Assembly: GCA_964609455.1 (NCBI GenBank)
Contig: CAZSRD010000005.1
Coordinates: 4,878-68,877 of the forward strand
Source of the DNA: an uncultured Methanosarcinales archaeon
Lineage (GTDB): Archaea; Nanobdellota; Nanobdellia; Woesearchaeales; JACPBV01
Direction of reading: 5' to 3'
Length of the DNA: 64,000 bases
Below, one piece after another: positions 1 to 64,000 of this stretch (positions are counted from its first letter, which is position 1; the number at the start of each line of letters is the position of its first letter). The position numbers and the translations under genes were made by a program. Below the pieces are notes generated by a model. The model was not told where the DNA came from, ran no database searches, and saw nothing but the letters and a program-made list of their open reading frames with translations.

Positions 1-40
1 CGGCTATATGCAAATTCTGCTTAAAAGAATATTTAGAGCA

Positions 41-111
41 ATATAAGTTTATGTAGTGGTTAACTTAGGGTAATATTTACAGATACCGACTAGAAATGTA
101 GTGGTTAACTT
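41..111. repeat. 16-bp direct repeat ATGTAGTGGTTAACTT x2, at 41-56 and 96-111; contains a GTTAAC palindrome
   Basis: Two identical copies visible in the first 120 nt, upstream of the MNT gene. Confidence 0.5.
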
Positions 112-350
112 CTTAAACTTTCAGCAGCAATCTCTTCACTTTTTTATCTATGCCCTTTACTTTGACTTCTTTTATTGATTCTCTTATGTTCTCTTCTGCC
201 TTTATTTATTGCATTTTTTAATATGTGCTGCACATGCACATTTTAGAATGTAGAATATTAAAAAACAGATGTTCCTTAATCACTTATTAGCCAATAAAAA
301 TAAAAAGATTTATATATCAAATATATAATATTATATATTGACTATACAAT

Positions 351-977
351 ATGAAACCTTACAAAGATACAGAAAACAAGATATTGGGAAACTTACTAAG
401 ACAGCCCCTGAAAAGCAAAAGTTTGCATCAGATTGCATTGGATACTGCGTTAACTTATGTAACTGTGCATAAAATAATACCTATCTTATTAAAAAGAAAA
501 TTAATAAAATTAGAAAAAAAAGGAAAGGCGAATCTTATCAGCATAGACTTTGAAAATTCCAGGATAGAGGATTTAAGCTCAGCCATATTGCATGAAAAAG
601 CTAAATTAATGAAAAAATACCCTCAAATTGCCATCTTAATAAGGGATATAGGGGAAGAACTGGCAGGAAAGCTCTATATACTGCTTTTTTTTGGCTCTTA
701 CGCTAAGGAAAATCCAAGAAAGGACTCTGATGTAGATTTGCTTTTTATTATTCAAGAAAGAAAAGATATTGAAGCTTATAAAGAGAAAATTAATAAAGCC
801 TTGAAGTTATCAACATTAAAAAAGGATTTTAATATAGTTACAACAAATGATTTCATAGATATGCTAAACCAGAAATATTCAGTTGGCAGAGGGGCTTTTG
901 AACAAGGAATTGTTCTTTTTGGAACAGAACCTTATTATGTTATGGTGAAAGAGCATGTTACAAAAAGAGGATATTGA
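351..977 (+). CDS. minimal nucleotidyltransferase (MNT) protein with an N-terminal winged-helix-like region
   Basis: Motif GSYAKENPRKDSDVDLLF matches the GS...DxD polymerase-beta/MNT signature. The ORF overlaps the following gene by 23 nt. Confidence 0.6.
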   Translation: MKPYKDTENKILGNLLRQPLKSKSLHQIALDTALTYVTVHKIIPILLKRKLIKLEKKGKANLISIDFENSRIEDLSSAILHEKAKLMKKYPQIAILIRDIGEELAGKLYILLFFGSYAKENPRKDSDVDLLFIIQERKDIEAYKEKINKALKLSTLKKDFNIVTTNDFIDMLNQKYSVGRGAFEQGIVLFGTEPYYVMVKEHVTKRGY

Positions 978-1566
978 AGAAGCTAAGAAACTCTTTAAAG
1001 AGTGGGACAATAAGCATATTTGGGATGCTCCTGAGCCTGCTTTTTTGGACCATACAAAGAAAAAAGCACAAGATTCTTTAAATTTGGCATTATACCTTTT
1101 AGATAAGGTTGAGCAGACAGAAGAACTTGAAGGCAACGATACAGTTACTATCTGGATTATTGCTGCAAGCTATTATTCAATGTTTTTTCAAGTTGAATAC
1201 TTATTGGGATTGGATGGAAAAAAGCTCCCAAGAGGAACAAAAGATACCCATAAAACAATTTATCTCGCTTTTATCTATTATTACATTGTTAAAGGCTCTG
1301 AACTAGAACAGAAAAAGCCCAAAGAGATAACAACGAGCAGAATGTCAAAAGCTTTGGCAATGTTTAAGGAATTGCAGGATGAAACTCTTGAGCTTCATAG
1401 AATAGAGAAAAGCGCTAAGGATTTGAAAAAACAAAAAGAACAACGGCACGAGTTTACTTATCAAATGAACAGGACAGCAGAAGTTTCTGAAGCAAAAAAC
1501 AGCACTATCAAAGCAACGCAATTTAGGGAATTAATTGAAGAGTATATAATGGCAAAGCAAGGGTAA
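955..1566 (+). CDS. putative HEPN-like partner of the MNT protein (toxin-antitoxin-like pair)
   Basis: Overlaps the MNT ORF in the usual MNT-HEPN order. Contains an R-x5-H candidate (RGTKDTH). Helical with a coiled-coil C-terminal tail. Confidence 0.35.
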   Translation: MLQKEDIEEAKKLFKEWDNKHIWDAPEPAFLDHTKKKAQDSLNLALYLLDKVEQTEELEGNDTVTIWIIAASYYSMFFQVEYLLGLDGKKLPRGTKDTHKTIYLAFIYYYIVKGSELEQKKPKEITTSRMSKALAMFKELQDETLELHRIEKSAKDLKKQKEQRHEFTYQMNRTAEVSEAKNSTIKATQFRELIEEYIMAKQG

Positions 1567-1737
1567 AGAATGAAAGTTTATGCTGCAGGGGGCCATGGGC
1601 TAGAGCATAATTCAATGCCCGGCTTTTTGCAGGATATCTCTTTTTTGAAAATTTGCAGGCCACTTATACGGCTTAGAATGGATAATGAGAAAATAAAAAT
1701 ACTAAAGTTTAAATACTAGCTTTACAAAAAATGGATT

Positions 1738-2019
1738 ATGGCAACGCTGAGAAGAAGGCCTAATGCTTTTGAAACAATCTTACTAATTATTGGGATTGCT
1801 TTGATAGTAGTTGGTTACATAGCTATACACCGAATGGTTGTTTTTGAAGGTGCGCTTTCTTGGGATCTTCTTCAGACAACTTTCTTATGGCTTTTGATGA
1901 TTCTAATGGTTATATTGGCAGCTGTTAACGAAAACATGAAGGAAGAGCTGAAGATTGTCATTCTGAACCAGGCAGAAGAGATAAGGCTTTTAAGGGAAGA
2001 TTTTAAGAAGAAGAGATAA
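1738..2019 (+). CDS. small membrane protein with two predicted transmembrane helices
   Basis: Hydrophobic segments LLIIGIALIVVGYIAI and LWLLMILMVILAAV. Confidence 0.3.
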   Translation: MATLRRRPNAFETILLIIGIALIVVGYIAIHRMVVFEGALSWDLLQTTFLWLLMILMVILAAVNENMKEELKIVILNQAEEIRLLREDFKKKR

Positions 2020-2068
2020 TTCTTAGAAAAGGTTTATATACCATCTTTAATTCTTATTAGGATAATTT

Positions 2069-5000
2069 ATGGTTGGGGGGTTAAAGATTAAGAAAATATT
2101 AAGATTACTTTCTATTTTTGTAGTCATCTTCATAGTTTCTTTTTCTCTTGTATATGCATTAGGGGACACTAGGTCAAACTTTTTAAATATGGTACCCTTA
2201 CGTGAAAAACGCGAAATTAATACTTATGAACTTATAAAAAATTTTAACACATTGTATATATTAGATGAATATAACTCATTGCAAGCCCCTAGTGGATATT
2301 TATGGGTGGTTGATTCTCATTTAGGTAATAATAAGTTACTTAAAATAAACCCCTTAGATGGTAGTATAGAGGCCAGTTTTGATATAATTAGTAGCCCAAG
2401 TTTAATAGGTCTCGCTTTTGATGGAAATAATCTTTGGATATCTGATTCTAATAATAATAAGATATATAAATATTCTAGGGCGGGTTTATTACTAAATACA
2501 TATGATTGTCCGTCCCCTTGTCGTTATCCTTATGGCCTTACATGGGATGGAAATAACTTATGGGTTGCAGCAGAAACTTCTACTTATAGGGATTATAAAT
2601 TATTTAAACTATCTTCTGATTTAGGGAGTATACTTACTTCTATTGATATTCCTGTAGAATATCCTTGGGATCCTGAAGGACTAACTTGGGATGGTTCCTA
2701 CCTTTTATATACTGAAGACTCATTTAATGGTTATCTAAGAAAAGTTACGCCGTTAGGACAGATATATTCTAGGATTTATAGTGAATATGATATTTTTGGC
2801 CTTGCTTTTGATGGGCAAAACCCTTGGGTTTCTTTATGGGGTTCAAGTTCTCAACCAGCTTATATTGGGAAACTAGGTGCAGATTATAGGTTAAGTTTTG
2901 CTAAAGAATACCCGGGGATTCTACCTAGAGATTCTGCTTGGGAATCTACGTCGGTTTGTGATTGTGGCTCTTGGTCAAACCAAGGTTGCGGTCAGGGAGG
3001 TTGTGCAGCAGACAAAATGTATCAGACAAGAACATGCAATCCATCTGGTTGTGATACACAATCTCAATGTGTTAGTGATGCAAGTTGTAATCCGCAATGC
3101 TCAGGTACAGACACTTCATGCGGCACTTACCCTAGTTGTACAAACTGCAACTCCAATGATGGCTGCAATGGTGATTCCTATAGGAATTATTATTGTGTAA
3201 GTAATGCTGCTGGATGTAGCTATACATCTGATAACTGTAATGACTGCTCATGCACATGCGGCGGGTATAACACAGCAGAAACAACTGCAAATGGAAATTG
3301 CGGCGATGGAAAAGATAATGACTGTGATGGAGATACTGATGGAGCTGATTCTGGTTGCGCAACATGCTCAGGTACAGACACTTCATGCGGCACTTACCCT
3401 AACTGTTTGAATTGTAATTCTTATGATACCTGCTCAGGAAATTATTATTACAACTATTACTGTTCCGGAACTTCCTGTACTTATTCTTCTGACAGCTGCA
3501 CTGACTGCTCATGCACATGCGGCGGGTATAACACAGCAGAAACAACTGCAAATGGAAATTGCGGCGATGGAAAAGATAATGACTGTGATGGAGATACTGA
3601 TGGAGCTGATTCTGGTTGCCAATCATGTGAATGCAGTTCTGAAGTATGTTGTGATGGCTGCCATTATAAACCTTCAGGAAGCCAGCCAACAGGATATACT
3701 GATGATTCAAATGGGTTCTGTGATGGCTCTAATTCTCCAACAGGAACAAATTATGTAAAGACAAGGGATTATTACTGCGATGGGGTTGACGCAGGTTTAC
3801 ATTATTTAGATACTATAGTTGATACATGCAGTACTTGTGAATACTGCACAAATAATGACTTAACATGCAATTATTATACTTCTTCTACTGTTTGCGGTTC
3901 GCAGGATTGCGACTACCTTGATACAATATGCAGGGACTATATTGATATGAATATGTATTGCAGCGGAAGCAGCAGTACCTGTAGTGCTTTTTGTTCTTCT
4001 TATACAAATGCTCCTGCCGGAACTTCATGTGGGGCTAGTCAGGAATGCGATGGTAATGGAAATTGCATTCAGGTAAGCCATTGCAATAATGGTGTAAAAG
4101 ACTATGATGAGTTAGGTATAGACTGCGGCGGAAGCTGTTCAAATCACGATTGTTGTGAGAACAATTATGAAGATTCTAATCTAGGTGAAGATGGTGTTGA
4201 TTGTGGTGGAGTTTGCCATTATAGTTGTGTTGTCCCAGTTATTTTGGTTCATGGTTATCTTAGCACCTCTGCTTCTTTATCAAATTTTGAGAATTGGTTG
4301 AGGGCAGATGGCTTCGCAGTTTATAATGTTGATTATGCACAGGGTTCTGCTTTTGCTAATGGGGATATTACTGATTACGCAAAAGTCCTATGTAAAGAAA
4401 TAGACCGAATTAGGAGAGTTGAAAAAGTAAATTATGTGGATATAGTTGCTCACTCAATGGGGGGCCTGGTAGCGAGGGAGTGCTTATTGCATTATGAAAC
4501 ACAAAAGGGAGTAAGGAAACTAATAATGTTGGGAACACCAAATCATGGCACTAATGCATTCGAGTCAAGTAAATATTTCACAACCTATATTGTCTCAATA
4601 TTTGATATAGGCCGTGGCTATTTGCAAGATGTTGCTTTATTGAATAGTATATTGGGGGTTGCAAGAAATCAAATGAGAGTATGCTCCCCATTTTTGAATC
4701 ACCTTAATTTTGGCGGAGATGTTGATAAAAGCAAGTGTGAATATCCTGAGAAGAGCACAGATATTTTAGTTAATGAGGTGGAGTATGATAATTTGGCAGG
4801 AGTTGTTGGATTGAGTTCCTTATTTCATCTTAAAAATAATGATATGTTAGTTAGTGTTGTTAGTGCTTATCTGGATGGAGCTTATAGAAATAATCCTGCG
4901 TATGGGTATGACCACTTTAAACTTGTTAAAGAAACAGAAACTTACCAGTGGGTGAAATCTGTCCTGGATGAAGAAGTAGTTGGTTCTTTAAGTAAGCTAA

Positions 5001-7576
5001 GCTTAAATTCAGATAAGATGGTTGCCCTAACAGAAGCAGGGCCTTCTGAAGAGGATTACCAGGAATTGCCTGAAATCAATGGGACAATCTATCCTGGTCA
5101 GATAAAGAACCATAGCATTAGCGTTGATTCTGCGCAGGAAATTATGTTTTCATTAGTTAGTTTTGCAGAGAATGTTAGCTTTTATTTGATTGACCCTAAT
5201 GGATTGAAAGTTGATGAAACATATTGTATAAGCAATAACCAGTGCAATTATTCTTTTTTTAGCGGTATTCATGGTTATGACATTTTAGGGCCCGTCACTG
5301 GGAATTGGAGCCTTATTATCGAAGCTGTAAATGTGAATGAAAGCGGCGATGATTATGCTATACTTACCAGTTTAATAACCGATCTTCACTTATCCCCAAC
5401 TACTCAAATAGTCCGATATAGGCTTAACGAACAGATGAACATAACAGCAAATCTTACAAAAAATGGAGATGCAGTTCTTGAAGCTGTATTGACAGCTAAA
5501 ATTCACAGGTCAGATGGTGTTGAAAGTTTGCTTGACCTATACGATGATGGGATACATAATGATAATTCAGCTAATGATGGAGTCTATGGAAATGCTTATA
5601 CAGATACGGATGAATATGGTGCTTATGATTTAGACATTACTGCCAAAGGCAGTTATAACGGAAACTTGTTTAGCAGGGCAGCACAATTTACTCTCTGGGT
5701 AGAAGACTATCCAGACTTGCTTGTTAAAACTATTTCTTTTTCTAATTCTACTCCAGTAGAAGATGAAAATGTTGTAATCTCTACTTTAATTGGTAATATT
5801 GGCGAAAAAGAAGCCATAAACGCCACAATAGAATTTTACCATTCGACTAAATATGAAGATGAGTTTATTGGCGAAGCCAATGTTAGCTTAGGTATTGGAG
5901 AAGAAGGCATTGCATCTGTTAATTGGACAAATATTACTGCGGGAGAATATAATGTTACTGTTTTGGTTTCTCCTTTTAATTCGTTTTTGGAGAGCGATTA
6001 TTCGAATAATAGGCTGGGAAAAAATATTACTATCCGAAGCAAATATTCGTTTAATATAAAAGTTTTTTCTCCAATCAATAAAATATACTATACAAATTCT
6101 ATTGATTTAAATTGGACTCTTAATCAAAGTGTTAGCTGGTGTGGATATAGTATAGACAGCAAAGAAGATGTAAGTATTCTTAGGAATGATGTGTTTTGTT
6201 GGGGTAGTAATTCCCATGGTGGATCTGATCCTTATAATGGGGGAAATGCAGTTCAGGTAGATTCTGGATGGGGGAATAATTGCGTTCTAAAATCAAACGG
6301 CAATGTACAATGCTGGGGGTATAGTAAATATGGTGAGTCAGATCCTTACAATGGCGGAGATGCAATCCAAGTATCTGCTGGTTATTATCATACTTGCGTT
6401 CTAAAATCAAACGGCAATGTACAATGCTGGGGGTATAGTAAATATGGTGAGTCAGATCCTTACAATGGCGGAGATGCAATCCAAGTATCTGCTGGTTATT
6501 ATCATACTTGTGTCCTTAAATCAAACGGCAATGTACAATGCTGGGGGTATAATGAGGATGGTAGAGCTGATCCCTACAATGGAGGAAATGCAATTCAAGT
6601 TTCTGCTGGTGTTTCTCATACTTGCATTCTAAAATCAGGTGGCAATGTAAAATGCTGGGGATTAAATGACCAAGGTCAAGTAATCTCCTATAATTTGGGA
6701 AATGCAATTCAAGTCTCTGCTGGTGCTTCTCATACTTGCATTCTAAAATCAGGTGGCAATGTAAAATGTTGGGGATTAAATGACCAAGGTCAATCAGAAC
6801 CTTATAATGGTGGAGACGCAATACAATTATCTGCTGGTGTTTGGCATAATTGTGTTCTTAAATCAAATGGGAATGTTCATTGTTGGGGAGATAATTATAG
6901 TGGTAAATCTACAGATTATAATGACGGAGACGCAACCCAGATATCTGTTAATTGTTGTAATACTTGTGCTATGATACATTCTGAAGGCAATTTAACTCTT
7001 AAGGATTTGCAACAAGGCGTACATAGCCTAGTTGTTTCTTGTAATGCTACCCTGGGTAGGATTGGTAAATCTAAGGATATCTTTTTTTTAGTAGCAACTA
7101 AAATCTATAATCTTACTTTAAGTGAGAATTGGAACTTGATTTCGCTACCAATAAGCTTATCAGATAATTCAGTAAACTCAGTATTCAGCAATATCAAATC
7201 AATCTTTACTTATGCTCCTTGGCTTTATTATTTCAACGAAACTAATAACAACTTCAATACAATCGATGAAACAAAGGCTTATTGGGTCAATTCGCTGGAA
7301 AACCAGACATTGACAATTGAGGGAATGGAGTTTGAGTATCCTATTTTCTTTAACCTGACTGAAGGGTGGAACCTAATTGCTTACCCTTCTTTGAATGTTA
7401 GTTTGATCAATGAAAGTTTGAAAGATGTTGAGTATGGGTCTATCTTGACATATAAAGATGATAACTGGCATTCTGGATTTGGTTTAGAGAATCTGACGCC
7501 CTGGCAGGGTTATTGGGTTAAGGTTCCTGCTAATGTTACTTGGGGCTTTGACGGCAGTGTTTTCAAAGAATCTTAG
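2069..7576 (+). CDS. giant secreted surface protein: signal peptide, beta-propeller-like repeats, Cys-rich tandem repeats, Lipase_2-like alpha/beta hydrolase, CARDB-like domain, RCC1-like repeats, shared C-terminal module
   Basis: N-terminal hydrophobic signal. NNLWISD/NNLWVAAE/GLTWDG blades. PVILVHGY plus DIVAHSMGG (GxSxG) as in Bacillus LipA. DLLVKTISFSNSTPVEDENV is CARDB-like. Seven repeats of CWG..G.....HTC.LKS.GNV.CWG. C-terminus GWNLIAYPSLN...WQGYWVKV. Confidence 0.85.
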   Translation: MVGGLKIKKILRLLSIFVVIFIVSFSLVYALGDTRSNFLNMVPLREKREINTYELIKNFNTLYILDEYNSLQAPSGYLWVVDSHLGNNKLLKINPLDGSIEASFDIISSPSLIGLAFDGNNLWISDSNNNKIYKYSRAGLLLNTYDCPSPCRYPYGLTWDGNNLWVAAETSTYRDYKLFKLSSDLGSILTSIDIPVEYPWDPEGLTWDGSYLLYTEDSFNGYLRKVTPLGQIYSRIYSEYDIFGLAFDGQNPWVSLWGSSSQPAYIGKLGADYRLSFAKEYPGILPRDSAWESTSVCDCGSWSNQGCGQGGCAADKMYQTRTCNPSGCDTQSQCVSDASCNPQCSGTDTSCGTYPSCTNCNSNDGCNGDSYRNYYCVSNAAGCSYTSDNCNDCSCTCGGYNTAETTANGNCGDGKDNDCDGDTDGADSGCATCSGTDTSCGTYPNCLNCNSYDTCSGNYYYNYYCSGTSCTYSSDSCTDCSCTCGGYNTAETTANGNCGDGKDNDCDGDTDGADSGCQSCECSSEVCCDGCHYKPSGSQPTGYTDDSNGFCDGSNSPTGTNYVKTRDYYCDGVDAGLHYLDTIVDTCSTCEYCTNNDLTCNYYTSSTVCGSQDCDYLDTICRDYIDMNMYCSGSSSTCSAFCSSYTNAPAGTSCGASQECDGNGNCIQVSHCNNGVKDYDELGIDCGGSCSNHDCCENNYEDSNLGEDGVDCGGVCHYSCVVPVILVHGYLSTSASLSNFENWLRADGFAVYNVDYAQGSAFANGDITDYAKVLCKEIDRIRRVEKVNYVDIVAHSMGGLVARECLLHYETQKGVRKLIMLGTPNHGTNAFESSKYFTTYIVSIFDIGRGYLQDVALLNSILGVARNQMRVCSPFLNHLNFGGDVDKSKCEYPEKSTDILVNEVEYDNLAGVVGLSSLFHLKNNDMLVSVVSAYLDGAYRNNPAYGYDHFKLVKETETYQWVKSVLDEEVVGSLSKLSLNSDKMVALTEAGPSEEDYQELPEINGTIYPGQIKNHSISVDSAQEIMFSLVSFAENVSFYLIDPNGLKVDETYCISNNQCNYSFFSGIHGYDILGPVTGNWSLIIEAVNVNESGDDYAILTSLITDLHLSPTTQIVRYRLNEQMNITANLTKNGDAVLEAVLTAKIHRSDGVESLLDLYDDGIHNDNSANDGVYGNAYTDTDEYGAYDLDITAKGSYNGNLFSRAAQFTLWVEDYPDLLVKTISFSNSTPVEDENVVISTLIGNIGEKEAINATIEFYHSTKYEDEFIGEANVSLGIGEEGIASVNWTNITAGEYNVTVLVSPFNSFLESDYSNNRLGKNITIRSKYSFNIKVFSPINKIYYTNSIDLNWTLNQSVSWCGYSIDSKEDVSILRNDVFCWGSNSHGGSDPYNGGNAVQVDSGWGNNCVLKSNGNVQCWGYSKYGESDPYNGGDAIQVSAGYYHTCVLKSNGNVQCWGYSKYGESDPYNGGDAIQVSAGYYHTCVLKSNGNVQCWGYNEDGRADPYNGGNAIQVSAGVSHTCILKSGGNVKCWGLNDQGQVISYNLGNAIQVSAGASHTCILKSGGNVKCWGLNDQGQSEPYNGGDAIQLSAGVWHNCVLKSNGNVHCWGDNYSGKSTDYNDGDATQISVNCCNTCAMIHSEGNLTLKDLQQGVHSLVVSCNATLGRIGKSKDIFFLVATKIYNLTLSENWNLISLPISLSDNSVNSVFSNIKSIFTYAPWLYYFNETNNNFNTIDETKAYWVNSLENQTLTIEGMEFEYPIFFNLTEGWNLIAYPSLNVSLINESLKDVEYGSILTYKDDNWHSGFGLENLTPWQGYWVKVPANVTWGFDGSVFKES
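3098..3619 (+). repeat. in-frame tandem duplication, 2 x about 261 bp, encoding an 87-aa Cys-rich unit; the 117-bp cores 3242-3358 and 3503-3619 are identical
   Basis: CSGTDTSCGTYP...CSCTCGGYNTAETTANGNCGDGKDNDCDGDTDGADSGC occurs twice. The repeat also explains the spurious overlapping ORFs in both strands here. Confidence 0.8.
6180..6960 (+). repeat. RCC1-like tandem repeats with a 120-bp period; two copies are nearly identical at DNA level (6301-6420 and 6421-6540)
   Basis: Repeated tgctgggggtatagtaaatatggtgagtcagatccttacaatggcggagatgcaatccaagtatctgctggttattatcatacttg. Confidence 0.8.
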
Positions 7577-8799
7577 AGCTTATCTAGAATCTGGCTTATA
7601 TAAAAAACAGGTATAAAATCAATTGCACACCCCTTTTCCTTTCTTTTTCCAGTGAATTGGTCTGCTGCTACAAACCCTTTTTTTGGCCTGTATTTTTCAA
7701 TGAAACTCATGAAGGATCTTGTAACCTTCTCCGATAACAATAGGGATTTTACCTCAAGCGGATAAACTTCATTATTTTTTATTATGACAAAATCAACTTC
7801 TGCTTTGGATTTGGAACGCCAATACCTCAACTCAAGCTCTTTTTTTATAATTTCAGAAGCGATGAAGTTCTCATTCAAAATGCCTTTGTCGATTCTTTTG
7901 TCAAGTTCTTGAAAACTGCTAATTACTATATTTCTGAATCCATTGTCAAAAAAATATATTTTGGGATTTTTGGTTAATTCTATCCTTTTATTGGTATAAT
8001 ATGGCCTGCTCATTTTACAAATAAACGTTTTTTCTAAGATATTGAGGTGCCGCAATAACTCGTAATGGCTGAAACCTGTTAGACTTGACAGTTCGTTATA
8101 GTTAATCAAACCGCCTATCTGCAATGACAGCACTTTAATAAGTTTGCTTAGCTTAAAATCAGCGGTTAACCCTAAAATCTCTTTTATCTCCTTTAGAAAA
8201 TAGGTATTATAGATGTTTTTCAACACTATTTCCTTTTCTTCTTTATTATGGGCAATAACAACTCTGGGGTAGCCCCCATAGGCGGCATATTCTTTGTAAA
8301 GCCCATAAATATGTTTTATGATAATCTTTGATAAATTTCCTTTAGTATAAATTTTTTCATAGATCTCTTTGCCCTTATAGCTTAAAAATTCTTCAAATGA
8401 GAATGGAAAAAGATTAAACACAAAAATCCTTCCAACAAGGTATTTAATGCTTTTAATTGTCAGCCCTGTTGCAGATGAGCCCGATATAAATATTTTGATA
8501 TTATAATTATCATAAATAAACTTGAGACTTTTGCCCCCGTCAGAGGCATATTGAAACTCATCAATAAAGAGGTACTTGTTTGGTTTTACGTATAGCTCTA
8601 TAAATGAGCTTATGTCTGTCATAAAAAGCTCAAGTTTTTCCCTATCTTCAAAATCAATAAATACTGCATTTTTTAGATTTTTAAATATGCGGTTTAGCAG
8701 GGTAGTCTTACCGCATTGTCTTGGCCCCATAACTGCTATGACCTCTTTTTTATTAAGGTACTTTAATAGTGTTTTTTCCAATGTTCTTGGTATGTACAT
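7573..8799 (-). CDS. AAA+ ATPase of the archaeal ATPase/DUF4143 type
   Basis: Walker A motif VMGPRQCGKTTLL. Overall layout typical of AAA_14/DUF4143 proteins. Confidence 0.7.
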   Translation of the reverse strand: MYIPRTLEKTLLKYLNKKEVIAVMGPRQCGKTTLLNRIFKNLKNAVFIDFEDREKLELFMTDISSFIELYVKPNKYLFIDEFQYASDGGKSLKFIYDNYNIKIFISGSSATGLTIKSIKYLVGRIFVFNLFPFSFEEFLSYKGKEIYEKIYTKGNLSKIIIKHIYGLYKEYAAYGGYPRVVIAHNKEEKEIVLKNIYNTYFLKEIKEILGLTADFKLSKLIKVLSLQIGGLINYNELSSLTGFSHYELLRHLNILEKTFICKMSRPYYTNKRIELTKNPKIYFFDNGFRNIVISSFQELDKRIDKGILNENFIASEIIKKELELRYWRSKSKAEVDFVIIKNNEVYPLEVKSLLLSEKVTRSFMSFIEKYRPKKGFVAADQFTGKRKEKGCAIDFIPVFYISQILDKL

Positions 8800-8902
8800 T
8801 TTATCCCTGCTAAAATTAAAATTAGTTAAATTTTAGCATTACTTATATTTAAAGATTTCTATAGTCTAGACTACATATAGGGTAGCCTAAAAGTCTAACT
8901 AT

Positions 8903-9175
8903 TCAATGCCCTAACATTCTCCAGATAAAATTCTGTATATTCTCAGAGAACATCAATGATAAGAAGATCACATATCCAAGGGTAAATAACACCAGCGCAA
9001 TTATCAAAGGAGCTGTTTGAGCAGGTGATAAAAGCTCTGAGCCTGAGGAAATATTATACTGCAGATAGAAGATCCATGACAAGCTTAAAACTATTGGCAA
9101 AGCCAATACTGTTTTTTTCCAAGGCTCTAATTTTGGATGTTTTTTAAAAACTTCTTCTTTAGCTTTTTTTCTCAT
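8903..9175 (-). CDS. small membrane protein
   Basis: Two hydrophobic helices. No recognisable motif. Confidence 0.3.
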   Translation of the reverse strand: MRKKAKEEVFKKHPKLEPWKKTVLALPIVLSLSWIFYLQYNISSGSELLSPAQTAPLIIALVLFTLGYVIFLSLMFSENIQNFIWRMLGH

Positions 9176-9676
9176 TTAGCATTCACCTATTTTATCTATT
9201 GAAAAACCGCTCTTTGGGCATAATCTTTGCTGACCAGCATTATTGAATTTAGGTATGAATATGACCTTTTCTATTTTACCAATACCTGAGTAAGAATGCT
9301 CTAGTTTCACTATCTCTCCGACATTTATTTTTCTGTCAATTTCTGATGAATCAATACCTTCCCCTAATACAGAAATGCCTAATCCATCCAGCTCAATCTC
9401 CCCATTATTTTGAATTGTGAAAAACAATACATTATCTTTGTAGCATATGCCTTTATTTTCACCATAATCAATAAGTGTTAAGCTAGTTTGTTTGCACTCT
9501 ACTGGTTTTGCTGGCGTGTAACCTGCTTTACCCCAGCTCATTACTACTCCACCTAAGGCTATAGCAAAAGCTATCAAAATGATTGTTGAAAATAAAGGGG
9601 ACATGGCTTTTTTTTGAAAAAATCTTCGATTTTTTCTAAACCTATAAAAAATTTTCAATTTTTTAAGTTTTCTCAT
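9176..9676 (-). CDS. archaeal type IV pilin-like protein with a class III signal peptide
   Basis: QKKAMSPLFSTIILIAFAIALGGVV resembles the [KR][GA]-[QS]P + hydrophobic helix prepilin N-terminus. The true start is probably internal to the ORF. Confidence 0.5.
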   Translation of the reverse strand: MRKLKKLKIFYRFRKNRRFFQKKAMSPLFSTIILIAFAIALGGVVMSWGKAGYTPAKPVECKQTSLTLIDYGENKGICYKDNVLFFTIQNNGEIELDGLGISVLGEGIDSSEIDRKINVGEIVKLEHSYSGIGKIEKVIFIPKFNNAGQQRLCPKSGFSIDKIGEC

Positions 9677-9966
9677 TTTCTCAATTCAAATAACCTTAAC
9701 CTTATCCATCTCTCTTCTTTGTGGGATATCACCAGATAAGGCACCGTGCTAATGATCAGAATAATAATCCCTACTATAACCAGGATATTTAACATTAGGC
9801 TATCTATATATTCAAAAGCAAAGCCTATAACTCCCGCTACTAAAAAACCAAAATAAAGAAAAAGGCCCATGTTTAGGACAATTCTAGCTTTTTCCCTGTT
9901 CATTCTGCTTTTTTCTACTTCCAGATAGATTGTTTCTTCACTCTTTTTTGGCATTATATCCACCAT
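9673..9966 (-). CDS. small membrane protein
   Basis: Hydrophobic helices. Sits in an apparent operon with the pilin-like gene. Confidence 0.3.
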   Translation of the reverse strand: MVDIMPKKSEETIYLEVEKSRMNREKARIVLNMGLFLYFGFLVAGVIGFAFEYIDSLMLNILVIVGIIILIISTVPYLVISHKEERWIRLRLFELRK

Positions 9967-10092
9967 AATCTGCTTAATATATAAATTTTGTGATTTATCC
10001 TCACTTTCCGTAATTTTTACAGAAAGGATTAAATAGGGATTTATATTCTTCTCGATGGGGGGGTTAAAATTAGAAAAATTATATGGTTAGCT

Positions 10093-13023
10093 ATGCTTGT
10101 AATTCTTTCTAGTTTTGCTTATGCAGAGGAGATAATTGAGTTTAGCTCATTACCAGGAATCATAGAGACCAACATTCCTTCTTTTCCGGTAACTGGAAGA
10201 GTTCCTGCTACAACTAAAACTGTTTATATTAATGGAATAAATACCACTTTTTATTCTACTTCAAATTATCGTTTTGATTTCTTCATTGTTGTAGATTTAG
10301 TTGAAGGTATAAACATAATTAACTTGATAGTAATTGATCAAAACGGTTCAGAACAGATTTACTCAAAACAAGTTGAATTTTACACTAATTATTCAACAGA
10401 AGAAAGTGAATTAGTATATGCAAATTCTCAGCCAAGGGATATTGATGGAATAACCTACAATAGCATACTTGTTATTGACACAAAAAGTAATACTTTTATT
10501 GGAGCAATAAAAAATAAGAATGTGCTTGCTATAACTAAAAATGGTTCAGAAATAATATTATCTGATGGAAGCAGGTATTCAACAAAAAATCACAGTTTTA
10601 CTGGAAGGATTTTGCCAAATTTTGATCATATCTGTGATTTGGTTTTCTCAAACCACCAGGATTATTTATACCATAAATATTATCAAATTAACTTAAGTTC
10701 AAATTTAGTTAAAGCAACTTCATTTCCTAGTTTATGCTATTACTCAGATATAACCAGTGACGATGAAGCAATAATAACCTACAATGGTTACATAAACCTT
10801 ACATCTAAATCCATAATATCAAAAGATTATGTTAATGGCCGTATGCCCCTGATGGGTAACCTTAGGGTTGATCCTACAGACAAATATGTATTGCATTCTA
10901 GTTATGGTTCTGCTACAGGAGAGTTGAATGTTTTAGATATAGATACTACCAATATACTTCAAACTGTTGGTGGAGGAGATTATGCTGGAGATATTGTTTT
11001 TTCTCAGGATGGAAGCAAAGCCTATAGCGGTTTCTATGGAAATACTTGGTTTGGTTTTGGCAGGATAGCCATACTGGATATGCTAACCTTGAATCTAGAC
11101 AGCTATTTTGATCTGCAAGGTTCAATATCATTAGCTGTTTCAAAAAATGGAGAGATATATTCTTCTGCATTTTACACGCTAAATGCAGGTAAATACTTAG
11201 GGAAACCTGAGCAAAGAGGAATAATCAAGCTAAAACCAATAAATAATGGGCAAAACCTTCAGATTGACAAGGTTTTTTTTGTTAGCCTTAAAAGCACCCT
11301 TAGTGAACCTTATTATGGTTCAAACAACATATTCTACAAGCCAGGAATTGATAACTATACCTGTAGTTCAGACATTGAATGTGGGTTAGATGGATGGTTA
11401 GGAGCTCCATCTTGCCAGAATGCTAATGTGTATCAGACTTTAGTTTCATATCATTGCACAAATCCTGCAACAGAAAACTCATACTGTTCAAACATAACAG
11501 GATTAACCCTTAAGCAAGAGTGCGCTTTTGGTTGTGATGATGGAACATGCAATAAAAAGCCAGTTAGTACAGGAGCCATAAAAGTTATTGGAAGAAAGTT
11601 ATTTGTTGATGGAGTTGACTTTAAGATAAAAGCAGTTGGCTATGCACCTGTTCCTATTGGATACAGTGGCGATAGTTATGACATAACAGTACATAAAGAG
11701 CTGCGAGACAGGGATTTTCCTCTATTGAGGGCAATGAATACAAACGCTATAAGGACATGGGGAAAGGTTAACAGCATATCTTTCTTAGACGATGCATGGA
11801 ATAATGGAAACAACCCAATTAGGGTGATAATGGGTTATTGGATGGGTCCAGAAAGAGACTACCAAAGCGAAACTATCAGGCAATCCATACTTGATGATTT
11901 TGAGGATTATGTTCAAGCATATAAAGACCACCCTGCTGTGCTCGTTTGGGCAATTGGTAACGAAGAAAATAATTTTTATGGTGGCGGCAATAATGAAAAA
12001 CATGCAGCATACTTTTCTTTGGTTGATGAGATGGCAAAAAAGACATACACCCTTGAAGGTCCATCTTATCATCCTGTTGTTGCAGTTTCCCTTGAAATGC
12101 CAGGACAACTTGCTACTGTTGGAAGTTACGCAGGAGGAAGCGATGATGGCAGCATACAATATGTGGATATTTGGGGGATTAACAATTACCCAATTTATAC
12201 ATTTGGTGATTTTTTTGATAAGTTTGCAGAAAAAACATCTAAGCCATTGCTTATTACAGAGTATGGCATAGATGCATTGAACAATACTAACAAGAATGAG
12301 TATGAAGGCGCTCATGCAGAATGGGTCTTAAACCAATGGGATGAAATATACTCGTCCGATGTTACTATTGGAGGAAGCTTGATGGCCTATTCAGACGAGT
12401 GGTGGAAAGGCAATAATTTTGGTTGTGACAACAGCAACACTCATGGTTATTGCGGTTATACTACAGATTCCCATCCAGATAATTATGCTAACGAAGAATG
12501 GTGGGGCATAATGAGAATAGTAGAAAATGGTGATGATCCAAATATAATGCAGCCAAGACAAGTTTATTATACTTTGATGTCAGCATTTGAGGATAAACAA
12601 CACCAAACCCTAAAACTTAACAATGGCTGGAATCTGGTATCGATAAATTTGAACTTGACAAAAAATATTGCAGATTTCCTGCTTGATAATTTTTTAATAC
12701 TAGGCTATAATGGGTCGTGGTTTTATCCTGAAGAAATAGATGTGAATGATGGTTACTGGATTGATTCTGATTTCAATTTGAAGTTTAATCTTTTTGGAGG
12801 TCAAGTTGAGGATGATATAACTCTACAGGATGGATGGAACCTTATTGGTTATCCAAGCTTAAATGAAACAAACATATCAACTTTTGCAGATGAGATTAAT
12901 GTTACTAATGTGTTTATGTATGAGAATGGCACATGGAAATCATACAAACCAGACAAGCCATCTTACTTAAACACAATTACAAAGGCAAAGCCAGGTTATG
13001 GCTATTGGGTTAAAGTAGAGTAA
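10093..13023 (+). CDS. secreted clan GH-A (TIM-barrel) glycoside hydrolase carrying the shared C-terminal module
   Basis: VLVWAIGNEEN (acid/base, NE-type) and LLITEYGIDA (nucleophile, TEYG-type) are GH-A signatures (GH2/GH5/GH72-like). C-terminus GWNLIGYPSLNET...KPGYGYWVKVE. Confidence 0.7.
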   Translation: MLVILSSFAYAEEIIEFSSLPGIIETNIPSFPVTGRVPATTKTVYINGINTTFYSTSNYRFDFFIVVDLVEGINIINLIVIDQNGSEQIYSKQVEFYTNYSTEESELVYANSQPRDIDGITYNSILVIDTKSNTFIGAIKNKNVLAITKNGSEIILSDGSRYSTKNHSFTGRILPNFDHICDLVFSNHQDYLYHKYYQINLSSNLVKATSFPSLCYYSDITSDDEAIITYNGYINLTSKSIISKDYVNGRMPLMGNLRVDPTDKYVLHSSYGSATGELNVLDIDTTNILQTVGGGDYAGDIVFSQDGSKAYSGFYGNTWFGFGRIAILDMLTLNLDSYFDLQGSISLAVSKNGEIYSSAFYTLNAGKYLGKPEQRGIIKLKPINNGQNLQIDKVFFVSLKSTLSEPYYGSNNIFYKPGIDNYTCSSDIECGLDGWLGAPSCQNANVYQTLVSYHCTNPATENSYCSNITGLTLKQECAFGCDDGTCNKKPVSTGAIKVIGRKLFVDGVDFKIKAVGYAPVPIGYSGDSYDITVHKELRDRDFPLLRAMNTNAIRTWGKVNSISFLDDAWNNGNNPIRVIMGYWMGPERDYQSETIRQSILDDFEDYVQAYKDHPAVLVWAIGNEENNFYGGGNNEKHAAYFSLVDEMAKKTYTLEGPSYHPVVAVSLEMPGQLATVGSYAGGSDDGSIQYVDIWGINNYPIYTFGDFFDKFAEKTSKPLLITEYGIDALNNTNKNEYEGAHAEWVLNQWDEIYSSDVTIGGSLMAYSDEWWKGNNFGCDNSNTHGYCGYTTDSHPDNYANEEWWGIMRIVENGDDPNIMQPRQVYYTLMSAFEDKQHQTLKLNNGWNLVSINLNLTKNIADFLLDNFLILGYNGSWFYPEEIDVNDGYWIDSDFNLKFNLFGGQVEDDITLQDGWNLIGYPSLNETNISTFADEINVTNVFMYENGTWKSYKPDKPSYLNTITKAKPGYGYWVKVE

Positions 13024-13073
13024 GTTTTAAATAGATATGGAAATTTCCCTATAGCCAACGGGGGTGTATTTGA

Positions 13074-13847
13074 ATGAAAAAAATTATTAATATAATTTTA
13101 GTTTTATTAGTTATCTATTCCAGTACAGCTTTAGCTGGTACTTTTCAGCAGGTTGTACAGGGAGCTGGAAATCCTGAAATCACAATACAATCGACTATTA
13201 ATACCGGACAGCAGGTTGTTGGCAAAATTTATTATTGGGCAGGTGACGGATCTGTTATAGAAGCAGAGACTGCAGGAGCAACTATGGGGGCTGTGCCTGT
13301 TATAACTTCAAGTGTGTCAACAAACTTAACTGTGAGGGTTTTATTTTGGAATGTTGATGCATGGCCAGATGAGCAAAAGGATTATTGTCCAATAGATGGG
13401 TATAAATACTATTATTATGATAGTATATGGAAAGAATGGCATTATGGAAAGAATATAATAACCTATGGGGAATTATTTAGTAGAAACATCGAAAGTGTTA
13501 CACTATTTTATGATAGGGATACCCAATTTGGTAATGGAAATGAGGTCGAGATTAAGGATTATAATCCAACAACATCCATTTTTTATGAAGCATGGCAGCA
13601 TGGCAGTGAGGGAGTATATACAGGTTCAAGTGCATGTCGTTCTTATCTAGTTCCAGCTAACTACTCACAATTAGTATTTTTTGGTTCAAAAACATGGACC
13701 TTATCAAATCCATCATTGATTACCCAAGATTCTTTGTTAAATCCAGGTGAAAATATATATTTAGTCATTCGGGCAGATTCTTACGGATACCAAGGTATGA
13801 ATGGCGCATGGATGATGACTTTAGGATTGGATGCTGTAGCTACTTAG
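13074..13847 (+). CDS. secreted hypothetical protein
   Basis: Signal peptide MKKIINIILVLLVIYSSTALAGTF. Same ALAGTF/FAGTF cleavage context as the 14255 protein. Confidence 0.4.
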   Translation: MKKIINIILVLLVIYSSTALAGTFQQVVQGAGNPEITIQSTINTGQQVVGKIYYWAGDGSVIEAETAGATMGAVPVITSSVSTNLTVRVLFWNVDAWPDEQKDYCPIDGYKYYYYDSIWKEWHYGKNIITYGELFSRNIESVTLFYDRDTQFGNGNEVEIKDYNPTTSIFYEAWQHGSEGVYTGSSACRSYLVPANYSQLVFFGSKTWTLSNPSLITQDSLLNPGENIYLVIRADSYGYQGMNGAWMMTLGLDAVAT

Positions 13848-13856
13848 GTGATTTAG

Positions 13857-14258
13857 GTGAGAAAGACAGCTTTAATTATCACTTTATTGGCAATCTTTTT
13901 TCTTTCAATCGTTTGGATTAGTGCAGAAAAAGGACAGGATCTTTTGTATAACCTCTCTGTTGAAGTTAGCAATGTAACCATGCTTAGCCCAACTCCAGAT
14001 TTGAATTTTGGAACTCTAAGGAAAGGCGAATCTGCTACTAAATCTATAACTTTGACAAACCCATTCCTATCTTTTCTTAGCATAAATGCTACATTCGATG
14101 GAGTACCAGAAGAATGGGCAGATGTTAATAGGGATTTTTTCATAGGTCCGTTTATGTCAAAAAAATTTTATATTACAATTTCTATACCAGAAGATTCGAG
14201 TGTAGGAATCTATAAGGGCAATGTCCTAATAAAAGCAAGAAGGAAATTAATAATATGA
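13857..14258 (+). CDS. small secreted or membrane-anchored hypothetical protein, possibly Ig-like fold
   Basis: N-terminal hydrophobic segment. No catalytic motif. Confidence 0.35.
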   Translation: MRKTALIITLLAIFFLSIVWISAEKGQDLLYNLSVEVSNVTMLSPTPDLNFGTLRKGESATKSITLTNPFLSFLSINATFDGVPEEWADVNRDFFIGPFMSKKFYITISIPEDSSVGIYKGNVLIKARRKLII

Positions 14259-16321
14259 ACAAAACAATTTTACTGATAATCATAGCAACAGTTTTGTTAA
14301 GTTCTTACGCTTTTGCAGGTACTTTTAATCAGCAAATCTATGGGCAGCTGGTTAGCTTTGTTAATTGCACAAATTGGATTAAAGATGGTGACGAGACAGA
14401 TATAGATTGCGGGGGTTCCTGTTCAAAGTGCGTTGATGGAAAGAACTGCTTAGTCAACTCTGGATGCTTGAGTAACTATTGCAACTTAAATAAGATATGC
14501 TCTACTCCTAATTGTCTAGATGGTTGGCAAAATCAGGACGAAATAGGAGTTGACTGCGGTGGAAGTTGCCCACCTTGTGTAAGTTGCAATAATAGGATAA
14601 AAGATGGTGATGAGGCGGGTGTTGATTGTGGGGGGAGCTGTTCAGATCCATGTTATGAATGGAGAGTTTTGGCTTTGCCTATAAGTTGGTCAGGCTCACA
14701 TCAGGAATTTGTAGATGATGTAGTCAATCAAATGAATTTTTTTATAAACTCAACCGATTTAGATAACTGCAGGGAAAGAATCTTTGTAGATATATTGGAT
14801 GCAGATGTTCATAATTTTAGGGATTTTTCTTGTTCTTTGAAGAACTGCGGTGTTGGTAGCATAAAGCCTTTTGTTGAAAGATTTGGGATAAACCTTAATC
14901 AATATGACCATATAATCGCATTTACAGATTCTTCGCCTTGCCCACCTTTTGAGGGATGTTCTAATGGGGAGGATGTTGCATGGGTAAGCGTTACTTATGA
15001 AACTGTTGCTGCACATGAAATAGGGCATTTCTATGGATTAGAGGATGAATATTGCAGCAATCAGGCTGGCTCAACACATCCCAACTGCAATGACGGCAAT
15101 GATGGATGGTGGAAAGATGGAAGTTATATCTTTCCAGATGATATAAACTACCTTGGGGCTGATTTGGGGTGTGACCCCCATATTGGCGATTGCTGCTCTG
15201 ATTGCAGTAAAGGAAATGATCCAAATGACCCCAATAATGATTATTTTGCCTGTTGCCATGGGAATATAGTTAATGCTCAGGGGGGTAGGGCAATAATGTC
15301 TTATGCTAATGCTCCTGGACCAAGAGCTTTTGATGATAGGTCTAAAGCTCATTTAAGCACTTTTCCAAAGCTTAGTTGCCCTAATCAAATTCAAGCGACG
15401 CAATTAGCTTCAGTAGTTTCAGATAAAATTATTGATTTGGATTTGTTGATACACAAGAATGATTCTATTTTGAATCAGAGAATAAATTTGGTAGATGGAA
15501 GTCCTTCAATTGTTAATTCAGAGGAAGGAATCTACAGTTTGCTGATAAAAGATGTAAATGGAATTGCCTTATTTAATTACACCTTTGAGCCATTTTTTTA
15601 TTACAATGGCCCTTTTGTTAAAGATGCAAATTATAGCGGAATAAATCTTGACGAGTATGACTTAAGCTTAAGAATAGGATATGATGATGAAATGCGCCAG
15701 CTGGAGTTAAGGAAGAATTCAACTATAATCTTTTCAGAGTTATTAAATTTCTGCAACCAAGATGAGGTATGCAACGGCTCTGAAACATATCTTTCATGCT
15801 GGGATGACTGCAAGTCTTATTCCCAGGATGGCTTATGCCTGAATTATTCTGGAGATGGCTGCGATCCTGATTGTGCTAAAGGTGTTGATTCTGATTGTAT
15901 ATCATTTAATCTCTTTTTTGATGATGATTGGAGCCTGATGTCAATACCTCTGGAGTTGGTGAATAGTTCTATTGCCTACTTGTTTTATGGGTTTAATATA
16001 AGCATTTATGGCTATAAGAATAGTTCATGGTTTGTGCCTGAAGAAATTGATAATAAGTTAGGTTATTGGGTTAAATCAAATGAGTCTAATAATATAACCT
16101 TGATTGGAACTAAGGTTAAGAATGGATTAATTGTTAATGGTCCAGGATGGCAATTAATTGGTTATCCTAACCTTGATGAGTCTTTGGTCAATGAAAGCTC
16201 CTTAAATGAATCGATTGTTTACGCTTATAATGGAACCTGGTCTATGTACAACATAGATAATAGGTTTACTAAACTGGATAAATTTATACCAGGATATGGC
16301 TATTGGGTCAAAGTTGAGTAA
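14255..16321 (+). CDS. secreted M64-like zinc metalloprotease with three N-terminal Cys-rich repeats and the shared C-terminal module
   Basis: HEIGHFYGLEDEY matches the Peptidase_M64 HExxHxxGLxDEY motif. Three repeats of KDGDE..(I/V)DCGGSC..C. C-terminus GWQLIGYPNLDES...IPGYGYWVKVE. Confidence 0.65.
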   Translation: MNKTILLIIIATVLLSSYAFAGTFNQQIYGQLVSFVNCTNWIKDGDETDIDCGGSCSKCVDGKNCLVNSGCLSNYCNLNKICSTPNCLDGWQNQDEIGVDCGGSCPPCVSCNNRIKDGDEAGVDCGGSCSDPCYEWRVLALPISWSGSHQEFVDDVVNQMNFFINSTDLDNCRERIFVDILDADVHNFRDFSCSLKNCGVGSIKPFVERFGINLNQYDHIIAFTDSSPCPPFEGCSNGEDVAWVSVTYETVAAHEIGHFYGLEDEYCSNQAGSTHPNCNDGNDGWWKDGSYIFPDDINYLGADLGCDPHIGDCCSDCSKGNDPNDPNNDYFACCHGNIVNAQGGRAIMSYANAPGPRAFDDRSKAHLSTFPKLSCPNQIQATQLASVVSDKIIDLDLLIHKNDSILNQRINLVDGSPSIVNSEEGIYSLLIKDVNGIALFNYTFEPFFYYNGPFVKDANYSGINLDEYDLSLRIGYDDEMRQLELRKNSTIIFSELLNFCNQDEVCNGSETYLSCWDDCKSYSQDGLCLNYSGDGCDPDCAKGVDSDCISFNLFFDDDWSLMSIPLELVNSSIAYLFYGFNISIYGYKNSSWFVPEEIDNKLGYWVKSNESNNITLIGTKVKNGLIVNGPGWQLIGYPNLDESLVNESSLNESIVYAYNGTWSMYNIDNRFTKLDKFIPGYGYWVKVE

Positions 16322-16353
16322 GATTTATATACTTTCATAGTTCTAAACTTATT

Positions 16354-17121
16354 ATGCCACAACAACCACAGCAACAAATGAGCGAAGAGCAGATTAAGGA
16401 GCTGCAGGAAAAGGTTAAAAATATGTCTCCTGAAGAGCTTAAGGAGTTTCAGAAAAAGCAATGCATCTTCTGCCAAATCATTTCCGGAAAGGTTCAGTCA
16501 AGAAAGGTTTATGAGGATGATAAAAGCATTGCCATAATGGATATTAATCCTGCTAATCCAGGCCATGTTCTTCTTTTGCCAAAGGAGCATTATGCTATAA
16601 TGCCCCAGGTTCCGCCAGATGATCTTGCGCATCTTTTTATTGTTACAAAAACAATTTCTAATGCTTGTTTAAGGGCTTTGCAGGTTCAGGGCACGAATAT
16701 TATTGTGCAGAACGGCATTGCTGCCGGCCAAAAAGCGCAGCACTTTATGATTCATATAATTCCCAGAAAAGAGGATGACGGAATCAATTTTGAACTGCCC
16801 CAGAAGAAAATTTCTGAAAAACAGCTAGACACACTACAGGAGAAGCTTAGGTCTAAGCTAGGCGGTGTTATTGTACCCAATAGTTCGAGCGAAGCTCGAA
16901 CTAAGGAAACTAAGGCAATTGTTCAGCAGCCGGTTAAGCCAAAGGTCGTGGAGGCAGAATTTACCGTACCAAGTTCAGACATAGCCAAAACTAAGGAAGA
17001 AAATAAAGAAACAAAACCAGCTAAGAAAGAGCCTGTGAAAAATGAAGCAGGAAAAAAGAAATCAGCTAAGAAAAATGAAGTAAGCTTGGATGATATTGCT
17101 AATGTTTTAGGTGTGAAATGA
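16354..17121 (+). CDS. HIT-family protein with a degenerate histidine triad and a Lys/Glu-rich C-terminal tail
   Basis: CIFCQIISGKV...NPGHVLLLPKEH...AQHFMIHIIPR. The second His of HxHxH is Met. Confidence 0.7.
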   Translation: MPQQPQQQMSEEQIKELQEKVKNMSPEELKEFQKKQCIFCQIISGKVQSRKVYEDDKSIAIMDINPANPGHVLLLPKEHYAIMPQVPPDDLAHLFIVTKTISNACLRALQVQGTNIIVQNGIAAGQKAQHFMIHIIPRKEDDGINFELPQKKISEKQLDTLQEKLRSKLGGVIVPNSSSEARTKETKAIVQQPVKPKVVEAEFTVPSSDIAKTKEENKETKPAKKEPVKNEAGKKKSAKKNEVSLDDIANVLGVK

Positions 17122-17651
17122 ACGAACAATGCATCATATGCCAGATAATAGATGGAAAAGTTCCATCAAAGAAAATTTATGAAGATGACGAGATAGTTGC
17201 GCTTCTTGATTTTAATGGAGCTAACCCAGGGCATAGTTTTGTAATGCCAAAACAGCACTTTCCAATATTGGAGCAGATACCAGCAAAATTGATTGGCAAA
17301 TTGTTTAATGCCGCTAACAGGGTAAGCTCTGCTATTTTTGAAGCATTAGGCGTCCAGGGCACGAATATTTTTGTTGCAAATGGCATTTCTGCTGGGCAGA
17401 AAGTTGCGCACTTTATGATAAATGTTGTTCCAAGGACGGAGAATGATGGAATAAATATGCAATGGCAGCCAAGGCAGTTAGATGAAGAAGAGATGTCAAC
17501 GATAGAATTGAAGTTAAAAGAGGAGATTGGCAATGTTGGCATTGGAGAAGCGCCAGCTAAAAGCATGCAGCCTAAGAAGGCAGAGCTCATTCCTGAGAAG
17601 ATTTCTGGAGAAGAAAGTTACCTGGTTAAGCAGTTGAGGAGAATTCCTTAA
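17118..17651 (+). CDS. HIT-family paralog with a degenerate histidine triad
   Basis: CIICQIIDGKV...NPGHSFVMPKQH...AHFMINVVPR (H-phi-M-phi-N). Start overlaps the preceding stop (ATGA). Confidence 0.65.
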   Translation: MNEQCIICQIIDGKVPSKKIYEDDEIVALLDFNGANPGHSFVMPKQHFPILEQIPAKLIGKLFNAANRVSSAIFEALGVQGTNIFVANGISAGQKVAHFMINVVPRTENDGINMQWQPRQLDEEEMSTIELKLKEEIGNVGIGEAPAKSMQPKKAELIPEKISGEESYLVKQLRRIP

Positions 17652-18505
17652 AATAGGAATGTTAGCAAGTTTCCAAAAATCAAGGTTAGGATATACGCTA
17701 TCAAAAAGCTAGGGACAAATGGAATTCCTTCTTTGATTAAGATCTTTTTTATTTTAAGTTTTACTAATTGATTTATCTGTTTTTTCTCTATGCCTAAATC
17801 TTTAGGCCCGCAGATATACTTTCCTTTATATTTGATGTCTTTTGCAATCCAGTCACCTTCTGTCAATTTGTTGGTATCTATTTTCTTTAGCATGCATGTC
17901 TTTTCAATGGCTTTTACAAAAATCCATAAATAGAATGTTGCCAATGCCATTACCAACAAAGCCAATAACATAGAGTTGATGAGCCTGTCTTTTGTAAGGA
18001 AGAGTACAACCAGCATTAGCAGGGTGAAAAATATAAGGAAAGTCCTTAGTTTTGCTACTTTTGGCCTCTTGGCTATATTTTTGAATTCTTTTGAGAACTT
18101 TTTCCAGTTTTTAAAAACCAAGGAAATGCTCCATAACAATCCATAAACTGCACCTACTAACAATATATTGATAAGGAAGCTGATTATTAATGGGAAGCTT
18201 GTAAATCTTATATCTAACCCTATCAGAGCTCCTAAGCCCATAAGCACTTTACTATCTCCGCCGCCCCATTGTCCTGTGTAGAACATTACTAATGCAACTA
18301 TAAGGAACAGCACAAATCCTATTATGCTGTTTAGTATAAGCCAATAATCTTGGTATATGACTGAAAATAATAGGTTTAAGCCTAAGCCAATGCCTATTAA
18401 ACCATAGCTCAGCCAATCTGGGACTTCTCTTGTCTTTAAATCTGTAATTGCAGCTATGATCAGTGCAATTAAGGTTATTGCTGTTAATATTAAGAGGTAT
18501 ACCAT
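17648..18505 (-). CDS. type IV prepilin/preflagellin peptidase, A24 family (PibD/FlaK-like)
   Basis: Polytopic membrane protein with the two catalytic Asp contexts: ITDLKTREVPD and GGGDSKVLMGLGA (GGGDxK). Confidence 0.7.
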   Translation of the reverse strand: MVYLLILTAITLIALIIAAITDLKTREVPDWLSYGLIGIGLGLNLLFSVIYQDYWLILNSIIGFVLFLIVALVMFYTGQWGGGDSKVLMGLGALIGLDIRFTSFPLIISFLINILLVGAVYGLLWSISLVFKNWKKFSKEFKNIAKRPKVAKLRTFLIFFTLLMLVVLFLTKDRLINSMLLALLVMALATFYLWIFVKAIEKTCMLKKIDTNKLTEGDWIAKDIKYKGKYICGPKDLGIEKKQINQLVKLKIKKILIKEGIPFVPSFLIAYILTLIFGNLLTFLF

Positions 18506-18583
18506 TATTACAGATTAAAAATGAGAATCTTTATAAACTTAATTATATCCTCTATAAAATATTCGTTTTAGCGGGGGGGCAAG

Positions 18584-19312
18584 ATGTTAGACAAGTTTAA
18601 GGATATTCTGAAAAAGGAAGAGGATATAATACAATTTAAGCTACCCCGGCATATAGCCTTGGTTACAAAAGGAAAAAAGATATATGCAGAGAAGCACAAA
18701 ATATCTATAGAAAAGGTTTATTCCAGGAGTACTTTGATAATAACAAGCACAATTGCGTCTTGTGTTAAGATGGGAGTTCCTATAACCACATTTTATTTAC
18801 TCTCAACACACGCAGAGCAGCTTGAGCATTTCTCGACTATTGTTGATTCTTTAACAGATTTTTTAAATAACCTAGCTGAGAAGGAAATGATCCATAAAAA
18901 TAAGATAAAGGTATCTGTTTTTGGCAAGTGGTATGATCTGCCAGGTAAACTAGTTGATTCAATAAAAAACATCATAGATAAAACAAAAGATTATGACAGC
19001 TATTTTGTAAATTTTTGCGTTAATTATGGCGGCCAGGAGGAAATAGTTGACGCTATCAAGCTGATAGCAAGGCAGGTAAAGGCAGAGAAGATAGATGCTG
19101 AAATGGTAAACAAGGAAATGATAAAAGAGAATATATATTCCTCTTACTTTTTAGCCCCAGACCTGATAATTGTGAATGGCTCGAAGAGAACTTCTGATTT
19201 GCTGTTATGGGACTCACCTAAAGCTAAAGTATATTTCACAAATAAGCTGTGGCCAGATTTTGATAAGAAAGAGCTGATGGATGCTATAAGCGAGTATCAG
19301 AAGAGTGATTGA
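18584..19312 (+). CDS. UppS-like cis-prenyltransferase-family protein with substituted catalytic residues
   Basis: NFCVNYGGQEEIV aligns with the NYGGR motif. RHIALVTKGKKIYA aligns with RHVAIIMDGNGRWA. LWPDFD is conserved at the C-terminus. Confidence 0.7.
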   Translation: MLDKFKDILKKEEDIIQFKLPRHIALVTKGKKIYAEKHKISIEKVYSRSTLIITSTIASCVKMGVPITTFYLLSTHAEQLEHFSTIVDSLTDFLNNLAEKEMIHKNKIKVSVFGKWYDLPGKLVDSIKNIIDKTKDYDSYFVNFCVNYGGQEEIVDAIKLIARQVKAEKIDAEMVNKEMIKENIYSSYFLAPDLIIVNGSKRTSDLLLWDSPKAKVYFTNKLWPDFDKKELMDAISEYQKSD

Positions 19313-19328
19313 TAAATTTTTGAATTAA

Positions 19329-19727
19329 CTATGCATGACGACAGGCTTGTTCAATTCTTTTTTGATGATCCTCCAACTTTTTCCTGCGCATCTCGTCTAA
19401 TGTTGGTTGTAATTCAGGGTATCCTGTTGTGAAAATTTTATATAGATCTCCACCTTTGCAGAAATCTGCTTCAACCCAGACAGCAACAATTCTATGATCT
19501 ACTTTTCTTTGCCTTATTGCTTCCATCGCTTCACCATAAGTCTGCGCACCAATTTCATCCCTAAGATAGACATACATACCAATCATATTGCGATAACTAG
19601 GATCTCCTCTGATGCCCTTGGCACGAATTTGATTCATCTCGGTAAGAAAAGCAATATAATCATTTATATTTGTAGCCCCTATTGGCTCCGAAATTCTCGC
19701 ATGCACCATTTCTACCAAATTAACCAT
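19329..19727 (-). CDS. hypothetical protein
   Basis: 132-aa ORF. No recognisable motif. Confidence 0.3.
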   Translation of the reverse strand: MVNLVEMVHARISEPIGATNINDYIAFLTEMNQIRAKGIRGDPSYRNMIGMYVYLRDEIGAQTYGEAMEAIRQRKVDHRIVAVWVEADFCKGGDLYKIFTTGYPELQPTLDEMRRKKLEDHQKRIEQACRHA

Positions 19728-19878
19728 ATAATCTGGAGTTACAGAGAACCTTTTAAATCTTTGTTCTAGATACTATTTAATGCACGATTTATACAATCTT
19801 CTACTGTTAAGAACCAAAACCCGTTACATTTATAAATAAGCCTTATTTTCTACTATATTACCTATGATTAATGAACCT

Positions 19879-19895
19879 TATATATACTATATATG
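19879..19895 (+). promoter_or_regulatory. TATA-like element (ttatatatactatatat) upstream of the L7Ae operon; an AGGTGA Shine-Dalgarno sits at 19930-19935
   Basis: AT-rich box about 50 bp upstream of the start codon. Several genes here carry GGTG-type ribosome-binding sites. Confidence 0.3.
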
Positions 19896-19942
19896 GGGCG
19901 AATGAGGAAGTGTTCTAATATTCCTCAAATATAAACTAAAAG

Positions 19943-20287
19943 GTGAATAACATGGCAGATGAACCAACAGATAAAATATATGAAGCAATTGAAACAGCTA
20001 AATCTACAGGAAAATTAAGGAGAGGAACAAACGAAGTAACAAAAGCAATAGAGAAGGGAACGGCAAAATTAGTTATTGTTGCTAAAGATGTAAATCCTCC
20101 TGAAATAACAATGCATATTCCATTATTATGCAAAGAAAAAGGAATAACCTGTGTTGAGGTGCCTTCTAAGGAAGAGTTAGGAGCTGCTTCAGGCATAGAA
20201 AAACCTACTGCTTCAGTGGCTATTGTCCAGGAAGGAGAGGCAAAGGGCTTAATAAAAGAAGTAACTGCAAGCGCAAAGAAAGAATAA
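19943..20287 (+). CDS. rpl7ae: ribosomal protein L7Ae
   Basis: KLRRGTNEVTKAIEKGTAKLVIVAKDVNPPEI is the L7Ae/L30e kink-turn binding fold signature. Confidence 0.9.
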   Translation: MNNMADEPTDKIYEAIETAKSTGKLRRGTNEVTKAIEKGTAKLVIVAKDVNPPEITMHIPLLCKEKGITCVEVPSKEELGAASGIEKPTASVAIVQEGEAKGLIKEVTASAKKE

Positions 20288-20288
20288 A

Positions 20289-20621
20289 ATGGCACAGAAA
20301 AAGATGGCTGGAAAAGAGGAATCAGTATCAGAAGACGGTAAAGTAGAGAATAAAAGGAGAGTAAAAGAGGAAGAAGTAAAGAAAGGCTCTGTTCATTTTA
20401 CACAAGCAATCCCTGCCAGGGTTGAGGAGGTTATTGGGAGGACAGGGACAAGAGGAGAAGCAATACAGGTGAGATGCAAGATTTTAGATGGAAGAGACCA
20501 AAATAAGGTTTTGAGAAGAAATGTCAGGGGGCCTATACAGGTTGGCGATGTTCTTATGCTAAGGGAAACTGAAATCGAGGCAAGGGCTTTAAGCAAAGCA
20601 GGCAGAGGCTCAGGGAGTTAG
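20289..20621 (+). CDS. rps28e: ribosomal protein S28e with a Lys/Glu-rich N-terminal extension
   Basis: ARVEEVIGRTGTRGEAIQVRCKILDGRDQNKVLRRNVRGPIQVGDVLMLRETE. Confidence 0.85.
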   Translation: MAQKKMAGKEESVSEDGKVENKRRVKEEEVKKGSVHFTQAIPARVEEVIGRTGTRGEAIQVRCKILDGRDQNKVLRRNVRGPIQVGDVLMLRETEIEARALSKAGRGSGS

Positions 20622-20625
20622 AAAA

Positions 20626-20796
20626 ATGGTAAAATGCACATTTTGCGGCAATATACTTGACCCAGGAACTGGGAAGATGTATGTTCAGAAGGATGCTAAG
20701 ATATTATATTTTTGCACTATGAAATGCGAAAAGAATATGTTAAAGTTAAAAAGAAAACCATATAATATAAAGTGGACTAAATCTTATAAAAAATAA
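20626..20796 (+). CDS. rpl24e: ribosomal protein L24e (56 aa; below the ORF-track size cutoff)
   Basis: Translation MVKCTFCGNILDPGTGKMYVQKDAKILYFCTMKCEKNMLKLKRKPYNIKWTKSYKK carries the C4 zinc ribbon typical of L24e. Confidence 0.8.
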   Translation: MVKCTFCGNILDPGTGKMYVQKDAKILYFCTMKCEKNMLKLKRKPYNIKWTKSYKK

Positions 20797-20797
20797 A

Positions 20798-21307
20798 ATG
20801 GCAGTCGAACAATCTTTGGTGCTAATAAAACCTGATGGATTAGTCAAATCTTTGACGGGAGATATCTTGTCAAAGATGTCTGAAATAGATCTTAAGATAG
20901 TTGGAGCTAAGATAGTCCAGGTTACCAGAGAATTAGCAGAAGAACATTACCAGCACCTTAGAGAAGAAAAGTTTTTTGATGAATTGATAAAATATATCAT
21001 GGGGGAGTACCATACAAAGAGGGTTTTGGCTTTGGTTTATCATGGTGAAGATGCTATCAAAAAGGTAAGGAAGATTGTAGGCGAGACAAACCCAGAGAAA
21101 GCAGAGCCTACATCCATAAGGGGAAAATATGGGAGGATTACATCTGCAGGAGTTTTTGAAAATGTTGTCCATGCTTCTGAAAATACAAAGGAATCAGAGA
21201 GAGAAATCAAATTGTGGTTCAGGCCAGATGAGCTGGTTTATACCCTTTATCCTACTGAATTAAGAAACGTACAAATAGATAAAGCCTTCTGGAAGGGGAA
21301 GAAATAG
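20798..21307 (+). CDS. ndk: nucleoside diphosphate kinase (divergent)
   Basis: LVLIKPDGLVKSLTGDILSKM at the N-terminus and a catalytic His context NVVHASEN. Confidence 0.8.
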   Translation: MAVEQSLVLIKPDGLVKSLTGDILSKMSEIDLKIVGAKIVQVTRELAEEHYQHLREEKFFDELIKYIMGEYHTKRVLALVYHGEDAIKKVRKIVGETNPEKAEPTSIRGKYGRITSAGVFENVVHASENTKESEREIKLWFRPDELVYTLYPTELRNVQIDKAFWKGKK

Positions 21308-21315
21308 GCGGTATT

Positions 21316-23508
21316 ATGGCAGAAAAGATGACCGAAAAGATATTCAGGATCATGAGATTTCCTGAGCAGATCAGAAATATTGCTACATGCGCGCATATTG
21401 ATCATGGTAAAACTACATTTTCAGATAATCTGCTTTCAGGAGCAGGAATGATGTCTAAGGATGATGCAGGAAAAGCGCTAAAGCTAGATTTCCATGAAGA
21501 TGAACAGCAGAGAGGAATTACAATTGATACAGCAGCTGTTTCTATGGTTCATAATTTTGAGGGTAAGGAATATTTGATTAATCTGCTTGATACACCAGGA
21601 CACGTTGATTTTGGCGGTGATGTTACAAGGGCCATGAGGGCAGTGGATGGCGCTATTGTCTTATGCTGCGCTGTTGAGGGCATAATGCCTCAGACAGAGA
21701 CTGTTCTAAGGCAGGCTCTTAAGGAGAGAGTAAGGCCAATTCTATATATAAACAAGGTTGACAGGCTGATCAAAGAAGTTAAATTAACACCTGAGCAAAT
21801 GCAGAAAAAATTTATTGATATCATCAATAATGTTAATAAGCTGATAAAAGAGATTGCAGAAAAAGAATTTGGAGACAAATGGCAAGTTAATGTACAAGAT
21901 GGTACAGTTGGTTTTGGATCAGCTTTTCACAATTGGGGCTTAAGCCTGCCTTATATGCAGAAGAAAGGAATCTCATTTAAAGATGTTATAGATGCTTATA
22001 GCGAGCCAGATGAAAATAAACAAAAAGAAAACATAAAAGCTTTAGCTGAAAAAGCTCCTCTGCATGAGGTTGTCCTTAATATGGTCATTAGGCATCACCC
22101 AAATCCAGTTCAAGCGCAGAATTATAGGATTCCCAAGATATGGCATGGTGAATTGGAATCAGAAGAGGGAAAATCACTAAGAGCATGTAATCCAAATGGG
22201 CCTTTATTTTTTGTTGTTACTAAGATAGTTGTCGATCCACAAGCTGGAGAGATTTCTGCTGGAAGGTTATTTTCAGGAACAATGGAAAAAGGAAAAGAAG
22301 TTTATCTTAGCATGGGCAAGACCACAGGGAGAGTGCAGCAGGTTTTTGTTTATAATGGAGCCAAGAGAGAGATTGTAGAAGATGCTCCTTGCGGCAATAT
22401 CATCGGTGTAGCTGGAATAAAAAGTTTTGTTGGAGAGACGGTTTCTTCAAAAGAAACAGAGCCTTTTGAAAAGATAAGCCATATTTTTGAGCCTGTCATA
22501 ACAAAAGCTATTGAAGCTACACAACCTTCAGATTTGCCTAAATTAGTTGAGATATTAAAGATTGTTGGGAAAGAAGATCCTACTATTCAGATTGAGATTA
22601 ATGAAGAGACTGGTGAGAATTTAATGCATGGAATGGGTGAGCTGCATTTAGAGGTTATTGAAAACAGAATCAGGGATGAAAAAGGCCTTAAGGTCAAAAC
22701 ATCCAACCCAATTGTTGTTTACAGAGAGACGATAACAAAGAAATCTCCTGAGGTTGAAGGAAAAACACCTAACAAACATAACAAGTTCTATTTTTATGTT
22801 GAGCCTTTAGAGCCTGCTATCAGAGAGGTTATTAAAAAAGGCGAGCTGCCTGAGATGAGATTCAAGAAAAAAGATCTGGCTGTCAGAGACAAATTAGTTG
22901 AGTGCGGGATGGACAGCAAGGTAGCTGTTAAGATCAAGAATATATATAAAGGCAATATGCTTATAGAGCAGACCAGGGGATTAGTGCATATTGGAGAAGT
23001 AATGGAGATGGTTCAGGACATGTTTGAAGATGTTATGAGATCCGGCCCTTTGGCAAAAGATCCATGCATTGGAGTTAAGGTTGTATTTACAGATGCTAAA
23101 CTGCACGAAGATGCTATCCATAGAGGCCCTGCCCAGGTTTATCCTGCTGTTAGGGAATCTATAAGGGGGGCGATGATGCAGGCCAGGCCATTGATGTTTG
23201 AGCCTTATCAGGTATTGCATATAGAAGCTCCAAATGAGTTTATGGGAGAACTTTCTAAGCTGATTTCGAATAAGAGGGGACAATTGTTAGACATGCAGCA
23301 GGAAGGAAGCTTGGTTATTGCAAAAGCTAAGATGCCAGTAGCTGAATTGTTAGGATGGAGCTCTGATTTGAGAAGCGCAACTGGCGGCAGAGGCAATAGC
23401 TCTTTAATAGACCAGATGTTTGAGAAACTGCCAGAAGAGCTGCAGCAGAAAGTCATTAAATCAATCAGAGGCAGAAAAGGATTAACAGATGCTATGGTTG
23501 GCGCGTAA
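21316..23508 (+). CDS. fusA: translation elongation factor 2 (aEF-2)
   Basis: G1 motif AHIDHGKTT, DTPGHVDF, and the diphthamide-site context LHEDAIHRG. Confidence 0.95.
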   Translation: MAEKMTEKIFRIMRFPEQIRNIATCAHIDHGKTTFSDNLLSGAGMMSKDDAGKALKLDFHEDEQQRGITIDTAAVSMVHNFEGKEYLINLLDTPGHVDFGGDVTRAMRAVDGAIVLCCAVEGIMPQTETVLRQALKERVRPILYINKVDRLIKEVKLTPEQMQKKFIDIINNVNKLIKEIAEKEFGDKWQVNVQDGTVGFGSAFHNWGLSLPYMQKKGISFKDVIDAYSEPDENKQKENIKALAEKAPLHEVVLNMVIRHHPNPVQAQNYRIPKIWHGELESEEGKSLRACNPNGPLFFVVTKIVVDPQAGEISAGRLFSGTMEKGKEVYLSMGKTTGRVQQVFVYNGAKREIVEDAPCGNIIGVAGIKSFVGETVSSKETEPFEKISHIFEPVITKAIEATQPSDLPKLVEILKIVGKEDPTIQIEINEETGENLMHGMGELHLEVIENRIRDEKGLKVKTSNPIVVYRETITKKSPEVEGKTPNKHNKFYFYVEPLEPAIREVIKKGELPEMRFKKKDLAVRDKLVECGMDSKVAVKIKNIYKGNMLIEQTRGLVHIGEVMEMVQDMFEDVMRSGPLAKDPCIGVKVVFTDAKLHEDAIHRGPAQVYPAVRESIRGAMMQARPLMFEPYQVLHIEAPNEFMGELSKLISNKRGQLLDMQQEGSLVIAKAKMPVAELLGWSSDLRSATGGRGNSSLIDQMFEKLPEELQQKVIKSIRGRKGLTDAMVGA

Positions 23509-23597
23509 AAAACTAATAAAACAGTAAGATTTATAAAGCAAGACAAAATTCCTACAGTATAAATATTCACATAAAAATCTAAACAAGGTGGTAAATA

Positions 23598-24878
23598 ATG
23601 GCTAAAGAAAAACAGCATATAAATTTGGTATTTATCGGTCACGTTGACCATGGAAAATCAACTACAGTAGGCAGAATGTTATATGATTCTAAGAATATCG
23701 ATGAACAGGCTATGAGGAAGCTAACAGAAAGAGCTAAAGAGCTTGGAAAACCTGGCTTTGAGTTTGCTTTCGTTATGGACAACCTAAAAGAAGAGCAGGA
23801 AAGAGGAGTTACAATAGACCTAGCTCACAAGAGATTTGATACACCTAAATATTATTTTACAATAATTGATGCGCCTGGGCACAAGGACTTTATCAAGAAC
23901 ATGATTACAGGAGCTGCTCAAGCAGATGCAGGTGTTGTTGTAGTAGATTGCTCAAATGGCGTGCAGGCACAAACAAAGGAACATATTTTCCTGGCAAGAA
24001 CCTTAGGGGTCAACCAGCTAATAATTGCTGTTAACAAGATGGACATGGTGAAGTATGATGAAGCCAGATTCAAGAAAGTAAAAGAAGAGGTTTCAACATT
24101 GCTGAAAACAGTAGGTTATAAGCCAGATACAATACCTTTCATACCAGAAGCAGCTTTACTTGGGCAGAACGTTGTTAATAAAAGCGACAAAATGCCCTGG
24201 TATACAGGCGCAACTTTGTTAGAAACATTGGATACATTAAGTCCACCTGAAAAACCAACAAACTTACCATTAAGGCTGCCAATACAAGATGTTTATAGCA
24301 TAACAGGGATTGGTGTTGTTCCAGTTGGAAGAGTTGAAACTGGAGTTATGAAAGTTGGAGACAAGGTTATTATAGTTCCAGGAAGAGAAGGAAAGGGAAT
24401 TACAGGCGAAGTTAAGACAATAGAGATGCATCATGAACAGATGCAGAAAGCAGAGCCTGGAGACAATATTGGATTTAATGTTAGGGGCATAGAGAAGAAA
24501 GACATAACAAGAGGAGATGTTTTAGGCCATACAGATAATCCGCCTTCACTTGCTACAGAATTCACAGCACAAATTGTTGTTTTAAACCATCCAACAGTTT
24601 TAACAGTTGGATACACACCAGTATTCCATATACATACAGCTCAGGTTGCATGCCAAATAGTTGCTATAGAGAAGAAATTAAATCCAGCAACTGGCGAAGT
24701 AATGCAGGAAAATCCAGATTTCATAAAGAATGGCGATGCAGCTATTATCAGAGTAAAGCCAGTTACACCATTAGTAATTGAAAGGCAGAAAGACATTCCA
24801 GAAATGAGCAGATTTGCAGTCAGAGATTCCGGCGCAACTGTTGCAGCAGGAATGTGCATTGACCTAGTGAAGAAGTAA
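23598..24878 (+). CDS. tuf: translation elongation factor 1-alpha (aEF-1A)
   Basis: [27 protein letters not shown] Shine-Dalgarno lies upstream. Confidence 0.95.
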
Positions 24879-24900
24879 ATTTTTTTATTTTTCTTCCCTC
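24879..24900 (+). terminator. oligo-T tract (atttttttatttttcttccc) downstream of tuf; archaeal-type terminator candidate
   Basis: T-runs immediately after the stop codon. Confidence 0.3.
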
Positions 24901-24954
24901 TATCGGGTCATGACAAGCTGAGCTTATCATGGAGTAAACTCCCAGTGATCGCAG

Positions 24955-25263
24955 ATGCAAAAAGCAAGAATAAAACTAGCAAGCACAGAAATCGCAAAAA
25001 TTAATGAAGTATGCGATTACATTAAAGATATTTCTACTAAGACTGGAGTTGACATGAGGGGCCCGATACCATTGCCAACAAAGAAGCTAAAGTTAGCTAC
25101 AAGGAAAGGGCCAGATGGCGGCGGGACTTCTACATGGGATAGATACGAGATGAGAATTTATAAAAGAGTTATTGATCTAGGCCTAGATGAAAGGGCTTTA
25201 AGATTGGTTATGAGAGTTCCTATTCCAGAAGGGCTTAATATTGAGATTGAGATGATTGAGTAG
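24955..25263 (+). CDS. rps10: ribosomal protein S10
   Basis: MQKARIKLASTE...MRGPIPLPTK is the S10 signature. Confidence 0.9.
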   Translation: MQKARIKLASTEIAKINEVCDYIKDISTKTGVDMRGPIPLPTKKLKLATRKGPDGGGTSTWDRYEMRIYKRVIDLGLDERALRLVMRVPIPEGLNIEIEMIE

Positions 25264-25268
25264 TTTTA

Positions 25269-26075
25269 CTAGTTTCTAATTTTATCTGCAATTCTTTTGG
25301 CTTCTCTAACAATTCTGGGGATCATATCCAGCCTTATCTCATATTCCCACAATAACTGTTCCATCTTTCTTATTTTTTTCTTGGTGTCTCTTCTTGTTAC
25401 CTTATCAACTTTATTTAAAGATTCTTTCTGTTCTTTTATTCCTTCTCTTAAAGCCCTGATACTTCTCTTTAGTTTTTCTTCTTCAATGTAAAAATTAGAG
25501 TATGCATAAGCCTCACGAATAGATTTTCCTGAACTCATAAAAGATACCATAGACGCTATTCTTGCTTCGATTTCATCATGATTTGTTATAAACAGCAATT
25601 CTTTAGACATCTTACGGCTAGATCTTGGTGCATCAGTCAGTTTTGCTACAGCTCTTTCTATTACCATATCCCTCCTTAGTTCTTCAGGAATATTAATTGT
25701 CATCTTGTTTTGCAGGATATGCTGATATTCATGTATCAACCAGGTTCTATTTCTTGGGTTGCTGTCTAATAGCTTTGCAGCCAGGTCTGGATTTCTTTCA
25801 ATTCTTTCTAGGGCTTGTTCAGACACACCAAATTGATCAATGTAAACATACATTTTCCCTGTTATCCTATTGTGGGCCCTAACACTATTTGCGCTGCCTG
25901 AATATAAGTCATAGAATCCACCAAATAGATGTTTAACAAGAAAACTATTCCTGATTATTACTTTTGGATTAGGCAACATTCCCTTAAAATTAGGATATTT
26001 AACACGAACATATCTTTGCAGATATTCAAAGGTCTTTGGGAATAACTCTGAAAAATAGCCTTTTTTAATGTTCAT
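25269..26075 (-). CDS. hypothetical protein with an HExxH motif; possible zincin-like metallopeptidase
   Basis: WLIHEYQHILQ. Charged helical C-terminal region. Higher GC than the flanks. Confidence 0.35.
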   Translation of the reverse strand: MNIKKGYFSELFPKTFEYLQRYVRVKYPNFKGMLPNPKVIIRNSFLVKHLFGGFYDLYSGSANSVRAHNRITGKMYVYIDQFGVSEQALERIERNPDLAAKLLDSNPRNRTWLIHEYQHILQNKMTINIPEELRRDMVIERAVAKLTDAPRSSRKMSKELLFITNHDEIEARIASMVSFMSSGKSIREAYAYSNFYIEEEKLKRSIRALREGIKEQKESLNKVDKVTRRDTKKKIRKMEQLLWEYEIRLDMIPRIVREAKRIADKIRN

Positions 26076-26198
26076 ATTTGATTATTTATCTGTTGGGATT
26101 ATAAACTTTTTGATGTGAAAACCAACATATTCAAATTAAAAGCAGTAATCTAACTATCTTTATTGAGATGATTGAGTAATTCTGAGTTATATTTATAA

Positions 26199-27176
26199 AT
26201 GCAGATTCGTTCTTCTACTATCAAAATGTCTTATAAACTAAGATATATCACTTTAAATTATCAACCTCCTGTTGCTATTGGATCAGAATCAGTTCTTTAT
26301 AGGGCAGAGGGCAATATGGTTAGGCATCTCTGTGTGAAAGAAGTTAGGCGTGATTCATTTAAAGACTCAAACCATAGACAATCAAGAGAATCAGCAGATA
26401 GAGACTGTATGCAACATGGAATAAACGATAAAGCTCGTAGGGACTCTTATAAGTTTAGAGTGCAACATCTTAGAACTGAAGCTGAAGTCGGAAAGACGTT
26501 ATATGAAGATGGTGAAATACCTGTTGTGCAGGTGTATGCCTTTAGAAGGGTCGGTATTCCTTTTTTTGAGGATGGTTATGACCTTGTTATGGAATATGTT
26601 CCAGGTAAAGACCTTAGTGATAAAGCATTTTTAGATACTTTGTCTTTTGAAGATAAACTAAATTACTTCTTTCAGACAGCATTGGCTTTAAAATATGTTC
26701 ATGGAAAAGGCTATTTGCATTTGGATGGAAAACCAAGAAATATTATGGTTTCTAATGGACATGTAAAACTTATTGACTTTGCTTATAGTTTACCTATTGG
26801 GACAATACCTTCCTTCTTTAGAGGGACTCCCGGGTATAGTCCTCCGGAACAGATTCTTTGTCGTTCTCTTGATGGGGGAACGGATGTATTTTCATTTGGG
26901 GTTGCATTTAATGTTATATTTGGGGGTCCTAAAATAAATGAACAGCTTAGGGGTACTACTTTCTTAAAGGGGTGGTCTGAGGGTGCATTTAATACAAGAA
27001 CACCAGCAGTAGAGACGTCTGATGAATTGAAAGATACTCCTAGGCTTGCCGAACTCATTAAAAGATGCACTATACCAAGAAGGAAGGTTAGAGTGCATAA
27101 TACAGATTTTTTAATTGATGAATTATGGAAGATAGGGAAAGAGTTAGGTATTAAATTGACAGAAACTTTTTCATAA
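26199..27176 (+). CDS. eukaryotic-like Ser/Thr protein kinase
   Basis: VKEV (beta3 Lys), HLDGKPRNI (HRDxKxxN-type catalytic loop), DFAYS (DFG), GTPGYSPPE (APE). Confidence 0.7.
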   Translation: MQIRSSTIKMSYKLRYITLNYQPPVAIGSESVLYRAEGNMVRHLCVKEVRRDSFKDSNHRQSRESADRDCMQHGINDKARRDSYKFRVQHLRTEAEVGKTLYEDGEIPVVQVYAFRRVGIPFFEDGYDLVMEYVPGKDLSDKAFLDTLSFEDKLNYFFQTALALKYVHGKGYLHLDGKPRNIMVSNGHVKLIDFAYSLPIGTIPSFFRGTPGYSPPEQILCRSLDGGTDVFSFGVAFNVIFGGPKINEQLRGTTFLKGWSEGAFNTRTPAVETSDELKDTPRLAELIKRCTIPRRKVRVHNTDFLIDELWKIGKELGIKLTETFS

Positions 27177-27192
27177 AAAACCAACAGAATTC

Positions 27193-28860
27193 TTAGATTA
27201 GTCTTGCCGTTAAAGGAGTGTTTGCGCAGTAGACACTGAAAGTGCTATCTTCCCTGATAAATATAGCATTACAACGGGCATCTCTCGCTTCAGCAAATTT
27301 TTCTCTTGCGTTATCAGTAGCTAGTTGTATCCCTAATTTTGTACGATCCTCATCTAAATCATGGCGTGTTTCTGGGCAGAACCATCTTCCTAAGTCGCCA
27401 CCATAAGACAAGCCTTTTCCATAACTGGCATAATTTAATGCATCTCCATTATACCTGTAAATTCTTGCTTCTGATGTTGCTGTTTTTATCATAAATATAT
27501 GGTTGTCCTCAACTACCCAGACTATGTCGTGAGGTTGCTTGGACATTGTTGTTCTGTATTGAAGGGCTTTTTGCTTTAACCTTTTCATCTCTTCAGCTTT
27601 GGTGTTACAAACACTTGCTTCAATCAGATGTTCTCCTGGGTCTTCCATTGGTAGTACAGATTCTAAATCTGGCCTTTCCCAAACGGATATAGCATCAAAT
27701 GCTGCTCTTTTCAATAGGGCAGTTGCAAATTTTCTTCCGTCTTCATGAAGCCTTTTTATAGCTTCTAGCGTAAACGGCTGCCTTAAATATAATTCTGGAT
27801 GCTTTGAATTTTGGTTTATGTTAATGAGCCTAAGGATATGATCTCCTTCCCATCCGGCGGGCCTTCTCTCTTGAGAGTAAATAGTGAATGCTTCAATTGT
27901 TCTGCTCAACTCTTCTTCCCAGAAGATACTTAAATCTCTGCCAGGCAATATGCTTGTTCCGTCTCTGTATAACCTTGCTGCCAGATTCTTTGTTTCGGAT
28001 TTTAGTTCATACCAATCCCTGCTTTGAACTAAAGACCTAACTTCTTTCCACCACATTTGTGCTGGGTTAAAGGTTGGCCATTCAATTCCCATAAATCTTT
28101 CTTTTGCAAGTGCATCTGCACTCACTACATATGCCATAAATTCCCTTGCATCTGCTCTTCCTTTACCTTTTAGATATTCTTCCCATACAATATTTACGTT
28201 TGCTTTGTAGTTAGAGGTTATATTTTCTTTTTCATCTCCTAATAAAATCGCTAATTTTACTAAATCAATGAATTCATCTTTTTTATCGTCCTTGAGATTA
28301 CCCCTAAAAAGATTTTCATAAAAAAGAGAGCAAAATCTTTTTCTATGCTCTTTTAACATTTCCATTAGTTTGGCGCCATATTGTTCTCTTAATTTTTCGG
28401 CAAAGTCTGGCTGCGCAATTGCTTTTTTTGCCAAAGCATGCCAAACTACTCGATACCATCTTCTCGGTTCTTGGTTATAAATCGATTCATTGTTATGTAT
28501 GTGTACATCACGGTGGTCGAGCAAAGCATACAGTTGTTCAGGAGCATAATATAAAGCAACTGCTTTCTCACATAATCTTTGGGTTCTTGCTACGTCAAGC
28601 TTATTTTCTGTTGGTACATATACTGTTTCTTTTTCAGCTATCTGTTTTACTGCTTCTTCCATCAAAGTTATCTCTGCATCTGACATCTCCTCAAGCCCGC
28701 CTGTGACAGGGTCTTTCAGCCAATCAGTCATTCTACGCTGCCATAATATGTGTACATAAGGATCTTCTGTTCTAGGGAAATCTCCAACTGAATCAAGAAA
28801 CATCTGTGTATCTCTGCTTTTTACCGCTGCTTCAAGCCCCCCAAAGTTTACTTCGGTCAT
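27193..28860 (-). CDS. large hypothetical protein (555 aa) with no recognisable domain
   Basis: Long ORF. Its composition is richer in G+C (noticeably more CGN and GCN codons) than the neighbouring core genes. Confidence 0.4.
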   Translation of the reverse strand: MTEVNFGGLEAAVKSRDTQMFLDSVGDFPRTEDPYVHILWQRRMTDWLKDPVTGGLEEMSDAEITLMEEAVKQIAEKETVYVPTENKLDVARTQRLCEKAVALYYAPEQLYALLDHRDVHIHNNESIYNQEPRRWYRVVWHALAKKAIAQPDFAEKLREQYGAKLMEMLKEHRKRFCSLFYENLFRGNLKDDKKDEFIDLVKLAILLGDEKENITSNYKANVNIVWEEYLKGKGRADAREFMAYVVSADALAKERFMGIEWPTFNPAQMWWKEVRSLVQSRDWYELKSETKNLAARLYRDGTSILPGRDLSIFWEEELSRTIEAFTIYSQERRPAGWEGDHILRLININQNSKHPELYLRQPFTLEAIKRLHEDGRKFATALLKRAAFDAISVWERPDLESVLPMEDPGEHLIEASVCNTKAEEMKRLKQKALQYRTTMSKQPHDIVWVVEDNHIFMIKTATSEARIYRYNGDALNYASYGKGLSYGGDLGRWFCPETRHDLDEDRTKLGIQLATDNAREKFAEARDARCNAIFIREDSTFSVYCANTPLTARLI

Positions 28861-28940
28861 TAATAGAGAAGAATGAATTTTGATTTAAAAAGTTATCTGA
28901 AAAAACTAAAAAAACCAACAATTTTATATATAAAACGATT

Positions 28941-28966
28941 AATCCCCTTTATTAGCCCAGCTTAGG
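28941..28966 (+). repeat. degenerate partial copy of the tRNA-Tyr 5' end (aatcccctttattagcccagcttag versus ctatccccgcttag)
   Basis: CCCAGCTTAG versus CCCCGCTTAG at the genuine tRNA start, 880 bp downstream. The pair flanks the LAGLIDADG ORF. Confidence 0.45.
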
Positions 28967-29018
28967 ATTTTGGAATGTCCTTTTTTAATTTTTGTATTTT
29001 CCATAAAGTTAGAGTAAT

Positions 29019-29816
29019 ATGAAAAACAAAAAAATTTCAAAAAAAGACCTTATTCAAGAAGTACATAATCTGGAACTTACATTACATAGGAGGCCAGTTA
29101 AAAGGGATAACGCAACATTATACAAAAATTCTAGAGAGTTTTTTGGTTCTTGGAATAAGATGTTATTTTCAGCAGGATACTCTGTTCAATTTTTACAAAA
29201 AATAGGTTCATATACATTTAATCATAATTTTGCATATTTTTTAGGATTATTAATCACTGATGGGCATATTGCTTATGATAAAAGACGAGAAAACTACAAA
29301 GTGGCCATCTATACTAGTTATCCAGACGAAAGAGATATGTTAGTAAAACTAATCAGGCATATATTTGAGTATAATGCACGTATTAGCAAGAAGAAGGCAG
29401 GGTATAATGTGAAATTTAATTTTGAAGTTAGGATAAATTCTAAAAAGCTTGCTGAGGATTTAATTGATGATTATTGTATTCCTTCAGGTAAAAAATCTTT
29501 AAACGTTCGTTTACCAAATTTCTTATTTAATACACAAATAAGGTGTAAGGAATCTTTTTTAAGGGGGGTTATTGATGGTGATGGTTCTATTACAAAGAGG
29601 GGAATAAAAATTGTATCTGGTTCTACACTTTTCCTTAAAGATTTGAAACATTTTTTATTCACTTTAAAAATTCACACTGGTAGTATTATAAAGGAGCACG
29701 ATAGAAATACTTATTCAATTAGGATTAATAAGAAAGAAGATTGGATTAAAATTAAACGAATTTACTCTTTTGGATATTTCTATAAGCGAAAGAGAGAAAG
29801 TATCAATAAGATTTAA
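29019..29816 (+). CDS. free-standing double-motif LAGLIDADG homing-endonuclease-like protein
   Basis: Two LAGLIDADG motifs: FAYFLGLLITDGHIAYD and FLRGVIDGDGSITK. Confidence 0.75.
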   Translation: MKNKKISKKDLIQEVHNLELTLHRRPVKRDNATLYKNSREFFGSWNKMLFSAGYSVQFLQKIGSYTFNHNFAYFLGLLITDGHIAYDKRRENYKVAIYTSYPDERDMLVKLIRHIFEYNARISKKKAGYNVKFNFEVRINSKKLAEDLIDDYCIPSGKKSLNVRLPNFLFNTQIRCKESFLRGVIDGDGSITKRGIKIVSGSTLFLKDLKHFLFTLKIHTGSIIKEHDRNTYSIRINKKEDWIKIKRIYSFGYFYKRKRESINKI

Positions 29817-29844
29817 ATAGGAGAAGCTAACCTCCCTGTACTAT

Positions 29845-29999
29845 CCCCGCTTAGTTTAGACTAACATTTTTTAGTGTTGGGAACAATGGCTAGAACGGTC
29901 GGCTGTAGATAAGATCACTTACTGACTTTGCATTTTGCATAGAATGAAAGTAAGTCAGCTGGTACCGACAAATCCCTGGTTCAAGTCCGGGAGCGGGGA
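29845..29999 (+). tRNA. tRNA-Tyr(GTA) with a canonical 55-nt anticodon intron and a probable second intron of about 27 nt in the D-arm
   Basis: Acceptor CCCCGCT/AGCGGGG. Anticodon arm GTCGG-CTGTAG[intron]A-CCGAC. T-arm CCTGG-TTCAAGT-CCGGG. The D region is 46 nt instead of 19. Mature length would be 73 nt. Confidence 0.7.
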
Positions 30000-30131
30000 T
30001 TTCTTATTTTTTATTTTATTTCTTGATATATTTTCTTGATGTATTAAAAATAGTAAACTTTATATACTTCCTATAATATTATATTGAATATTACTTAAAA
30101 TATTTGAAATAATATTATTCAAAATACTAAA

Positions 30132-30287
30132 ATGGGCTATAGAGTAAAGATACAGGAGACAAACAGGGGGCAAAAGATATTGAATATTCCAAAAGTAGTT
30201 TCAGCGCTGTTTAATTTAAAGCGCGGCATGGAATGTGAGTGGGTGTTGGAGAAGGGGGAGTTGACGCTAAAAGTTCCAAATAGGTAA
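30132..30287 (+). CDS. small AbrB/SpoVT-like (swapped-hairpin) DNA-binding protein, 51 aa; not in the ORF track
   Basis: MGYRVKIQETNRGQKILNIPKVVSALFNLKRGMECEWVLEKGELTLKVPNR resembles the VapB/AbrB pattern. Confidence 0.3.
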   Translation: MGYRVKIQETNRGQKILNIPKVVSALFNLKRGMECEWVLEKGELTLKVPNR

Positions 30288-30452
30288 AATTTAGTGAATT
30301 ACCTATCAAAAAACGATAGATTTAAATATAATGAGGAAATTCAACGCATAATGGCAGTTAATCTTTCTTTAGTTGAAATGCTATGATATTGAGCGTTATA
30401 TAATTATAAGAGGAAGAACTGCCTTTGCAATATAAAACAAAGCAGATATGGT

Positions 30453-30541
30453 GCCCTGGTGGTGTAGTGGCCTATCATGAAGCCCTGTCGATGCTATAGA
30501 AGCAGAACGGCTTCGACCCGAGTTCGAATCTCGGCCGGGGC
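30453..30541 (+). tRNA. tRNA-Asp(GTC) with an intron of about 17 nt in the anticodon loop
   Basis: GCCCTGGTGGTGTAGTGGCCTATCATG-AAGCC-CTGTC-G[ATGCTATAGAAGCAGAA]C-GGCTT. T-arm CCGAG-TTCGAAT-CTCGG. Acceptor 3' strand CCGGGGC. Closely matches archaeal tRNA-Asp. Confidence 0.8.
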
Positions 30542-30544
30542 GTA

Positions 30545-30657
30545 GGGCCCGTAGCTCAGCCTGGTTAGAGCGCCTCACTTTTAATGAGGTGGCCGCGCGT
30601 TCGAACAGCAGGTCAGCCAAAGGTTGATCACGACGCTCTGAAAATCGCGTCGGGCCC
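30545..30657 (+). tRNA. tRNA-Lys(TTT) with a non-canonical intron of about 39 nt in the T-loop
   Basis: GGGCCCG-TA-GCTC-AGCCTGGTTA-GAGC-G-CCTCA-CTTTTAA-TGAGG-TGGCC-GCGCG-TTCGAA[39 nt]T-CGCGT-CGGGCCC-A. Starts 3 nt after tRNA-Asp. Confidence 0.7.
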
Positions 30658-30674
30658 ATTTTAAAGTCATTAAA

Positions 30675-30917
30675 ATGAAAAAGAAATACGATGTAAACGA
30701 ACACGCGCTGGTTCCTGAACACTCTAAACTAAATGATAAAGAGAAGAAGGACCTCTTGGAAAAGTATCATATTTCTTTAAAGGAACTTCCTAAGATAAGT
30801 AAAAAGGATCCTGCTATCGCCAATCTTAATGTAAAAGAGGGGGATGTAATAAAGATAACAAGGAAAAGTCAAACAGCAGGTGAAGCTATATTCTATAGGG
30901 GTGTAATTAATGTATAA
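30675..30917 (+). CDS. rpoH: DNA-directed RNA polymerase subunit H (Rpb5-like)
   Basis: HALVPEHSKLNDKEKKDLLEKYHISLKELPKI...GDVIKITRKSQTAGEAIFYRGV. Confidence 0.9.
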   Translation: MKKKYDVNEHALVPEHSKLNDKEKKDLLEKYHISLKELPKISKKDPAIANLNVKEGDVIKITRKSQTAGEAIFYRGVINV

Positions 30918-32391
30918 ATATTCTAAAACCTTAATTGCAAAACATTTTAAGGATCAAAGCTTTGTAGATTCAAACATAGCTTCTTTTAATGATTTTGTTG
31001 ATAGGGATTTAGCAAATATAATAGGGGAGAATAAAGAGGTTGTTCCCACAATCTTGCCCCATAATATTGATGATTTTAAGATAAACTTGGACAAGATATG
31101 GGTTACTAAACCAGAGATAACAGAGGCAGATGGAAGCAAAAGGAATATCTACCCGATAGAGGCTAGATTAAGAAAATTAACTTATTCTGCTCCTGTTTTC
31201 ATTGAAGTTTCTGCCCATATCAACGGCGTCCAAAGAGAAAGTTTCACTACACAGATTGGAAACCTGCCAATAATGCTGAAGAGCAAGAACTGCCATTTGC
31301 ATAAATTGAGCAGGGAAGAGCTTATTGAAAAAGGAGAGGATCCTGACGATCCAGGCGGATATTTTGTGATAAATGGAACTGAAAAGGTTTTGATAAATAT
31401 AGAAGATTTAGCCCCTAACAGGGTGCTTGTCGAGAAAGCATCAGGCCCTTCAGAATTTGTAGGCAAATTGTTCTCTGAAAGAGGCTCTTTCAAAATCCCC
31501 CATACCTTAGAGAGAAAGAAGGATGGACTTTTCTATCTTACTTTTACAAGAATTAAAAGAGTGCCTATTGTCGTTATAATAAAAGCTTTAGGCCTGTTAA
31601 AAGATGAGGATATAATGAATTTTGTTTCTAGAGACAAAAAATATGATGAGGTTCTTATCAATCTGTTTGAATTTGTGGATATAAAGGCAGAAGAAGAAGC
31701 TTTAGACTATATTGCTAAAAAGGTTGGAATAACACAAAGCAAAGAGATCAGAGTAGAGAGGATGAAAGAAATTTTAGACAAATATTTATTGCCCCATCTC
31801 GGAGTTAATAAGGAAGACAGAATATATAAGGCTTATAATCTGTGCAAAATAATCAGGCGCTTCATTAATGTAGCTGATGGAACATTAAATGTGGCGGATA
31901 AGGACCATTATATGAATAAAAGGCTGAAGTTAAGCGGAGATCTGTTAGGGGATTTGTTTAGGGTTAATTTAAAGGTCTTGATAGGAGACTTGTTATATAA
32001 TTTTCAGAGGATTGTTAAAAGAGGCAAATTCCCATCTATCAAAGTTATCATCAGGGATAAACTTTTGACGCAGAGGATTTATTCTTCTATGGCAACAGGC
32101 AATTGGGTTGGCGGCAGAAAAGGAATTTCGCAGAGAATCCAGAGATTGAATTTCTTAGAGTCATTAAGCCATCTGCAAAGAGTTGTCTCACCATTGTCCG
32201 CTTCACAGGAGAATTTTGAGGCTAGAGAACTGCATAGCACTCATTTGGGGAGATTATGCCCAATAGAAACTCCAGAAGGAACCAATATTGGGTTAAGGAA
32301 AAATCTTTCATTATTATGCTCTGTTTCATCAGAAGGAAATGAGGAAGAAACATTGAAATCATTAAAAAACCTGGGGTTAAAGGGTTATTAA
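30910..32391 (+). CDS. rpoB2: RNA polymerase subunit B'' (N-terminal half of Rpb2)
   Basis: Typical split-B layout. Motifs GYFVINGTEKVLI, GNWVGGRKG, CPIETPEGTNIGL. Confidence 0.9.
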   Translation: MYKYSKTLIAKHFKDQSFVDSNIASFNDFVDRDLANIIGENKEVVPTILPHNIDDFKINLDKIWVTKPEITEADGSKRNIYPIEARLRKLTYSAPVFIEVSAHINGVQRESFTTQIGNLPIMLKSKNCHLHKLSREELIEKGEDPDDPGGYFVINGTEKVLINIEDLAPNRVLVEKASGPSEFVGKLFSERGSFKIPHTLERKKDGLFYLTFTRIKRVPIVVIIKALGLLKDEDIMNFVSRDKKYDEVLINLFEFVDIKAEEEALDYIAKKVGITQSKEIRVERMKEILDKYLLPHLGVNKEDRIYKAYNLCKIIRRFINVADGTLNVADKDHYMNKRLKLSGDLLGDLFRVNLKVLIGDLLYNFQRIVKRGKFPSIKVIIRDKLLTQRIYSSMATGNWVGGRKGISQRIQRLNFLESLSHLQRVVSPLSASQENFEARELHSTHLGRLCPIETPEGTNIGLRKNLSLLCSVSSEGNEEETLKSLKNLGLKGY

Positions 32392-32392
32392 T

Positions 32393-34195
32393 ATGAGCGA
32401 AGTATACCTAAATTCAAAATTTGTAGGCGAAGTTGATGAGCCAAGATTGTTTGTTGAGAAGGTTAAAGAAGAGAGAAGAAAGGGCAAGATAAATTCCAAT
32501 CTTAATGTATATCATAATGACAAAGCAGATATTGTTGAGGTTGAGTGCGGGAAAGGAAGAGCGAGAAGGCCTTTAATTGTTGTTAAAGAAGGCCAGCCAT
32601 TATTGACAGAAAAGCATGTTAAGCAGCTGGAGAAAGATGAGATATCTTGGAATGATCTGATACAGCAGGGCGTAATAGAATACATTGATGCTGCTGAAGA
32701 AGAGAATTGTTTTGTTGCTTTTTTTGATTCTGAACTTACACCTGAGCATACACATCTGGAAATAACGCCTTTGTCTATGCTGGGGTTAGCTACTTCTTTG
32801 GTCCCTTATGGGAATTTCAACCAATCAACAAGGTTAAATGCCGGCTCTAAAAACCAAAAACAGGCTTTGGGTTTTTATGTTTCAAATTTTTCTGTTAGGA
32901 TGGATATGGATGTTAATCTGTTGTACGAGCCTCACGTGCCAATTACACAGACAATTGTCCATGAAATATCTGATTATGACAAGCATCCAGCAGGGCAGAA
33001 TCTAGTAGTAGCGATAATGTCTTACAAAGGGTATAATATGGAAGATGCCATTATACTGAATGGCGGCTCTATCCAAAGGGGATTAGCAAGAAGCTCATAC
33101 TACAGGCCTTCCATTGCTGAAGAATTAAGGTATGCTGGCGGGTTAGTTGATGAAGTAAGCATACCTGATAAAGATGTTAAGGGCTATAAATCAGAAAAGG
33201 ATTACAGATTTTTAGAGGGAGACGGAATAATTTATCCAGAAGCTGATATAAAAGAAGGAGATGTTATAATTGGAAAGACATCACCACCAAGGTTCTTGAG
33301 CTCATTAGACGAGTATAATCTGGCATCGTCAACCAGAAGGGAAAGCTCAGTTAGCGTGAAACATGGCGAGAAAGGAGTTGTAGACTTTGTTTTGATAACA
33401 GAAAATGAAGAAGGCAATAAGCTTGTTCAAGTGAGAGTTAGAGATGAAAGGATACCAGAAGTTGGAGATAAATTTACATCAAGGCACGGGCAGAAAGGAG
33501 TTGTAGGCTTAATCGTTCCTGAAGCTGATATTCCATTTTCTGCATCAGGCATAAAACCGGATTTAATATTCTCCCCACACGGAATTCCATCTAGAATGAC
33601 TATTTCACATTTAATTGAATTGATAGCAGGGAAGGTTGGAGCTTTGAATGCCAGGTACATAAACGGAACAACATTTGATTCTGAGCCGGAAGAAAGGCTA
33701 AGAAAAGAGCTTTTAAGCTTAGGGTTTAAGGAGAATGGCACTGAAATGATGTATGATGGAGAAACAGGAGAGCCATACGAAGCTAAGATCTACATGGGTA
33801 ATATGTATTACCTAAAGTTAAAGCACATGGTTTCAAATAAATTGCATTCAAGGGCTAGAGGGCCAATACAGCTTCTTACAAGACAGCCTACTGAAGGAAG
33901 AGCAAAAGAAGGAGGCTTGAGATTAGGAGAGATGGAGAAGGATACTTTTGTTGCTCATGGCGCGGCCCTATTATTGAAGGAAAGATTTGATTCAGACAAA
34001 ACTACTGTGCCGGTGTGTGAGGGCTGCGGATTAATAGCTATTAGGGATGAATTCAAAAATAAGAGCTATTGTCCAATATGCGGTGATAATACCGAGATAT
34101 CCTTTATTGAAATATCGTATGCTTTTAAGCTTATATTAGACGAGTTCAAGTCATTATGCATATATCCAAAATTACTTTTGAAAAGCAAATATTAG
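32393..34195 (+). CDS. rpoB1: RNA polymerase subunit B' (C-terminal half of Rpb2)
   Basis: SRHGQKGVVG, GEMEKDTFVAHGAA, and a C-terminal zinc ribbon CEGCG...CPICG. Confidence 0.9.
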   Translation: MSEVYLNSKFVGEVDEPRLFVEKVKEERRKGKINSNLNVYHNDKADIVEVECGKGRARRPLIVVKEGQPLLTEKHVKQLEKDEISWNDLIQQGVIEYIDAAEEENCFVAFFDSELTPEHTHLEITPLSMLGLATSLVPYGNFNQSTRLNAGSKNQKQALGFYVSNFSVRMDMDVNLLYEPHVPITQTIVHEISDYDKHPAGQNLVVAIMSYKGYNMEDAIILNGGSIQRGLARSSYYRPSIAEELRYAGGLVDEVSIPDKDVKGYKSEKDYRFLEGDGIIYPEADIKEGDVIIGKTSPPRFLSSLDEYNLASSTRRESSVSVKHGEKGVVDFVLITENEEGNKLVQVRVRDERIPEVGDKFTSRHGQKGVVGLIVPEADIPFSASGIKPDLIFSPHGIPSRMTISHLIELIAGKVGALNARYINGTTFDSEPEERLRKELLSLGFKENGTEMMYDGETGEPYEAKIYMGNMYYLKLKHMVSNKLHSRARGPIQLLTRQPTEGRAKEGGLRLGEMEKDTFVAHGAALLLKERFDSDKTTVPVCEGCGLIAIRDEFKNKSYCPICGDNTEISFIEISYAFKLILDEFKSLCIYPKLLLKSKY

Positions 34196-34204
34196 GTTAA
34201 AAAA

Positions 34205-36964
34205 ATGGCAGAAGAACAGGAAAATAAACTTTCTTTATCTCAGGCAAAGCCTGAGAAAGCAAAAAAGGAAGCTAAGGAAGAAAAGGCTAAATCCAAAAAG
34301 GAAGCAAAAGAAGAGAGCAAAGAATCAAGCAAAAAAGAGACAGGAAGAATAGAGACTCAGGAAATTTTTGTGAATAAAAAAGTAAGCAGCTTGATTTTCT
34401 CAGTTTTAGCTCCAAAAATGATAAAACAAATGGCTTCTGCTAAGATAGTCACACCTGAATTGTATGATAAGGAAGGTTACCCAGTAGACGGCGGATTGAT
34501 GGATATTAGATTGGGGGTTATAGATCCAGGATTGAAATGCAAGACTTGCGGAAGCAAGTTAAAAGAATGTTCTGGACATTTTGGCTATATTGAGCTGGCA
34601 AGGCCAATAGTCCATATAAAATTTGTTAATGTAATCATGAATTTGTTAAAAAGCACCTGTAGAGATTGCGGCAGGATATTGATACCAAAAAACAAGATAG
34701 ATATTGCTGTTAAGGAGCTGGATAAAATTGAGCTGGAAGCAGGCATTGAATCAAGAAGGCAATATGTAAAAGATATTATCAAGAATCTTAAAACAGTAAA
34801 CAAATGCCCCTGGTGCAAGGCAAGGCAGCAGAAAATATCTTTGGAGAAACCAACTACTTATCTGGAAAACGATAAAAGGCTAAACCCAATAGAAATAAGA
34901 ACAAGGCTCGAGAAAGTAACTGATGAAGATCTTGAGTCATTTGGAATAGTGCCAAAGTATGCAAGGCCAGAATGGATGATATTGACTATTCTTCCCATTC
35001 CTCCTGTTACAATGAGGCCCTCTATTACTTTAGAATCTGGTGAGCGTTCAGAAGATGACCTTACCCACAAGCTTGGGGATATTGTAAGAATTAACCAGAG
35101 ATTATTTGAAAATATAAATGCAGGGGCTCCTGAGATAATAATTGAGGATTTGTGGGATTTATTGCAATACCATATAACAACATTTTTTGATAATAATGTT
35201 GCAGAGCTTCCTCCTGCCAGGCACAGATCAGGACAACCGCTTAAAACAGTTACTGAAAGAATAAAAAGCAAGGAAGGCAGAATAAGGCATAATCTAGCTG
35301 GAAAGAGAACAAATTTCTCAGCAAGGACAGTTATCAGCCCAGATCCAATGCTTGATCTGAATGAAGTTGGAGTGCCTATGGAAATTGCAATGAAAATGAC
35401 TGTTCCAGAAAGAGTTAATGACTGGAATATGGAATACTTAAAAAAATTCGTTAAGAACGGCCCTAGCAAATACCCTGGAGCCAATTATATCATAAGGCCT
35501 GATGGAAAAAAGAAAAAATTAACAGAAGAAACTATTGAAGCAAGTTTGGAAGAGATTCAGCCAGGATACATAGTTGAGAGGCAACTTATAGACAGGGATA
35601 TTGCTATTTTTAACAGACAGCCATCATTGCATAGGATGTCAATGATGTGCCATAGAGTTAAGGTTCTTCCTTACAAAACATTTAGGTTGAGCCCGGCTGT
35701 TTGCCACCCATACAATGCGGATTTTGATGGAGATGAGATGAATTTACATATACCTCAAACAGAAGAGGCAAGAGCAGAGGCAGAGGTATTGATGGAAGTT
35801 CAGACACAGCTGATTTCTCCAAGATACGGGCTAAGCATTATAGGCTGCGTTCAGGATGCTATATCCGGCAATTACTTACTAACAAAGGGAATGGAATTTA
35901 AGAGAAACGAAGCTGTTTCATTGTTAGCTGCTGCAAGTATAAATGATTTTTCAAAATTACCTAAGAGAGAGATTGTAACGGGGAAAGATGTATTCTCTGT
36001 GCTGATACCTGATGATTTTAATTTTACCGGGAGAGCCAGGCATTATGACCCTATGCTTGATAAAAAAGCAAATATGGAAAAGGACGCTTATGTTGTTATT
36101 AAAGATGGGCAATTGATATCAGGGGTTATGGACAGAAATAATTTAGGAGAAGGTTCAGGATTATTATTAAGAAATATCCATAAGAGGTATGGGAAAGAGA
36201 AGACTATTGACTTATTGGGCAAGTTATTCAGGTTAGGGATTGAGGTGCTGTTAAAAGTTGGTTTTACTACAGCAATCTCTGATACAGACTTGCCAGAGAG
36301 CGCAGTCTTAAACATAAGGGAAACATTAAGCAATGCCAGAAAGGAAGTTGAGGAATTAATCAATCTTTACAATAATAACAAGTTAGATGCTTTCCCCGGA
36401 AAGACATTGAAGGAAACTTTAGAATTAAAGATATTAGAGGTTTTGAATAGAGCGAGAAACAGGACTGGAGAATTAGTGGCTAAACATGCAGATAAAAAGA
36501 CACACACAATGGTAATGGCAGATTCAGGAGCCAGAGGCAACTTACTAAATTTAGCGCAAATGGCAGCTTGTGTAGGGCAGCAGGCTATGAGGGGCAAAAG
36601 AATAGAGAAAGGCTATAGCCAAAGAACATTATCCTGCTTTAAGAAAGGGGATTTAAGCCCCGAAGCCCATGGTTTCATCTCAAATGGATTTAAAACGGGG
36701 TTGAATCCTTCAGAGTTCTTTTTTGGCGCTATGACTGGCAGAGATTCATTGATGGATACCGCTCTCAGGACTCCAAAATCAGGTTATCTTTATAGAAGAC
36801 TGGCTAATGCTATGCAGGATTTGAAAACAGAATACGACGGAACGATAAGGGACGCTGCAAAAAGGATTATACAGTTTAGTTATGGTGAAGATGGGATAGA
36901 TGTTTCAAAATCAGAAGGTGGAATATTAAATATAAAAAGAATCATAAAAACAGTAGGTGGATGA
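34205..36964 (+). CDS. rpoA1: RNA polymerase subunit A' with a Lys/Glu-rich N-terminal extension
   Basis: [35 protein letters not shown] (catalytic DxDGD), [13 protein letters not shown]. Confidence 0.95.
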
Positions 36965-38094
36965 TGATGTCAATATTTACAGAACACAAAGATAGGTTGC
37001 CTAAAAATATTTTGGATCAGCTTAAGGAGTATACGAAAGATATGTCTGATGCTAAAATCAAGAAAGTCTTTGAAGCTACATTGGAAGAATATGAAAATGC
37101 CCAGGCTGAACCCGGCGAGTGCGTGGGTATTGTTTCTGCAGAGAGCATTGGCGAACCTGGAACGCAGATGACCCTGAACACATTCCATTTTGCAGGAGTT
37201 GCAGAGATGAACGTTACAATGGGCCTTCCAAGAATTATTGAAATATTAGATGGAAGAAAAGAATTAAAGACGCCCATGATGGAAATTTATCTTAAAGAGC
37301 CGCATTCAAAAGGGAAGGACATAAGAAAGCTAGCTTTAAGCATAAAGGAAACTCTGATAGAGGAAGTTGTTTCTGAATTTTCTATTAATATTGCCGATTA
37401 TGTTATTGAACTGAAATTAGATCTAGAGAAAATGAAAGAGATAGGCGTTACAGAGAATACTATTGTTGGCGCCTTAAAACAAGGCATCAAGGGATATAAT
37501 GTAAGGGAGACAAAGGAATCGGTTGTTTTAAAAGCAAAAACAAAAGAAGACAGCATCAACCAGGTTTATCTGGATAAAGAAAAAATCAAGAAAATACATT
37601 TAAAGGGCGTAAAAGGCATATCCCAGGTATTGCCTGTAAGAAGGGGGGAAGAGTATATAATAATCACATCAGGCACTAACATGAAAGAGATTCTAGAGCT
37701 CGATTATGTGGATGCTACAAGGACAACAACAAATGATATTTTTGAGATAGGCAAAACTTTAGGCATTGAGGCAGCAAGACAATCTATTATTAAAGAGGTC
37801 TTTAAGGTTATTGAGAGCCAAGGATTAGATGTTGATATAAGGCACATAATGCTGGTAGCTGATACAATGTGCAATTCTGGCATGGTAAAAGGAATTACAA
37901 GGTATGGCGTTGTTTCAGAAAAAAGCTCTGTTTTAGCAAGAGCAAGCTTTGAGACGCCAATCAGGCACATTATTGGCGCAGCTTTGATAGGTGAAGAGGA
38001 TAAGCTTGATTCTGTTGTTGAGAATGTTATGTTGAATCAGCCCGTGCCTGTAGGCACAGGATTGCCAGGCTTAGTTACAAAAGTGAAAAAATAA
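36961..38094 (+). CDS. rpoA2: RNA polymerase subunit A''
   Basis: [17 protein letters not shown] (trigger loop/bridge region of Rpb1 C-terminus). Confidence 0.9.
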
Positions 38095-38113
38095 AAAATG
38101 CTAAGGCATTTTT
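38095..38113 (+). terminator. hairpin AAAATGC-TAAG-GCATTTT followed by T, downstream of rpoA2
   Basis: 7-bp inverted repeat immediately after the stop codon. Confidence 0.3.
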
Positions 38114-38139
38114 AATTGTAAAAAACCGAGGTTTTTAAC

Positions 38140-38421
38140 ATGGTGGAAAAAGTAGTTGACAAGAACATTGCTGAAATAAGGAAGCTGTTGAAGAACAAGG
38201 GCACAATAATAGGCAGCGAGAGAACTTTGAAAAACTTGAAATTGGGCAAGGTAAAAAAGGTTTATTTAAGCTCTAATTGCGCTGATGATGTTAGGGATAG
38301 AATTGAGCATTACTCTAAATTGAGCAAAGCAGAGATTGTTAAGCTGAACTACCCTAATCTAGAATTAGGCATACTGTGCAAGAAGCCATTTTCTATTTCT
38401 GTTTTGAGTGTAATGAAATGA
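38140..38421 (+). CDS. rpl30e: ribosomal protein L30e
   Basis: L7Ae/L30e-fold sequence IRKLLKNKGTIIGSERTLKNLKLGKVKKVYLSSNC, in the conserved rpoA2-L30e-NusA-S12-S7 order. Confidence 0.85.
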   Translation: MVEKVVDKNIAEIRKLLKNKGTIIGSERTLKNLKLGKVKKVYLSSNCADDVRDRIEHYSKLSKAEIVKLNYPNLELGILCKKPFSISVLSVMK

Positions 38422-38831
38422 ATAAGATCAAATATGACATTAACACTATGAAATATATTCAGATATTCGAGGCTATGACCCATACTAGACTAAAAGATTG
38501 CGTAGCTAATGAAGTGCTGTTGTTTATTGTTGAAGAAAATGAGATCGGCAAGGCAATCGGAAAGGGGGGGAGCAATGTTAAAAGGCTGGAGGGCCTGCTA
38601 AAGAAAAGGATAAAGATAGTTGAGTTCAATCCTGATGTTAAACATTTTATAAATAATTTTGTTATGCCGCTTCAAGTCAGGGGCATTACTGAAGAGAATG
38701 GAGTAATTACCCTCACTGGGCCAGATACAAAAACAAAGGGCCTTTTGATAGGCAGGGATGCTAAAAACCTTAATCATCTGAAGGATATTGTAAGGAGGTA
38801 TTTTGAGGTTGAGGATATTAAGGTTGTTTAA
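38418..38831 (+). CDS. nusA: archaeal NusA-like KH-domain protein; start placed at MNKIKYD rather than the ORF-track start
   Basis: KH motif [18 protein letters not shown]. The chosen start overlaps the L30e stop (ATGA). Confidence 0.8.
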
Positions 38832-38916
38832 CCAAAACCTATTGTCCCAATACTTTACGTTCTCGCTTCGCTCAAGCATAAAGTTTATAAATGGAATGTC
38901 AATTCTCAATATTAAA

Positions 38917-39354
38917 ATGGGAAAGAAATCTAGGGGATTAAATGCAGGAAACAGGCTGAGGAAGAAAAGAGCCAGATTTAGGTGGAGCAATAAATGGTAC
39001 ACAAGAAGGATGAAGGATTTAAAGGCAAAATCAGATCCTTTAAAAGGCTCTTCACAAGCTAAAGGGATTGTTCTTGAAAAAGTTCAATTTGAAGCAAAGC
39101 AGCCAAACTCCGCTATGAGAAAATGTGTCAGGGTTCAGCTGGTTAAGAATGGAAGGCAAGTAACTGCTTTTTGCCCTGGCGATGGCGCTACAAAACTTAT
39201 TGATGAGCACGATGAGGTAATGATTGAGTGTATTGGCGGGGCTATGGGCAAGTCCAAAGGAGACATTCCAGGGGTTAGATGGCAGGTTATCAAAGTTAAT
39301 GATCAGAGTTTAGATGCTTTAAGAAAAGGAATAAGGGAGAAGGCTAGAAAATGA
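38917..39354 (+). CDS. rps12: ribosomal protein S12 (uS12); start at MGKKSRG, not the ORF-track start
   Basis: [24 protein letters not shown]...[13 protein letters not shown]...TAFCPGDG. Confidence 0.9.
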
Positions 39355-39950
39355 GCGAGTTATTAGCTTTTAACAAATGGAGCACAGAGGGCATTAAGGT
39401 AGAAGACCCAGGATTAGCTAATTACATCACACTTGAGCCTAGGATAGTCCCTAAGACAGGAGCTAGGTACCATGGCAATAAATTTCACAAATCTAAGGTT
39501 TTTATTGTTGAAAGGCTGATAAATAAAATTATGGTTCCAGGGCATAAGGCTAAGAAACATTATAGAACCAGCTATAAAGTAACTGGAAAAGCCCAGACAG
39601 CTTATGATATTGTTGAAAAAACTTTTAGGCTAATAGAGAAGCAGACAAAAGAGAACCCTATAAAGATTTTTGTAAAAGCTCTTGAGAATGCCTCTCAGCG
39701 TGAAGAGATTATTACAATTGAATATGGCGGAGCCAGATACCCAAAAGCTGTTGAGTGCGCTCCTCAAAGAAGAGTTGATATTGTCCTTAGGTTAATGGCA
39801 CAAGGCGCTTATCACAGGTCTTTTAACTCTAAGAAGAGCATGGTTAATTGTTTAGCAGATGAGATAATTGCTGCTTATAAGCTAGACAGATCTTCTAATG
39901 CTGTTTCTAAGAAGCTGGAAGTTGAAAGACAGGCTGATGCGTCGAGATAA
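39351..39950 (+). CDS. rps7: ribosomal protein S7 (uS7)
   Basis: [16 protein letters not shown]...VERLINKIM...[20 protein letters not shown]. Confidence 0.9.
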
Positions 39951-40015
39951 ATTCTCTAATTTAAGAGAGAAAAATATTTAAAGCTGGATAGATTCTTGCA
40001 TATTAAGGTGGTTTT

Positions 40016-40858
40016 ATGTCGATTTTAGATAGGATATATTATGGATTAGCAGATGTTGGCAGGACAGTTGCATTTACAGGTATTTTTGGAGCTGCTGTTC
40101 TAGGTGGCCATGTTCCTTCTTATGTTTATTCTGCTGAGCCACCTGCTAAAATAGAGCCAGATAAACTTTCTATTGATGAATTGGTGTCTCGCGCTGAGAA
40201 AAATTGCGAGCAAGCCAGAAATGCTAAAGAAAACCAGAAAGAATTGTATGGGAAGGTTCTTGAGGATTCAGTAAAAGTAGCAAAGCTAATAAAAGGGGGT
40301 AAAGAAAAACCTTCTCCTGAAGATATGCCCTCATTCTATTTCGCTTGCAAACTTCAAGCAGAGGCCTTATACTCTCTCAAAAAATATGACCAGGAGTTGA
40401 GCGTTCTAGATGAGCTTATCAATTTAATGGAGGGTAAGGGAAAAGATAAACTAAGCGGAGAAGATTTAAGCTTATTAGCAGATGCCTACATGCCTAAAGG
40501 GGATGCTTTTAGGAAGTTAAAGAATTATAAAGGGGCTGTTGAAGCATTTAAGACAGCTTTTGAACTTTTGCAAAAGAGATTAAATGCAGAAAAGGAATAT
40601 GAAGGCAGGAAGTATGATGGAGAGAGCTTAGTTTATGTAAAGTCTCGATGGATTGAGGCCAAATATTTTGGAGAACTGGTTCCTATGTATAAAGAGCTGC
40701 ATAAGTTGAAAAAAGGAACACCGGAAGCAGAAGCTAAAGCTAAGGAAGCACTTGAAAAATGCGATGAAATATTAAAGATTGGTGAAGGCTCTGATGATAG
40801 ATTATTAAAGAGTGTAGAGCTAATTAAAAAGACAGCGAAAGATATTCTAGGTAAATAG
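40016..40858 (+). CDS. hypothetical membrane-anchored helical protein
   Basis: N-terminal hydrophobic segment, then a TPR or coiled-coil-like helical region. Confidence 0.35.
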   Translation: MSILDRIYYGLADVGRTVAFTGIFGAAVLGGHVPSYVYSAEPPAKIEPDKLSIDELVSRAEKNCEQARNAKENQKELYGKVLEDSVKVAKLIKGGKEKPSPEDMPSFYFACKLQAEALYSLKKYDQELSVLDELINLMEGKGKDKLSGEDLSLLADAYMPKGDAFRKLKNYKGAVEAFKTAFELLQKRLNAEKEYEGRKYDGESLVYVKSRWIEAKYFGELVPMYKELHKLKKGTPEAEAKAKEALEKCDEILKIGEGSDDRLLKSVELIKKTAKDILGK

Positions 40859-40969
40859 TTTTACGATGTACTTATATCCAATTTTAAGTTGAAAGTGTAA
40901 TAGAAAGAATTGCTACCTTAAATTGGTTTAAAAAGACTAATTTTGAAGAAAAGAGAAACTTTTCTACAA

Positions 40970-42865
40970 TTATCCCACATTCCTTACTTTCTCACCAAAT
41001 ATAAATATATATTTCCAGGCAAATCCCTGCTTTCTCTTTACTTGCACCTTAAAACCAGCTCTGTAAAAAATATCTATTATTTTTTTGTCATCGCTTAACC
41101 AATCTTTATTTGGGATAATATCAAAAAATTTATCATAATCCACAAAGCATATTTTAGAGCCTTTTTTGAGTCTTTTGTTCATGTGTTTTAATACTGCATG
41201 GATATCTTTGACATACCCTATTGTCCCTACTGAAACTGCTGTATGGAGCAATGGAACGTCTGGGTGCACTCTGCTATGGTGCTGCAGGTCATGAATGACC
41301 TTAACATGGGTATGGCCTTTTTTATCTAAACGCCGCTGAGTTATTTCAAGGTCTTTTTCTGAAATATCAGTAGCGTATACTTTTCCTTTTGGCCCTACTT
41401 CTTCTGCCAGATGCATTGTTAATGTGCCTACAGAGCATCCGAACTCCAGCACTATTTTTCCCTTTATATTTCCCAGCAATCTAATTATCTCTTTTCTGAC
41501 ACTTAATGGCAAGGCTAACCTTTCAGTCCATAAGACCAGATATGCTAAGAGGTTATTTGTTTTTCTAATTGCTTTTGGATTGTAGTAAAGCTCTAGCAGA
41601 AAGTATACTGGCGCTCCCAAAATTATTAATGAGACAGATAAAGCAATCAATTTTACTGCTTCTGCTTCTAATATAACCCACATAATCAATAAGGAGATCA
41701 TGACCAGTATCGTAATTATTGGGCCGACTTTGCCAAATGGGGCTTTGAAATGCCTTTTTAGTTCAGGCTTTTTAAATCTTAATACGACCAATGCCAACAA
41801 TACAGATATGTACATCACCAATACAAAGGGAAGCAGCATTAGAAGCAGCGTTCTATAAGCTCCAAGGCCAATTATCACTAAAAGGGAGGTTACAATTGTC
41901 TGGAAAACTATTGCTTTATGCGGTGTGTGATATTTTGGATGTATTGCTGAGAATTGTGTCAGGAATAGTCTGTCCCTAGCTAATGCCAATAATAATCTTG
42001 GCGCAGCAACTATCCAACTGGCGACTGCGCCGATAATTGCTAAATATATCCATAATGTAAATATGCTTCTTCCGATATTACCGAAATGTAGAGCACCAAG
42101 GTCGGATAATGGAGCAACGGATTTTGAGAATGTCTGCCAGGGTATGTTTCCAATAGATGTTATTACAAACAATAATGAAATTATGGATATACATATTGTT
42201 CCGATAATTAATGCTTTTGGCATTACCTTTTCCGGGTCTTTGGTTTCTTCTGCTAAGAATGTAGCTGACTCCCAACCAAAAAACGTTTCTTGTATGAAAT
42301 ATAATGTTATGAAAATAGCTGATGTTGGAAAAACCCAGAATGGCACAAAATTTTGAGGTTGTAGTTTGAATAATCCCGGGATTATCAATGAAAACACTGC
42401 TGATATAGCTATTATTGAAAAAGTAGCCAGCATGAAGGATGATGTTTTCATTCCCCTGTAAGCTATGCAGTTGAATGCCAAAATGAAAAATAAAGATAGC
42501 GCAGCTTTTTGCAAAGGCAAGTTATAGGGCAAGAGATATTGGATAGCGCCTACTACCAGCATAGCTATTGTTATATTCCCTGCTATGAGTGTGATCCATC
42601 CAATTATGAATGAAGTAAACCTTCCATAAGCTTGTTTTGCATATTCATAGACTCCTCCAGCTTTTGGAAACATTGAGACTAGTTCTGCAAAACACATTGA
42701 GATGTAGAGCGCTATTATAGACATTATTGCCCAGGAGATTATGGACATTGGGCCTGAGTATTTTGCGCCAACTGCTGGCAAGAAGTAGATTCCTGTGCCC
42801 ATTATTGCGTTGATTGTTATCAATAGGATAACCTTGAAGCCGAGTACCTGCTTTAGTTCTGCCAT
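40970..42865 (-). CDS. fusion protein: APC-family amino acid permease (12 TM) plus a C-terminal class I SAM-dependent methyltransferase
   Basis: N-terminal 430 aa is polytopic and typical of amino-acid transporters. C-terminal IVLEFGCSVGTLTMHLAEEVGPKGKVYATDISEKDL is MTase motif I, with further downstream MTase-like sequence. Confidence 0.7.
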   Translation of the reverse strand: MAELKQVLGFKVILLITINAIMGTGIYFLPAVGAKYSGPMSIISWAIMSIIALYISMCFAELVSMFPKAGGVYEYAKQAYGRFTSFIIGWITLIAGNITIAMLVVGAIQYLLPYNLPLQKAALSLFFILAFNCIAYRGMKTSSFMLATFSIIAISAVFSLIIPGLFKLQPQNFVPFWVFPTSAIFITLYFIQETFFGWESATFLAEETKDPEKVMPKALIIGTICISIISLLFVITSIGNIPWQTFSKSVAPLSDLGALHFGNIGRSIFTLWIYLAIIGAVASWIVAAPRLLLALARDRLFLTQFSAIHPKYHTPHKAIVFQTIVTSLLVIIGLGAYRTLLLMLLPFVLVMYISVLLALVVLRFKKPELKRHFKAPFGKVGPIITILVMISLLIMWVILEAEAVKLIALSVSLIILGAPVYFLLELYYNPKAIRKTNNLLAYLVLWTERLALPLSVRKEIIRLLGNIKGKIVLEFGCSVGTLTMHLAEEVGPKGKVYATDISEKDLEITQRRLDKKGHTHVKVIHDLQHHSRVHPDVPLLHTAVSVGTIGYVKDIHAVLKHMNKRLKKGSKICFVDYDKFFDIIPNKDWLSDDKKIIDIFYRAGFKVQVKRKQGFAWKYIFIFGEKVRNVG

Positions 42866-42947
42866 AGGCTGAATTTTATGTTTATTATTTATAAAATGTT
42901 CGTTTTTAGGAAAGACTTAAAAATAGATTATTATTTGCAGTACTAAT

Positions 42948-43562
42948 ATGGAAACATTGTTTATTGAGGCTAAATACGATAAGCCAATAAAGATTGGCAA
43001 AATAGCAGATAGATTGGAAGGCATAATTGGTCTAGTGAGCTCAATACAATTTTTGGAAGGCTTATCATTAATTAAGAAACAGTTGAAAAAAGCTGTTATT
43101 GGCGGTCAGATTTTAGGCTGTGATGTGAGTAACGCTTTGAAGATAAACAATAAGGTTGATTCGTTCTTATATATTGGTGATGGCAGTTTTCATCCATTGA
43201 AGGTTGCTTTAGAAACAAAGAAAGAAGTTTTTACATTTAACCCTTTTAGTAAAACTTTTGGTAAGATTGATAAGAAAGATGTTGAAAATTATAAAAAAAG
43301 GAAAAAAGGCGCTTTGCTGAAGTTTTTATCTGCTGATAATGTAGGTATATTGGTTTCAACAAAACCAGGTCAATATTATGATATTAAGAAGTTAAGTTTT
43401 TTAGAGAAAAAATATCCTAAGAAGAAATTTTACACATTTATTGCAGAAACAATTGATTATAGCCAATTAGAGAATTTTCCTTTTATACGAGCTTGGGTCA
43501 ATACTGCTTGCCCCAGGATTGATGAGGATATTTCTGTGGTTAATGTTGAAGAGATAAAATGA
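42948..43562 (+). CDS. N-terminally truncated Dph2-like protein (domains 2-3 only)
   Basis: GDGSFHPLKVALETKKEVFTFNPFSK and QLENFPFIRAWVNTACPRIDED align with archaeal Dph2 [26 protein letters not shown] and KLEGFPFEAYVVVACPRVPLDD. The first-domain Cys is absent. Confidence 0.4.
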   Translation: METLFIEAKYDKPIKIGKIADRLEGIIGLVSSIQFLEGLSLIKKQLKKAVIGGQILGCDVSNALKINNKVDSFLYIGDGSFHPLKVALETKKEVFTFNPFSKTFGKIDKKDVENYKKRKKGALLKFLSADNVGILVSTKPGQYYDIKKLSFLEKKYPKKKFYTFIAETIDYSQLENFPFIRAWVNTACPRIDEDISVVNVEEIK

Positions 43563-44746
43563 CAATAGAATTATTAAGCCCAGTGCAGGATTTTACTAGC
43601 TTAAAGGCTGCGATAGATGCTGGCGCAGATGCTGTTTATTTTGGGGTTAAAGAGCTAAATATGAGGCTGGGAGCTAAGAATTTTGAGCTAAAAGATACAA
43701 AAAAGGTTATAGATTTATGTCATAAAAATAAGGTTAAGGCTTATTTTACTTTGAATACAATCATTTATGATGATGAAATCAGTAAAGTAAGGAAAATTCT
43801 TGAAAAACTAAAAAAAGAAAAGATAGATGCTATAATTTGTTGGGATTTTTCTGTAATAACGGAATGTGAAAGATTAAATCTGCCTGTTCATTTGTCTACG
43901 CAAGCTTCTGTGAGCAATTTTGAAGCAATAAAGATTTTGAAAAATAGATTTAAAAATATAAAAAGAATAAATCTGGCAAGAGAGCTTTCTTTGGAGCAGA
44001 TAAAAAGTATAATTAAACAAATAAAAAAGAACAAATTAAATGTTGAGATTGAAACCTTTGTTCATGGAGCAATGTGTGTGAGCATTTCTGGAAGATGTTT
44101 TTTATCACAGGATATTTTTAATAAGTCCGCCAATAGAGGAGAGTGTTTGCAGCCATGCAGGCGCAAGTATCTTATTAAAGATGTTGAGGAGGATCATGAG
44201 TTAGAGTTAGGAGAAGATTATATCATTTCTCCAAAAGACCTTTGTGCAATTGAAATCATTGATAAACTGATTAAAGCCAGGATTGATGCTTTTAAAATAG
44301 AGGGAAGGAACAGGTCGCCAGAGTATGTCAAGGTTGTTACAGAATGTTATAAAAGAGCTATTGATAAAGGGTATAGTAAGGAATTATTGGATAAGCTGAA
44401 AACTGTATATAATCGTGGATTTTCAACTGGGTTTTATTTAGGCAAGCCAATGAATGAATGGGCGGGGGTTTATGGGAGTAAAGCGACAAAGAAAAAGATT
44501 TATATTGGCAAGGTAAGAAATTTCTATAAAAAAGTAAATGTTGCTGAAATTTTGATTGAGTCTTCAACATTAAAATTAGGCGATACTATAATGTTTCAGG
44601 GCCCAACTACTGGTGTTTTTGAGGAGAAAATAGTTTCAATGGAGAAACACCATAAAATGATTAAAAAAGCAAATAAGGGAGAGAGAATAGCAATTAAACT
44701 AAGGGGAAATGTAAGGGAGAATGACATGGTCTTTTTAATAAAATAA
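43559..44746 (+). CDS. peptidase U32-family protein
   Basis: U32 signature ETFVHGAMCVSISGRCFLS, plus CLQPCRR and IEGRNRSPEYV. Confidence 0.75.
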   Translation: MTIELLSPVQDFTSLKAAIDAGADAVYFGVKELNMRLGAKNFELKDTKKVIDLCHKNKVKAYFTLNTIIYDDEISKVRKILEKLKKEKIDAIICWDFSVITECERLNLPVHLSTQASVSNFEAIKILKNRFKNIKRINLARELSLEQIKSIIKQIKKNKLNVEIETFVHGAMCVSISGRCFLSQDIFNKSANRGECLQPCRRKYLIKDVEEDHELELGEDYIISPKDLCAIEIIDKLIKARIDAFKIEGRNRSPEYVKVVTECYKRAIDKGYSKELLDKLKTVYNRGFSTGFYLGKPMNEWAGVYGSKATKKKIYIGKVRNFYKKVNVAEILIESSTLKLGDTIMFQGPTTGVFEEKIVSMEKHHKMIKKANKGERIAIKLRGNVRENDMVFLIK

Positions 44747-44747
44747 T

Positions 44748-47700
44748 TTACTTCTTTCGGATATATAACCAGACGATTAAAGCAATAAGAGCAAGCATTA
44801 GGAAAAGCAATATAGTCTTTCCTTCATTTAATACACCCATTATTGTTTTTCCTGTTATGATAAAGAAACCATGTTCACTTTTTTCTACTCCTCCTCCCTC
44901 AATTTCAGTTATAGCTGGAGTTGTTTGTTCAATCTCTTCTGTTTGCCCTTCAACAACTTCCCCTGATTGACTTATTGTAAAATCCTGTTCTGTTGCGGAG
45001 ATTGCAAAAACAGAAAATCCAGGAGTGTAAGAAATATAATATGCGCTTTCATTTGTCTCTAGGTAACTGATTGTATCTAACTTATTCCATCCTTTGTTGT
45101 ACCTGTACATAGAAATTTGTCCTTTGGTAATGCCCTTGTCTTTTAACCATTGATTTTTTACTTTAAACCTTATTTCTACTGGTTGTGAAAGGTCACTTTC
45201 ATTTAGGTTTTCTGCTCCTAACTCCAGATATTGGTAAGCAGTTCCAGATATCTTAGGGTGCGATTGACTTTCATTTAAAACTTTAACATTGATCCTTACT
45301 TTGTCTAATCTTTTGTTAACCTTAAATCCTATTCTGTTGACTGCTATGTTTGGAGAGTTAATTGCCATTAATGGTGTTAGTGTCTCTGTTACCAAGACAA
45401 AGAACCTTGAAGCTTCGTTTGGGCTTTTTGCTGAAGTTCCCCCTCCACCGCCCCCTCCGCCACCACCACTACCCCCACCACCTCCTCCGCCGTCATTGTT
45501 ATTTGGCGCTGTATAGGTTAAGGACGCATTAACATAATTATTTGAATAGTCTATATTTAAATTTTTATTATCTGCATCGTCTAATGTGGTTACAACAAAA
45601 TGGTACGTTCCTGAGCTTGTCACAGATATTGAAGTTCTATTTGTGGAAACAGTTGCTGCGCTATATCCTACTATTGATTCATTTGCTAAGCTTTTGGATG
45701 AATTGAAATTTGCCCCATAATAGGCAACGTAACGGAGATTTTGGAAGTCTGAATTGCCACTTATATCTGTACTTACATTAACCCATGTTAATGTGGCAGT
45801 ATCTCCTGATGCAGATACCTGCAGGCTTGTTACTTTGTTCGGGGTTATTGTGTCATTTGCAGTACTCCCTAATGAGTTTGACATTACAGAATCATTATAA
45901 TTGCCGTATGAGTCAACGGTGACAAGAGCATACCAATAAGTTGTCCCGTGAGTTGTGGTGGTATCTTCGTAAAATTGCGTTCCTTCGGCAACCCCTGTTG
46001 TTATGTTTACTATAGAGATGTTTATTAAATTTATTTGGCTGCTGAACCTGTAGAGCCTGTATGTTTCTCCTGTTTCATTGCCGTCATCATTCCATACAAT
46101 TTCTATATTGCCGTCTGAGTCAGAATCTGAAACAGATGTTAGTGTTGGGTGTGTTGTAGGAGCTAATGTGCCTGTATAGGTGATATTGGTTGAGTTATAC
46201 CATATACTCCACTTATAGCCGTCATTAACCCTGATTGAGAATAGCCAAACTTCACCTTCTGATAAATTGCCAGAGCTTATTGTTGTTAAATTATCTAAAC
46301 CAGGCACATATTTGCTGTTATTGAACCATCTTGTTTCGTTAAATGTATTTGGGTCATTATCAACATCAGAATAATCAAACCTAGCTACTAAATCATTACC
46401 AGATATTACACTTGCATTTTCAACTGTTGGTGGTGTGTTTTCTACTGTGAAGCTCCATTCATCTGTCATATTTATGTTATTGTTTGTATCATTGCAGTAG
46501 AATTTCCACGATATAACTTTACTTCGTGTTGAGGTTACGACTTTGTAAATGCTTATTGGGTAAAACGTTACAATTGGCGTTGTGTTTGTGGTGTTAACCC
46601 AAGAGCCAGTATCATTCCATGAAAACACATAAGCTGACAGCCCAATAGCGTCATTGCAGGTTATATTGAATTGGATTACATCATTATTTTTTGGAGATGT
46701 ATTGTTAGTTGCGTTGTTTGACCATGTTGGGGGAATAGTGTCTAATGAAGCAAGAGCTGCAAAAATATCTATTCTTGAAAAATTATAACCACTCCCCCCA
46801 GAATCACCAATAATTTTGCCTGTATTATTTAATGTCCTTTTTATTTGGTTAGGTGTTAAAGTAGTTCCATTCTCTAACTTTTTAAACTGAAATAATAAAG
46901 CTACTGCCCCCGCAACATGCGGCGTTGACATTGATGTTCCATCCAGTTCTTGGGTGGCATCATTTGGGTATGTTGAGGTTATATCTACGCCAGGCGCCAA
47001 TAATTCAAAGAGAGCCCCCCCTTTGATAAGTTATAGAATCTGCATCATTTACTGCTCCAACTGCTGTGGCATTCTCTACACATGCAGGGGAAGAAGGGCC
47101 TGCCGTACAAGATTGGCCTGGACATTGGGCTTGATTGCAGTTACCCGCCGCTATTGTAACAACAATACCCTGACCTACCGCAGTATTAATGGATGAAGCC
47201 TCGCTATCAGTATTGCAGTAAGTAGTATGATTAGAGCAATCCCCTAAACTCAGGGTAATGACTGAAATATTAAATTTTGAAGCATTATTAGTGCACCAAT
47301 CAATTCCTGCAATTATATCATCACTCCATCCTGATCCTGTAGAATCCAAAACTTTGACTGCAATTATTTTGGCGTCTGGCGCAACCCCCTTATATATGCT
47401 GTTAGTAGAAGCAACTATTCCTGTGACATGTGTCCCATGACCATGGTCATCAAAGCAAGCACTATTATTCAAACTACATTCCTCTGTGTCAGCCCCCTGA
47501 TTCAGCGACCTATACCCCCCAATAACCTTATTCCCCCAACCACCACCTAGATCAGAATGATTATAATCAACGCCAGTATCAATCACACAAACTGTTTCAC
47601 CCACACCAGTTATATTTGTTCCGTTAAGAACTATGCCCCATGAACTATTTGCCTTAATAAGTGGTGCACTATTATCTAGAGTTGCATAAACCCGTTTGTT

Positions 47701-48147
47701 AAGTTGTATGCTCTTTACGTTAGAATCATCCACCAATTTTTCAAGGCCATGTTTAGTTATTTTTCCAGAGAATCCATTTACAGTAGAATATTTATGCTTC
47801 AATTTAAAATCCACATTATCTATATCAAAAAATGAACTATTTTTAGTTTGTTTTTTATAGTCTTCCATATTTAACTTTGAAAGAACCCTCTCTTGCTGTT
47901 CCCCCACCATTAGTTTTTTCTGTTCTAAGCCAGCTTTTTTTGCTTCATTAACCTGCATAAATGGAGCATCTGTTTGTGATATAAGTTCAGGCTCGTCTTT
48001 TAACATTACAATTACGGAAGCCTCCCCTTTATCTTCCAACTCCCCTCCAATTAAAGGGTCTACTCTTTCCGCATAAATTAGTTTTGTAGCTATTAACAAG
48101 AATACTAAAATCAAAAACCCCTTTTTTATTCTATTACTACAGCACAT
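44748..48147 (-). pseudogene. subtilisin-like S8 protease with a C-terminal transmembrane anchor, split by a +1 frameshift in a G7 homopolymer (C7 on the plus strand at 47015-47021)
   Basis: Upstream fragment 47005-48147 has VIDTGVDYNHSDL (Asp) and HGHGTHVTGIVAS (His). Downstream fragment 44748-47000 begins APGVDITS...GTSMSTPHVAG (Ser). Removing one G fuses the frames. A poly-Gly linker and a C-terminal TM helix follow. Confidence 0.7.
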
Positions 48148-48395
48148 TTGTTACCAGCACACTCGCAATGACCTTGCCCACAATCCATTGTTTCAGGAGC
48201 ACATTCCATTGAACACATTAAGCCTTCGCAATCCGGTCGATAATTTATGTTTACACATGAAGAAGGATGACAACAAGTTGCAGGAATACAGTTGGAATCT
48301 TTATTACAATATATCTTCTCTGGAATATCTTCTTTACAGCCATTAATTAAAATCAAAAACATTAAAAGCATTACAATTAAAAATATTTTATTCAT
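48126..48395 (-). CDS. small secreted Cys-rich protein, lipoprotein-like
   Basis: Signal sequence MNKIFLIVMLLMFLILINGC, then 14 Cys in 65 aa. Confidence 0.4.
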   Translation of the reverse strand: MNKIFLIVMLLMFLILINGCKEDIPEKIYCNKDSNCIPATCCHPSSCVNINYRPDCEGLMCSMECAPETMDCGQGHCECAGNKCAVVIE

Positions 48396-48579
48396 TTTCT
48401 TTCCTCCTCCAAGAATTTTTTCATAAAGTTTTCAATCTGCTTTGACATTATAAGGCCTTTTTCTTTGCATGCTTTAACATATTTAGAATAAACACCAGAA
48501 TCGACATTCATTGAAATAATCTGTTTGGGCATGCTTTATATAATCTTATATAAGCTTATATATAAAGGTTACTATTCCT

Positions 48580-49500
48580 TTAAGTCCAAACTTCTATCCT
48601 ATTTGAGCTTCTTGGCTCCAGCATAGAAGAGCCAATTCCTTTTCCAACAAAAAAGGATTTCTCGTTCATAATTTCACTTAAGACGTCAAGAAGGCTTGTT
48701 TTTTCAGCAAATTCGCTTGTTTCTGCAGTTATATTGAGCCTGTCTTCAATAAATTTAATTGCTTCTTCTTTTCCACCAAATTCGTCAATCAACCCTGCTT
48801 CTTTTGCTTCTATTCCTGAGAATATCTTTGCTGTTTTTACCTCTTCTATCCTTTCTTTAGGCAGGTTTCTATTTTTTAAAACATCATCCAAAAAATATTC
48901 CTGCATTAAGTCAATTTGTTTTTGAAGTATCCTTTCCTCATCATATGTCAGTTCTTTGAAAGGACTTCCTATATCTTTGTATTTTCCTGCAACCAGCCTT
49001 TGGTAGGTTACGTTATAATCTTTTAATAGCCCTGAGAATTCCATATAGGATCCGATAACTCCTACAGAACCGGTAATGGACATTCTACTGGCAAATATAT
49101 AATCTGTTGCAGATGCAACCCAATAAGCTCCTGAAGCGCCAATATCTTTTATATAAGCTACGCTTGTTTTATTCAATTTTTTAATTGCTGATACAATCTC
49201 TTCTGATCCAACAGGGGTCCCCCCTGGAGAGTTGATTTCAAAGATTACTGCCTTTATTTTTGGGTTTCTATCAGCTTCTTCTATGAATCCCACAATAGAT
49301 GGCGCAGATGCTATTGACTGCCCAAAACTTCTTGTTTTTTCTGACATTATAACTCCACTTATAGGTATTATTGCTACGTTTCCATCTATAATATCTGTTC
49401 CTATGAAAAAAGATATAATCCAAGAGACAACAAAACTTATTATTGCCAATATTAAAATCAATTTAATAGCTGTATGCCATTTGCTTTTTTGTTTTTCCAT
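48580..49500 (-). CDS. sppA: signal peptide peptidase SppA (S49 family)
   Basis: N-terminal TM helix. IKDIGASGAYWVASATDYIFASRMSITGSVGVIG is the S49 catalytic Ser region. Confidence 0.8.
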   Translation of the reverse strand: MEKQKSKWHTAIKLILILAIISFVVSWIISFFIGTDIIDGNVAIIPISGVIMSEKTRSFGQSIASAPSIVGFIEEADRNPKIKAVIFEINSPGGTPVGSEEIVSAIKKLNKTSVAYIKDIGASGAYWVASATDYIFASRMSITGSVGVIGSYMEFSGLLKDYNVTYQRLVAGKYKDIGSPFKELTYDEERILQKQIDLMQEYFLDDVLKNRNLPKERIEEVKTAKIFSGIEAKEAGLIDEFGGKEEAIKFIEDRLNITAETSEFAEKTSLLDVLSEIMNEKSFFVGKGIGSSMLEPRSSNRIEVWT

Positions 49501-49504
49501 CTTA

Positions 49505-50023
49505 TCACCTTATTATATATTCTTCAACGGTTTTTGTTTTGCTTAAAATCTCGCTTAAGCGCTGGTTTGTTTTTGTCAAAAATAAGAATAATGGATCAAG
49601 AACCCATAGCAGAAAAAAAGGGAAAATTGGTATAATAAACAGGCTTCTCACCAAGTATTGCCAAAATCTTACTTCTTTTTTTTCTCCAATTACAGAAATT
49701 TTTAACAGCATTTTTCCGGGGGTTTGCTGGATTTTATATTCTAACAATGCAAAATAAAATAATGCAAATATTGACATTGCTAAGGATACAACAGTCAATG
49801 CTTGTGTATAACTTTGATTTGATATAAGATAAGCATAGGTTTCTGAGAATGAGCCAAATTCAGGCATGGAACTTTGTATCAATCTTTTGAAAGGAAAGAA
49901 CAACACCAAATTTATGATTAAAAAATCTGTTAAGAAAGCAAGAAACCTTTTCCAGACTAAAGCTGGCCCTTTAAATGTCCTTTCTTCAGGCAGATTTAAG
50001 CCTCTTTTTTTCATATTAAACAA
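49505..50023 (-). CDS. RDD-family membrane protein
   Basis: WKRFLAFLTDFLIINLV plus further TM helices. Confidence 0.5.
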   Translation of the reverse strand: MFNMKKRGLNLPEERTFKGPALVWKRFLAFLTDFLIINLVLFFPFKRLIQSSMPEFGSFSETYAYLISNQSYTQALTVVSLAMSIFALFYFALLEYKIQQTPGKMLLKISVIGEKKEVRFWQYLVRSLFIIPIFPFFLLWVLDPLFLFLTKTNQRLSEILSKTKTVEEYIIR

Positions 50024-50150
50024 ATAAAGTCAAGTTGTATAAAAAGCTTATGTTATAGAAAGTTGCTTGTAAATTACAAGCAAGTTCTTGCACATCTAAA
50101 ATCAAGATTTTCGTAAGGTTTTTAAACATATCATATATACTTTCATATTA

Positions 50151-50495
50151 ATGAGTAAAAAGAAGGAAGAACAAGCAAGAGAAGAAGACCTACAGAATCA
50201 GATTTCTAGGATTCACTTGCCTAGAGGTGTACAACTCTTTGGTATTGTTGAGTCAAGATTAGGCGGATCTAGGATGCGTATAAGGTGTTTTGATGGCAAA
50301 GTAAGGATATGCAGGATACCAGGCAGGCTAAAAAGAAGATTGTGGGTAAGGGCTGGTGATTTAGTTATAGTTGAGCCTTGGGAGTTTAGCGGAGATGGCA
50401 AAGGAGATGTTCTTTACAAATATACTAATGCTCAAATGGCTTTCCTAAGAAGGAAAGGTTATCTGAAAAAAATGGATGAATTTGAGGAGTTTTAA
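50151..50495 (+). CDS. eif1a: translation initiation factor aIF-1A
   Basis: OB-fold sequence GVQLFGIVESRLGGSRMRIRCFDGKVRICRIPGRLKRRLWVRAGDLVIV. Confidence 0.85.
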   Translation: MSKKKEEQAREEDLQNQISRIHLPRGVQLFGIVESRLGGSRMRIRCFDGKVRICRIPGRLKRRLWVRAGDLVIVEPWEFSGDGKGDVLYKYTNAQMAFLRRKGYLKKMDEFEEF

Positions 50496-50517
50496 AAAAT
50501 AAATAAAGGTGGTATAG

Positions 50518-50712
50518 ATGGCAAAATACAAAGTAGAAGTGGACGAGGAAAAGTGCATAGGGTGCGGAGCATGTGTTGCTCAATGTGACAATTTTGAGAT
50601 GAATGGGGACAAAGCAGTTCCAAAAGAGGCAGAGGTTGATGATATTAGCTGCAATAAAGATGCTGAAGATGCATGCCCTGTTCAGGCTATAAAAGTTACA
50701 GAGATGGAATAA
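50518..50712 (+). CDS. small ferredoxin (4Fe-4S)
   Basis: CIGCGACVAQC...CP cluster-binding pattern. A GGTGG ribosome-binding site lies upstream. Confidence 0.7.
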   Translation: MAKYKVEVDEEKCIGCGACVAQCDNFEMNGDKAVPKEAEVDDISCNKDAEDACPVQAIKVTEME

Positions 50713-50924
50713 TGGCTGATAAAATTAATGGAGATATGACTTTCCAGCAGGTTCTGGAAAAATACCCTAAAACAGCAGCAATAATGATGAAACACGGCCT
50801 TCATTGCATAGGATGCCATATGTCAGCTATGGAGACAATAGAGCAGGGATGTATGGGCCATGGTATGGATGAAGAAGCAATGAAGAAGATGCTTAAAGAG
50901 ATGAACGATTCAATTAAAGATTAA
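50712..50924 (+). CDS. DUF1858-like small redox protein (CxxC); start placed at MADKING
   Basis: MTFQQVLEKYPKTAAIMMKHGLHCIGCHMSAMETIEQGC. Confidence 0.5.
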   Translation: MADKINGDMTFQQVLEKYPKTAAIMMKHGLHCIGCHMSAMETIEQGCMGHGMDEEAMKKMLKEMNDSIKD

Positions 50925-50957
50925 GTTTTTAAATGATATTTCTATTCTTTTTATAAT

Positions 50958-51605
50958 ATGAAAAACATACCTAAAATAATGCAAATTCTTAATAAACATT
51001 TCAATTTTACAGAGAGAACAACATTGAATAGAATGCGTAAAAAACCAGATGCATATAAAATTCTTATATCTTGTTTGCTGTCTTTGAGGACAAAGGACCA
51101 GAATACAGAAAAGGTTTCTAGACAGTTATTTGCAGTTGCAGACACTCCTCAGGAGATAGTTAAGATACCAATAAGAAGATTAGAAAAGCTTATATTTTCA
51201 TCAGGGCATTATAAGAAAAAAGCACGAACATTAAAACATGTGTCCTCTGAGCTGATTAAAAGATTTGATGGAAAAGTTCCAAATGATAAGGGGAGTCTTC
51301 TTTCGATTAAAGGAATTGGCCCAAAAACAGCGAATATTGTTTTGAATTTTGCATTTGGTCAGGATGTGATTCCTGTTGATGTGCATTGCCATAGAATTCC
51401 CAACAGATTAGGGTGGGTTAAGACAAAAACACCAGAGAAAACAGAAAAAGCTTTGGAGAAAATATTGCCTAGGAAGTATTGGAAAGAATTTAACGGCATC
51501 TTTGTATTGTTTGGAAAGACAATCTGCCAGCCTGTAAGCCCTTGGTGCAGCAAGTGTCCTGTAAGCAAGTATTGTCCAAGGATTAATGTTAAGAGAAGCA
51601 GATAA
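50958..51605 (+). CDS. nth: endonuclease III (HhH-GPD DNA glycosylase with a 4Fe-4S cluster)
   Basis: LLSLRTKDQNT, GIGPKTANIVL, VDVHCHRI, and CQPVSPWCSKCPVSKYC. Confidence 0.85.
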   Translation: MKNIPKIMQILNKHFNFTERTTLNRMRKKPDAYKILISCLLSLRTKDQNTEKVSRQLFAVADTPQEIVKIPIRRLEKLIFSSGHYKKKARTLKHVSSELIKRFDGKVPNDKGSLLSIKGIGPKTANIVLNFAFGQDVIPVDVHCHRIPNRLGWVKTKTPEKTEKALEKILPRKYWKEFNGIFVLFGKTICQPVSPWCSKCPVSKYCPRINVKRSR

Positions 51606-51950
51606 TCATTTTTTTTTCTTAATCTTCTTCAAATATCCATCAACATCTTTTGGTTTTTTGAAAATAACCTTGGCAAACTCTTCTTCATGAGCCTCGCACT
51701 CATGGGTTCCATGATCCTTGCATACCTGAGGCCTTTTGTCATAGATTTTGCATTTATCATCATCATCAAGAAATTTGCATTTCGTCCTTACTTCAACATT
51801 CCATTCACCTTCAAGATCCTTATATATCATGACTCCCTTATGCAACAACATCCACTTTACTTCATCCCAGCTTTCTTTGTCCTTAGGGTCCTTTAAAGTT
51901 ACGGTAATGTACCTGCAGCATTCTCCATTGCATTCTTCACATGAAACCAT
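51606..51950 (-). CDS. YkgJ/UPF0153-like Cys-cluster protein
   Basis: CEECNGECC followed by additional Cys and His. Confidence 0.5.
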   Translation of the reverse strand: MVSCEECNGECCRYITVTLKDPKDKESWDEVKWMLLHKGVMIYKDLEGEWNVEVRTKCKFLDDDDKCKIYDKRPQVCKDHGTHECEAHEEEFAKVIFKKPKDVDGYLKKIKKKK

Positions 51951-51989
51951 TTTTATGAAATACCCAATAGCTTATATTTAAAGTTATGT

Positions 51990-52081
51990 GAAAAATGGCT
52001 GAAAAACATTTTTGGATTTATCGATAGGATTCATGGATTAGCCATTTTTCATATCTCACAAATTTGCTTAGCAAATTTGTG
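51990..52081. promoter_or_regulatory. two palindromic elements in a divergent intergenic region: an 11-bp inverted repeat GAAAAATGGCT/AGCCATTTTTC (51990-52000 and 52040-52050) and a perfect 25-bp palindrome CACAAATTTGC-TTA-GCAAATTTGTG (52057-52081)
   Basis: Read directly from the sequence. Lies between the divergently oriented 51606-51950(-) and 52323-52955(+) genes. Confidence 0.5.
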
Positions 52082-52322
52082 TTAACTAGAACCCAATTAT
52101 TTTCCTGTTTTTATTGAATCTTTCATTCTCTACAGCAAGGCTTCCCCAATTATGGAACTTTTTAGGAATGTTATGCAGAAAATAACGCTTATTTTTTCTT
52201 TCTTTTATGAACTGTGAATTTGGGCTTTATGTGCTTTTTAGTGTTAAAATTTTAAAGAATTAGGCTTGGTAAGTGAGGTATATAGTAAGGTATAAATAGG
52301 GGTTCATAAGGATTTTGCCCAT

Positions 52323-52955
52323 ATGGAAATAATCATTGCTTTCATAAAATTGCTAATTACTTTTTTAGCCTCACTCTTCTTTGGGTTAGAGAGGCAGAGA
52401 TCACATAAACCAGTTGGTTTCGGCACTTTTATTTTTGTCTCTGTTGGGGCTTGCGCTTTGGGCATTATTGTTGTTTCAGGCACTATCCTGAATACAGTTT
52501 CCTTATTGGCTGCTGTTGTTACAGGAATTGGCTTTTTAGGTGCTGGAGCTTTAATAAGGGGGCCTGATAAAGTTTTTGGATTTACGACTGCTGCATCAAT
52601 TTGGTTGTTTGCTATATTTGGCTTAACTTTGGGTGTTGGTGAGTACTTAATTGGCCTTTTTGTATATGTTATAATGTGGGTTGTTGTCCTTTTTGACCAT
52701 TACTTAGAGGACAGAGGCATAGGGTCGTATCAGAGGAGGTTGGTTATACGGACCAATAGGATAATTAGCGAGAAAGAGATCCATAGGCACCTTCTTTTGC
52801 ATACTAAAAGGCATAGGATATTAAGCTCTGATATAAACAAAGATACAAAGGAGATGGTTTTATCTTACTTGATAAATGGCGGCAGGGAGAAGCTGAACAA
52901 GTTATCTACTGAATTATACAAAGAAGAATGGTTAAAATCCCTTAGGATTGAGTAA
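52323..52955 (+). CDS. MgtC/SapB-family membrane protein
   Basis: LERQRSHKPVGFGTFIFVSVGAC...GIGFLGAGALIR. Confidence 0.65.
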   Translation: MEIIIAFIKLLITFLASLFFGLERQRSHKPVGFGTFIFVSVGACALGIIVVSGTILNTVSLLAAVVTGIGFLGAGALIRGPDKVFGFTTAASIWLFAIFGLTLGVGEYLIGLFVYVIMWVVVLFDHYLEDRGIGSYQRRLVIRTNRIISEKEIHRHLLLHTKRHRILSSDINKDTKEMVLSYLINGGREKLNKLSTELYKEEWLKSLRIE

Positions 52956-53457
52956 ATTTTATAATTTCTCTAGATAAGTAATCTCTCCAAAGTGCTCTTC
53001 TGCGCAGCCTTTACAATAGCTTTCGCTAGAATCCTTAATGCAAAACTCTGCTTCGTTACCACAAATTATACATTTTTTAGGCATGAATATTACTGAATGA
53101 TCTCTTCTTTAACCGCATGAACAATAGCCCATCTTTGATTTCTAATTGTTTGTGGATATAAAATTTATCATATTGCCTAACTATATCTATTACTTTAGAA
53201 TTCTCTTTATTATCGCTTGAAAAAATAAATACCACCCCCCTCTTGCGCTTTGTGGCCTCTTTCTGCCACCCCCAGCACAACCATTTTTAATGAATAGGTG
53301 ATTTAAATAGTTTTGGGTTGAGAAATATGACAAGAATATGCTAGTATAGGGATTTGTGATATTGGGTTCTGAAAATTCTATTAAATCCTACCTATATAAT
53401 CTAGTCACGAAAAATTTATTAACAACCCTTGCTTTCGAATGATTTGGGGGTTTTAAT

Positions 53458-54102
53458 ATGAAAACATATACTGCTGACACTAAATCTTTACTTACACATC
53501 TTGAAAGCAATGTCACAAAAATACAGCAATATCTATTAGATAATGGTGTTGAAGATATTCTTGAACCTTTTAGATTAGTTGAGTTTACTGTAAAAGCACA
53601 CGTTTACCATAATGCCAGATGCGCATACATGCTTGGCATTGCTGATGGAATGGCAGCTTTAAGGGATGGTACAATTGATGCAATTGTAGATACGGAATTC
53701 GAACAATCTGCAGCTCGTTTTGGGGAACTTCCTGGTGCTTTATATAATGAAGTTGAAAAAACTGAATTGCTGCTAGAACCTATGGGTATAAAGGAATTTG
53801 CACCTGATACCAAGGATGTTTTAAAGGTTATGAAGGCAAACTTTGATATAGTGTATCAAGCTTGGGTAAATGCAGGACTTGGAAAAGATCGAAAGCAACG
53901 TAATTACCTATATGCCCAGTTTATATACCATATGCATCTATTCTATAATCTTGGTGCGTATGATGCTTTTGACGCAACTTTACATAGTGATATACTTGTT
54001 ACAGATCCACCAGGAAAGAAAGATCGTTACGAGCGTCTCAAGAAACAGCTTGAACAAGAGCTTAAAAAACATGCGGAGAAAGCTACTGCAGCTGGAGAAT
54101 AA
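53458..54102 (+). CDS. hypothetical protein, compositionally GC-richer
   Basis: No motif recognised. Codon usage differs from the neighbours. Confidence 0.35.
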   Translation: MKTYTADTKSLLTHLESNVTKIQQYLLDNGVEDILEPFRLVEFTVKAHVYHNARCAYMLGIADGMAALRDGTIDAIVDTEFEQSAARFGELPGALYNEVEKTELLLEPMGIKEFAPDTKDVLKVMKANFDIVYQAWVNAGLGKDRKQRNYLYAQFIYHMHLFYNLGAYDAFDATLHSDILVTDPPGKKDRYERLKKQLEQELKKHAEKATAAGE

Positions 54103-54175
54103 ATCACAATATCTTCTCTTCTTCTTTATCTTTAGAGTTCTCCATAATTTTTTATGATTAAAAAGAATAAAAAAT

Positions 54176-54294
54176 GCGAGGAGGAGGATTCGAACCCCCG
54201 TAAGCACTAAGCTAATAGGTGTCTTACAAAAGTGACCTAAGCTTGGACATTTCTTGAGAAAATCTATCCCGTTTGGCCACTCCGGCATCCTCGC
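54176..54294 (-). tRNA. intron-containing class II-type tRNA (long variable arm, discriminator A; Leu-like), intron about 36 nt, anticodon not resolved by eye
   Basis: Minus strand GCGAGGA-TG-CCG-GAGTGGCCAAA-CGG-G-ATAGA...CCTAT-(AGC-TTAGT-GCT)TAC-GGGGG-TTCGAAT-CCTCC-TCCTCGC. Acceptor and T-arm pair perfectly. 119 nt in total. Confidence 0.65.
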
Positions 54295-54946
54295 ATTTGA
54301 AACGCTTATTGATTCTCTCAAGCTTTTCTGTGTTTTGTAATGGTAAAAGCTTTAAAAATTTATCTATTTCTCCTTTGTAAATCCTAATCCCATAAAACTC
54401 TTTATTGTATCTCTTGTTAGTCCATCTTTCTTTTAGATGTTTAATACCAAATTCGTTAAGGAGTTCTATTGTTCCTTTATGAAGAATTTGGCTTGCAGTT
54501 GTAAACCCTAAAGAATTGCCCCTGAATCCACCATCTGTATCAAAATATCCTGCTAGAAAGCAACTTTTAATTTCTTTTGAAGAGTTTTTTATTTTATTTG
54601 GAACAAAAACTATGGAACTTTTAGCTCCTTTTGGAATTTCCATTTCTTCGGACAAAAACTTAAATAACCTTTTATTCCTAACTTGAAAATATAATCTTTC
54701 CATCCTATTTCCATAAATTTTTGGAGATTGGGGTTGACTTTTTGTATAAATTAAGGATTTAATTACTTTACTTAAGTAGACAAGGTATTCTTTGTCTGAT
54801 ATATCTATTCTTATTTGATAATCAGTAGAATGATCAGTTTTAGATTTTGATGAGTTTACTATATGCCCATCACCAATTATAACTCCTACAAGATAAGCGG
54901 TTTTGGGAGTAAGCTTAATCTTTGATTCAATTTTTTTATTATTCAT
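54224..54946 (-). CDS. free-standing double-motif LAGLIDADG homing-endonuclease-like protein; its 3' end runs into the tRNA
   Basis: YLVGVIIGDGHIVNS and FLAGYFDTDGGFRG. Confidence 0.7.
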   Translation of the reverse strand: MNNKKIESKIKLTPKTAYLVGVIIGDGHIVNSSKSKTDHSTDYQIRIDISDKEYLVYLSKVIKSLIYTKSQPQSPKIYGNRMERLYFQVRNKRLFKFLSEEMEIPKGAKSSIVFVPNKIKNSSKEIKSCFLAGYFDTDGGFRGNSLGFTTASQILHKGTIELLNEFGIKHLKERWTNKRYNKEFYGIRIYKGEIDKFLKLLPLQNTEKLERINKRFKCEDAGVAKRDRFSQEMSKLRSLL

Positions 54947-55087
54947 TTAAATCACTAAATTTTACTTAGTTGAGACTATTTAAATGATTTTTAGTTTTTT
55001 TAGCAAAAATCATAATTTAATAGTCGAAACATTATTTAAAGTGATTTAAATATAAAAGAATTGGAGTTTAAATATCTTGCTTAATTT

Positions 55088-55107
55088 GACCACTCCGGCA
55101 TCTCCGC
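55088..55107 (-). repeat. degenerate partial copy of the 54176-54294 tRNA 5' end (GCGGAGATGCCGGAGTGGTC versus GCGAGGATGCCGGAGTGGCC)
   Basis: 17 of 20 positions identical. Located on the far side of the LAGLIDADG ORF from the intact tRNA. Confidence 0.5.
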
Positions 55108-55204
55108 ACAATAGGCTAAGAAAATTGGCCATTATAAAAATCTTTCTACTTCTATGTTGGAAATTAATAAAATTTAAATATGACCTGTTGAGCAAAGAAT
55201 TAAG

Positions 55205-55903
55205 ATGAAAAAGCTGATTTATCTGTTATTGGTGTTAGGCATTGCCCTAATAGTCGGTTGTAGTTTAAAAAAACCGTGTGAATCTATAGCTGATCCTGCT
55301 ACTAAGGATGATTGCCTTTTTGAAAGAGCACTTGAGTCTGGTTCTTTAAATGATTGCAATAGCATCCAATCTGATTCGGTTAAAAATCCATGTATTGCCG
55401 AGATCGGAATAATGAAAGAAGACCAATCTATATGTGATTCAATAGATGGGATGTCAAGGGATTATTGCATTACAAAGATTGCTATGTCCGCAAAAGATTT
55501 CTCCAGGTGCAATCAGGTAAGTACAACCTACTGGTCAGACATATGTGTTAAGGAATTTGCAGTATCTGATAACAATTTTACAAGATGCGCTAAAATCTCT
55601 AATCTTTTTGAGAAGGATGAATGTTATAATGCTATAGCGCAGAATATCGCTAAAGTTGAGCCGTGCTTTTATATCTATAATGAGACAAATCATGACTTAT
55701 GCGTAAGGAGAATAGCAGTAGCTACCTTGAATGAGAGTTTATGCGAGGAAACGAAAACTGTCGTAATAGGGGATATATGCTACCAGAAGATAGCCCAGTT
55801 GAAGAAAAATGAATCAATTTGTGATGGTGCTAGTTATTGGGATATAAAGAATGCTTGTAAGGCAGCAGTAAGATCTATCCTTAATAAAACTGAGCAGGAT
55901 TAA
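55205..55903 (+). CDS. secreted Cys-rich repeat protein with a lipobox-like signal (LIVGC)
   Basis: MKKLIYLLLVLGIALIVGCS, then roughly 35-aa repeats of the form C...D.C......A. Confidence 0.4.
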   Translation: MKKLIYLLLVLGIALIVGCSLKKPCESIADPATKDDCLFERALESGSLNDCNSIQSDSVKNPCIAEIGIMKEDQSICDSIDGMSRDYCITKIAMSAKDFSRCNQVSTTYWSDICVKEFAVSDNNFTRCAKISNLFEKDECYNAIAQNIAKVEPCFYIYNETNHDLCVRRIAVATLNESLCEETKTVVIGDICYQKIAQLKKNESICDGASYWDIKNACKAAVRSILNKTEQD

Positions 55904-56068
55904 CTATTTCTTTTGCCACTTATATTTTCTTAGTCTAGAAGATTTTCCATAGCCGCATGAGCAGCATCTGCTTTTTCTCATGTGGTATGTCCTTTTACCG
56001 CATCTTCTGCAATGTATCATATTCTTCTTTCCAGACTTCCCACCCATTGATTTAGTTCCTTTAGTCAT
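55904..56068 (-). CDS. rpl37e: ribosomal protein L37e (54 aa; not in the ORF track)
   Basis: Minus-strand translation MTKGTKSMGGKSGKKNMIHCRRCGKRTYHMRKSRCCSCGYGKSSRLRKYKWQKK carries the L37e C4 zinc ribbon. Confidence 0.8.
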   Translation of the reverse strand: MTKGTKSMGGKSGKKNMIHCRRCGKRTYHMRKSRCCSCGYGKSSRLRKYKWQKK

Positions 56069-56087
56069 TTTAAAGAAATATATCCTT

Positions 56088-56324
56088 TTATTCTGGAGAG
56101 ATTACAGTTATTGTATCTCCTCTTATAAAGATAACTCCTAGTTTTCTCTTAACTTCTCCGTTTTCTCTTTCTTCTGCGTTCTCTAGAACAACATTTATAT
56201 GTATGTCAAATGATTTTAGATTTCCAATGTACTGTTTGTTGTTCTTTAGCTCTACAATTACTTTCTTATCTCTTGCTCTATTCAATGCGTCCAATGGTCT
56301 TGATACTTCGGTCATAAAAAACAC
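56088..56324 (-). CDS. Sm-like archaeal protein (SmAP)
   Basis: RPLDALNRARDKKVIVELKNNKQYIGNLKSFDIHINVVLENAEE...IFIRGDTITVIS contains Sm1 and Sm2 motifs. Confidence 0.8.
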   Translation of the reverse strand: MFFMTEVSRPLDALNRARDKKVIVELKNNKQYIGNLKSFDIHINVVLENAEERENGEVKRKLGVIFIRGDTITVISPE

Positions 56325-56436
56325 CCCTCCAATAAATTAAATAATAACATAAGAGGTGGCGGTTCTATATATAAATCTTTTGGATTATTTGATATTTACC
56401 ATAAGATTTATAAATGAAATAGGAATTCTGCTTTTT

Positions 56437-56817
56437 ATGGTAGTTTATCAGGGAAGAGGCAAGAGGAGTTCAAGAGGCTCAAGGTATAAGAGCTATAGGG
56501 GTTATAAGAAAAATGAACTAGGCAGATTGCCTTCTTTGACTGGATTAGCTAAGAAAAGATTAAAGCATATAAGGATTCTTGGTGGAAAAAATAAGTTAAG
56601 GCTATTAAGTGAAGAGTTTGTTAATGTTGTTGATACTAAAACAAAAAAATCACAGAAAGTAAAGATAAAAACTATTACTGGAAATCCTGCAAACAGGCAT
56701 TTTGTCAGAAGAAACATAATGACAAAAGGCGCAATTATAGAGACAGAAGCTGGCAAGGCAAGAATAACTTCAAGGCCAGGGCAGGATGGCGTTGTTAATG
56801 CAGTACTTATTTCTTAG
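56437..56817 (+). CDS. rps8e: ribosomal protein S8e; start placed at MVVYQGRGKRS
   Basis: YQGRGKRSSRGSRYKSYRGYKKNELGRLP...AIIETEAGKARITSRPGQDGVVNAVLI. Confidence 0.85.
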   Translation: MVVYQGRGKRSSRGSRYKSYRGYKKNELGRLPSLTGLAKKRLKHIRILGGKNKLRLLSEEFVNVVDTKTKKSQKVKIKTITGNPANRHFVRRNIMTKGAIIETEAGKARITSRPGQDGVVNAVLIS

Positions 56818-56875
56818 ATATTGTTACTTTTTAGTAATTACAAGATAGAAAGATTTATATATTGGTTGTCTATGT

Positions 56876-57739
56876 GTGATTTATATGGTTAAGGGAGTTG
56901 AAGAAATAGTACTTACTGAAACTGCACTTAGGCAGAAAGCTTCTCATATGGTTGCTATAGATGGAGTAAATTGGGAACAAATTAGAGCAAGAGAAGGGGA
57001 AGCAAAAGCAGCAAGATTATTAGAAGAAGCAATAGAAGCTGAAAAAGAAAGTATTGCTTCTCAACCAGGTGTTGATATTTTTAAAGATAATTCTGAGCCA
57101 GGTTATGGTGTAAACTATGATAACTTAAGTTGCTTTAGGAGCAAAGGCCAAGCAAGTTTTGACCAAAATTATCTTCTATTAAGGCAGATATGGTACGGCA
57201 TTAATTATGTTGAAGTTCCAGGAAGAAAATCAGGAGTTCCGCATGAATTTTTATCGGCTATGAATACGTCTGAAATTCTATCGCTTTATAGGGCGTTTGC
57301 AAGATTACTGGAAAAGAGGAACATTCCTACTGGAAAAGGAGAAGAGACTATTTCAAAAGAGGAATTAAAAGGCATGCCTGTTGAGCTTATAATATCTAAG
57401 ATGGTTGGTTATGGATGCAGGCATCAAGCTATGGCTGCAATGACCAAAAGAGGATGGACTTATTTCCACACCAGAAGAGGAGATCTAATAAGAAGGATAA
57501 AACCATTTGGACAAAGAACAAAGGATAAGTTCATGGAATTATTAGATAATTCAGTTAGAACAACCCAGCTAACTTCAGGAAGGGGAGGACAATACGATTT
57601 TGAAGATCCATGTTATGATGGTTGGGATGCTAGAAGGGGGCTAATGAAAATTAAGGGCCCTATGGGGAGAAAGTCGTATACCCGAGCTATCGCTTCTTTT
57701 ATGGGTAATTTATATGCTAGAAACACACAAAAAGCATAA
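56876..57739 (+). CDS. hypothetical protein
   Basis: 287-aa ORF. No recognisable motif. Confidence 0.35.
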   Translation: MIYMVKGVEEIVLTETALRQKASHMVAIDGVNWEQIRAREGEAKAARLLEEAIEAEKESIASQPGVDIFKDNSEPGYGVNYDNLSCFRSKGQASFDQNYLLLRQIWYGINYVEVPGRKSGVPHEFLSAMNTSEILSLYRAFARLLEKRNIPTGKGEETISKEELKGMPVELIISKMVGYGCRHQAMAAMTKRGWTYFHTRRGDLIRRIKPFGQRTKDKFMELLDNSVRTTQLTSGRGGQYDFEDPCYDGWDARRGLMKIKGPMGRKSYTRAIASFMGNLYARNTQKA

Positions 57740-57764
57740 ATACTAATAAGCTATTTCTTTTTTT

Positions 57765-58424
57765 ATGAATAAGATATATGAAGTATACAATTTGCTCTAC
57801 AGCTCATTTGGCAAACAAGGCTGGTGGCCTTTAACCATTGAAGGGTTTGAAAGTAAACACTATGCTGGTAGGCCTAAGAATTCTAAGCATAGATTTGAGA
57901 TAATTGTTGGTGCAATATTAACTCAGAATACTAATTGGAAGAATGTTGAGAAGGCGCTTTACAACCTAAGCAAAAACAACTTATTAGGCACAGATAAAAT
58001 AATCAAAGCAAAAAAAGAAAAGATTGCTTCTTTGATAATGCCTGCTGGTTATTACAACCAGAAAGCTGAAAGATTGAAGATAATTGCTGAGTTTATTTCT
58101 AAGAATGATAATCCTACAAGGGAAGAATTGTTAGCTGTAAAAGGAATAGGGTCAGAAACAGCAGATTCTATATTGCTTTATGCTTATGAAAAGCCATTTT
58201 TTGTTATAGATGCCTATACAAAAAGGATATTTGAAAGGCTGGGTTTTGTAGCTTCGGATTATTATGGGTGGCAGAAATTGTTTATGGATAATCTGCCTAA
58301 AGATGTTTCATTGTTTAAGGAGTATCACGCTTTATTGGTTGAATTGGGGAAAAATTATTGCAAAACAAAGCCAATATGCAAGGAATGCCAGCTTAATAGC
58401 TTATGCAAACAAAAAATTTTATAA
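57765..58424 (+). CDS. second HhH-GPD DNA glycosylase (EndoIII-like) with a C-terminal Cys cluster
   Basis: IIVGAILTQNTNWKNVEKAL, VKGIGSETADSILLYAY, VIDAYTKRIF, and CKTKPICKECQLNSLC. Confidence 0.75.
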   Translation: MNKIYEVYNLLYSSFGKQGWWPLTIEGFESKHYAGRPKNSKHRFEIIVGAILTQNTNWKNVEKALYNLSKNNLLGTDKIIKAKKEKIASLIMPAGYYNQKAERLKIIAEFISKNDNPTREELLAVKGIGSETADSILLYAYEKPFFVIDAYTKRIFERLGFVASDYYGWQKLFMDNLPKDVSLFKEYHALLVELGKNYCKTKPICKECQLNSLCKQKIL

Positions 58425-58600
58425 ACTTAGCCGATTTATCTTTCTTTATGGCAAAATGTCCTAGTTGTAAAGGAGAAGTAACATTAAAAACTGTAGAGAC
58501 TGAAACCAAAGGAGCTGGGTTTTTGAAACAGGAGATTATGTATGCCTGCCCTCACTGCAAAAGCATCTTAGGTTTTAGCAGGGGCAAATGGACAGGTTAA
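58403..58600 (+). CDS. small zinc-ribbon protein
   Basis: CPSCKG...CPHCKS. Confidence 0.3.
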   Translation: MQTKNFINLADLSFFMAKCPSCKGEVTLKTVETETKGAGFLKQEIMYACPHCKSILGFSRGKWTG

Positions 58601-58601
58601 A

Positions 58602-58907
58602 ATGATAAAAATATTAATTATTTTAATAATTGCAATTGTAATGGCTGCTGTTCTGTTTACTTTGTTAAAAAAGGTTGTGAAATTTGCTTTATTTGTTGGG
58701 CTAATTATCATTGTTTTTTTAGTTATAACCAGCATCATTTACCCTGGTGAAAACATATTTCAAAAGGGAAAAGATTATATACTAGGAAAAACAGGAAGTG
58801 CATTAGAGGCAGGAAAAGACAAGGTTACGGCATATGTAATTACAGGGACTAATGAGTCATTAAATAAGGCTAAAGAAAAGGTCTTTGAAGTTATAGAATT
58901 GGACTGA
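58602..58907 (+). CDS. small membrane protein
   Basis: Two TM helices. Confidence 0.3.
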   Translation: MIKILIILIIAIVMAAVLFTLLKKVVKFALFVGLIIIVFLVITSIIYPGENIFQKGKDYILGKTGSALEAGKDKVTAYVITGTNESLNKAKEKVFEVIELD

Positions 58908-58925
58908 TTTCATTTAAAAGAGAGG

Positions 58926-59381
58926 TTGATAGAGAAGATGGGTATTTTTGATAAATTAGCTTTCTGGAAGAAAAAGGATGATTTTGATCTAGGCAAGGAT
59001 TTCGGAGCAGACCTAGGCTTAGGCCCTAATGATAATTTTGGAGGCCCTGATTTAGGTTTGCCGCCACAAGGAAGAGGGCCAGGCAGAGATTTAGGTTTGC
59101 CTTCAAGAAATTTAGGAATGCCAGATGATACAGGATTTGGCAATATGGGGCAGGGATTTCAACAGGCTCCCCCAGGCAGGCCAGCACCAATGCAGCAGCC
59201 ATTTGGAGCTCCAGTACAACCATCAGTAACGGAAAGAGATTACGCAAGTAATGATAAATTTGAGGTTGTTTCTGCAAAACTTGACGCTATTAGATACACA
59301 TTAGACAGCATTAACCAAAGATTAAGGAGTTTAGAGAGAGTTGCTTACGGTGAGCATGAAGATAATAAGAAGAGATGGTAA
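58926..59381 (+). CDS. Gly/Pro-rich low-complexity protein with DLGLP repeats and a C-terminal coiled coil
   Basis: DLGLGPNDNFGGPDLGLPPQGRGPGRDLGLPSRNLGMPDD. Confidence 0.35.
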   Translation: MIEKMGIFDKLAFWKKKDDFDLGKDFGADLGLGPNDNFGGPDLGLPPQGRGPGRDLGLPSRNLGMPDDTGFGNMGQGFQQAPPGRPAPMQQPFGAPVQPSVTERDYASNDKFEVVSAKLDAIRYTLDSINQRLRSLERVAYGEHEDNKKRW

Positions 59382-59413
59382 GGTTTATAAAGTTCTGAAT
59401 TAATTCTTCTATT

Positions 59414-59854
59414 ATGAAAAAACCAATTGTATTGATTTCCTCAATAAGCATACTTATTGTTATCTTAGATCAATTAACCAAATTTTTTGTTTCTAAGTAT
59501 ATGAGTTTAGGCCAATCAATACCTTTGATAAAGAATATTCTTAATTTTACATATATACTCAATACCGGAGGAGGATTTGGCATACTTAAAGGGTGGAATG
59601 TTGTTTTAATATTTATTTCTTTGATTATTATTGGCATTATATTGTTTTATATGGACAGAATTGCCAGGGATAAGCAGATTCATATACCCACAGCTTTGGT
59701 TTTAGGCGGCGCTGTTGGTAATTTAATTGATAGGATACTCTTAGGCCATGTTATAGATTTTATTGATTTTAGGATATGGCCTGCTTTCAATGTAGCTGAT
59801 TCTTGCATTACAATAGGTGCTATATGGCTTATTGTTTATTTCTGGAGAAAATGA
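59414..59854 (+). CDS. lspA: lipoprotein signal peptidase (signal peptidase II, A8 family)
   Basis: NTGGGFGI and FNVADSCITIGAIWLI match the conserved LspA Asn/Asp boxes. Four TM helices. Confidence 0.75.
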   Translation: MKKPIVLISSISILIVILDQLTKFFVSKYMSLGQSIPLIKNILNFTYILNTGGGFGILKGWNVVLIFISLIIIGIILFYMDRIARDKQIHIPTALVLGGAVGNLIDRILLGHVIDFIDFRIWPAFNVADSCITIGAIWLIVYFWRK

Positions 59855-59989
59855 GCTCTAATGTTTTTTTATATGTCAGAAATATACCGTTGGCCTATTT
59901 TACCAGTGGATAATGTCCACTCTTCTGTTTTGGAAGAGGGTGTATTTCTGAGCATGCTCAAGAACCACAAAGATCAATTGGATGGCTTA

Positions 59990-60277
59990 TCAACGTGAGC
60001 CTTTCATGCCACCCCTATCTGGTGGGCGGTTCTTGACATTTTTGAAATAACCCCTTCTGTAAAGAGTGTATAGGGTTATACTTCCGGCTACAAATAAGGC
60101 TAGAATTGATAACTGGCTCAACATAAACTTAGTATTGTTAAATGGGCTGTACAGGCCTTTTTGAATGATGTGAAATTTCCAGTTGCTTTGTATCAGCACT
60201 TTAACAACCCTTAAGCCGAATGTGAAGACATAGACTGCAATGCCGATTAAGAAACCTACAATATATTCTCGCCTCAT
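59990..60277 (-). CDS. small membrane protein
   Basis: Two TM helices. Confidence 0.3.
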   Translation of the reverse strand: MRREYIVGFLIGIAVYVFTFGLRVVKVLIQSNWKFHIIQKGLYSPFNNTKFMLSQLSILALFVAGSITLYTLYRRGYFKNVKNRPPDRGGMKGSR

Positions 60278-60312
60278 TAGACTTTTTGAAAATTACTAGA
60301 ATAAAAAGGTTT

Positions 60313-60849
60313 CTATTTTAAGCAGGAATGGGGCTTGTAGTCCTTCTTAGCTTCTGCTTCATCATTAAACCATACTTGGTTTGCTTTTTTAATCTTCTTT
60401 GCCCAGTCGCATTTTGGAGCATGGTAACTTGTTCCTGTTTTGCTTGCCACAAATTTTCCTGGCTCGAAGTTAGTATAAACTGGCTCTTCTTTTCCAACTT
60501 CTTTCTCTTCCTCTTCTTTTTTAATGTTTAATACAGAAAGTACAAAGCCAAGTGCTGCAAAAAGCAATGTAAATAGGAATGTTACTCCTGTTGTGCCAGT
60601 CTTCATAAAGATAAACAACAGATCAAGTAATATCAATATGAAAACACCGTTTAAAACTCCCCAGCCGCCTTTTGAGCCAGAATATGCTGGGATTAAAGCA
60701 ACAAATGATATGAAAAGCAATAATGCCACAAACAGCAATTCCAAAAGAAAACCTAAGCCTGAGTATCTAAAAATTATTTTTGTAAGGCCTAGAAATACTA
60801 TTAACAATATAAGGTCTGTAATGAAATAGCTTATCTTTGCGTCCCCCAT
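60313..60849 (-). CDS. membrane protein with a C-terminal Ada-like zinc-binding motif
   Basis: Four TM helices, then SYHAPKCDWAKKIKKANQVWFNDEAEAKKDYKPHSC, which resembles the Ada N-terminal C...C...FxxxxxAxxxGxxPC pattern. Confidence 0.4.
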   Translation of the reverse strand: MGDAKISYFITDLILLIVFLGLTKIIFRYSGLGFLLELLFVALLLFISFVALIPAYSGSKGGWGVLNGVFILILLDLLFIFMKTGTTGVTFLFTLLFAALGFVLSVLNIKKEEEEKEVGKEEPVYTNFEPGKFVASKTGTSYHAPKCDWAKKIKKANQVWFNDEAEAKKDYKPHSCLK

Positions 60850-60908
60850 TTTATATATTGCTAATGCATAGCTTATATTTAAATATTTCTATTCTGGAGT
60901 GGTGATTT

Positions 60909-61457
60909 TTACTCGAGAGCGTTTATTTTTGCTTCTGGCTTAGGCATCTTTACAAAAGCGACACCTACTTCCTGTAGAAGGTCTTTTGCTGCCTGGTCAG
61001 GGTAATCGCCAAAGGTAACATACCTTTTGATTCTTGCATTAGCCAGCATCTTGGCGCACAATATGCAAGGGGGATGAGTGCAATAGATGGTTGCTCCTTC
61101 TATGTTGACACCATGCAAACCTGCTTGTATTATTGCGTTCTGCTCTGCGTGAATAGCTCTGCATATTTCATGGCGCTCTCCCGAAGGAATATTATTTTGG
61201 TCTCTTAAGCAGCCTAACTCCAGGCAATCCTTAACACCTGCTGCTGCCCCATTATAGCCTGTTGTAAGAATCTGCTTGTCTTTTACAATAACTGCTCCAA
61301 CATGGTGCCTTCTGCATGTTGAGCGCTCTGCTACAAGCATGGCTATCTTTAAGAAATATTCATCCCATGAAGGCCTTTTTATTATATCTGTCATTTTGAT
61401 GTGCATAACTTTACTTTTTTCTTTTTGCAAACCAGTTTTTTGTTTTCCAGTTCGCAA
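60909..61457 (-). CDS. deoxycytidylate (dCMP) / cytidine deaminase-family zinc enzyme
   Basis: HAEQNAII and PCILCAKML (H[AC]E...PCxxC). Confidence 0.8.
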
Positions 61458-61505
61458 ACTTCTGCTTCATGCTCTTTACAATCCATCTTTTCTTTTTTGA
61501 CCATT

Positions 61506-61697
61506 TTAACCATTTATCTCCACAAATTTTTCAAAACTTCTTTCATCTGTTCTTGCTATATCTTCCGGAAAGCAGCAGGCAGGCAATTGTTTTAAACCTA
61601 AATGATATTGTAGGCATTCACAGCAAATGCCATGATGAGAACATTCTTTATGCAAGCATGGGCAATTCTCTGCATTTTTCTCTTGTTTACAATCCAT
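61506..61697 (-). CDS. small Cys/His-rich protein
   Basis: CPCLHKECSHHGICCECLQYH. Confidence 0.3.
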   Translation of the reverse strand: MDCKQEKNAENCPCLHKECSHHGICCECLQYHLGLKQLPACCFPEDIARTDERSFEKFVEING

Positions 61698-61737
61698 TAT
61701 ATCCCCAACAAAAGGTAAAGAGTGAAGTTTTTAAATG

Positions 61738-62439
61738 TTATGTTCTAATTTCTACTTCATTGATATAATTTTTTAATATTTCTTTGAATTCTTCTAATTC
61801 TTCTTTTTTGAAAGATTCCATAGTCTCGTATTTAGAATCAATCACTTCTTTAGCTGGCTTGAAGTTTTGTATTGCGAATTTTTTAGAGCCTTTAAGCCAT
61901 TCGCCTATCTTTTTTATGTCTTCTTTTTTGTGTAAGCCAGGCACTACTGTGGTTCTGAATTCATAATCTATTCCTGAGTTTTTGATTATGTCAACACTTT
62001 CTTTTATTTCATCAATATTTACTTTACTTGCTGTTGTTTCATCATATTTTTCTAAAGAATTCTTTAGGTCCATTGCTATAAAATCAACTAGCTTTTTATC
62101 TATTAGTTGTTTTAATAGATCTGGGTTAGTTCCGTTTGTGTCAATTTTAACCAGGTAGTTTAGCTCTTTAACTTTTGGCAGGAAATCAAGCAGTTCTTTG
62201 TGCAACAATGGCTCACCGCCTGTTACGCAGATTCCGTCTAACCATTTCTTTTTTTCTTTTAAGAAATTTAAAAGCTCTTCTTCTGAAATTGTTGGCAATG
62301 AATCTGGGTTTAGGACTAAATCTTTATTATGGCAAAAGCCACACCTAAAGTTGCATCTAGGCAAAAATATAGTACAAGCTACTTTATTTGGATAGTCTAC
62401 AAGAGTTGTTTTTTGCAGGCCTTTAATTGACAGGCTCAT
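61738..62439 (-). CDS. nrdG: anaerobic ribonucleotide reductase activating protein (radical SAM)
   Basis: CNFRCGFCHN (CxxxCxxC) and GVCVTGGEP. Confidence 0.85.
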   Translation of the reverse strand: MSLSIKGLQKTTLVDYPNKVACTIFLPRCNFRCGFCHNKDLVLNPDSLPTISEEELLNFLKEKKKWLDGICVTGGEPLLHKELLDFLPKVKELNYLVKIDTNGTNPDLLKQLIDKKLVDFIAMDLKNSLEKYDETTASKVNIDEIKESVDIIKNSGIDYEFRTTVVPGLHKKEDIKKIGEWLKGSKKFAIQNFKPAKEVIDSKYETMESFKKEELEEFKEILKNYINEVEIRT

Positions 62440-62451
62440 AATAAGAAAAAA

Positions 62452-64000
62452 TTAAATAACTTGTTTAATGTCATCTATGTGGTGTGCTACTGTTACCAAC
62501 CTATCATTCTCATCATATAACAATATGGTAGGTATTGGCAGGCTCCCATCATCGTTTCTGTGAATCTTGTCTTTTAATTTTTTATAGACCTCTCTAAACT
62601 CTTTCAATCCTTCGTTTGATCCTAAGTCCACTACGTTCCCTTGTACTTTGTTTATGAGGTATTCTTTTGCTGCAGCACATTTATCGCAATTTGGCAGGGT
62701 AAATATCCTATATCTGCTTATTATGCTATCATTGTTGGAGATTAGCTCTTCGGCCTCTACAGAAGTTGTTCCCCCTTCACTTACAACAGACTCCATCTTT
62801 ATTGTTCCTGTAAGCCCTTTTTGTTCCAGGTACTCAAGTCTATCTTTGAACTCTTCTTTCTTTCCATTGTTCCATTGCCTTATTGGCCTGTAATAGCCGA
62901 CTATTCTCGAATAAACCTCTGTTTCAATACCACATTCAGGGCATTTATAGATTTCTCCTTTGATGTAGCCATGTTCAGGGCAAACACTGAATGTGGGTGT
63001 TATTGAAAAATATGGTAATTGTGTGTTTTCTGCTATTTTTTTGACTAATTGTTTGCATGCTTCTCCTGAACTTAGTTTTTCACCCATGAAAGTATGGAAT
63101 ATTGTCCCTCCCGTATATAATGGCTGTATCTTGTTCTGATGTTCTATTGCTATTATTGGGTCATCTGTGTAATCTACTGGAAGTTGCGTAGAGTTTGTAA
63201 GATAGGGCTCTTTGTCTCCTGCTGTGATTATATCAGGGTACATTTTTTTGTCCAATCTTGCAAGCCTATAAGAAGTAGATTCTGCAGGTGTTGCTTCTAA
63301 GTTATATAGGTTGTCTGTTTCCTGCTGGAACTCAACTAATTTGCCCCTCATAAATTCTAAAACATCAATTGCAAACTGAGTTCCTTCTTTTGTGCTTATA
63401 TCCTTGCCTATAAAATTTAAAGCAGCTTCATTCATTCCGCACAGGCCAATTGTTGAGAAATGGTTCTTGAAAGTTCCTAGGTATATTTTTGTAAAGGGCA
63501 TTAAGCCATTTTTCATATTTTTCTCAACCATAACTCTTTTAATTTCTAAAGAGTTTTTGGCCAAAGTCATATAATAACCTAGTTTTTCAAATAATTCTTC
63601 TTTTGTTTTTGCTTCATAGCCTAACCTATTCATATTCATTGTTACTACGCCTACTGAACCAGTTGCATCTCCTGGGCCCCACATTCCCCCTGGCCTTTTG
63701 ATTAATTGATTTTGGTCAAGATTAAGCCTGCAGCACATTGCCCTGACGCTTTTTGGGTCTAGGCCTGAGCCAACGTAATTCTGGAAATATGGCAAACCAT
63801 ATTTTGCAGTTGCTTCAAATAACAAATTAGCATTTTCAGAGTTCCAGTCAAAACTTTTTGTTAAGTTATATGTTGGGATTGGGAATGTAAATATCCTTCC
63901 CTTGGCATCTCCTTCCAACATTACTTCTAAGAATGCTTTGTTGACCATGTCCATCTCTTTTTGGCAATCTTTGTATGTGAAATCTTGTTTCTTACCACCA
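62452..64000 (-). CDS. nrdD: class III anaerobic ribonucleoside-triphosphate reductase with a C-terminal glutaredoxin-like extension; the 5' end runs off the window
   Basis: The frame stays open to the window edge. C-terminal zinc ribbon CPECG...C. Tail IFTLPNCDKCAAAKEYL...PIPTILLYD is glutaredoxin/NrdH-like. Confidence 0.85.
   Translation of the reverse strand, partial: GGKKQDFTYKDCQKEMDMVNKAFLEVMLEGDAKGRIFTFPIPTYNLTKSFDWNSENANLLFEATAKYGLPYFQNYVGSGLDPKSVRAMCCRLNLDQNQLIKRPGGMWGPGDATGSVGVVTMNMNRLGYEAKTKEELFEKLGYYMTLAKNSLEIKRVMVEKNMKNGLMPFTKIYLGTFKNHFSTIGLCGMNEAALNFIGKDISTKEGTQFAIDVLEFMRGKLVEFQQETDNLYNLEATPAESTSYRLARLDKKMYPDIITAGDKEPYLTNSTQLPVDYTDDPIIAIEHQNKIQPLYTGGTIFHTFMGEKLSSGEACKQLVKKIAENTQLPYFSITPTFSVCPEHGYIKGEIYKCPECGIETEVYSRIVGYYRPIRQWNNGKKEEFKDRLEYLEQKGLTGTIKMESVVSEGGTTSVEAEELISNNDSIISRYRIFTLPNCDKCAAAKEYLINKVQGNVVDLGSNEGLKEFREVYKKLKDKIHRNDDGSLPIPTILLYDENDRLVTVAHHIDDIKQVI

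What the first reader, a model, noticed from the sequence alone, without database searches (positions are those of the whole stretch)
2069..7576. 1835-aa chimeric exoprotein with two internal perfect DNA-level tandem duplications
Domain order is signal peptide, beta-propeller-like blades, Cys-rich units (a 117-bp perfect repeat, 3242-3358 and 3503-3619), Lipase_2-type esterase (DIVAHSMGG), CARDB-like domain, seven RCC1-like 40-aa repeats (120-bp units, two of them identical), then the shared C-terminal module. Perfect nucleotide identity between repeat units implies very recent duplication or ongoing gene conversion. It also makes the locus prone to length variation and to assembly collapse.
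Basis: seen in the sequence. Interest (0 to 1): 0.6.

Follow-up and report, generated by a model that had tools for sequence, protein, structure and literature searches.

The report
Repeat-rich secreted lipase of DPANN archaeon
This is a real 1835-residue secreted multidomain lipase-like protein of an uncultivated Woesearchaeota-type archaeon whose internal repeats are kept identical by recombination, which makes public assemblies of the same organism disagree by exactly one repeat unit; it is a good example of an ordinary phenomenon.

Summary
The ORF (2069-7576, +, 1835 aa) and its repeats are real. A 118-nt stretch (3241-3358) recurs exactly at 3502-3619. The RCC1-like array has seven units, but they are 114 nt / 38 aa, not 120 nt / 40 aa. 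Period 114 is exact over 231 nt (6280-6510).

- signal peptide;
- weak NHL/Vgb-lyase-like propeller;
- a 425-aa region with 64 cysteines;
- an alpha/beta-hydrolase of the Bacillus LipA type (AHSMG; Ser796-Asp925-His949);
- CARDB;
- a complete seven-bladed BLIP-II-type propeller;
- a C-terminal module shared with the neighbouring glycosidase-like and zincin-like genes.

The host is a DPANN archaeon.

The Cys-rich identity is a gene-conversion mosaic: exact blocks flank a core only 60% identical. Repeat units in a 43%-identical homologue are homogenised independently, which indicates concerted evolution.

Three other public contigs of the same population have no SNPs against the window. Two lack exactly one 114-nt unit, and one of those starts inside the 118-nt repeat. 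The third starts inside the RCC1 array. The seven-unit allele cannot be explained as the loop artefact I tested. The six-unit contigs are probably collapses.

The C-terminal module belongs to a very large family (about 35,000 clusters) with no Pfam or PDB match. Overall this is ordinary, with one modestly novel by-product.

The parts
2033..2040 (+). TTTATATA, an archaeal TATA-box-like element 29 nt upstream of the ATG, which implies a leaderless or short-leader mRNA
   Evidence: Read directly in the sequence. The function is inferred, not tested.
2069..7576 (+). Whole gene, 1835 codons plus stop
   Evidence: Identical DNA is found in contigs from other assemblies.
2069..2161 (+). Signal peptide or N-terminal anchor (aa 1-31, MVGGLKIKKILRLLSIFVVIFIVSFSLVYAL)
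   Evidence: It is the only hydrophobic segment in the protein (Kyte-Doolittle). No signal-peptide predictor was available.
2246..2938 (+). NHL / virginiamycin-B-lyase-like beta-propeller with 4-5 G[LI][AT][FW]DG blades (aa about 60-290)
   Evidence: PDB 2z2n E 1e-7. Pfam Vgb_lyase, NHL and SGL are all below their cut-offs. Blade motif found.
2954..4228 (+). Disulfide-rich region, 64 Cys in 425 aa: a CxCxxW...C module, two 87-89-aa units, further Cys modules and two xDCGGxC modules
   Evidence: No Pfam model matches, even at E<=10. The modules recur in unrelated DPANN proteins P0005, P0007, P0009 and P0010 and in ORF 14255-16321.
3098..3364 (+). Cys-rich unit 1 (aa 344-432)
3365..3625 (+). Cys-rich unit 2 (aa 433-519)
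3097..3134 (+). Exact 38-nt block, identical to 3364-3401 (conversion tract)
3241..3358 (+). Exact 118-nt block, copy 1. Contig L088 starts at 3245.
3502..3619 (+). Exact 118-nt block, copy 2
4229..4963 (+). Alpha/beta-hydrolase (lipase/esterase) domain with the AHSMG elbow. Ser796 (nt 4454-4456), Asp925 (4841-4843) and His949 (4913-4915). An insertion of about 90 aa lies between the core and the acid/His segment.
   Evidence: Pfam Palm_thioest, PGAP1, Abhydrolase_1, Abhydrolase_6 and DUF676 score above their cut-offs. PDB Bacillus LipA E 3e-6 with the triad aligned, and PhaZ7. Residue coordinates.
4964..5710 (+). Beta-rich spacer region, including a choice-of-anchor-X-like segment (aa 1155-1192)
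   Evidence: NCBIfam NF041940, 29.1 bits against a cut-off of 25
5711..6016 (+). CARDB domain
   Evidence: Pfam PF07705, 37.8 bits against a cut-off of 22.7
6179..6982 (+). Seven-bladed RCC1/BLIP-II-type beta-propeller made of seven 38-aa units
   Evidence: Seven RCC1_2 stretches. BLIP-II 1jtd_B E 1e-16. AF2 model with pLDDT above 90 over this span. Foldseek against BLIP-II gives target-normalised TM 0.86 over 282 columns.
6280..6393 (+). The 114-nt unit that is missing from contigs L001 and L088. It is identical to 6394-6507, and period 114 is exact over 6280-6510.
6613..6654 (+). A further exact 42-nt intra-array repeat (= 6727-6768). Logan contig L089 starts at 6739.
7076..7573 (+). C-terminal two-lobed all-beta module (GWNLIS...GYWVK, twice)
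   Evidence: AF2 pLDDT 88.6. No Pfam, NCBIfam or PDB match. 34,927 representative clusters.
12574..13020 (+). The same C-terminal module at the end of the 976-aa glycosidase-like protein (gene 10093-13023)
15902..16318 (+). The same C-terminal module at the end of the 688-aa zincin-like protein (gene 14255-16321; HEIGHFYGLEDEY and three DCGGSC modules)

Best explanation
The gene encodes a secreted, probably surface-retained, multidomain lipase/esterase of a Woesearchaeota/Nanoarchaeia (DPANN) archaeon.

Domain order, with the basis for each:
- Signal peptide (inferred).
- NHL-like propeller (weak support).
- A disulfide-rich stalk of shuffled Cys modules (shown as sequence; function inferred).
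- A catalytic alpha/beta-hydrolase of the Bacillus LipA / PhaZ7 'AHSMG' type with an intact Ser-Asp-His triad (shown by alignment; activity and substrate inferred).
- Beta-sandwich spacers including CARDB (shown).
- A complete seven-bladed BLIP-II-type propeller that most likely binds a protein or glycan partner (fold shown; role inferred).
- A C-terminal two-lobed beta module.

The C-terminal module is also carried by the adjacent glycosidase-like and zincin-like secreted proteins. It most likely targets or tethers all three to the same surface structure (inferred from its position and its promiscuity).

The exact DNA repeats come from recombination between repeat units within the gene:
- Short gene-conversion tracts act between the two old, diverged Cys-rich units.
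- Conversion or unequal exchange acts within the RCC1 array.

The seven-unit allele in the window is real. The six-unit versions in two MEGAHIT assemblies are most likely collapses of the 117-nt exact repeat, although a genuine six-unit allele is not excluded.
For: Organism:
- Split RpoB, RpoA'/A'', aEF-2 and aEF-1alpha are present.
- RpoB' is 90% identical to Nanoarchaeota/Woesearchaeota MAGs.

Domains:
- Pfam, NCBIfam and PDB hits.
- The triad aligns to the Ser-Asp-His catalytic triad of Bacillus LipA, with the motif AHSMGG. The AHSMG pentapeptide is a recognised hallmark of Bacillus and Paucimonas lipases (PMC9408867).
- The propeller model superposes on all of BLIP-II: target-normalised TM 0.84-0.86, rmsd 2.6 A. 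It has seven strand groups with N-terminal strand closure.

Extracellular location:
- There is a single N-terminal hydrophobic segment, and 90 Cys of which 64 fall in 425 aa.

Architecture is not an assembly chimera:
- P0002 (43% identity, 83% coverage, a different sample) keeps the order Cys unit, hydrolase, CARDB, 7 RCC1 units, C-terminal module.
- P0004 sits at the syntenic position, upstream of HIT-HIT-Peptidase_A24.

Conversion:
- Mosaic with P about 2e-12.
- Homologous blocks elsewhere are only 79-81% identical at nucleotide level.
- Units cluster within each protein.
- Homologue L082 also has 81- and 60-nt exact stretches in its array.

Assemblies:
-, as described above.
- Re-traversing a loop through the shared 34-mer of a six-unit genome would differ from the window at 3 sites. 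The array has repeated k-mers only for k<=99 of the usual MEGAHIT k series.
- Seven units match the blade number of P0002 and BLIP-II.

C-terminal module:
- It is at the extreme C-terminus in 3 of 3 window proteins and in 115 of 127 single-copy top hits.
- It is attached to very varied extracellular domains.
Against: - No enzymatic, localisation or read-level data exist.
- The Pfam Lipase_2 model itself does not hit. The hydrolase has an insertion of about 90 aa that is absent from LipA.
- In the two closest full-architecture homologues the nucleophile is Asp, not Ser (AHDMGG, GYDMGG). Ester hydrolysis may therefore not be the conserved function of the family.
- Archaeal membrane lipids are ether-linked, so the natural substrate is unclear.
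- Both MEGAHIT assemblies, from two different samples, agree on six units. That is also what a real, dominant six-unit allele would give.
- The role of the C-terminal module is inferred only from position and distribution. 8 of 127 top hits carry it right after the N-terminus, and 23 of 150 have several copies, which fits a binding module as well as a sorting signal.
Confidence: 0.7

Rival explanations
1. The six- versus seven-unit difference is a genuine copy-number polymorphism in the population, caused by unequal recombination or slippage in the RCC1 array. It is not an assembly collapse.
For: Two assemblies from two different samples (ERZ27248937 and ERZ27248895) both carry the six-unit form, with 0 SNPs elsewhere. 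At k=119 and k=141 the array has no repeated k-mers, so a k141 assembly could in principle have resolved it. The exact 231-nt periodicity is what a very recent single-unit duplication or deletion would leave.
Against: A six-unit array would be one blade short of the seven found in P0002 and in BLIP-II, onto which the seven-unit model superposes fully. Both six-unit contigs come from the same assembler. The same assemblies also break at the other repeats, which shows that the repeats do disturb assembly here.
Confidence: 0.3
2. The perfect repeats in the window are themselves assembly artefacts: a spurious extra unit, or two diverged copies merged into one consensus.
For: The window comes from an uncultivated organism, so it is presumably a metagenome assembly. 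Other assemblies disagree in unit number.
Against: The 118-nt blocks and everything else are identical in the independently assembled L001, and partly in L088. Loop re-traversal of the six-unit sequence does not reproduce the window; it differs at 3 sites. Junction k-mers for a second unit must therefore come from reads. Homologue L082, from an unrelated sample, shows the same kind of intra-array exact stretches.
Confidence: 0.07
3. The protein is mainly an adhesin or binding factor, for example one that attaches to a host or inhibits a host enzyme through the BLIP-II-like propeller. The hydrolase domain would be accessory or non-catalytic in this family.
For: The nucleophile is Asp instead of Ser in P0002 and P0003. 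Most of the protein's length is binding-type domains: propellers, CARDB, Cys modules and the C-terminal module. BLIP-II, the closest solved structure, is a tight-binding enzyme inhibitor.
Against: The window protein and P0004 keep Ser, and all four homologues keep the acid and His. That argues for selection on catalysis. Asp nucleophiles are known in alpha/beta-hydrolases such as haloalkane dehalogenases and epoxide hydrolases (my own knowledge). The two neighbours that share the C-terminal module also carry hydrolase-like domains.
Confidence: 0.2
4. The nucleotide identity is maintained by selection on the DNA or RNA itself, for example a structured element or a codon constraint, and not by recombination.
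For: None beyond the identity itself.
Against: The orthologous or paralogous 39-aa block is 80-87% identical as protein but only 79-81% as DNA in L082 and L083. Rfam finds nothing here. The exact tracts have sharp borders next to a 60%-identical core, which is the signature of conversion.
Confidence: 0.03

Closest known systems
Bacillus subtilis lipase A (LipA/EstA, lipase family I.4; PDB 1i6w, 3d2b) and Paucimonas lemoignei PhaZ7 PHB depolymerase
   Same: It has the AHSMG(G) nucleophile elbow in place of GxSxG. The PVxxVHG start is shared, and the Ser-Asp-His triad aligns. These are the best sequence matches among solved structures.
   Different: LipA is a free 181-aa minimal enzyme. Here the domain is embedded in a 1835-aa archaeal protein and carries an insertion of about 90 aa. 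It scores only E 3e-6, and the Pfam Lipase_2 model does not hit. Close homologues have Asp at the nucleophile position.
BLIP-II (beta-lactamase inhibitor protein II, Streptomyces exfoliatus; PDB 1jtd, 3qhy) and RCC1_2 repeat propellers
   Same: It is a compact seven-bladed propeller with blades of about 38-39 aa. Sequence match E 1e-16. The model superposes over the whole of BLIP-II (target-normalised TM 0.86).
   Different: Here it is one domain of a giant protein rather than a free inhibitor. Its blades are being homogenised at the DNA level. No beta-lactamase context is present.
Repeat-bearing microbial surface proteins that evolve by intragenic recombination, such as streptococcal alpha C/Rib, staphylococcal and Candida ALS-type adhesins (my own knowledge, not tested here)
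   Same: There are near-identical in-frame tandem units. Units are more alike within a gene than between orthologues. Unit number differs between sequences.
   Different: The repeats here are blades of a closed propeller, where the number is structurally constrained, and Cys-rich modules. They are not free-standing stalk repeats. The host is a DPANN archaeon.
C-terminal sorting or anchoring domains such as the T9SS CTD of Bacteroidota (PMC4804311)
   Same: The C-terminal module works like one in its distribution. It is an all-beta domain of about 160 aa at the extreme C-terminus of many otherwise unrelated secreted proteins, including several hydrolases in one genome.
   Different: There is no sequence or fold match to the T9SS CTD or to any Pfam, NCBIfam or PDB entry. 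The host is an archaeon without an outer membrane. The module is sometimes N-terminal or repeated.
MopE-type 'putative metal-binding motif' (Pfam PF11617, CxDGxDNDCDGxxD)
   Same: The 118-nt exact block encodes CGDGKDNDCDGDTDGADSGC. Homologues found through this region carry precomputed PF11617 hits.
   Different: hmmscan of the window units gives no PF11617 hit, even at E<=10. The full 87-89-aa unit has no family model.

Membership tests
Lipase family I.4 / Pfam Lipase_2 (PF01674) | Ala-His-Ser-Met-Gly nucleophile elbow | tested here: met
   DIVAHSMGG at aa 791-799. It aligns to the LipA elbow.
Lipase family I.4 / Pfam Lipase_2 (PF01674) | Ser-Asp-His triad in the LipA positions | tested here: met
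   Ser796, Asp925 (NNDMLV) and His949 (GYDHF) align to LipA SSDDMIV and GVGHM.
Lipase family I.4 / Pfam Lipase_2 (PF01674) | Match to the family model above threshold | tested here: not met
   PF01674 is not among the hits at E<=1. Only homologue P0003 has a precomputed PF01674 hit. The general alpha/beta-hydrolase models do pass.
Lipase family I.4 / Pfam Lipase_2 (PF01674) | Minimal lid-less fold of about 180 aa | tested here: not met
   An insertion of about 90 aa separates query residues 114 and 208 in the two aligned segments.
Lipase family I.4 / Pfam Lipase_2 (PF01674) | Lipolytic or esterase activity | not testable with these tools
   This needs an enzyme assay.
RCC1_2 / BLIP-II-type seven-bladed propeller | Seven RCC1_2 repeats | tested here: met
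   PF13540, 198 bits, 7 stretches. Seven CWG-anchored 38-aa units.
RCC1_2 / BLIP-II-type seven-bladed propeller | Closed seven-bladed fold | tested here: met
   AF2 pLDDT above 90 over aa 1371-1638. Foldseek against 1jtd_B gives target-normalised TM 0.86 over 282 columns. This is a predicted, not a solved, structure.
CARDB (PF07705) | Model match above the gathering score | tested here: met
   37.8 bits against a cut-off of 22.7, aa 1215-1316.
NHL-repeat / Vgb-lyase beta-propeller | Model match above the gathering score | tested here: inconclusive
   NHL 18.5 bits against 20; Vgb_lyase 20 against 50; PDB 2z2n E 1e-7 over 94 aa. Four clear blade motifs.
T9SS C-terminal sorting domain (TIGR04183 / PF18962) | Sequence match to the CTD model, and a diderm host with T9SS | tested here: not met
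   No hit in Pfam or NCBIfam. The host is an archaeon.
Archaeosortase substrates (PGF-CTERM and relatives) | C-terminal tripartite signal with a transmembrane helix | tested here: not met
   There is no hydrophobic segment other than aa 4-35. The protein ends ...GFDGSVFKES.
MopE-type metal-binding motif (PF11617) | Model match | tested here: not met
   No hit at E<=10 on the isolated units, although the DNDCDG motif is visible in the sequence.
Concertedly evolving intragenic repeats (gene conversion) | Paralogous units are more similar within a gene than to positional counterparts in an orthologue, and identity extends to synonymous sites with sharp tract borders | tested here: met

The most novel reading that the evidence does not exclude
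The shared C-terminal two-lobed beta module (GWNLIS...GYWVK, twice) could define a very large, so far undescribed family of archaeal cell-surface targeting or anchoring domains. Under that reading, the three adjacent genes (lipase-like, glycosidase-like, zincin-like) form a tethered exo-enzyme set. A biosynthetically poor DPANN cell would use it to harvest lipids, glycans and peptides from a host or from its surroundings. The repeat homogenisation in the binding domains would be a by-product of rapid recombinational remodelling of that interface.
Probability: 0.3. Interest if true: 0.6.

Novelty: new member of a known kind. Interest (0 to 1): 0.35.

Why it matters
Three practical points follow.

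First, this is a documented case in which repeats inside a DPANN surface-protein gene make public assemblies of one population disagree. One propeller blade is missing in two contigs, and contig ends fall exactly at the repeats. Protein catalogues built from short-read MAGs will systematically mis-size such genes.

Second, the case shows concerted evolution acting on the blades of a closed seven-bladed propeller, where unit number is structurally constrained. That favours conversion over expansion.

Third, it points to a very large C-terminal domain family (about 35,000 clusters at 50% identity) with no Pfam, NCBIfam or PDB counterpart. The family sits on many kinds of secreted archaeal proteins, and here on three neighbouring hydrolase-like proteins. 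It is a concrete handle on how DPANN archaea display enzymes at their surface.

Tried and rejected
- An exact look-up of the 1835-aa product in the contig index found nothing. The six-unit form P0001 was found instead.
- The genome-contig scan with the protein found no relative.
- The metagenome-contig scan returned only the P0004 contig and a short fragment, so no further alleles were obtained.
- Foldseek of the C-terminal module against PDB gave nothing: best E 0.057, TM about 0.2. BFVD gave one hit, a phage 'putative hemin binding protein' (E 6e-4, TMq 0.58), which is probably just another family member and was not interpreted further.
- A profile of the module against PDB sequences gave only noise.
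- Pfam on the isolated Cys-rich units and on the C-terminal module gave nothing at E<=10.
- PADLOC gave nothing for the gene itself.
- Rfam found nothing in the gene.
- Literature searches for DPANN or Woesearchaeota lipase, RCC1 or C-terminal domain reports gave nothing specific.
- Cluster look-ups of ten module-bearing proteins gave no names. The context of P0298 did not settle whether the module also occurs in bacteria.
- Rejected: an assembly chimera, because the architecture is conserved in P0002 and composition is even.
- Rejected: membership of T9SS CTD or PGF-CTERM, because their defining features are not met.
- Rejected: DNA-level selection as the cause of the identity.
Full report
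**1. Checking the observation**

The ORF listing gives one ORF at 2069..7576 (+), 1835 aa (translation).

The stated 117-nt repeat is exact. 3242-3358 equals 3503-3619, and the maximal exact match is 118 nt (3241-3358 = 3502-3619).

The RCC1-like array is real, but its period is 114 nt (38 aa), not 120 nt (40 aa):
- The repeat finder and TRF both give spacing 114.
- Seven CWG-anchored 38-aa units are present, at aa 1377-1642.
- Units 2 and 3 are identical as protein. At DNA level period 114 is exact over 6280-6510 (231 nt = 2 x 114 + 3).

Every exact repeat of 30 nt or more in the 64-kb window lies in this gene, so the signal is far above background.

**2. What the protein is**

Organism. The window carries split RpoB, RpoA'/A'', aEF-2 and aEF-1alpha. 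RpoB' is 86-90% identical to MAGs labelled Nanoarchaeota, Woesearchaeota or Nanoarchaeia. GC content is 35.9%. The host is therefore a DPANN archaeon of the Woesearchaeota type.

Domains, in order:
- aa 1-31: the only hydrophobic segment, hence a signal peptide or anchor.
- aa about 60-290: four to five blades with G[LI][AT][FW]DG. They give sub-threshold NHL, Vgb-lyase and SGL matches, and an E 1e-7 match to virginiamycin B lyase.
- aa 296-720: 64 cysteines in 425 residues. No Pfam model matches, even at E<=10. The region contains two tandem 87-89-aa units and two xDCGGxC modules. The latter are also present three times in the neighbouring ORF 14255-16321.
- aa 721-965: an alpha/beta-hydrolase. 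Palm_thioest, PGAP1, Abhydrolase_1, Abhydrolase_6 and DUF676 all score above their cut-offs. The best solved relatives are Bacillus subtilis LipA variants (E 3e-6), followed by secreted Streptomyces lipases and PhaZ7. The AHSMGG elbow, Asp925 and His949 align with the LipA triad. The AHSMG pentapeptide is the recognised hallmark of that lipase group (PMC9408867, found).
- aa 966-1214: a beta-rich spacer with a choice-of-anchor-X match.
- aa 1215-1316: CARDB.
- aa 1371-1638: RCC1_2 x 7. Sequence match to BLIP-II is E 1e-16. An AlphaFold2 model has pLDDT above 90 across this span and superposes on the whole of BLIP-II (target-normalised TM 0.84-0.86, rmsd 2.6 A). In the model, seven strand groups are closed by the N-terminal strand.
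- aa 1670-1835: the C-terminal module (section 5).

A TATA-like TTTATATA lies 29 nt upstream of the ATG.

**3. Not an assembly chimera**

P0002 comes from an unrelated JGI sample, with 43% identity over 83% of the query. It keeps the order Cys unit, hydrolase, CARDB, seven RCC1 units, C-terminal module. It replaces the N-terminal propeller with a beta-helix.

P0004, from a Nanoarchaeota MAG, lies at the syntenic position upstream of HIT-HIT-Peptidase_A24. It keeps the Cys units, hydrolase, CARDB and C-terminal module, but has other repeats instead of RCC1.

Composition is even across the gene. 'Chimeric' is therefore true only as evolutionary domain shuffling.

One caveat on function. The nucleophile is Ser in the window protein and in P0004, but Asp in P0002 and P0003. 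The acid and His are invariant in all four.

**4. How the repeats arise**

Cys-rich units. A codon-level comparison gives an exact 38-nt block, then a core of 32 codons at 60% nucleotide identity, then an exact 118-nt block. In the core, 9 of 18 amino-acid-conserved codons differ synonymously. At the core's synonymous rate, the chance of no synonymous change in the 39 conserved codons of the 3' block is about 2e-12.

The same 39-aa block compared between units of L083, or between L082, L083 and the window, is 80-87% identical as protein but only 79-81% as DNA. Protein-level constraint therefore does not explain the identity. The pattern of old units with sharp-edged identical tracts is gene conversion, not a recent whole-unit duplication.

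RCC1 array. In a 14 x 14 matrix of unit DNA identities (window against P0002), 13 of the 14 units have their best match within their own protein. Only the degenerate last unit of the window (W7) matches best across proteins, to the last unit of P0002 (Q7). P0002's own array has 81- and 60-nt exact stretches and a two-unit higher-order period. This is concerted evolution recurring in the family.

**5. The C-terminal module**

A profile of the module finds it only at the extreme C-termini of three window proteins:
- the protein under study;
- the 976-aa protein with a weak GH2-type TIM-barrel match;
- the 688-aa protein with HEIGHFYGLEDEY and a signal peptide.

The module is an internal duplication (GWNLIS...GYWV, twice). 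The AlphaFold2 model is confident (pLDDT 88.6) and all-beta, with two similar halves.

It has no match in Pfam, NCBIfam, PDB sequences or PDB folds. An exhaustive HMM search finds 34,927 representative clusters at E<=1e-3 and 15,425 at E<=1e-10.

Among the 150 best hits, 115 of 127 single-copy hits end within 15 residues of the C-terminus, 8 are N-terminal, and 23 are multi-copy. Partner domains are very varied and all extracellular in type: CARDB, fn3, PKD, NosD/beta-helix, VWA, TSP3_bac, DUF11, S_layer_C and Peptidase_C13.

Named sources are mostly archaeal: Nanoarchaeota, Woesearchaeota, Aenigmarchaeota, Altiarchaeota, Thermoplasmata and Hydrothermarchaeota.

I infer a surface-targeting or anchoring role. 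This is not shown.

**6. Length variation and assembly behaviour**

The six-unit protein P0001 (1797 aa) is encoded on ENA contig ERZ27248937:k141_820373. Over 17.5 kb that contig is identical to the window except that it lacks 6280-6393.

The neighbouring 976-aa protein led to two more contigs:
- ERZ27248895:k141_510546 starts at window 3245, 4 nt inside the first 118-nt block. It has 0 SNPs over 19.7 kb and lacks the same 114 nt.
- Logan SRR8437217_18061 starts at window 6739, inside the 42-nt array repeat, and is 100% identical over 13.7 kb.

The P0004 contig also starts inside its Cys-rich repeats.

Reasoning on which form is real (inference supported):
- A six-unit genome contains no exact repeat longer than 34 nt in the array.
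- Re-traversing that 34-mer loop would give a sequence differing from the window at three sites.
- Reads spanning a true unit-unit junction must therefore exist, so the seven-unit allele is real.
- Conversely, the seven-unit form has repeated k-mers for k<=99 of the usual MEGAHIT series, so a loop can be skipped.
- Seven units also match P0002 and the seven blades of BLIP-II.

I therefore rate collapse as more likely than a real six-unit allele, roughly 0.6-0.7 against 0.3. Only reads can decide.

**7. Comparison with known systems, and novelty**

Each identifiable domain belongs to a known kind: an AHSMG alpha/beta-hydrolase close to LipA and PhaZ7, CARDB, and a BLIP-II-type RCC1 propeller. 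Intragenic repeat homogenisation in surface proteins is a well-known phenomenon.

The membership tests show that the hydrolase meets the motif and triad criteria of family I.4. It fails the model-match and minimal-fold criteria, so it works like such a lipase but should not be filed as a member.

The C-terminal module behaves like a sorting or anchoring CTD, but it is not a T9SS CTD or a PGF-CTERM signal.

The gene itself is a new member of a known kind. The unannotated C-terminal family is the only part with some real novelty.

**8. Verdict**

Interest is modest (0.35).

Noticed in passing
window 7076-7573, 12574-13020, 15902-16318: A C-terminal two-lobed beta module is shared by three neighbouring secreted hydrolase-like proteins. 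It belongs to a family of about 35,000 clusters (50% identity) with no Pfam, NCBIfam or PDB match. It is usually at the extreme C-terminus of very varied extracellular proteins.
   Followed up: partly
window 4454-4456 (Ser796); P0002, P0003: The nucleophile-elbow Ser of the hydrolase is Asp in the two closest full-architecture homologues (AHDMGG, GYDMGG), while the acid and His stay invariant. Either the nucleophile has been swapped or these are pseudo-enzymes.
   Followed up: partly
window 14255-16321 (+): A 688-aa secreted protein with three xDCGGSC modules, a HEIGHFYGLEDEY zincin motif and the shared C-terminal module. Pfam gives only a sub-threshold Reprolysin_5 hit.
   Followed up: partly
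window 10093-13023 (+): A 976-aa protein with a weak GH2-type TIM-barrel match and the shared C-terminal module. Its called N-terminus looks like the tail of a signal peptide, so the true start may lie upstream.
   Followed up: no
window 7573-8799 (-), 351-977 (+), 955-1566 (+): The gene is flanked by an AAA_14/DUF4143 ATPase that matches the PADLOC candidate system PDC-S01 (E 1.5e-83; it overlaps the gene's stop by 4 nt), and by a nucleotidyltransferase that matches PDC-M05A/PDC-S09. L001 adds Hint-domain and Fic genes upstream, and the syntenic L083 carries PIN and ParE. This looks like a variable island next to the conserved HIT-HIT-Peptidase_A24 genes.
   Followed up: no
window 44748-47000 (-) and 47005-48147 (-): The 750-aa ORF begins with only the last third of a Peptidase_S8 domain (profile positions 207-273 at residues 2-61), and another ORF lies directly upstream on the same strand. 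This may be a split or frameshifted subtilase.
   Followed up: no
window 30452-30543 (+): tRNA-Asp is 92 nt long, probably intron-containing as is common in archaea. tRNA-Lys follows 2 nt later.
   Followed up: no
N-termini of the window protein, P0002, P0003 and P0005: The homologues share an M-x-G-G-[FL]-[KR] start before the hydrophobic core (MVGGLKIKK, MIGGFRKTG, MFGGFLKGV, MAGGFRRVY). This could be a particular class of signal peptide.
   Followed up: no
window 2954-3097 (aa 296-343): The module CDCGSWSNQGCGQGGCAADKMYQTRTCNPSGC recurs twice in P0009. From memory it resembles a thrombospondin type-1 repeat, but no Pfam hit supports this.
   Followed up: no
BFVD entry A0A8D9C8P8 versus model of window 7031-7573: The only structural hit for the C-terminal module is a 'putative hemin binding protein' of an uncultured marine phage (E 6e-4, TMq 0.58). 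It may be a family member on a virus.
   Followed up: no

Follow-up and report, generated by a model that had tools for sequence, protein, structure and literature searches.

How did three genes come to lie between the ribosomal protein S10 gene and a homing-endonuclease/tRNA-Tyr locus in a Woesearchaeota (DPANN) archaeon, and do they belong together? The question arose from an initial annotation of a 64,000-nucleotide stretch of DNA (the window), which described this trio as a compositionally distinct island, horizontally acquired as a signalling or defence cassette or left behind by a provirus. We argue that the locus is probably a variable junction between operons of the Woesearchaeota genome, at which unrelated accessory genes have been collected one at a time. 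The main value of the analysis lies in a correction: the G+C-rich island seen by eye in CGN and GCN codons vanishes once composition is calculated properly.

The junction between S10 and rpoH

The left border of the junction is the S10 gene (24955-25263, plus strand; Pfam Ribosomal_S10), which closes an L7Ae-S28e-NDK-EF2-EF1a-S10 cluster kept in at least 16 Woesearchaeota loci. The right border is formed by tRNA-Asp(GTC, 92 nt) and tRNA-Lys(TTT) (30452-30619, plus strand), directly upstream of rpoH (30675), and the gap from the end of the S10 cluster to the tRNA/rpoH cluster measures 5.4 kb. Within it, the long ORF of a 268-aa HExxH protein (ORF268; 25269-26075, minus strand), a gene for a Hanks-type Ser/Thr protein kinase of 325 aa (26199-27176, plus strand; Pfam Pkinase), and a second long ORF of 555 aa (ORF555; 27193-28860, minus strand) follow one another on alternating strands; no paralogue of the trio is present within the window. 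Contigs from four or more samples carry the locus in identical form, so it is no assembly artefact; these contigs are at least 99.9% identical, leaving too few SNPs to gauge purifying selection.

Beyond the trio, and context rather than part of it, lies a free-standing LAGLIDADG homing-endonuclease-like gene with an N-terminal HNH_repeat (29019-29816, plus strand; LAGLIDADG_3, 4.8e-13; phrog_4645, 7e-16), followed by a tRNA-Tyr(GTA) gene (29844-30000, plus strand) with two introns, one of ~25-30 nt in the D-loop and a canonical one of 55 nt; the LAGLIDADG/tRNA-Tyr locus said to adjoin the trio is indeed found there. This tRNA gene is overlooked by default ARAGORN and by Rfam. A 51-aa ORF (30132-30287) was considered as an AbrB-like protein, a sequence impression that we rejected for want of Pfam support.

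In a search for nearer relatives or an allele predating the insertions, genome and metagenome contigs were scanned with S10 (best identity 84-86% among the matches listed); the nearest sampled genomes share ~75-86% identity in S10 and EF-1a, again among the matches listed. In the 160 S10-anchored loci of relatives, of which the closest has only ~86% S10 identity, no member of the trio has a counterpart, and in no relative does RpoH occur within 10 kb downstream of S10. This comparison of presence and absence, proposed with the initial annotation, agrees with its view of the trio as an addition, but its claim that the trio interrupts a conserved translation/transcription gene order fails. The conserved cluster ends at S10, and the flank 3' of it is hypervariable, with 239 ORFs from 62 relatives yielding no family in more than four loci; the trio therefore breaks no conserved order, and what had been taken for one is an operon border whose 3' flank varies throughout Woesearchaeota.

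Composition and the three proteins

The G+C content of the genes is 0.340 (ORF268), 0.363 (kinase), and 0.387 (ORF555), compared to a mean of 0.360 (sd 0.034) for the other 55 ORFs and 0.385-0.396 for EF-2, EF-1a, and S10; all three have a lower-than-average GC3. Among same-size windows, the trio region ranks at the 57th percentile in G+C (0.364) and at the 50th in tetranucleotide distance, while the synonymous codon deviation of the three genes falls between the 13th and 51st percentiles, so the impression that they are visibly richer in G+C than their surroundings does not survive calculation. The companion remark on codons holds in part: CGN counts are raised (13/1148 in the trio and 60/17589 elsewhere, p 4e-4) and GCN codons marginally so (6.9% vs 5.6%), but the ratio of CGN to AGR shows no difference (p 0.13, or p 0.73 in comparison with non-core genes). 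We attribute the CGN surplus to Arg-rich proteins and to the adjoining, highly expressed translation genes, which contain zero CGN. A compositional island is ruled out by G+C, GC3, tetranucleotides, synonymous codon usage, and Arg codon ratio alike; composition is uniform, the very outcome that the initial annotation had itself set against its headline claim, and a trio with the composition of its host is no recent island. The kinase gene, now fully host-like in composition, would have resided in the lineage for long enough, or have come from a donor similar enough, to look so.

The kinase matches Pfam Pkinase (PF00069) over residues 89-300 with 74.2 bits (cut-off 31.7 bits, E 1.4e-20) and keeps K47, E94, H174-x-D176-x-K-P-x-N181, D193-F-A, and PPE; the catalytic Lys, HxD/KxxN loop, DFA, and PPE motifs first picked out are all present, and the "eukaryotic-like" kinase is of the Hanks type. 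K47, E94, D176, N181, and D193 are invariant in a subfamily alignment of five sequences, and DFG reads DFA in the archaeal protein. The canonical Gly-rich loop GxGxxG is absent, its place being taken by G28-S-E-S-V-L-Y (G-A-E-S-V-L-Y in the relatives), and to judge from these residues the nucleotide-binding loop is atypical. The subfamily, recognisable by G-x-ESVLY, C-x-K, HxDxKPxN, DF(G/A), GTxGYxxPEQ, and CTIPRR, is small (~5 clusters) and monophyletic in 200/200 bootstraps, with the archaeal kinase sister to the bacterial clade in 164/200; its other members reside on contigs of 55-71% G+C among bacterial neighbours, ORF268 and ORF555 being absent. Soluble and equipped with a complete catalytic core, the archaeal kinase would most likely phosphorylate cytoplasmic targets. 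The protein may actually begin at M10 (26226), past a TATA-like sequence at 26187-26198.

The other two proteins represent near-orphan families. ORF268 is basic (pI 9.9), soluble, and predicted to be all-helical with long C-terminal helices; it has no Pfam, NCBIfam, or PDB sequence match at any threshold. The HExxH motif from which it was first named (H115-E116-Y-Q-H119) is present, and it is invariant, in a comparison of two sequences only, in the sole homologue, P0003 (36-42% identity), whose gene adjoins SHMT, not S10. ORF268 is possibly a zincin-like hydrolase. ORF555, likewise soluble, is predicted to consist of helices as far as about residue 390 and to be rich in beta structure from ~445 to 545; as the initial annotation had supposed, it contains no recognisable domain (Pfam, NCBIfam, PADLOC, PHROGs, and PDB gave no matching family), and its sole relative among 1.84 billion representatives, P0124, shares 26% identity over residues 241-469. 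The AF2 models of ORF268 (pLDDT 56.6) and ORF555 (pLDDT 46.8) are too poor to assign folds, and Foldseek searches of the PDB returned nothing significant for either (best E for ORF268, 1.9); both proteins may have functions that tie them to the kinase. TATA-like sequences precede ORF268 (TTTATAAT, 26098-26105, positions -30..-23) and ORF555 (TTTTTAAAT, 28883-28891, positions -31..-23). With alternating strands and a TATA-like box of its own, each trio gene is presumably a separate transcription unit.

Repeats and the origin of the trio

ORF268 is bracketed by a 20-nt direct repeat of the S10 3' end, a comparable pair of which arose in 1/300 Markov simulations. Copy 1 (ATTGAGATGATTGAGTAGTT, 25246-25265, plus strand) comprises the last five S10 codons, the stop, and 2 nt; copy 2 (ATTGAGATGATTGAGTAATT, 26162-26181, plus strand) lies 17 nt ahead of the kinase ATG; two relatives (L015 and L097) have the identical sequence at their native S10 3' ends, and the flank downstream of it is similar as well. 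We propose that ORF268 arrived as part of a ~916-bp insertion between S10 and the kinase gene that left behind the 20-nt duplicate, which would make this a clear-cut case in which the insertion of one gene is marked by the duplicated 3' end of a ribosomal-protein gene.

A shorter motif recurs around all three genes: the 10-mer AAAACCAACA occurs in 3/3 spacers, an outcome matched in 1/20000 simulations. Copy 1 (26118-26127, plus strand; minus-strand reading, TGTTGGTTTT) precedes the start of ORF268 by 43-52 nt. Copies 2 and 3, which read AAAAAACCAACA, are located in the 16-nt kinase/ORF555 spacer (27175-27186, plus strand) and 51-60 nt upstream of the ORF555 start (28909-28920, plus strand), forming a perfect 12-nt direct repeat that flanks ORF555 (a shared 12-mer was seen in 27/20000 simulations); on the minus strand, copy 2 reads TGTTGGTTTTTT, lies directly past the ORF555 stop, and resembles an oligo-T terminator. 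A near-orphan enclosed by such a repeat, ORF555 would be another of the separately gathered genes. Together, the 10-mer and the 20-nt repeat suggest piecemeal insertion of single genes or a shared regulatory site; because the presence of the 10-mer in every spacer could reflect common regulation or a common insertion mechanism, the three genes are perhaps not fully independent. Two further ideas about these sequences were rejected: colinear homology of the upstream regions of ORF268 and ORF555 is not above background (rank 18/496, p 0.07), and the 10-mer, as a candidate ancestral site downstream of S10, occurs in relatives at background frequency and not at that position.

That the trio is accessory and acquired is supported by its absence from the 160 loci, the bacterial contigs that carry the kin of the kinase, and the 20-nt duplication; the horizontal acquisition first proposed is upheld to this extent, whereas its compositional argument is lost to the host-like sequence. 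Purely vertical descent is unlikely. The trio would then consist of lineage-specific genes whose orphan appearance reflects unsampled close relatives and whose repeats are regulatory or fortuitous rather than scars, a scenario with which the host-like composition, the distance of the nearest sampled genomes noted above, the wealth of lineage-specific hypothetical families in DPANN (PMC8204110), and the placement of the kinase as sister to the bacterial clade rather than inside it all agree; yet the S10-end duplication, lying exactly around ORF268, is difficult to account for unless an insertion took place; the kinase and ORF268 have their homologues in unrelated contexts, and the kinase subfamily is otherwise bacterial only. 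Nor do we think it at all likely that the trio forms one functional signalling or defence module, in which a kinase sensor or effector, an HExxH protease, and a large partner would be co-regulated via the spacer motif. The 10-mer common to the spacers, its similar distance upstream of ORF268 (-52..-43) and ORF555 (-60..-51), the scores of the kinase domain on defence-kinase profiles (mad6, 78 bits; PD-T4-6, 60 bits), and the hypervariable setting next to a homing endonuclease gene could be accommodated by such a module, but the PADLOC matches are to a generic kinase domain and no better than those to Pfam Pkinase or PknB, ORF268 and ORF555 match no PADLOC defence family, and the similarity of the upstream regions is unexceptional. 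The contexts of four kinase relatives, P0003, and P0124 (the last two on contigs of 1.3-1.9 kb) contain none of the partner genes. With the trio found nowhere else and its genes on alternating strands behind promoter-like sequences of their own, no cassette can be demonstrated, and the signalling/defence cassette initially suggested is not supported.

The reading as a genomic island of recent origin, or as the degraded remains of a provirus or integrative element tied to the tRNA and LAGLIDADG genes, is largely refuted and, to us, highly improbable. The nearby tRNA-Tyr, tRNA-Asp, and tRNA-Lys genes, the homing-endonuclease gene, the orphan genes, and the direct repeats could each have hinted at one, but composition does not deviate; PHROGs report only the generic kinase and the endonuclease, with no integrase, capsid, or other viral hallmark; IMG/VR holds no relatives of ORF268 or ORF555 and only generic matches to the kinase, on giant-virus contigs; and no att repeats of tRNA origin lie at the borders of the region. 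The proviral remnant thus finds neither viral relatives nor machinery. A bolder extension, which we regard as very unlikely, makes the S10 3' flank an integrase-free, site-specific hotspot of gene capture, with the trio as separately inserted units marked by short direct repeats, perhaps by way of LAGLIDADG double-strand breaks. It draws on the 20-nt duplication around ORF268, on the AAAAAACCAACA motif that flanks the kinase gene and ORF555 on either side, and on a second LAGLIDADG gene in the window, whose insertion at the 5' end of a tRNA duplicated its target, the same signature. Set against an integron-like array, with its recombination site repeated between cassettes and its integrase, the locus shows a 10-12-nt motif in all spacers, no integrase, no attC-like structure of the motif, and alternating orientations. 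Were the hotspot real, reduced archaeal genomes would have a cassette-like way of gaining genes. We favour the plainer junction at which accessory genes accumulated one at a time, and infer for it both an order of insertion and the lack of a functional link among the three genes; if its repeat pattern proves general, it would bear on gene gain in reduced symbiont genomes.

Comparison with known systems

Among solved structures, the kinase is best matched by the bacterial Hanks-type enzymes PknB, PknA, and StkP (PF00069; E ~1e-23), with which it shares the catalytic Lys, the alphaC Glu, the HxDxKPxN loop, and the Mg-binding Asp. Unlike them, it lacks transmembrane segments as well as PASTA and any other sensor domain, carries G-x-E-S-V-L-Y in place of the Gly-rich loop and DFA in place of DFG, and has a conserved C-terminal CTIPRR motif; unlike its own bacterial subfamily relatives, it is devoid of a Pro-rich N-terminal extension. 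Its domain also aligns to the profiles of anti-phage kinase systems in PADLOC (MADS mad6, PD-T4-6, Stk2, and MkoA), but through the generic kinase core only (for example, mad6 profile positions 129-293 of 659), and the partner genes of those systems are absent here. ORF268 resembles zincin-type metallopeptidases in its conserved HExxH within a predicted helix and in conserved Glu residues (E168/E170) ~50 positions past it, and differs from them in matching no family, in being very basic, and in its long, coiled-coil-like tail.

Homing endonuclease genes that stand free beside variable regions include seg and mob of T4-like phages, and here, too, a free-standing LAGLIDADG gene abuts a variable block; in contrast to the phage cases, the setting is a cellular archaeal chromosome, and there is no sign of mobilisation of the trio by the endonuclease. 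Bacterial-type genes and lineage-specific hypothetical families have already been documented in DPANN (Castelle et al. 2021, PMC8204110), in an article that discusses neither this kinase subfamily nor this locus and in which "kinase" appears once, in "acetate kinase". A rare and otherwise bacterial subfamily of Hanks kinases is now documented in a DPANN archaeon, at a locus that likewise pairs a bacterial-related gene with hypothetical proteins that have almost no relatives.

The gap between S10 and the RNA polymerase genes

The window (35.9% G+C) is an archaeal segment, and S10-anchored searches place its host in the Woesearchaeota (DPANN); the best S10 identities among the matches listed are 84-86%. 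The L7Ae, S28e, NDK, EF-2, EF-1a and S10 genes (19943-25263, +) are followed by ORF268 (25269-26075, -), a kinase gene (26199-27176, +), ORF555 (27193-28860, -), a free-standing LAGLIDADG gene (29019-29816, +), tRNA-Tyr(GTA) (29844-30000, +), a 51-aa ORF (30132-30287, +), tRNA-Asp and tRNA-Lys (30452-30619, +), and rpoH, rpoB'', rpoB', rpoA' and rpoA'' (from 30675, +). ORF268, the kinase gene and ORF555, the trio considered here, are real and carry the motifs ascribed to them in the initial annotation; because independent assemblies of at least four samples yielded contigs with the identical arrangement, each at least 99.9% identical to the window, the locus is not an assembly chimera.

The trio had been thought to interrupt a conserved gene order. 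The L7Ae-S28e-NDK-EF2-EF1a-S10 cluster is kept in many Woesearchaeota loci and terminates at S10: rpoH lies within 10 kb after S10 in none of ~160 loci anchored on S10, drawn from metagenomes and from species-representative genomes, and no trio member was found in any of them. More distant archaea have the canonical order, with the rpo genes upstream of EF-2, EF-1a and S10. In 62 relatives whose S10 is followed by 1.5 kb of sequence or more, no family among the 239 downstream ORFs occurs in more than four loci and the first ORF lies equally often on either strand (31 vs 31); the 3' flank of S10 is thus a place where synteny generally breaks down, and the trio occupies a naturally variable inter-operon gap.

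Composition and relatives of the trio

A trio visibly richer in G+C than its surroundings, as first perceived, does not survive calculation: the genes for ORF268, the kinase and ORF555 have G+C contents of 0.340, 0.363 and 0.387 vs a mean of 0.360 for the other 55 ORFs, the flanking EF-2, EF-1a and S10 genes lie at 0.385-0.396, and the region (0.364) falls at the 57th percentile among same-size windows. In tetranucleotide distance from the window, the region ranks at the 50th percentile; for synonymous-codon deviation, the three genes rank at the 13th-51st percentiles, and all have a below-average GC3. CGN codons are indeed more frequent (13/1148, with zero in EF-2, EF-1a, S10, NDK and S28e), but the CGN:AGR ratio does not differ from that of other genes (p 0.13; p 0.73 against non-core genes); the excess arises because the trio proteins are Arg-rich, with a twofold Arg content, and their highly expressed neighbors are strict in codon choice. 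The claimed GCN enrichment is marginal (6.9% vs 5.6%). Probably, the presence of CGN in the trio and its absence from the neighboring translation genes created the original impression.

The kinase matches Pfam Pkinase (74 bits, E 1.4e-20), and its closest solved structures are PknB, PknA and StkP. Alignment with its four relatives bears out the catalytic Lys, HxD/KxxN loop, DFA and PPE motifs (K47, E94, H174-x-D176-x-K-P-x-N181, D193-F-A and G-T-x-G-Y-x-P-P-E are kept), and the protein is probably an active bacterial-type Hanks kinase; its Gly-rich loop, G-x-E-S-V-L-Y, is atypical and conserved across a subfamily in which a C-terminal CTIPRR motif is invariant. Just four clusters of full-length relatives turned up among 5.8 billion proteins (37-44% identity, E 1e-48 to 1e-64), beyond which the next matches are generic kinases (E ~1e-10). 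Their contigs (55-71% G+C) are bacterial, given neighbors such as RF-1/PCRF, SurA-type rotamase, ArgJ and transketolase. The subfamily is monophyletic (200/200). Within it, the archaeal copy branches as sister to the bacterial members (164/200), with which it shares 39-45% identity, against 45-52% among those members themselves. Since the window copy is fully host-like (GC3 0.24), any inter-domain transfer, in either direction, would be old or from an unsampled donor. Archaea commonly have Hanks-type kinases (PMC7226565). Two of the bacterial loci, L087 and L090, have in common, 1-3 genes upstream, a gene for an AP_endonuc_2 protein (xylose-isomerase-like TIM barrel), suggesting that in that bacterial group the kinase gene is chromosomal and passed on vertically.

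ORF268 is basic (pI 9.9) and predicted to be all-helical, with long C-terminal helices and no transmembrane segment. Its HExxH motif (H115-E-Y-Q-H119) is invariant in its only homolog, P0003 (36-42% identity), encoded on a 1.3-kb contig of 28% G+C beside a serine hydroxymethyltransferase gene rather than S10. ORF555 has no family match in any library, in keeping with its initial description as lacking a recognizable domain; when 1.84 billion representatives were searched exhaustively with HMMER, a single relative emerged, P0124 (E 3.8e-11; 26% identity over residues 241-469; 1.9-kb contig). AlphaFold models of ORF268 and ORF555 are poor (pLDDT 56.6 and 46.8), and Foldseek returned nothing significant for either.

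Repeats, homing endonuclease genes and tRNAs

The final 20 nt of S10, including the stop codon (25246-25265), recur with 19/20 identity 17 nt ahead of the kinase ATG (26162-26181), and the two copies bracket exactly ORF268 and its promoter region. Chance would yield 0.02 such matches in the window with up to 3 mismatches, and when the 6.2-kb region was simulated 300 times with a Markov model, a comparable pair arose only once. Because the second copy matches perfectly the native 3' end of S10 in relatives L015 and L097, and its downstream flank resembles theirs, it appears to be a true S10 end shifted by 916 bp; on the simplest reading, ORF268 would have been inserted between S10 and a kinase gene formerly directly after it. 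Four copies of the 10-mer AAAACCAACA are present in the window vs 0.28 expected, three of them in the trio's spacers (26118, 27177 and 28911). Simulations gave a 10-mer common to three spacers in 1 of 20000 runs and a perfect 12-mer common to both spacers flanking ORF555, as seen here, in 27 of 20000. Among relatives, AAAACCAACA is at background frequency and absent downstream of S10. It could be an insertion scar, an operator or part of an oligo-T terminator. Wider homology of the ORF268 and ORF555 upstream regions was discounted, similarity not exceeding background.

A second free-standing LAGLIDADG gene (54224-54946, -; LAGLIDADG_3, 3.7e-15) overlaps at its 3' end the 5' portion of a tRNA that has an intron (54175-54294, -; 36.8 bits with Rfam, not called by ARAGORN), whose first ~24 nt are duplicated (21/24) at 55085-55108, upstream of the gene. 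It looks as if the gene was inserted at the 5' end of the tRNA, duplicating its target. In other Woesearchaeota, LAGLIDADG-like ORFs lie inside or near the same translation-gene cluster (L031, 5366-5884, between NDK and EF-2; L053, 18955-19383), pointing to a recurrent presence of free-standing homing endonuclease genes near this conserved set. tRNA-Tyr(GTA), 27 nt downstream of the first LAGLIDADG gene, has two introns (~25-30 nt in the D-loop and a canonical one of 55 nt); default ARAGORN and Rfam missed it, and ARAGORN calls it after in silico removal of the D-loop intron. The 51-aa ORF between tRNA-Tyr and tRNA-Asp is also called on contig L001; an AbrB/SpoVT-like appearance was not borne out by any significant Pfam match. 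tRNA-Asp(GTC) (30452-30543, ARAGORN), unusually long at 92 nt, probably contains an intron or insertion; it directly adjoins tRNA-Lys(TTT), 56 nt upstream of rpoH.

Elsewhere in the window, a 26-nt repeat (24/26; 12991-13016 and 16289-16314) forms the 3' ends of two large ORFs, 10093-13023 and 14255-16321, whose products thus have a C-terminal tail in common that may act in sorting or anchoring. The adjacent ORFs 16354-17121 and 17118-17651 are tandem paralogs with common 18-20-nt DNA repeats and match the same genes in relatives. A 1835-aa ORF (2069-7576) encodes a repeat-domain giant protein, with long near-identical internal DNA repeats (e.g., 3239-3359 and 3500-3620) and periods of 228 and 342 nt around 6287-6867.

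Origin of the trio

We favor, with some reserve, an ordinary variable junction at which three unrelated, host-adapted accessory genes were gained piecemeal. A recent island or provirus is very improbable: composition is host-like, and searches found no integrase and no tRNA-derived att repeat bounding the region. PHROGs returned only generic kinase and endonuclease matches, and IMG/VR scans gave no relative of ORF268 or ORF555 and, for the kinase, only weak kinase-core matches to giant-virus contigs. The proposed defense role is not supported, since PADLOC matches are confined to the generic kinase core (mad6, 78 bits; PD-T4-6, 60 bits; no stronger than Pfam Pkinase or PknB) and neighboring genes match no PADLOC family.

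Nor do the genes behave as a cassette. They alternate in strand, neither ORF268 nor ORF555 was found near the four kinase relatives, and each gene has its own putative promoter, a TATA-like box at -30..-23 of the ATG for ORF268 and ORF555 and, for the kinase, TTATATTTATAA immediately upstream, placed for a start at M10. Co-regulation as a module, for which AAAACCAACA could serve as a shared operator upstream of ORF268 and ORF555, is unlikely. Vertical inheritance of lineage-specific genes we regard as rather unlikely. Among the matches listed, the closest genome has ~86% S10 identity. An integrase-less gene-capture hotspot, possibly linked to the neighboring homing endonuclease, would draw on the short repeats and gains some color from the second LAGLIDADG gene at its tRNA 5' end; we hold it to be quite doubtful. 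DPANN genomes are known to contain both bacterial-type genes and lineage-specific hypothetical families (PMC8204110).

Follow-up and report, generated by a model that had tools for sequence, protein, structure and literature searches.

Probable cassettes of free-standing LAGLIDADG endonuclease genes and mini-introns at two archaeal tRNA genes, interpreted from sequence as a form of collaborative homing

LAGLIDADG enzymes are encoded by archaeal rRNA introns, and I-DmoI is encoded within the intron that it mobilises in 23S rRNA. In fungal mitochondria, free-standing endonuclease genes (Allomyces atp6, Ophiostoma rps3) enter protein genes together with a duplicate of the end that they displace. 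For the free-standing endonuclease F-CphI, PMC6083498 (citing Zeng, Bonocora and Shub 2009) describes a gene that adjoins the intron-containing psbA of cyanophage S-PM2; in such collaborative homing, according to the same account, the intron is thought to split the target of the enzyme, so protecting the carrier, and the enzyme mobilises the intron. Intron-less homing by free-standing phage endonucleases, described in general terms in PMC6083498, is represented above all by T4 SegB in the T4 tRNA gene cluster (PMC2330249). Intron “transposition” in Thermoproteales has been described without a named enzyme, and it has been proposed that disrupted tRNA genes impede the integration of mobile elements (both in the review PMC4033280). 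Full-text literature searches turned up no account of LAGLIDADG genes within archaeal tRNA genes or next to them.

The window analysed here, a 64,000-nucleotide stretch of a contig from an uncultured DPANN archaeon (CAZSRD010000005.1), contains two loci that are best read as a known kind of system, collaborative homing, in a new form. On comparative sequence evidence, each locus is likely to be a tRNA gene invaded by a ∼0.9-kb cassette, in which a free-standing LAGLIDADG homing-endonuclease gene (HEG1 at tRNA-Tyr and HEG2 at tRNA-Leu) would move with a mini-intron that splits its target. The likeness to F-CphI and psbA lies in a free-standing endonuclease gene adjoining a gene with an ORF-less intron, here seen as co-occurrence of HEG1 with a tRNA-Tyr intron at position 15/16 and of HEG2 with a tRNA-Leu intron at position 30/31. 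The present loci differ from that system in lying on an archaeal chromosome rather than in a phage, in encoding LAGLIDADG rather than Endo VII-type enzymes, in having a protein-spliced bulge-helix-bulge (BHB) intron of 21-37 nt in place of a group I ribozyme, and in targeting a tRNA gene instead of a protein-coding gene. Moreover, the endonuclease gene here lies inside the 5′ part of its target, where it is accompanied by a substitute 5′ end and by the stub that was left behind, and cleavage and immunity are predictions from sequence.

The other systems resemble these loci in part. The SegB gene likewise sits among tRNA genes, and repair of the break made by its enzyme transfers it, along with flanking markers, to genomes without it, as is proposed here; by contrast, SegB is a GIY-YIG enzyme encoded between genes, with no gene-end duplication, promoter stub or associated intron. 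In Caldiarchaeum, a tRNA fragment, a 1.8-kb insert and an intact tRNA gene follow one another much as here (PMC4033280), whereas the present loci have no recombinase gene, the cassette has a single gene and the fragment is a 5′ end with its promoter. I-DmoI is the closest solved fold to the HEG1 model, is likewise a monomeric double-motif enzyme and belongs to the same host BHB splicing system, but HEG1 and HEG2 lie outside the mini-intron and upstream of the tRNA, and HEG1 has an extra N-terminal domain. The fungal mitochondrial genes share a cassette that replaces the displaced host part while the original persists as a pseudo-fragment; those cases concern 3′ coding ends of organellar protein genes, whereas here the 5′ end of an archaeal tRNA gene is concerned and, at the Tyr locus, its leader and promoter as well. 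The features of both loci are listed in Table 1.

Table 1. Coordinates of the features assigned at the two tRNA loci, counted from the first nucleotide of the window.
Feature	Position	Strand	Basis or remark
Locus 1, putative TATA-like box TTTATATATA of the resident tRNA-Tyr gene	28923..28932	+	∼24 nt before stub; aligns with native L083 promoter
Putative 5′ leader of the resident tRNA-Tyr gene	28933..28955	+	Orthologous to L083 leader
Stub CCCAGCTTAG, putative nt 1-10 of displaced resident tRNA-Tyr	28956..28965	+	Equivalents in 17/25 occupied loci
Predicted cassette start, 5′ region of HEG1 gene	28966..29018	+	Similarity to L083 (empty) stops at 28965
HEG1, monomeric double-motif LAGLIDADG endonuclease gene, 265 aa, N-terminal HEAR domain	29019..29816	+	Pfam, orthologues, AlphaFold2
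Putative cassette-borne TATA-like box TTTAAATA	29812..29819	+	Overlaps HEG1 stop codon (29814-29816); 26-33 nt before tRNA +1
Functional tRNA-Tyr(GUA) gene, two introns	29845..29999	+	Exons 29845-29859, 29887-29908, 29964-29999; ARAGORN on spliced form
27-nt BHB intron, tRNA-Tyr position 15/16 (D-loop)	29860..29886	+	5 nt downstream of stub/cassette boundary position
55-nt anticodon-loop intron, at or near canonical 37/38	29909..29963	+	Hand parse and ARAGORN on spliced tRNA-Tyr
Locus 2, putative TATA-like box TTTTTATAA of the resident tRNA-Leu gene	55132..55140	-	Aligns with native promoter of empty L167
Stub GCGGAGATGCCGGAGTGGTCAAA, putative nt 1-23 of displaced resident tRNA-Leu	55085..55107	-	20/23 match to working gene
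HEG2, second double-motif LAGLIDADG endonuclease gene, 240 aa	54224..54946	-	Pfam LAGLIDADG_3
Functional tRNA-Leu(UAG) gene	54175..54294	-	Exons 54294-54264, 54242-54236, 54220-54175
tRNA-Leu introns	54263-54243 (position 30/31); 54235-54221 (37/38)	-	Boundaries from intron-less allele L167

No tRNA was called by ARAGORN or Rfam in the raw sequence of the tRNA-Tyr gene. Once the 27-nt and 55-nt introns were removed, ARAGORN called tRNA-Tyr(gta), and the multi-intron tRNA-Tyr proposed in an earlier reading made from the sequence alone was thus borne out. The acceptor stem (CCCCGCT/AGCGGGG) pairs perfectly, and the spliced 5′ part is identical to the intron-less one in the tRNA-Tyr of relative L083, which has an intron at the same place as the window's anticodon-loop intron. 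The recurrence of this layout with a different tRNA and a different LAGLIDADG protein, also claimed in the sequence-only reading, holds on the minus strand. There, the tRNA-Leu gene scored 36.8 bits with the Rfam tRNA model, was called as tRNA-Leu(tag) by ARAGORN when spliced, and differs in spliced form from the intron-less tRNA-Leu of L167 by two single-base differences only. The HEG2 ORF runs through exon 1, intron 1 and exon 2 of the tRNA-Leu gene, with its stop codon within intron 2. Alignment of the two proteins, suggested in that reading, gave 27% identity; HEG1 and HEG2 are two unrelated endonuclease families with one architecture at two tRNAs.

The double-motif LAGLIDADG ORF recognised earlier at locus 1 stood up to each analysis. 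In Pfam, HEG1 hits LAGLIDADG_3 (4.8e-13) and Hom_end; a homing-endonuclease-associated repeat lies at its N terminus, and its two motifs read LLITDGH and VIDGDGS. All 27 aligned orthologues, which share many invariant residues, keep the motif aspartates D81 and D188; full-length orthologues number 58. An AlphaFold2 model of HEG1 (pLDDT 93.2) has a pseudo-dimeric alpha-beta-beta-alpha-beta-beta-alpha fold, to which I-DmoI and the endonuclease domains of archaeal inteins come closest (probability 1.0; TM 0.76-0.78 when normalised to I-DmoI; rmsd ∼3.1 Å); related folds include LAGLIDADG maturases and the WhiA regulator. Given the invariant motif aspartates and the confident I-DmoI-like model, the HEG1 enzyme looks functional. 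Orthologues are disrupted in L023 and L027, and such pseudogenes alongside intact copies are as a homing cycle predicts. Among IMG/VR contigs, the search for viral carriers returned only distant LAGLIDADG relatives of 25-38% identity.

The relationship between endonuclease and tRNA was examined in relatives, all of which are represented by metagenome-assembled genomes or metagenome assemblies. tRNA-Tyr(GUA) lies 20-55 nt downstream of HEG1, or overlaps it, in all 28 orthologues from species-level genomes, and the same holds for L029 and L183 and for two loci from metagenomes, L094 and L151. The four HEG2 orthologues that were looked up all run into the tRNA-Leu(UAG) gene; no orthologue examined thus has either ORF away from its tRNA. 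Association with a single tRNA species persists across HEG1 proteins that are only 35-72% identical, and the layout recurs in >30 independent assemblies. Other DPANN LAGLIDADG genes (L030, L032, L043, L044, L054, L069 and L076) have no adjacent tRNA by ARAGORN and our own scan, and the tRNA link is so far confined to the HEG1 and HEG2 families.

Empty sites, which the sequence-only reading had recommended seeking, were found for both tRNAs. A tRNA-Tyr gene with a normal promoter but no endonuclease gene occurs in at least 15 related lineages, whose RpoB″ shares 73-86% identity with the window's, and four lineages have a tRNA-Leu lacking HEG2. Occupied L183 and empty L083 are collinear, with 81-90% nucleotide identity on both sides, and differ by a ∼880-bp cassette and a 28-nt intron, a single pair from which the direction, insertion or loss, is not readable. 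On a single contig (L183 and L167) HEG1 is present and HEG2 absent, so the two loci are occupied independently. The HEG1 ORF is also intact at the same syntenic place (Tyr-Asp-Lys-rpoH-rpoB″), across deep divergence, in lineages with RpoB″ only 48-80% identical. HEG1 and RpoB″ identities are weakly correlated (Spearman 0.48, with a few discordant pairs), a correlation that does not separate vertical from horizontal descent. Given that the divergence of HEG1 partly tracks that of its host and that syntenic ORFs are intact, long vertical persistence is possible, perhaps with some benefit to the host. Taken together, the occupied and empty relatives, the constant tRNA-Tyr and tRNA-Leu association and the one architecture of two families uphold the earlier suggestion of a small endonuclease-bearing mobile element in the 5′ part of tRNA genes.

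The nature of the upstream copies was established by comparison with empty alleles. The Tyr stub matches the working tRNA-Tyr 5′ end at 9/10 nucleotides, and such a 10-mer is not significant on its own (1.3 matches expected in the window). The TATA box, leader and nucleotides 1-10 are together ∼78% identical to the native tRNA-Tyr of L083, and the similarity stops exactly after G10. The copy noted in the sequence-only reading is thus accepted as real because of this orthology of promoter, leader and first nucleotides, not because of the 10-mer alone. For the 20/23 match of the Leu stub no occurrence is expected by chance; its region is ∼85% identical to L167, with similarity stopping after nucleotide 23, and the stub equals the functional allele of L173 and L175 over 23/23 nucleotides. 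A TATA-like box upstream of the stub is seen at other occupied loci as well. Stub statistics are conditional on the stub being recognised, 8 of the 25 loci having none; at 11 loci with the stub 43-45 nt before the ATG, 19/20 stub-versus-tRNA differences fall at acceptor positions 4-7. Differences between stub and working tRNA lie mostly at acceptor-stem positions that vary among functional alleles. In L094, the stub and leader resemble the empty L105 gene, and the working tRNA has a different, self-consistent acceptor stem. By these alignments, the upstream copy is identified as the resident gene's own displaced promoter, leader and first 10 nt (Tyr) or 23 nt (Leu). The earlier interpretation as a “decaying target-site duplication” is accordingly not sustained, given that the copy comprises a displaced 5′ end with TATA box and leader and that its tRNA part is 10 nt at one locus and 23 nt at the other.

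Two features lie beyond the sequence-only reading, namely the replacement tRNA 5′ end of the cassette, with a new promoter at the Tyr locus, and the co-occurrence of endonuclease and mini-intron. The cassette-borne box TTTAAATA matches in position the ATATTTATAAAC-type box of empty tRNA-Tyr genes. HEG1 orthologues themselves have a TATA-like box ∼25 nt before the ATG, in the stretch equivalent to the window's HEG1 5′ region.

The 27-nt tRNA-Tyr intron forms a classic BHB motif, with GUUU/GAAC as the central helix, AG|A and AA|U as the bulges and an inner helix of 8 bp. This strict BHB motif (two 3-nt bulges and a 4-bp helix) at position 15/16 is found in the window and at 14 further occupied loci; at the registers expected, neither the 37/38 intron of the window's tRNA-Tyr nor its tRNA-Leu introns showed one. 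The 15/16 intron is absent from empty L083, and overall is present in 20/31 occupied and 0/16 empty tRNA-Tyr lineages. Only one empty allele, that of L147, has a D-loop intron, at a position different from 15/16, and the association of intron with occupancy holds (Fisher p = 1.4e-4) even with L147 scored as intron-positive. Similarly, the 30/31 tRNA-Leu intron is present at all five HEG2-positive loci, and two of the four HEG2-negative lineages are intron-less. Between cassette junction and intron lie 5 nt at the Tyr locus and 8 nt at the Leu locus. The 15/16 intron is missing from 11 occupied tRNA-Tyr lineages, of which five or more have a consensus D-arm and an intact ORF, which implies that the intron would not be the sole protection.

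In layout, the cassette sits after nucleotide 10 of tRNA-Tyr and nucleotide 23 of tRNA-Leu, bringing a replacement 5′ end so that the essential tRNA gene keeps working. At the downstream end of the Tyr cassette this comprises a new TATA box over the HEG1 stop codon, a new leader and fresh nucleotides 1-10; in the Leu cassette, the HEG2 ORF runs directly into nucleotides 1-23 in a fresh copy. What stays upstream, as a non-functional stub, is the promoter and leader of the resident gene with its first 10 or 23 nt. The following mechanism is proposed. The enzyme is predicted to cut tRNA genes without cassette and without intron; the cut would probably fall within the D-arm of tRNA-Tyr and the D/anticodon-stem region of tRNA-Leu, where the mini-intron sits or close by, and the occupied allele would then serve as template for double-strand-break repair. 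Given an upstream homology arm in the stub and a downstream arm in the tRNA body, endonuclease gene, new 5′ end and mini-intron would be copied in together, sometimes perhaps with the whole tRNA gene. In the restored gene, the mini-intron would split the recognition site and so protect the carrier genome. Cleavage specificity, target site and carrier immunity are all predictions for HEG1 and HEG2.

The evidence also bears on other explanations, of which an unlikely one, though the least so, is that the LAGLIDADG protein beside tRNA-Tyr or tRNA-Leu is domesticated, vertically inherited and no longer mobile, with a host role such as regulator or tRNA-maturation helper, and that the empty sites are lineage-specific losses. 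The intact orthologues at one syntenic locus across deep divergence, the partial correlation of endonuclease and host divergence, the many invariant residues and the maturases and WhiA among the related folds are consistent with such a role. However, both catalytic aspartates are kept in 27/27 aligned orthologues, two orthologues are pseudogenes, close relatives are occupied and empty with precise boundaries and a redundant promoter stub, and some stubs are other functional alleles. The same architecture has, in addition, been built by two unrelated families at different tRNAs, and after a simple loss the 15/16 intron should persist, whereas 0/16 empty tRNA-Tyr alleles have it. That the layout is accidental, with an ORF that happens to lie beside a tRNA and a random match upstream, is of negligible probability: the 10-mer of locus 1 taken alone would allow it, but it is refuted by the significance of the 23-mer at locus 2, by the alignment of both stubs with orthologous empty-site promoters and by recurrence across >30 assemblies.

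Insertion by a transposase or integrase, with the tRNA gene as attachment site, the LAGLIDADG gene as cargo and the repeat as a target-site or att duplication, would fit the common integration of archaeal mobile elements in tRNA genes, where they leave fragments. In Caldiarchaeum, indeed, an insertion with a recombinase gene splits a tRNA fragment from the gene (PMC4033280). This origin is nevertheless very improbable here, given that the insert is ∼0.9 kb with the endonuclease ORF as its sole gene of ≥50 aa, that no integrase or transposase gene lies beside it, that the repeat includes promoter and leader and has a tRNA part of no fixed length, and that a single tRNA species is retained across such divergent endonucleases. 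Comparably improbable is a giant endonuclease-encoding intron or split tRNA, in which the upstream copy would act as the real 5′ exon and be spliced across the ORF to the tRNA body; archaeal rRNA introns do encode LAGLIDADG enzymes, and a promoter precedes the stub by a suitable distance. Against this, the downstream tRNA is complete and, at the Tyr locus, has a TATA box of its own, and the stubs mismatch the 3′ acceptor strand (A4·G69 for Tyr, A5·C68 for Leu and up to four mismatches in stubs of orthologues). The A4·G69 mismatch indicates that the Tyr stub is not used as an exon, and exon use of the stub is rejected on account of the acceptor-stem mismatches together with the complete downstream tRNA gene. 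A group I or II intron around the ORFs is likewise rejected, no credible Rfam match having been obtained at either locus even at E ≤ 5 (the only match to an intron family had 16.9 bits versus a gathering score of 140).

The reading as a collaborative homing cassette has consequences for annotation and enzymology. Given that tRNA genes such as these are missed by ARAGORN and Rfam, DPANN genomes may falsely seem to be without tRNA-Tyr or tRNA-Leu, and the HEG1 and HEG2 enzymes are candidate new long-site nucleases. Four parts make the loci a testable system: the gene for a nuclease, an empty target that is well defined, a mini-intron that would travel with the nuclease gene, and alleles that occur naturally in both the occupied and the empty state. 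The loci suggest that a selfish gene can, although it has no intron to itself, enter an essential RNA gene that exists in single copy, by carrying a spare 5′ end, and hint at a spreading route for the many oddly placed introns of archaeal tRNA genes. Whether free-standing LAGLIDADG genes drive the spread of non-canonical BHB introns through archaeal tRNA genes, and occasionally whole-tRNA-gene replacement, by cutting at the intron site so that mini-intron, endonuclease gene and replacement 5′ end are copied together, is in our judgment evenly balanced. If true, it would be a concrete case of a tRNA intron as protection from a nuclease and the first mechanism in which the origin of archaeal multi-intron tRNA genes is tied to a homing endonuclease.

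The DNA is archaeal and AT-rich (35.9% G+C), and its nearest relatives are DPANN MAGs labeled Woesearchaeota, Nanoarchaeota, or Pacearchaeota; all sequence data are from metagenome assemblies. The sequence-only reading had described a double-motif LAGLIDADG ORF ahead of a multi-intron tRNA-Tyr gene, with the same layout around a different LAGLIDADG protein at a second locus, and each of these elements was borne out. The first endonuclease gene (HEG1) and its tRNA-Tyr are adjoined by rpoH and a split rpoB. The HEG1 protein gave a confident AlphaFold2 model (pLDDT 93), for which the top structural matches were I-DmoI and archaeal intein endonuclease domains. Neither ARAGORN nor Rfam returned a tRNA from the raw sequence of the tRNA-Tyr gene; the removed introns measure 27 nt (D-loop) and 55 nt (anticodon loop), and the acceptor stem pairs perfectly. 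The 27-nt intron, at position 15/16, forms a textbook bulge-helix-bulge (BHB) motif.

Features of the two endonuclease-tRNA loci
Feature	Position	Strand	Description
HEG1 ORF	29019-29816	+	265 aa, two LAGLIDADG motifs, N-terminal homing-endonuclease-associated repeat
tRNA-Tyr(GUA) gene	29845-29999	+	ARAGORN call once both introns removed
Tyr stub CCCAGCTTAG	28956-28965	+	9/10 match to tRNA-Tyr nt 1-10
HEG2 ORF	54946-54224	-	240-aa LAGLIDADG protein
tRNA-Leu(UAG) gene	54294-54175	-	two introns; HEG2 ORF runs into gene
Leu stub	55107-55085	-	20/23-nt copy of tRNA-Leu 5' end

The protein encoded at the second locus (HEG2) is 27% identical to that of HEG1. At 54224-54300 (minus strand), its ORF passes through the first two exons of the tRNA-Leu gene and the intron between them, with the stop codon in intron 2. 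Given that no well-placed separate TATA box was found ahead of this tRNA-Leu, the HEG2 mRNA and the tRNA may be a single transcript processed by RNase P. In three related loci (L161, L163, and L166), a motif CACTGGACAT is repeated 20-60 nt upstream of the HEG2 orthologue, ~10 nt ahead of the endonuclease-gene TATA box (three copies in L163); it is apparently a divergent D-loop copy from tRNA-Leu, moving along with the element.

Upstream of each cassette, the ~0.9-kb insert with the endonuclease gene and a replacement 5' end of the tRNA gene, lies a stub, the partial copy of the tRNA 5' end. The Tyr 10-mer match claimed earlier is not significant on its own, and the copy stands as a resident gene start: the window TATA box, leader, and 10-mer are ~78% identical to the native promoter, leader, and nt 1-10 of tRNA-Tyr in L083, a related locus without a cassette (empty), and the similarity ends exactly after G10. 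The Leu stub region is ~85% identical to the native promoter, leader, and nt 1-23 of empty locus L167, ending after nt 23. On these alignments, the upstream copy is the start of the resident tRNA gene, displaced by the cassette. Its earlier description as a decaying target-site duplication was not upheld, since a functional allele, that of L173 and L175, matches the Leu stub at 23/23 nt; the stubs are more than plain decay products and are unusable as exons because of mismatches to the 3' acceptor strand. The promoter, leader, and first nucleotides of the working tRNA-Tyr gene are cassette-derived, as are at least the first 23 nt of the working tRNA-Leu gene. In L094, the stub and leader resemble the empty gene of L105, and the acceptor stem of the working tRNA differs from the stub and is internally consistent; here, the entire tRNA gene arrived with the cassette. 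For the 11 loci whose stub lies 43-45 nt ahead of the ATG, stub and working tRNA differ at 20 sites in total, 19 of them within acceptor positions 4-7; the count is conditional on a recognizable stub, which 8 of 25 loci lack.

The proposed search for empty sites in relatives was productive. Among the nearest 80 metagenomic relatives by RpoB'' (73-86% identity), at least 15 distinct lineages lack the endonuclease gene and have a tRNA-Tyr whose promoter is normal, and only L094 and L151 are occupied. The clearest comparison is between L183, which is occupied by a HEG1 72% identical to that of the window, and L083: the two are collinear at 81-90% nucleotide identity, with L7Ae and S28e upstream in both, the only differences being the cassette (~880 bp) and an intron of 28 nt at position 15/16. 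Empty tRNA-Leu sites, located via the neighboring LSM and L37e genes, were found in four lineages. Since L167 (empty Leu) and L183 (occupied Tyr) share one contig, that genome is HEG1-positive and HEG2-negative. In L168, L170, and L171, no tRNA-Leu was found in the syntenic gap after a 232-aa gene, which holds tRNA-Leu in relatives; an IS240-type transposase gene lies ~1 kb away.

The L7Ae and S28e block, directly upstream of tRNA-Tyr in L083 (1-1420) and L183 (1562-2237), is inverted and 8 kb distant in the window (19844-21207), and a rearrangement breakpoint therefore adjoins the cassette. A 555-aa ORF (27193-28860, minus strand) next to the stub region has no homologue in any fetched relative locus (tblastn, E ≤ 1e-5). 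Genes for tRNA-Asp (20-nt intron) and tRNA-Lys (30453-30619, plus strand) lie 3 nt apart immediately upstream of rpoH, and the order Tyr-Asp-Lys-rpoH-rpoB'' is kept in many relatives.

Each endonuclease is tied to one tRNA. About 58 full-length HEG1 orthologues (37-72% identity) were found, all those with a taxon label coming from DPANN MAGs, and an alignment of 27 shows no change at either motif aspartate. Taking one genome per species gave 28 loci, in every one of which tRNA-Tyr(GUA) starts 20-55 nt past the ORF or overlaps its end; two copies (L023 and L027) are pseudogenes. The HEG1 stop codon typically lies inside a ATATTTAAA-type box ~30 nt before the tRNA-Tyr +1, the position at which empty genes have a ATATTTATAAAC-type TATA box. 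All four HEG2 orthologues looked up run into a tRNA-Leu(UAG) gene.

The mini-intron accompanies the cassette. The 15/16 intron is present in 20/31 occupied and 0/16 empty tRNA-Tyr lineages; a D-loop intron does occur in one empty allele, L147, at a different position, and even counting that allele as intron-positive gives a Fisher p of 1.4e-4 in a test that ignores phylogenetic non-independence. The same strict BHB motif occurs in 15 of the occupied, intron-bearing loci, its central helix formed by the 5' strand of the D-stem pairing with intron GAGC or GAAC. At tRNA-Leu, all occupied loci (5/5) contain the equivalent 30/31 intron, and of the four empty lineages two have no intron. The distance from the junction downstream to the intron is 5 nt (Tyr) or 8 nt (Leu). 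Among eleven occupied tRNA-Tyr lineages without the 15/16 intron, the D-stem is non-consensus in seven and the endonuclease gene dead in two; at least five look fully cleavable, and an account based on intron immunity is therefore incomplete.

In this clade, tRNA-Tyr genes hold as many as three introns, and standard tRNA finders miss them; the genes of L002, L016, and L111 contain extra T-loop introns of 40-90 nt. In L105 (~4700-4830) and L133 (~1620-1760), a complete tRNA-Tyr with its T-run precedes a hairpin-rich 60-75-nt insert, after which the last 16-18 nt of the tRNA recur with a T-run of their own; the arrangement mirrors that of the 5' stubs, here placed at the T-loop, the intron site of L111, L016, and L002. 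L153 (~4510-4660), without an endonuclease gene, has leader and tRNA-Tyr nt 1-20 (nt 4-5 differ), a ~105-nt GC-rich insert, then leader and intact tRNA-Tyr; the insert and the L016 T-loop intron have the motif GGAGCTGAC.TCAGCTCGCA in common, and the insert is possibly either a cassette remnant or a small mobile RNA element.

Chance similarity is excluded: no 20/23-nt copy is expected at random, both stubs align with empty-site promoters, and the tRNA-Tyr linkage is without exception. A domesticated protein under purely vertical inheritance would agree with the deep synteny and the partial correlation between HEG and host. Against it stand the presence/absence polymorphism, the redundant promoter stub, pseudogene copies, conserved catalytic residues, and the fact that no empty tRNA-Tyr allele has the 15/16 intron. 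Insertion by a transposase or integrase is disfavored by the absence of such a gene and by repeats that are unequal in length and include promoters. A giant intron or split tRNA is disfavored by the mismatches of the stubs to the acceptor strand and by the lack of any credible match to an Rfam ribozyme model at E ≤ 5.

The comparisons establish the cassette architecture, its presence or absence in close relatives, the stub as resident gene start, and the intron association. In the most likely mechanism, the enzyme would cut tRNA genes free of both cassette and intron, close to where the intron inserts, and the occupied allele would serve as repair template. With the stub offering long homology upstream and the tRNA body homology downstream, everything between them would be copied: endonuclease gene, new 5' end (at the Tyr locus including a new promoter and leader), and intron. 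Once the gene is restored, the intron would divide the target and protect the carrier. Fungal mitochondrial endonuclease genes replace gene ends in a manner resembling that seen here. The proposed cycle would combine such a replacement with the logic of collaborative homing, as described for cyanophage F-CphI and the psbA intron (PMC6083498).

No account of a LAGLIDADG gene within or next to an archaeal tRNA gene turned up in full-text literature searches, and in a survey of archaeal group I introns, 39/39 were in rRNA genes (PMC6125680). Each component has precedent, namely free-standing homing endonucleases, the BHB intron, collaborative homing, and the tRNA fragments that mobile elements leave. 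Their combination is not known: on an archaeal chromosome, with a tRNA as target, a replacement for the 5' end accompanied by a promoter stub, and as partner a mini-intron that is spliced by protein. The system opens the origin of non-canonical introns in archaeal tRNAs to experimental test.
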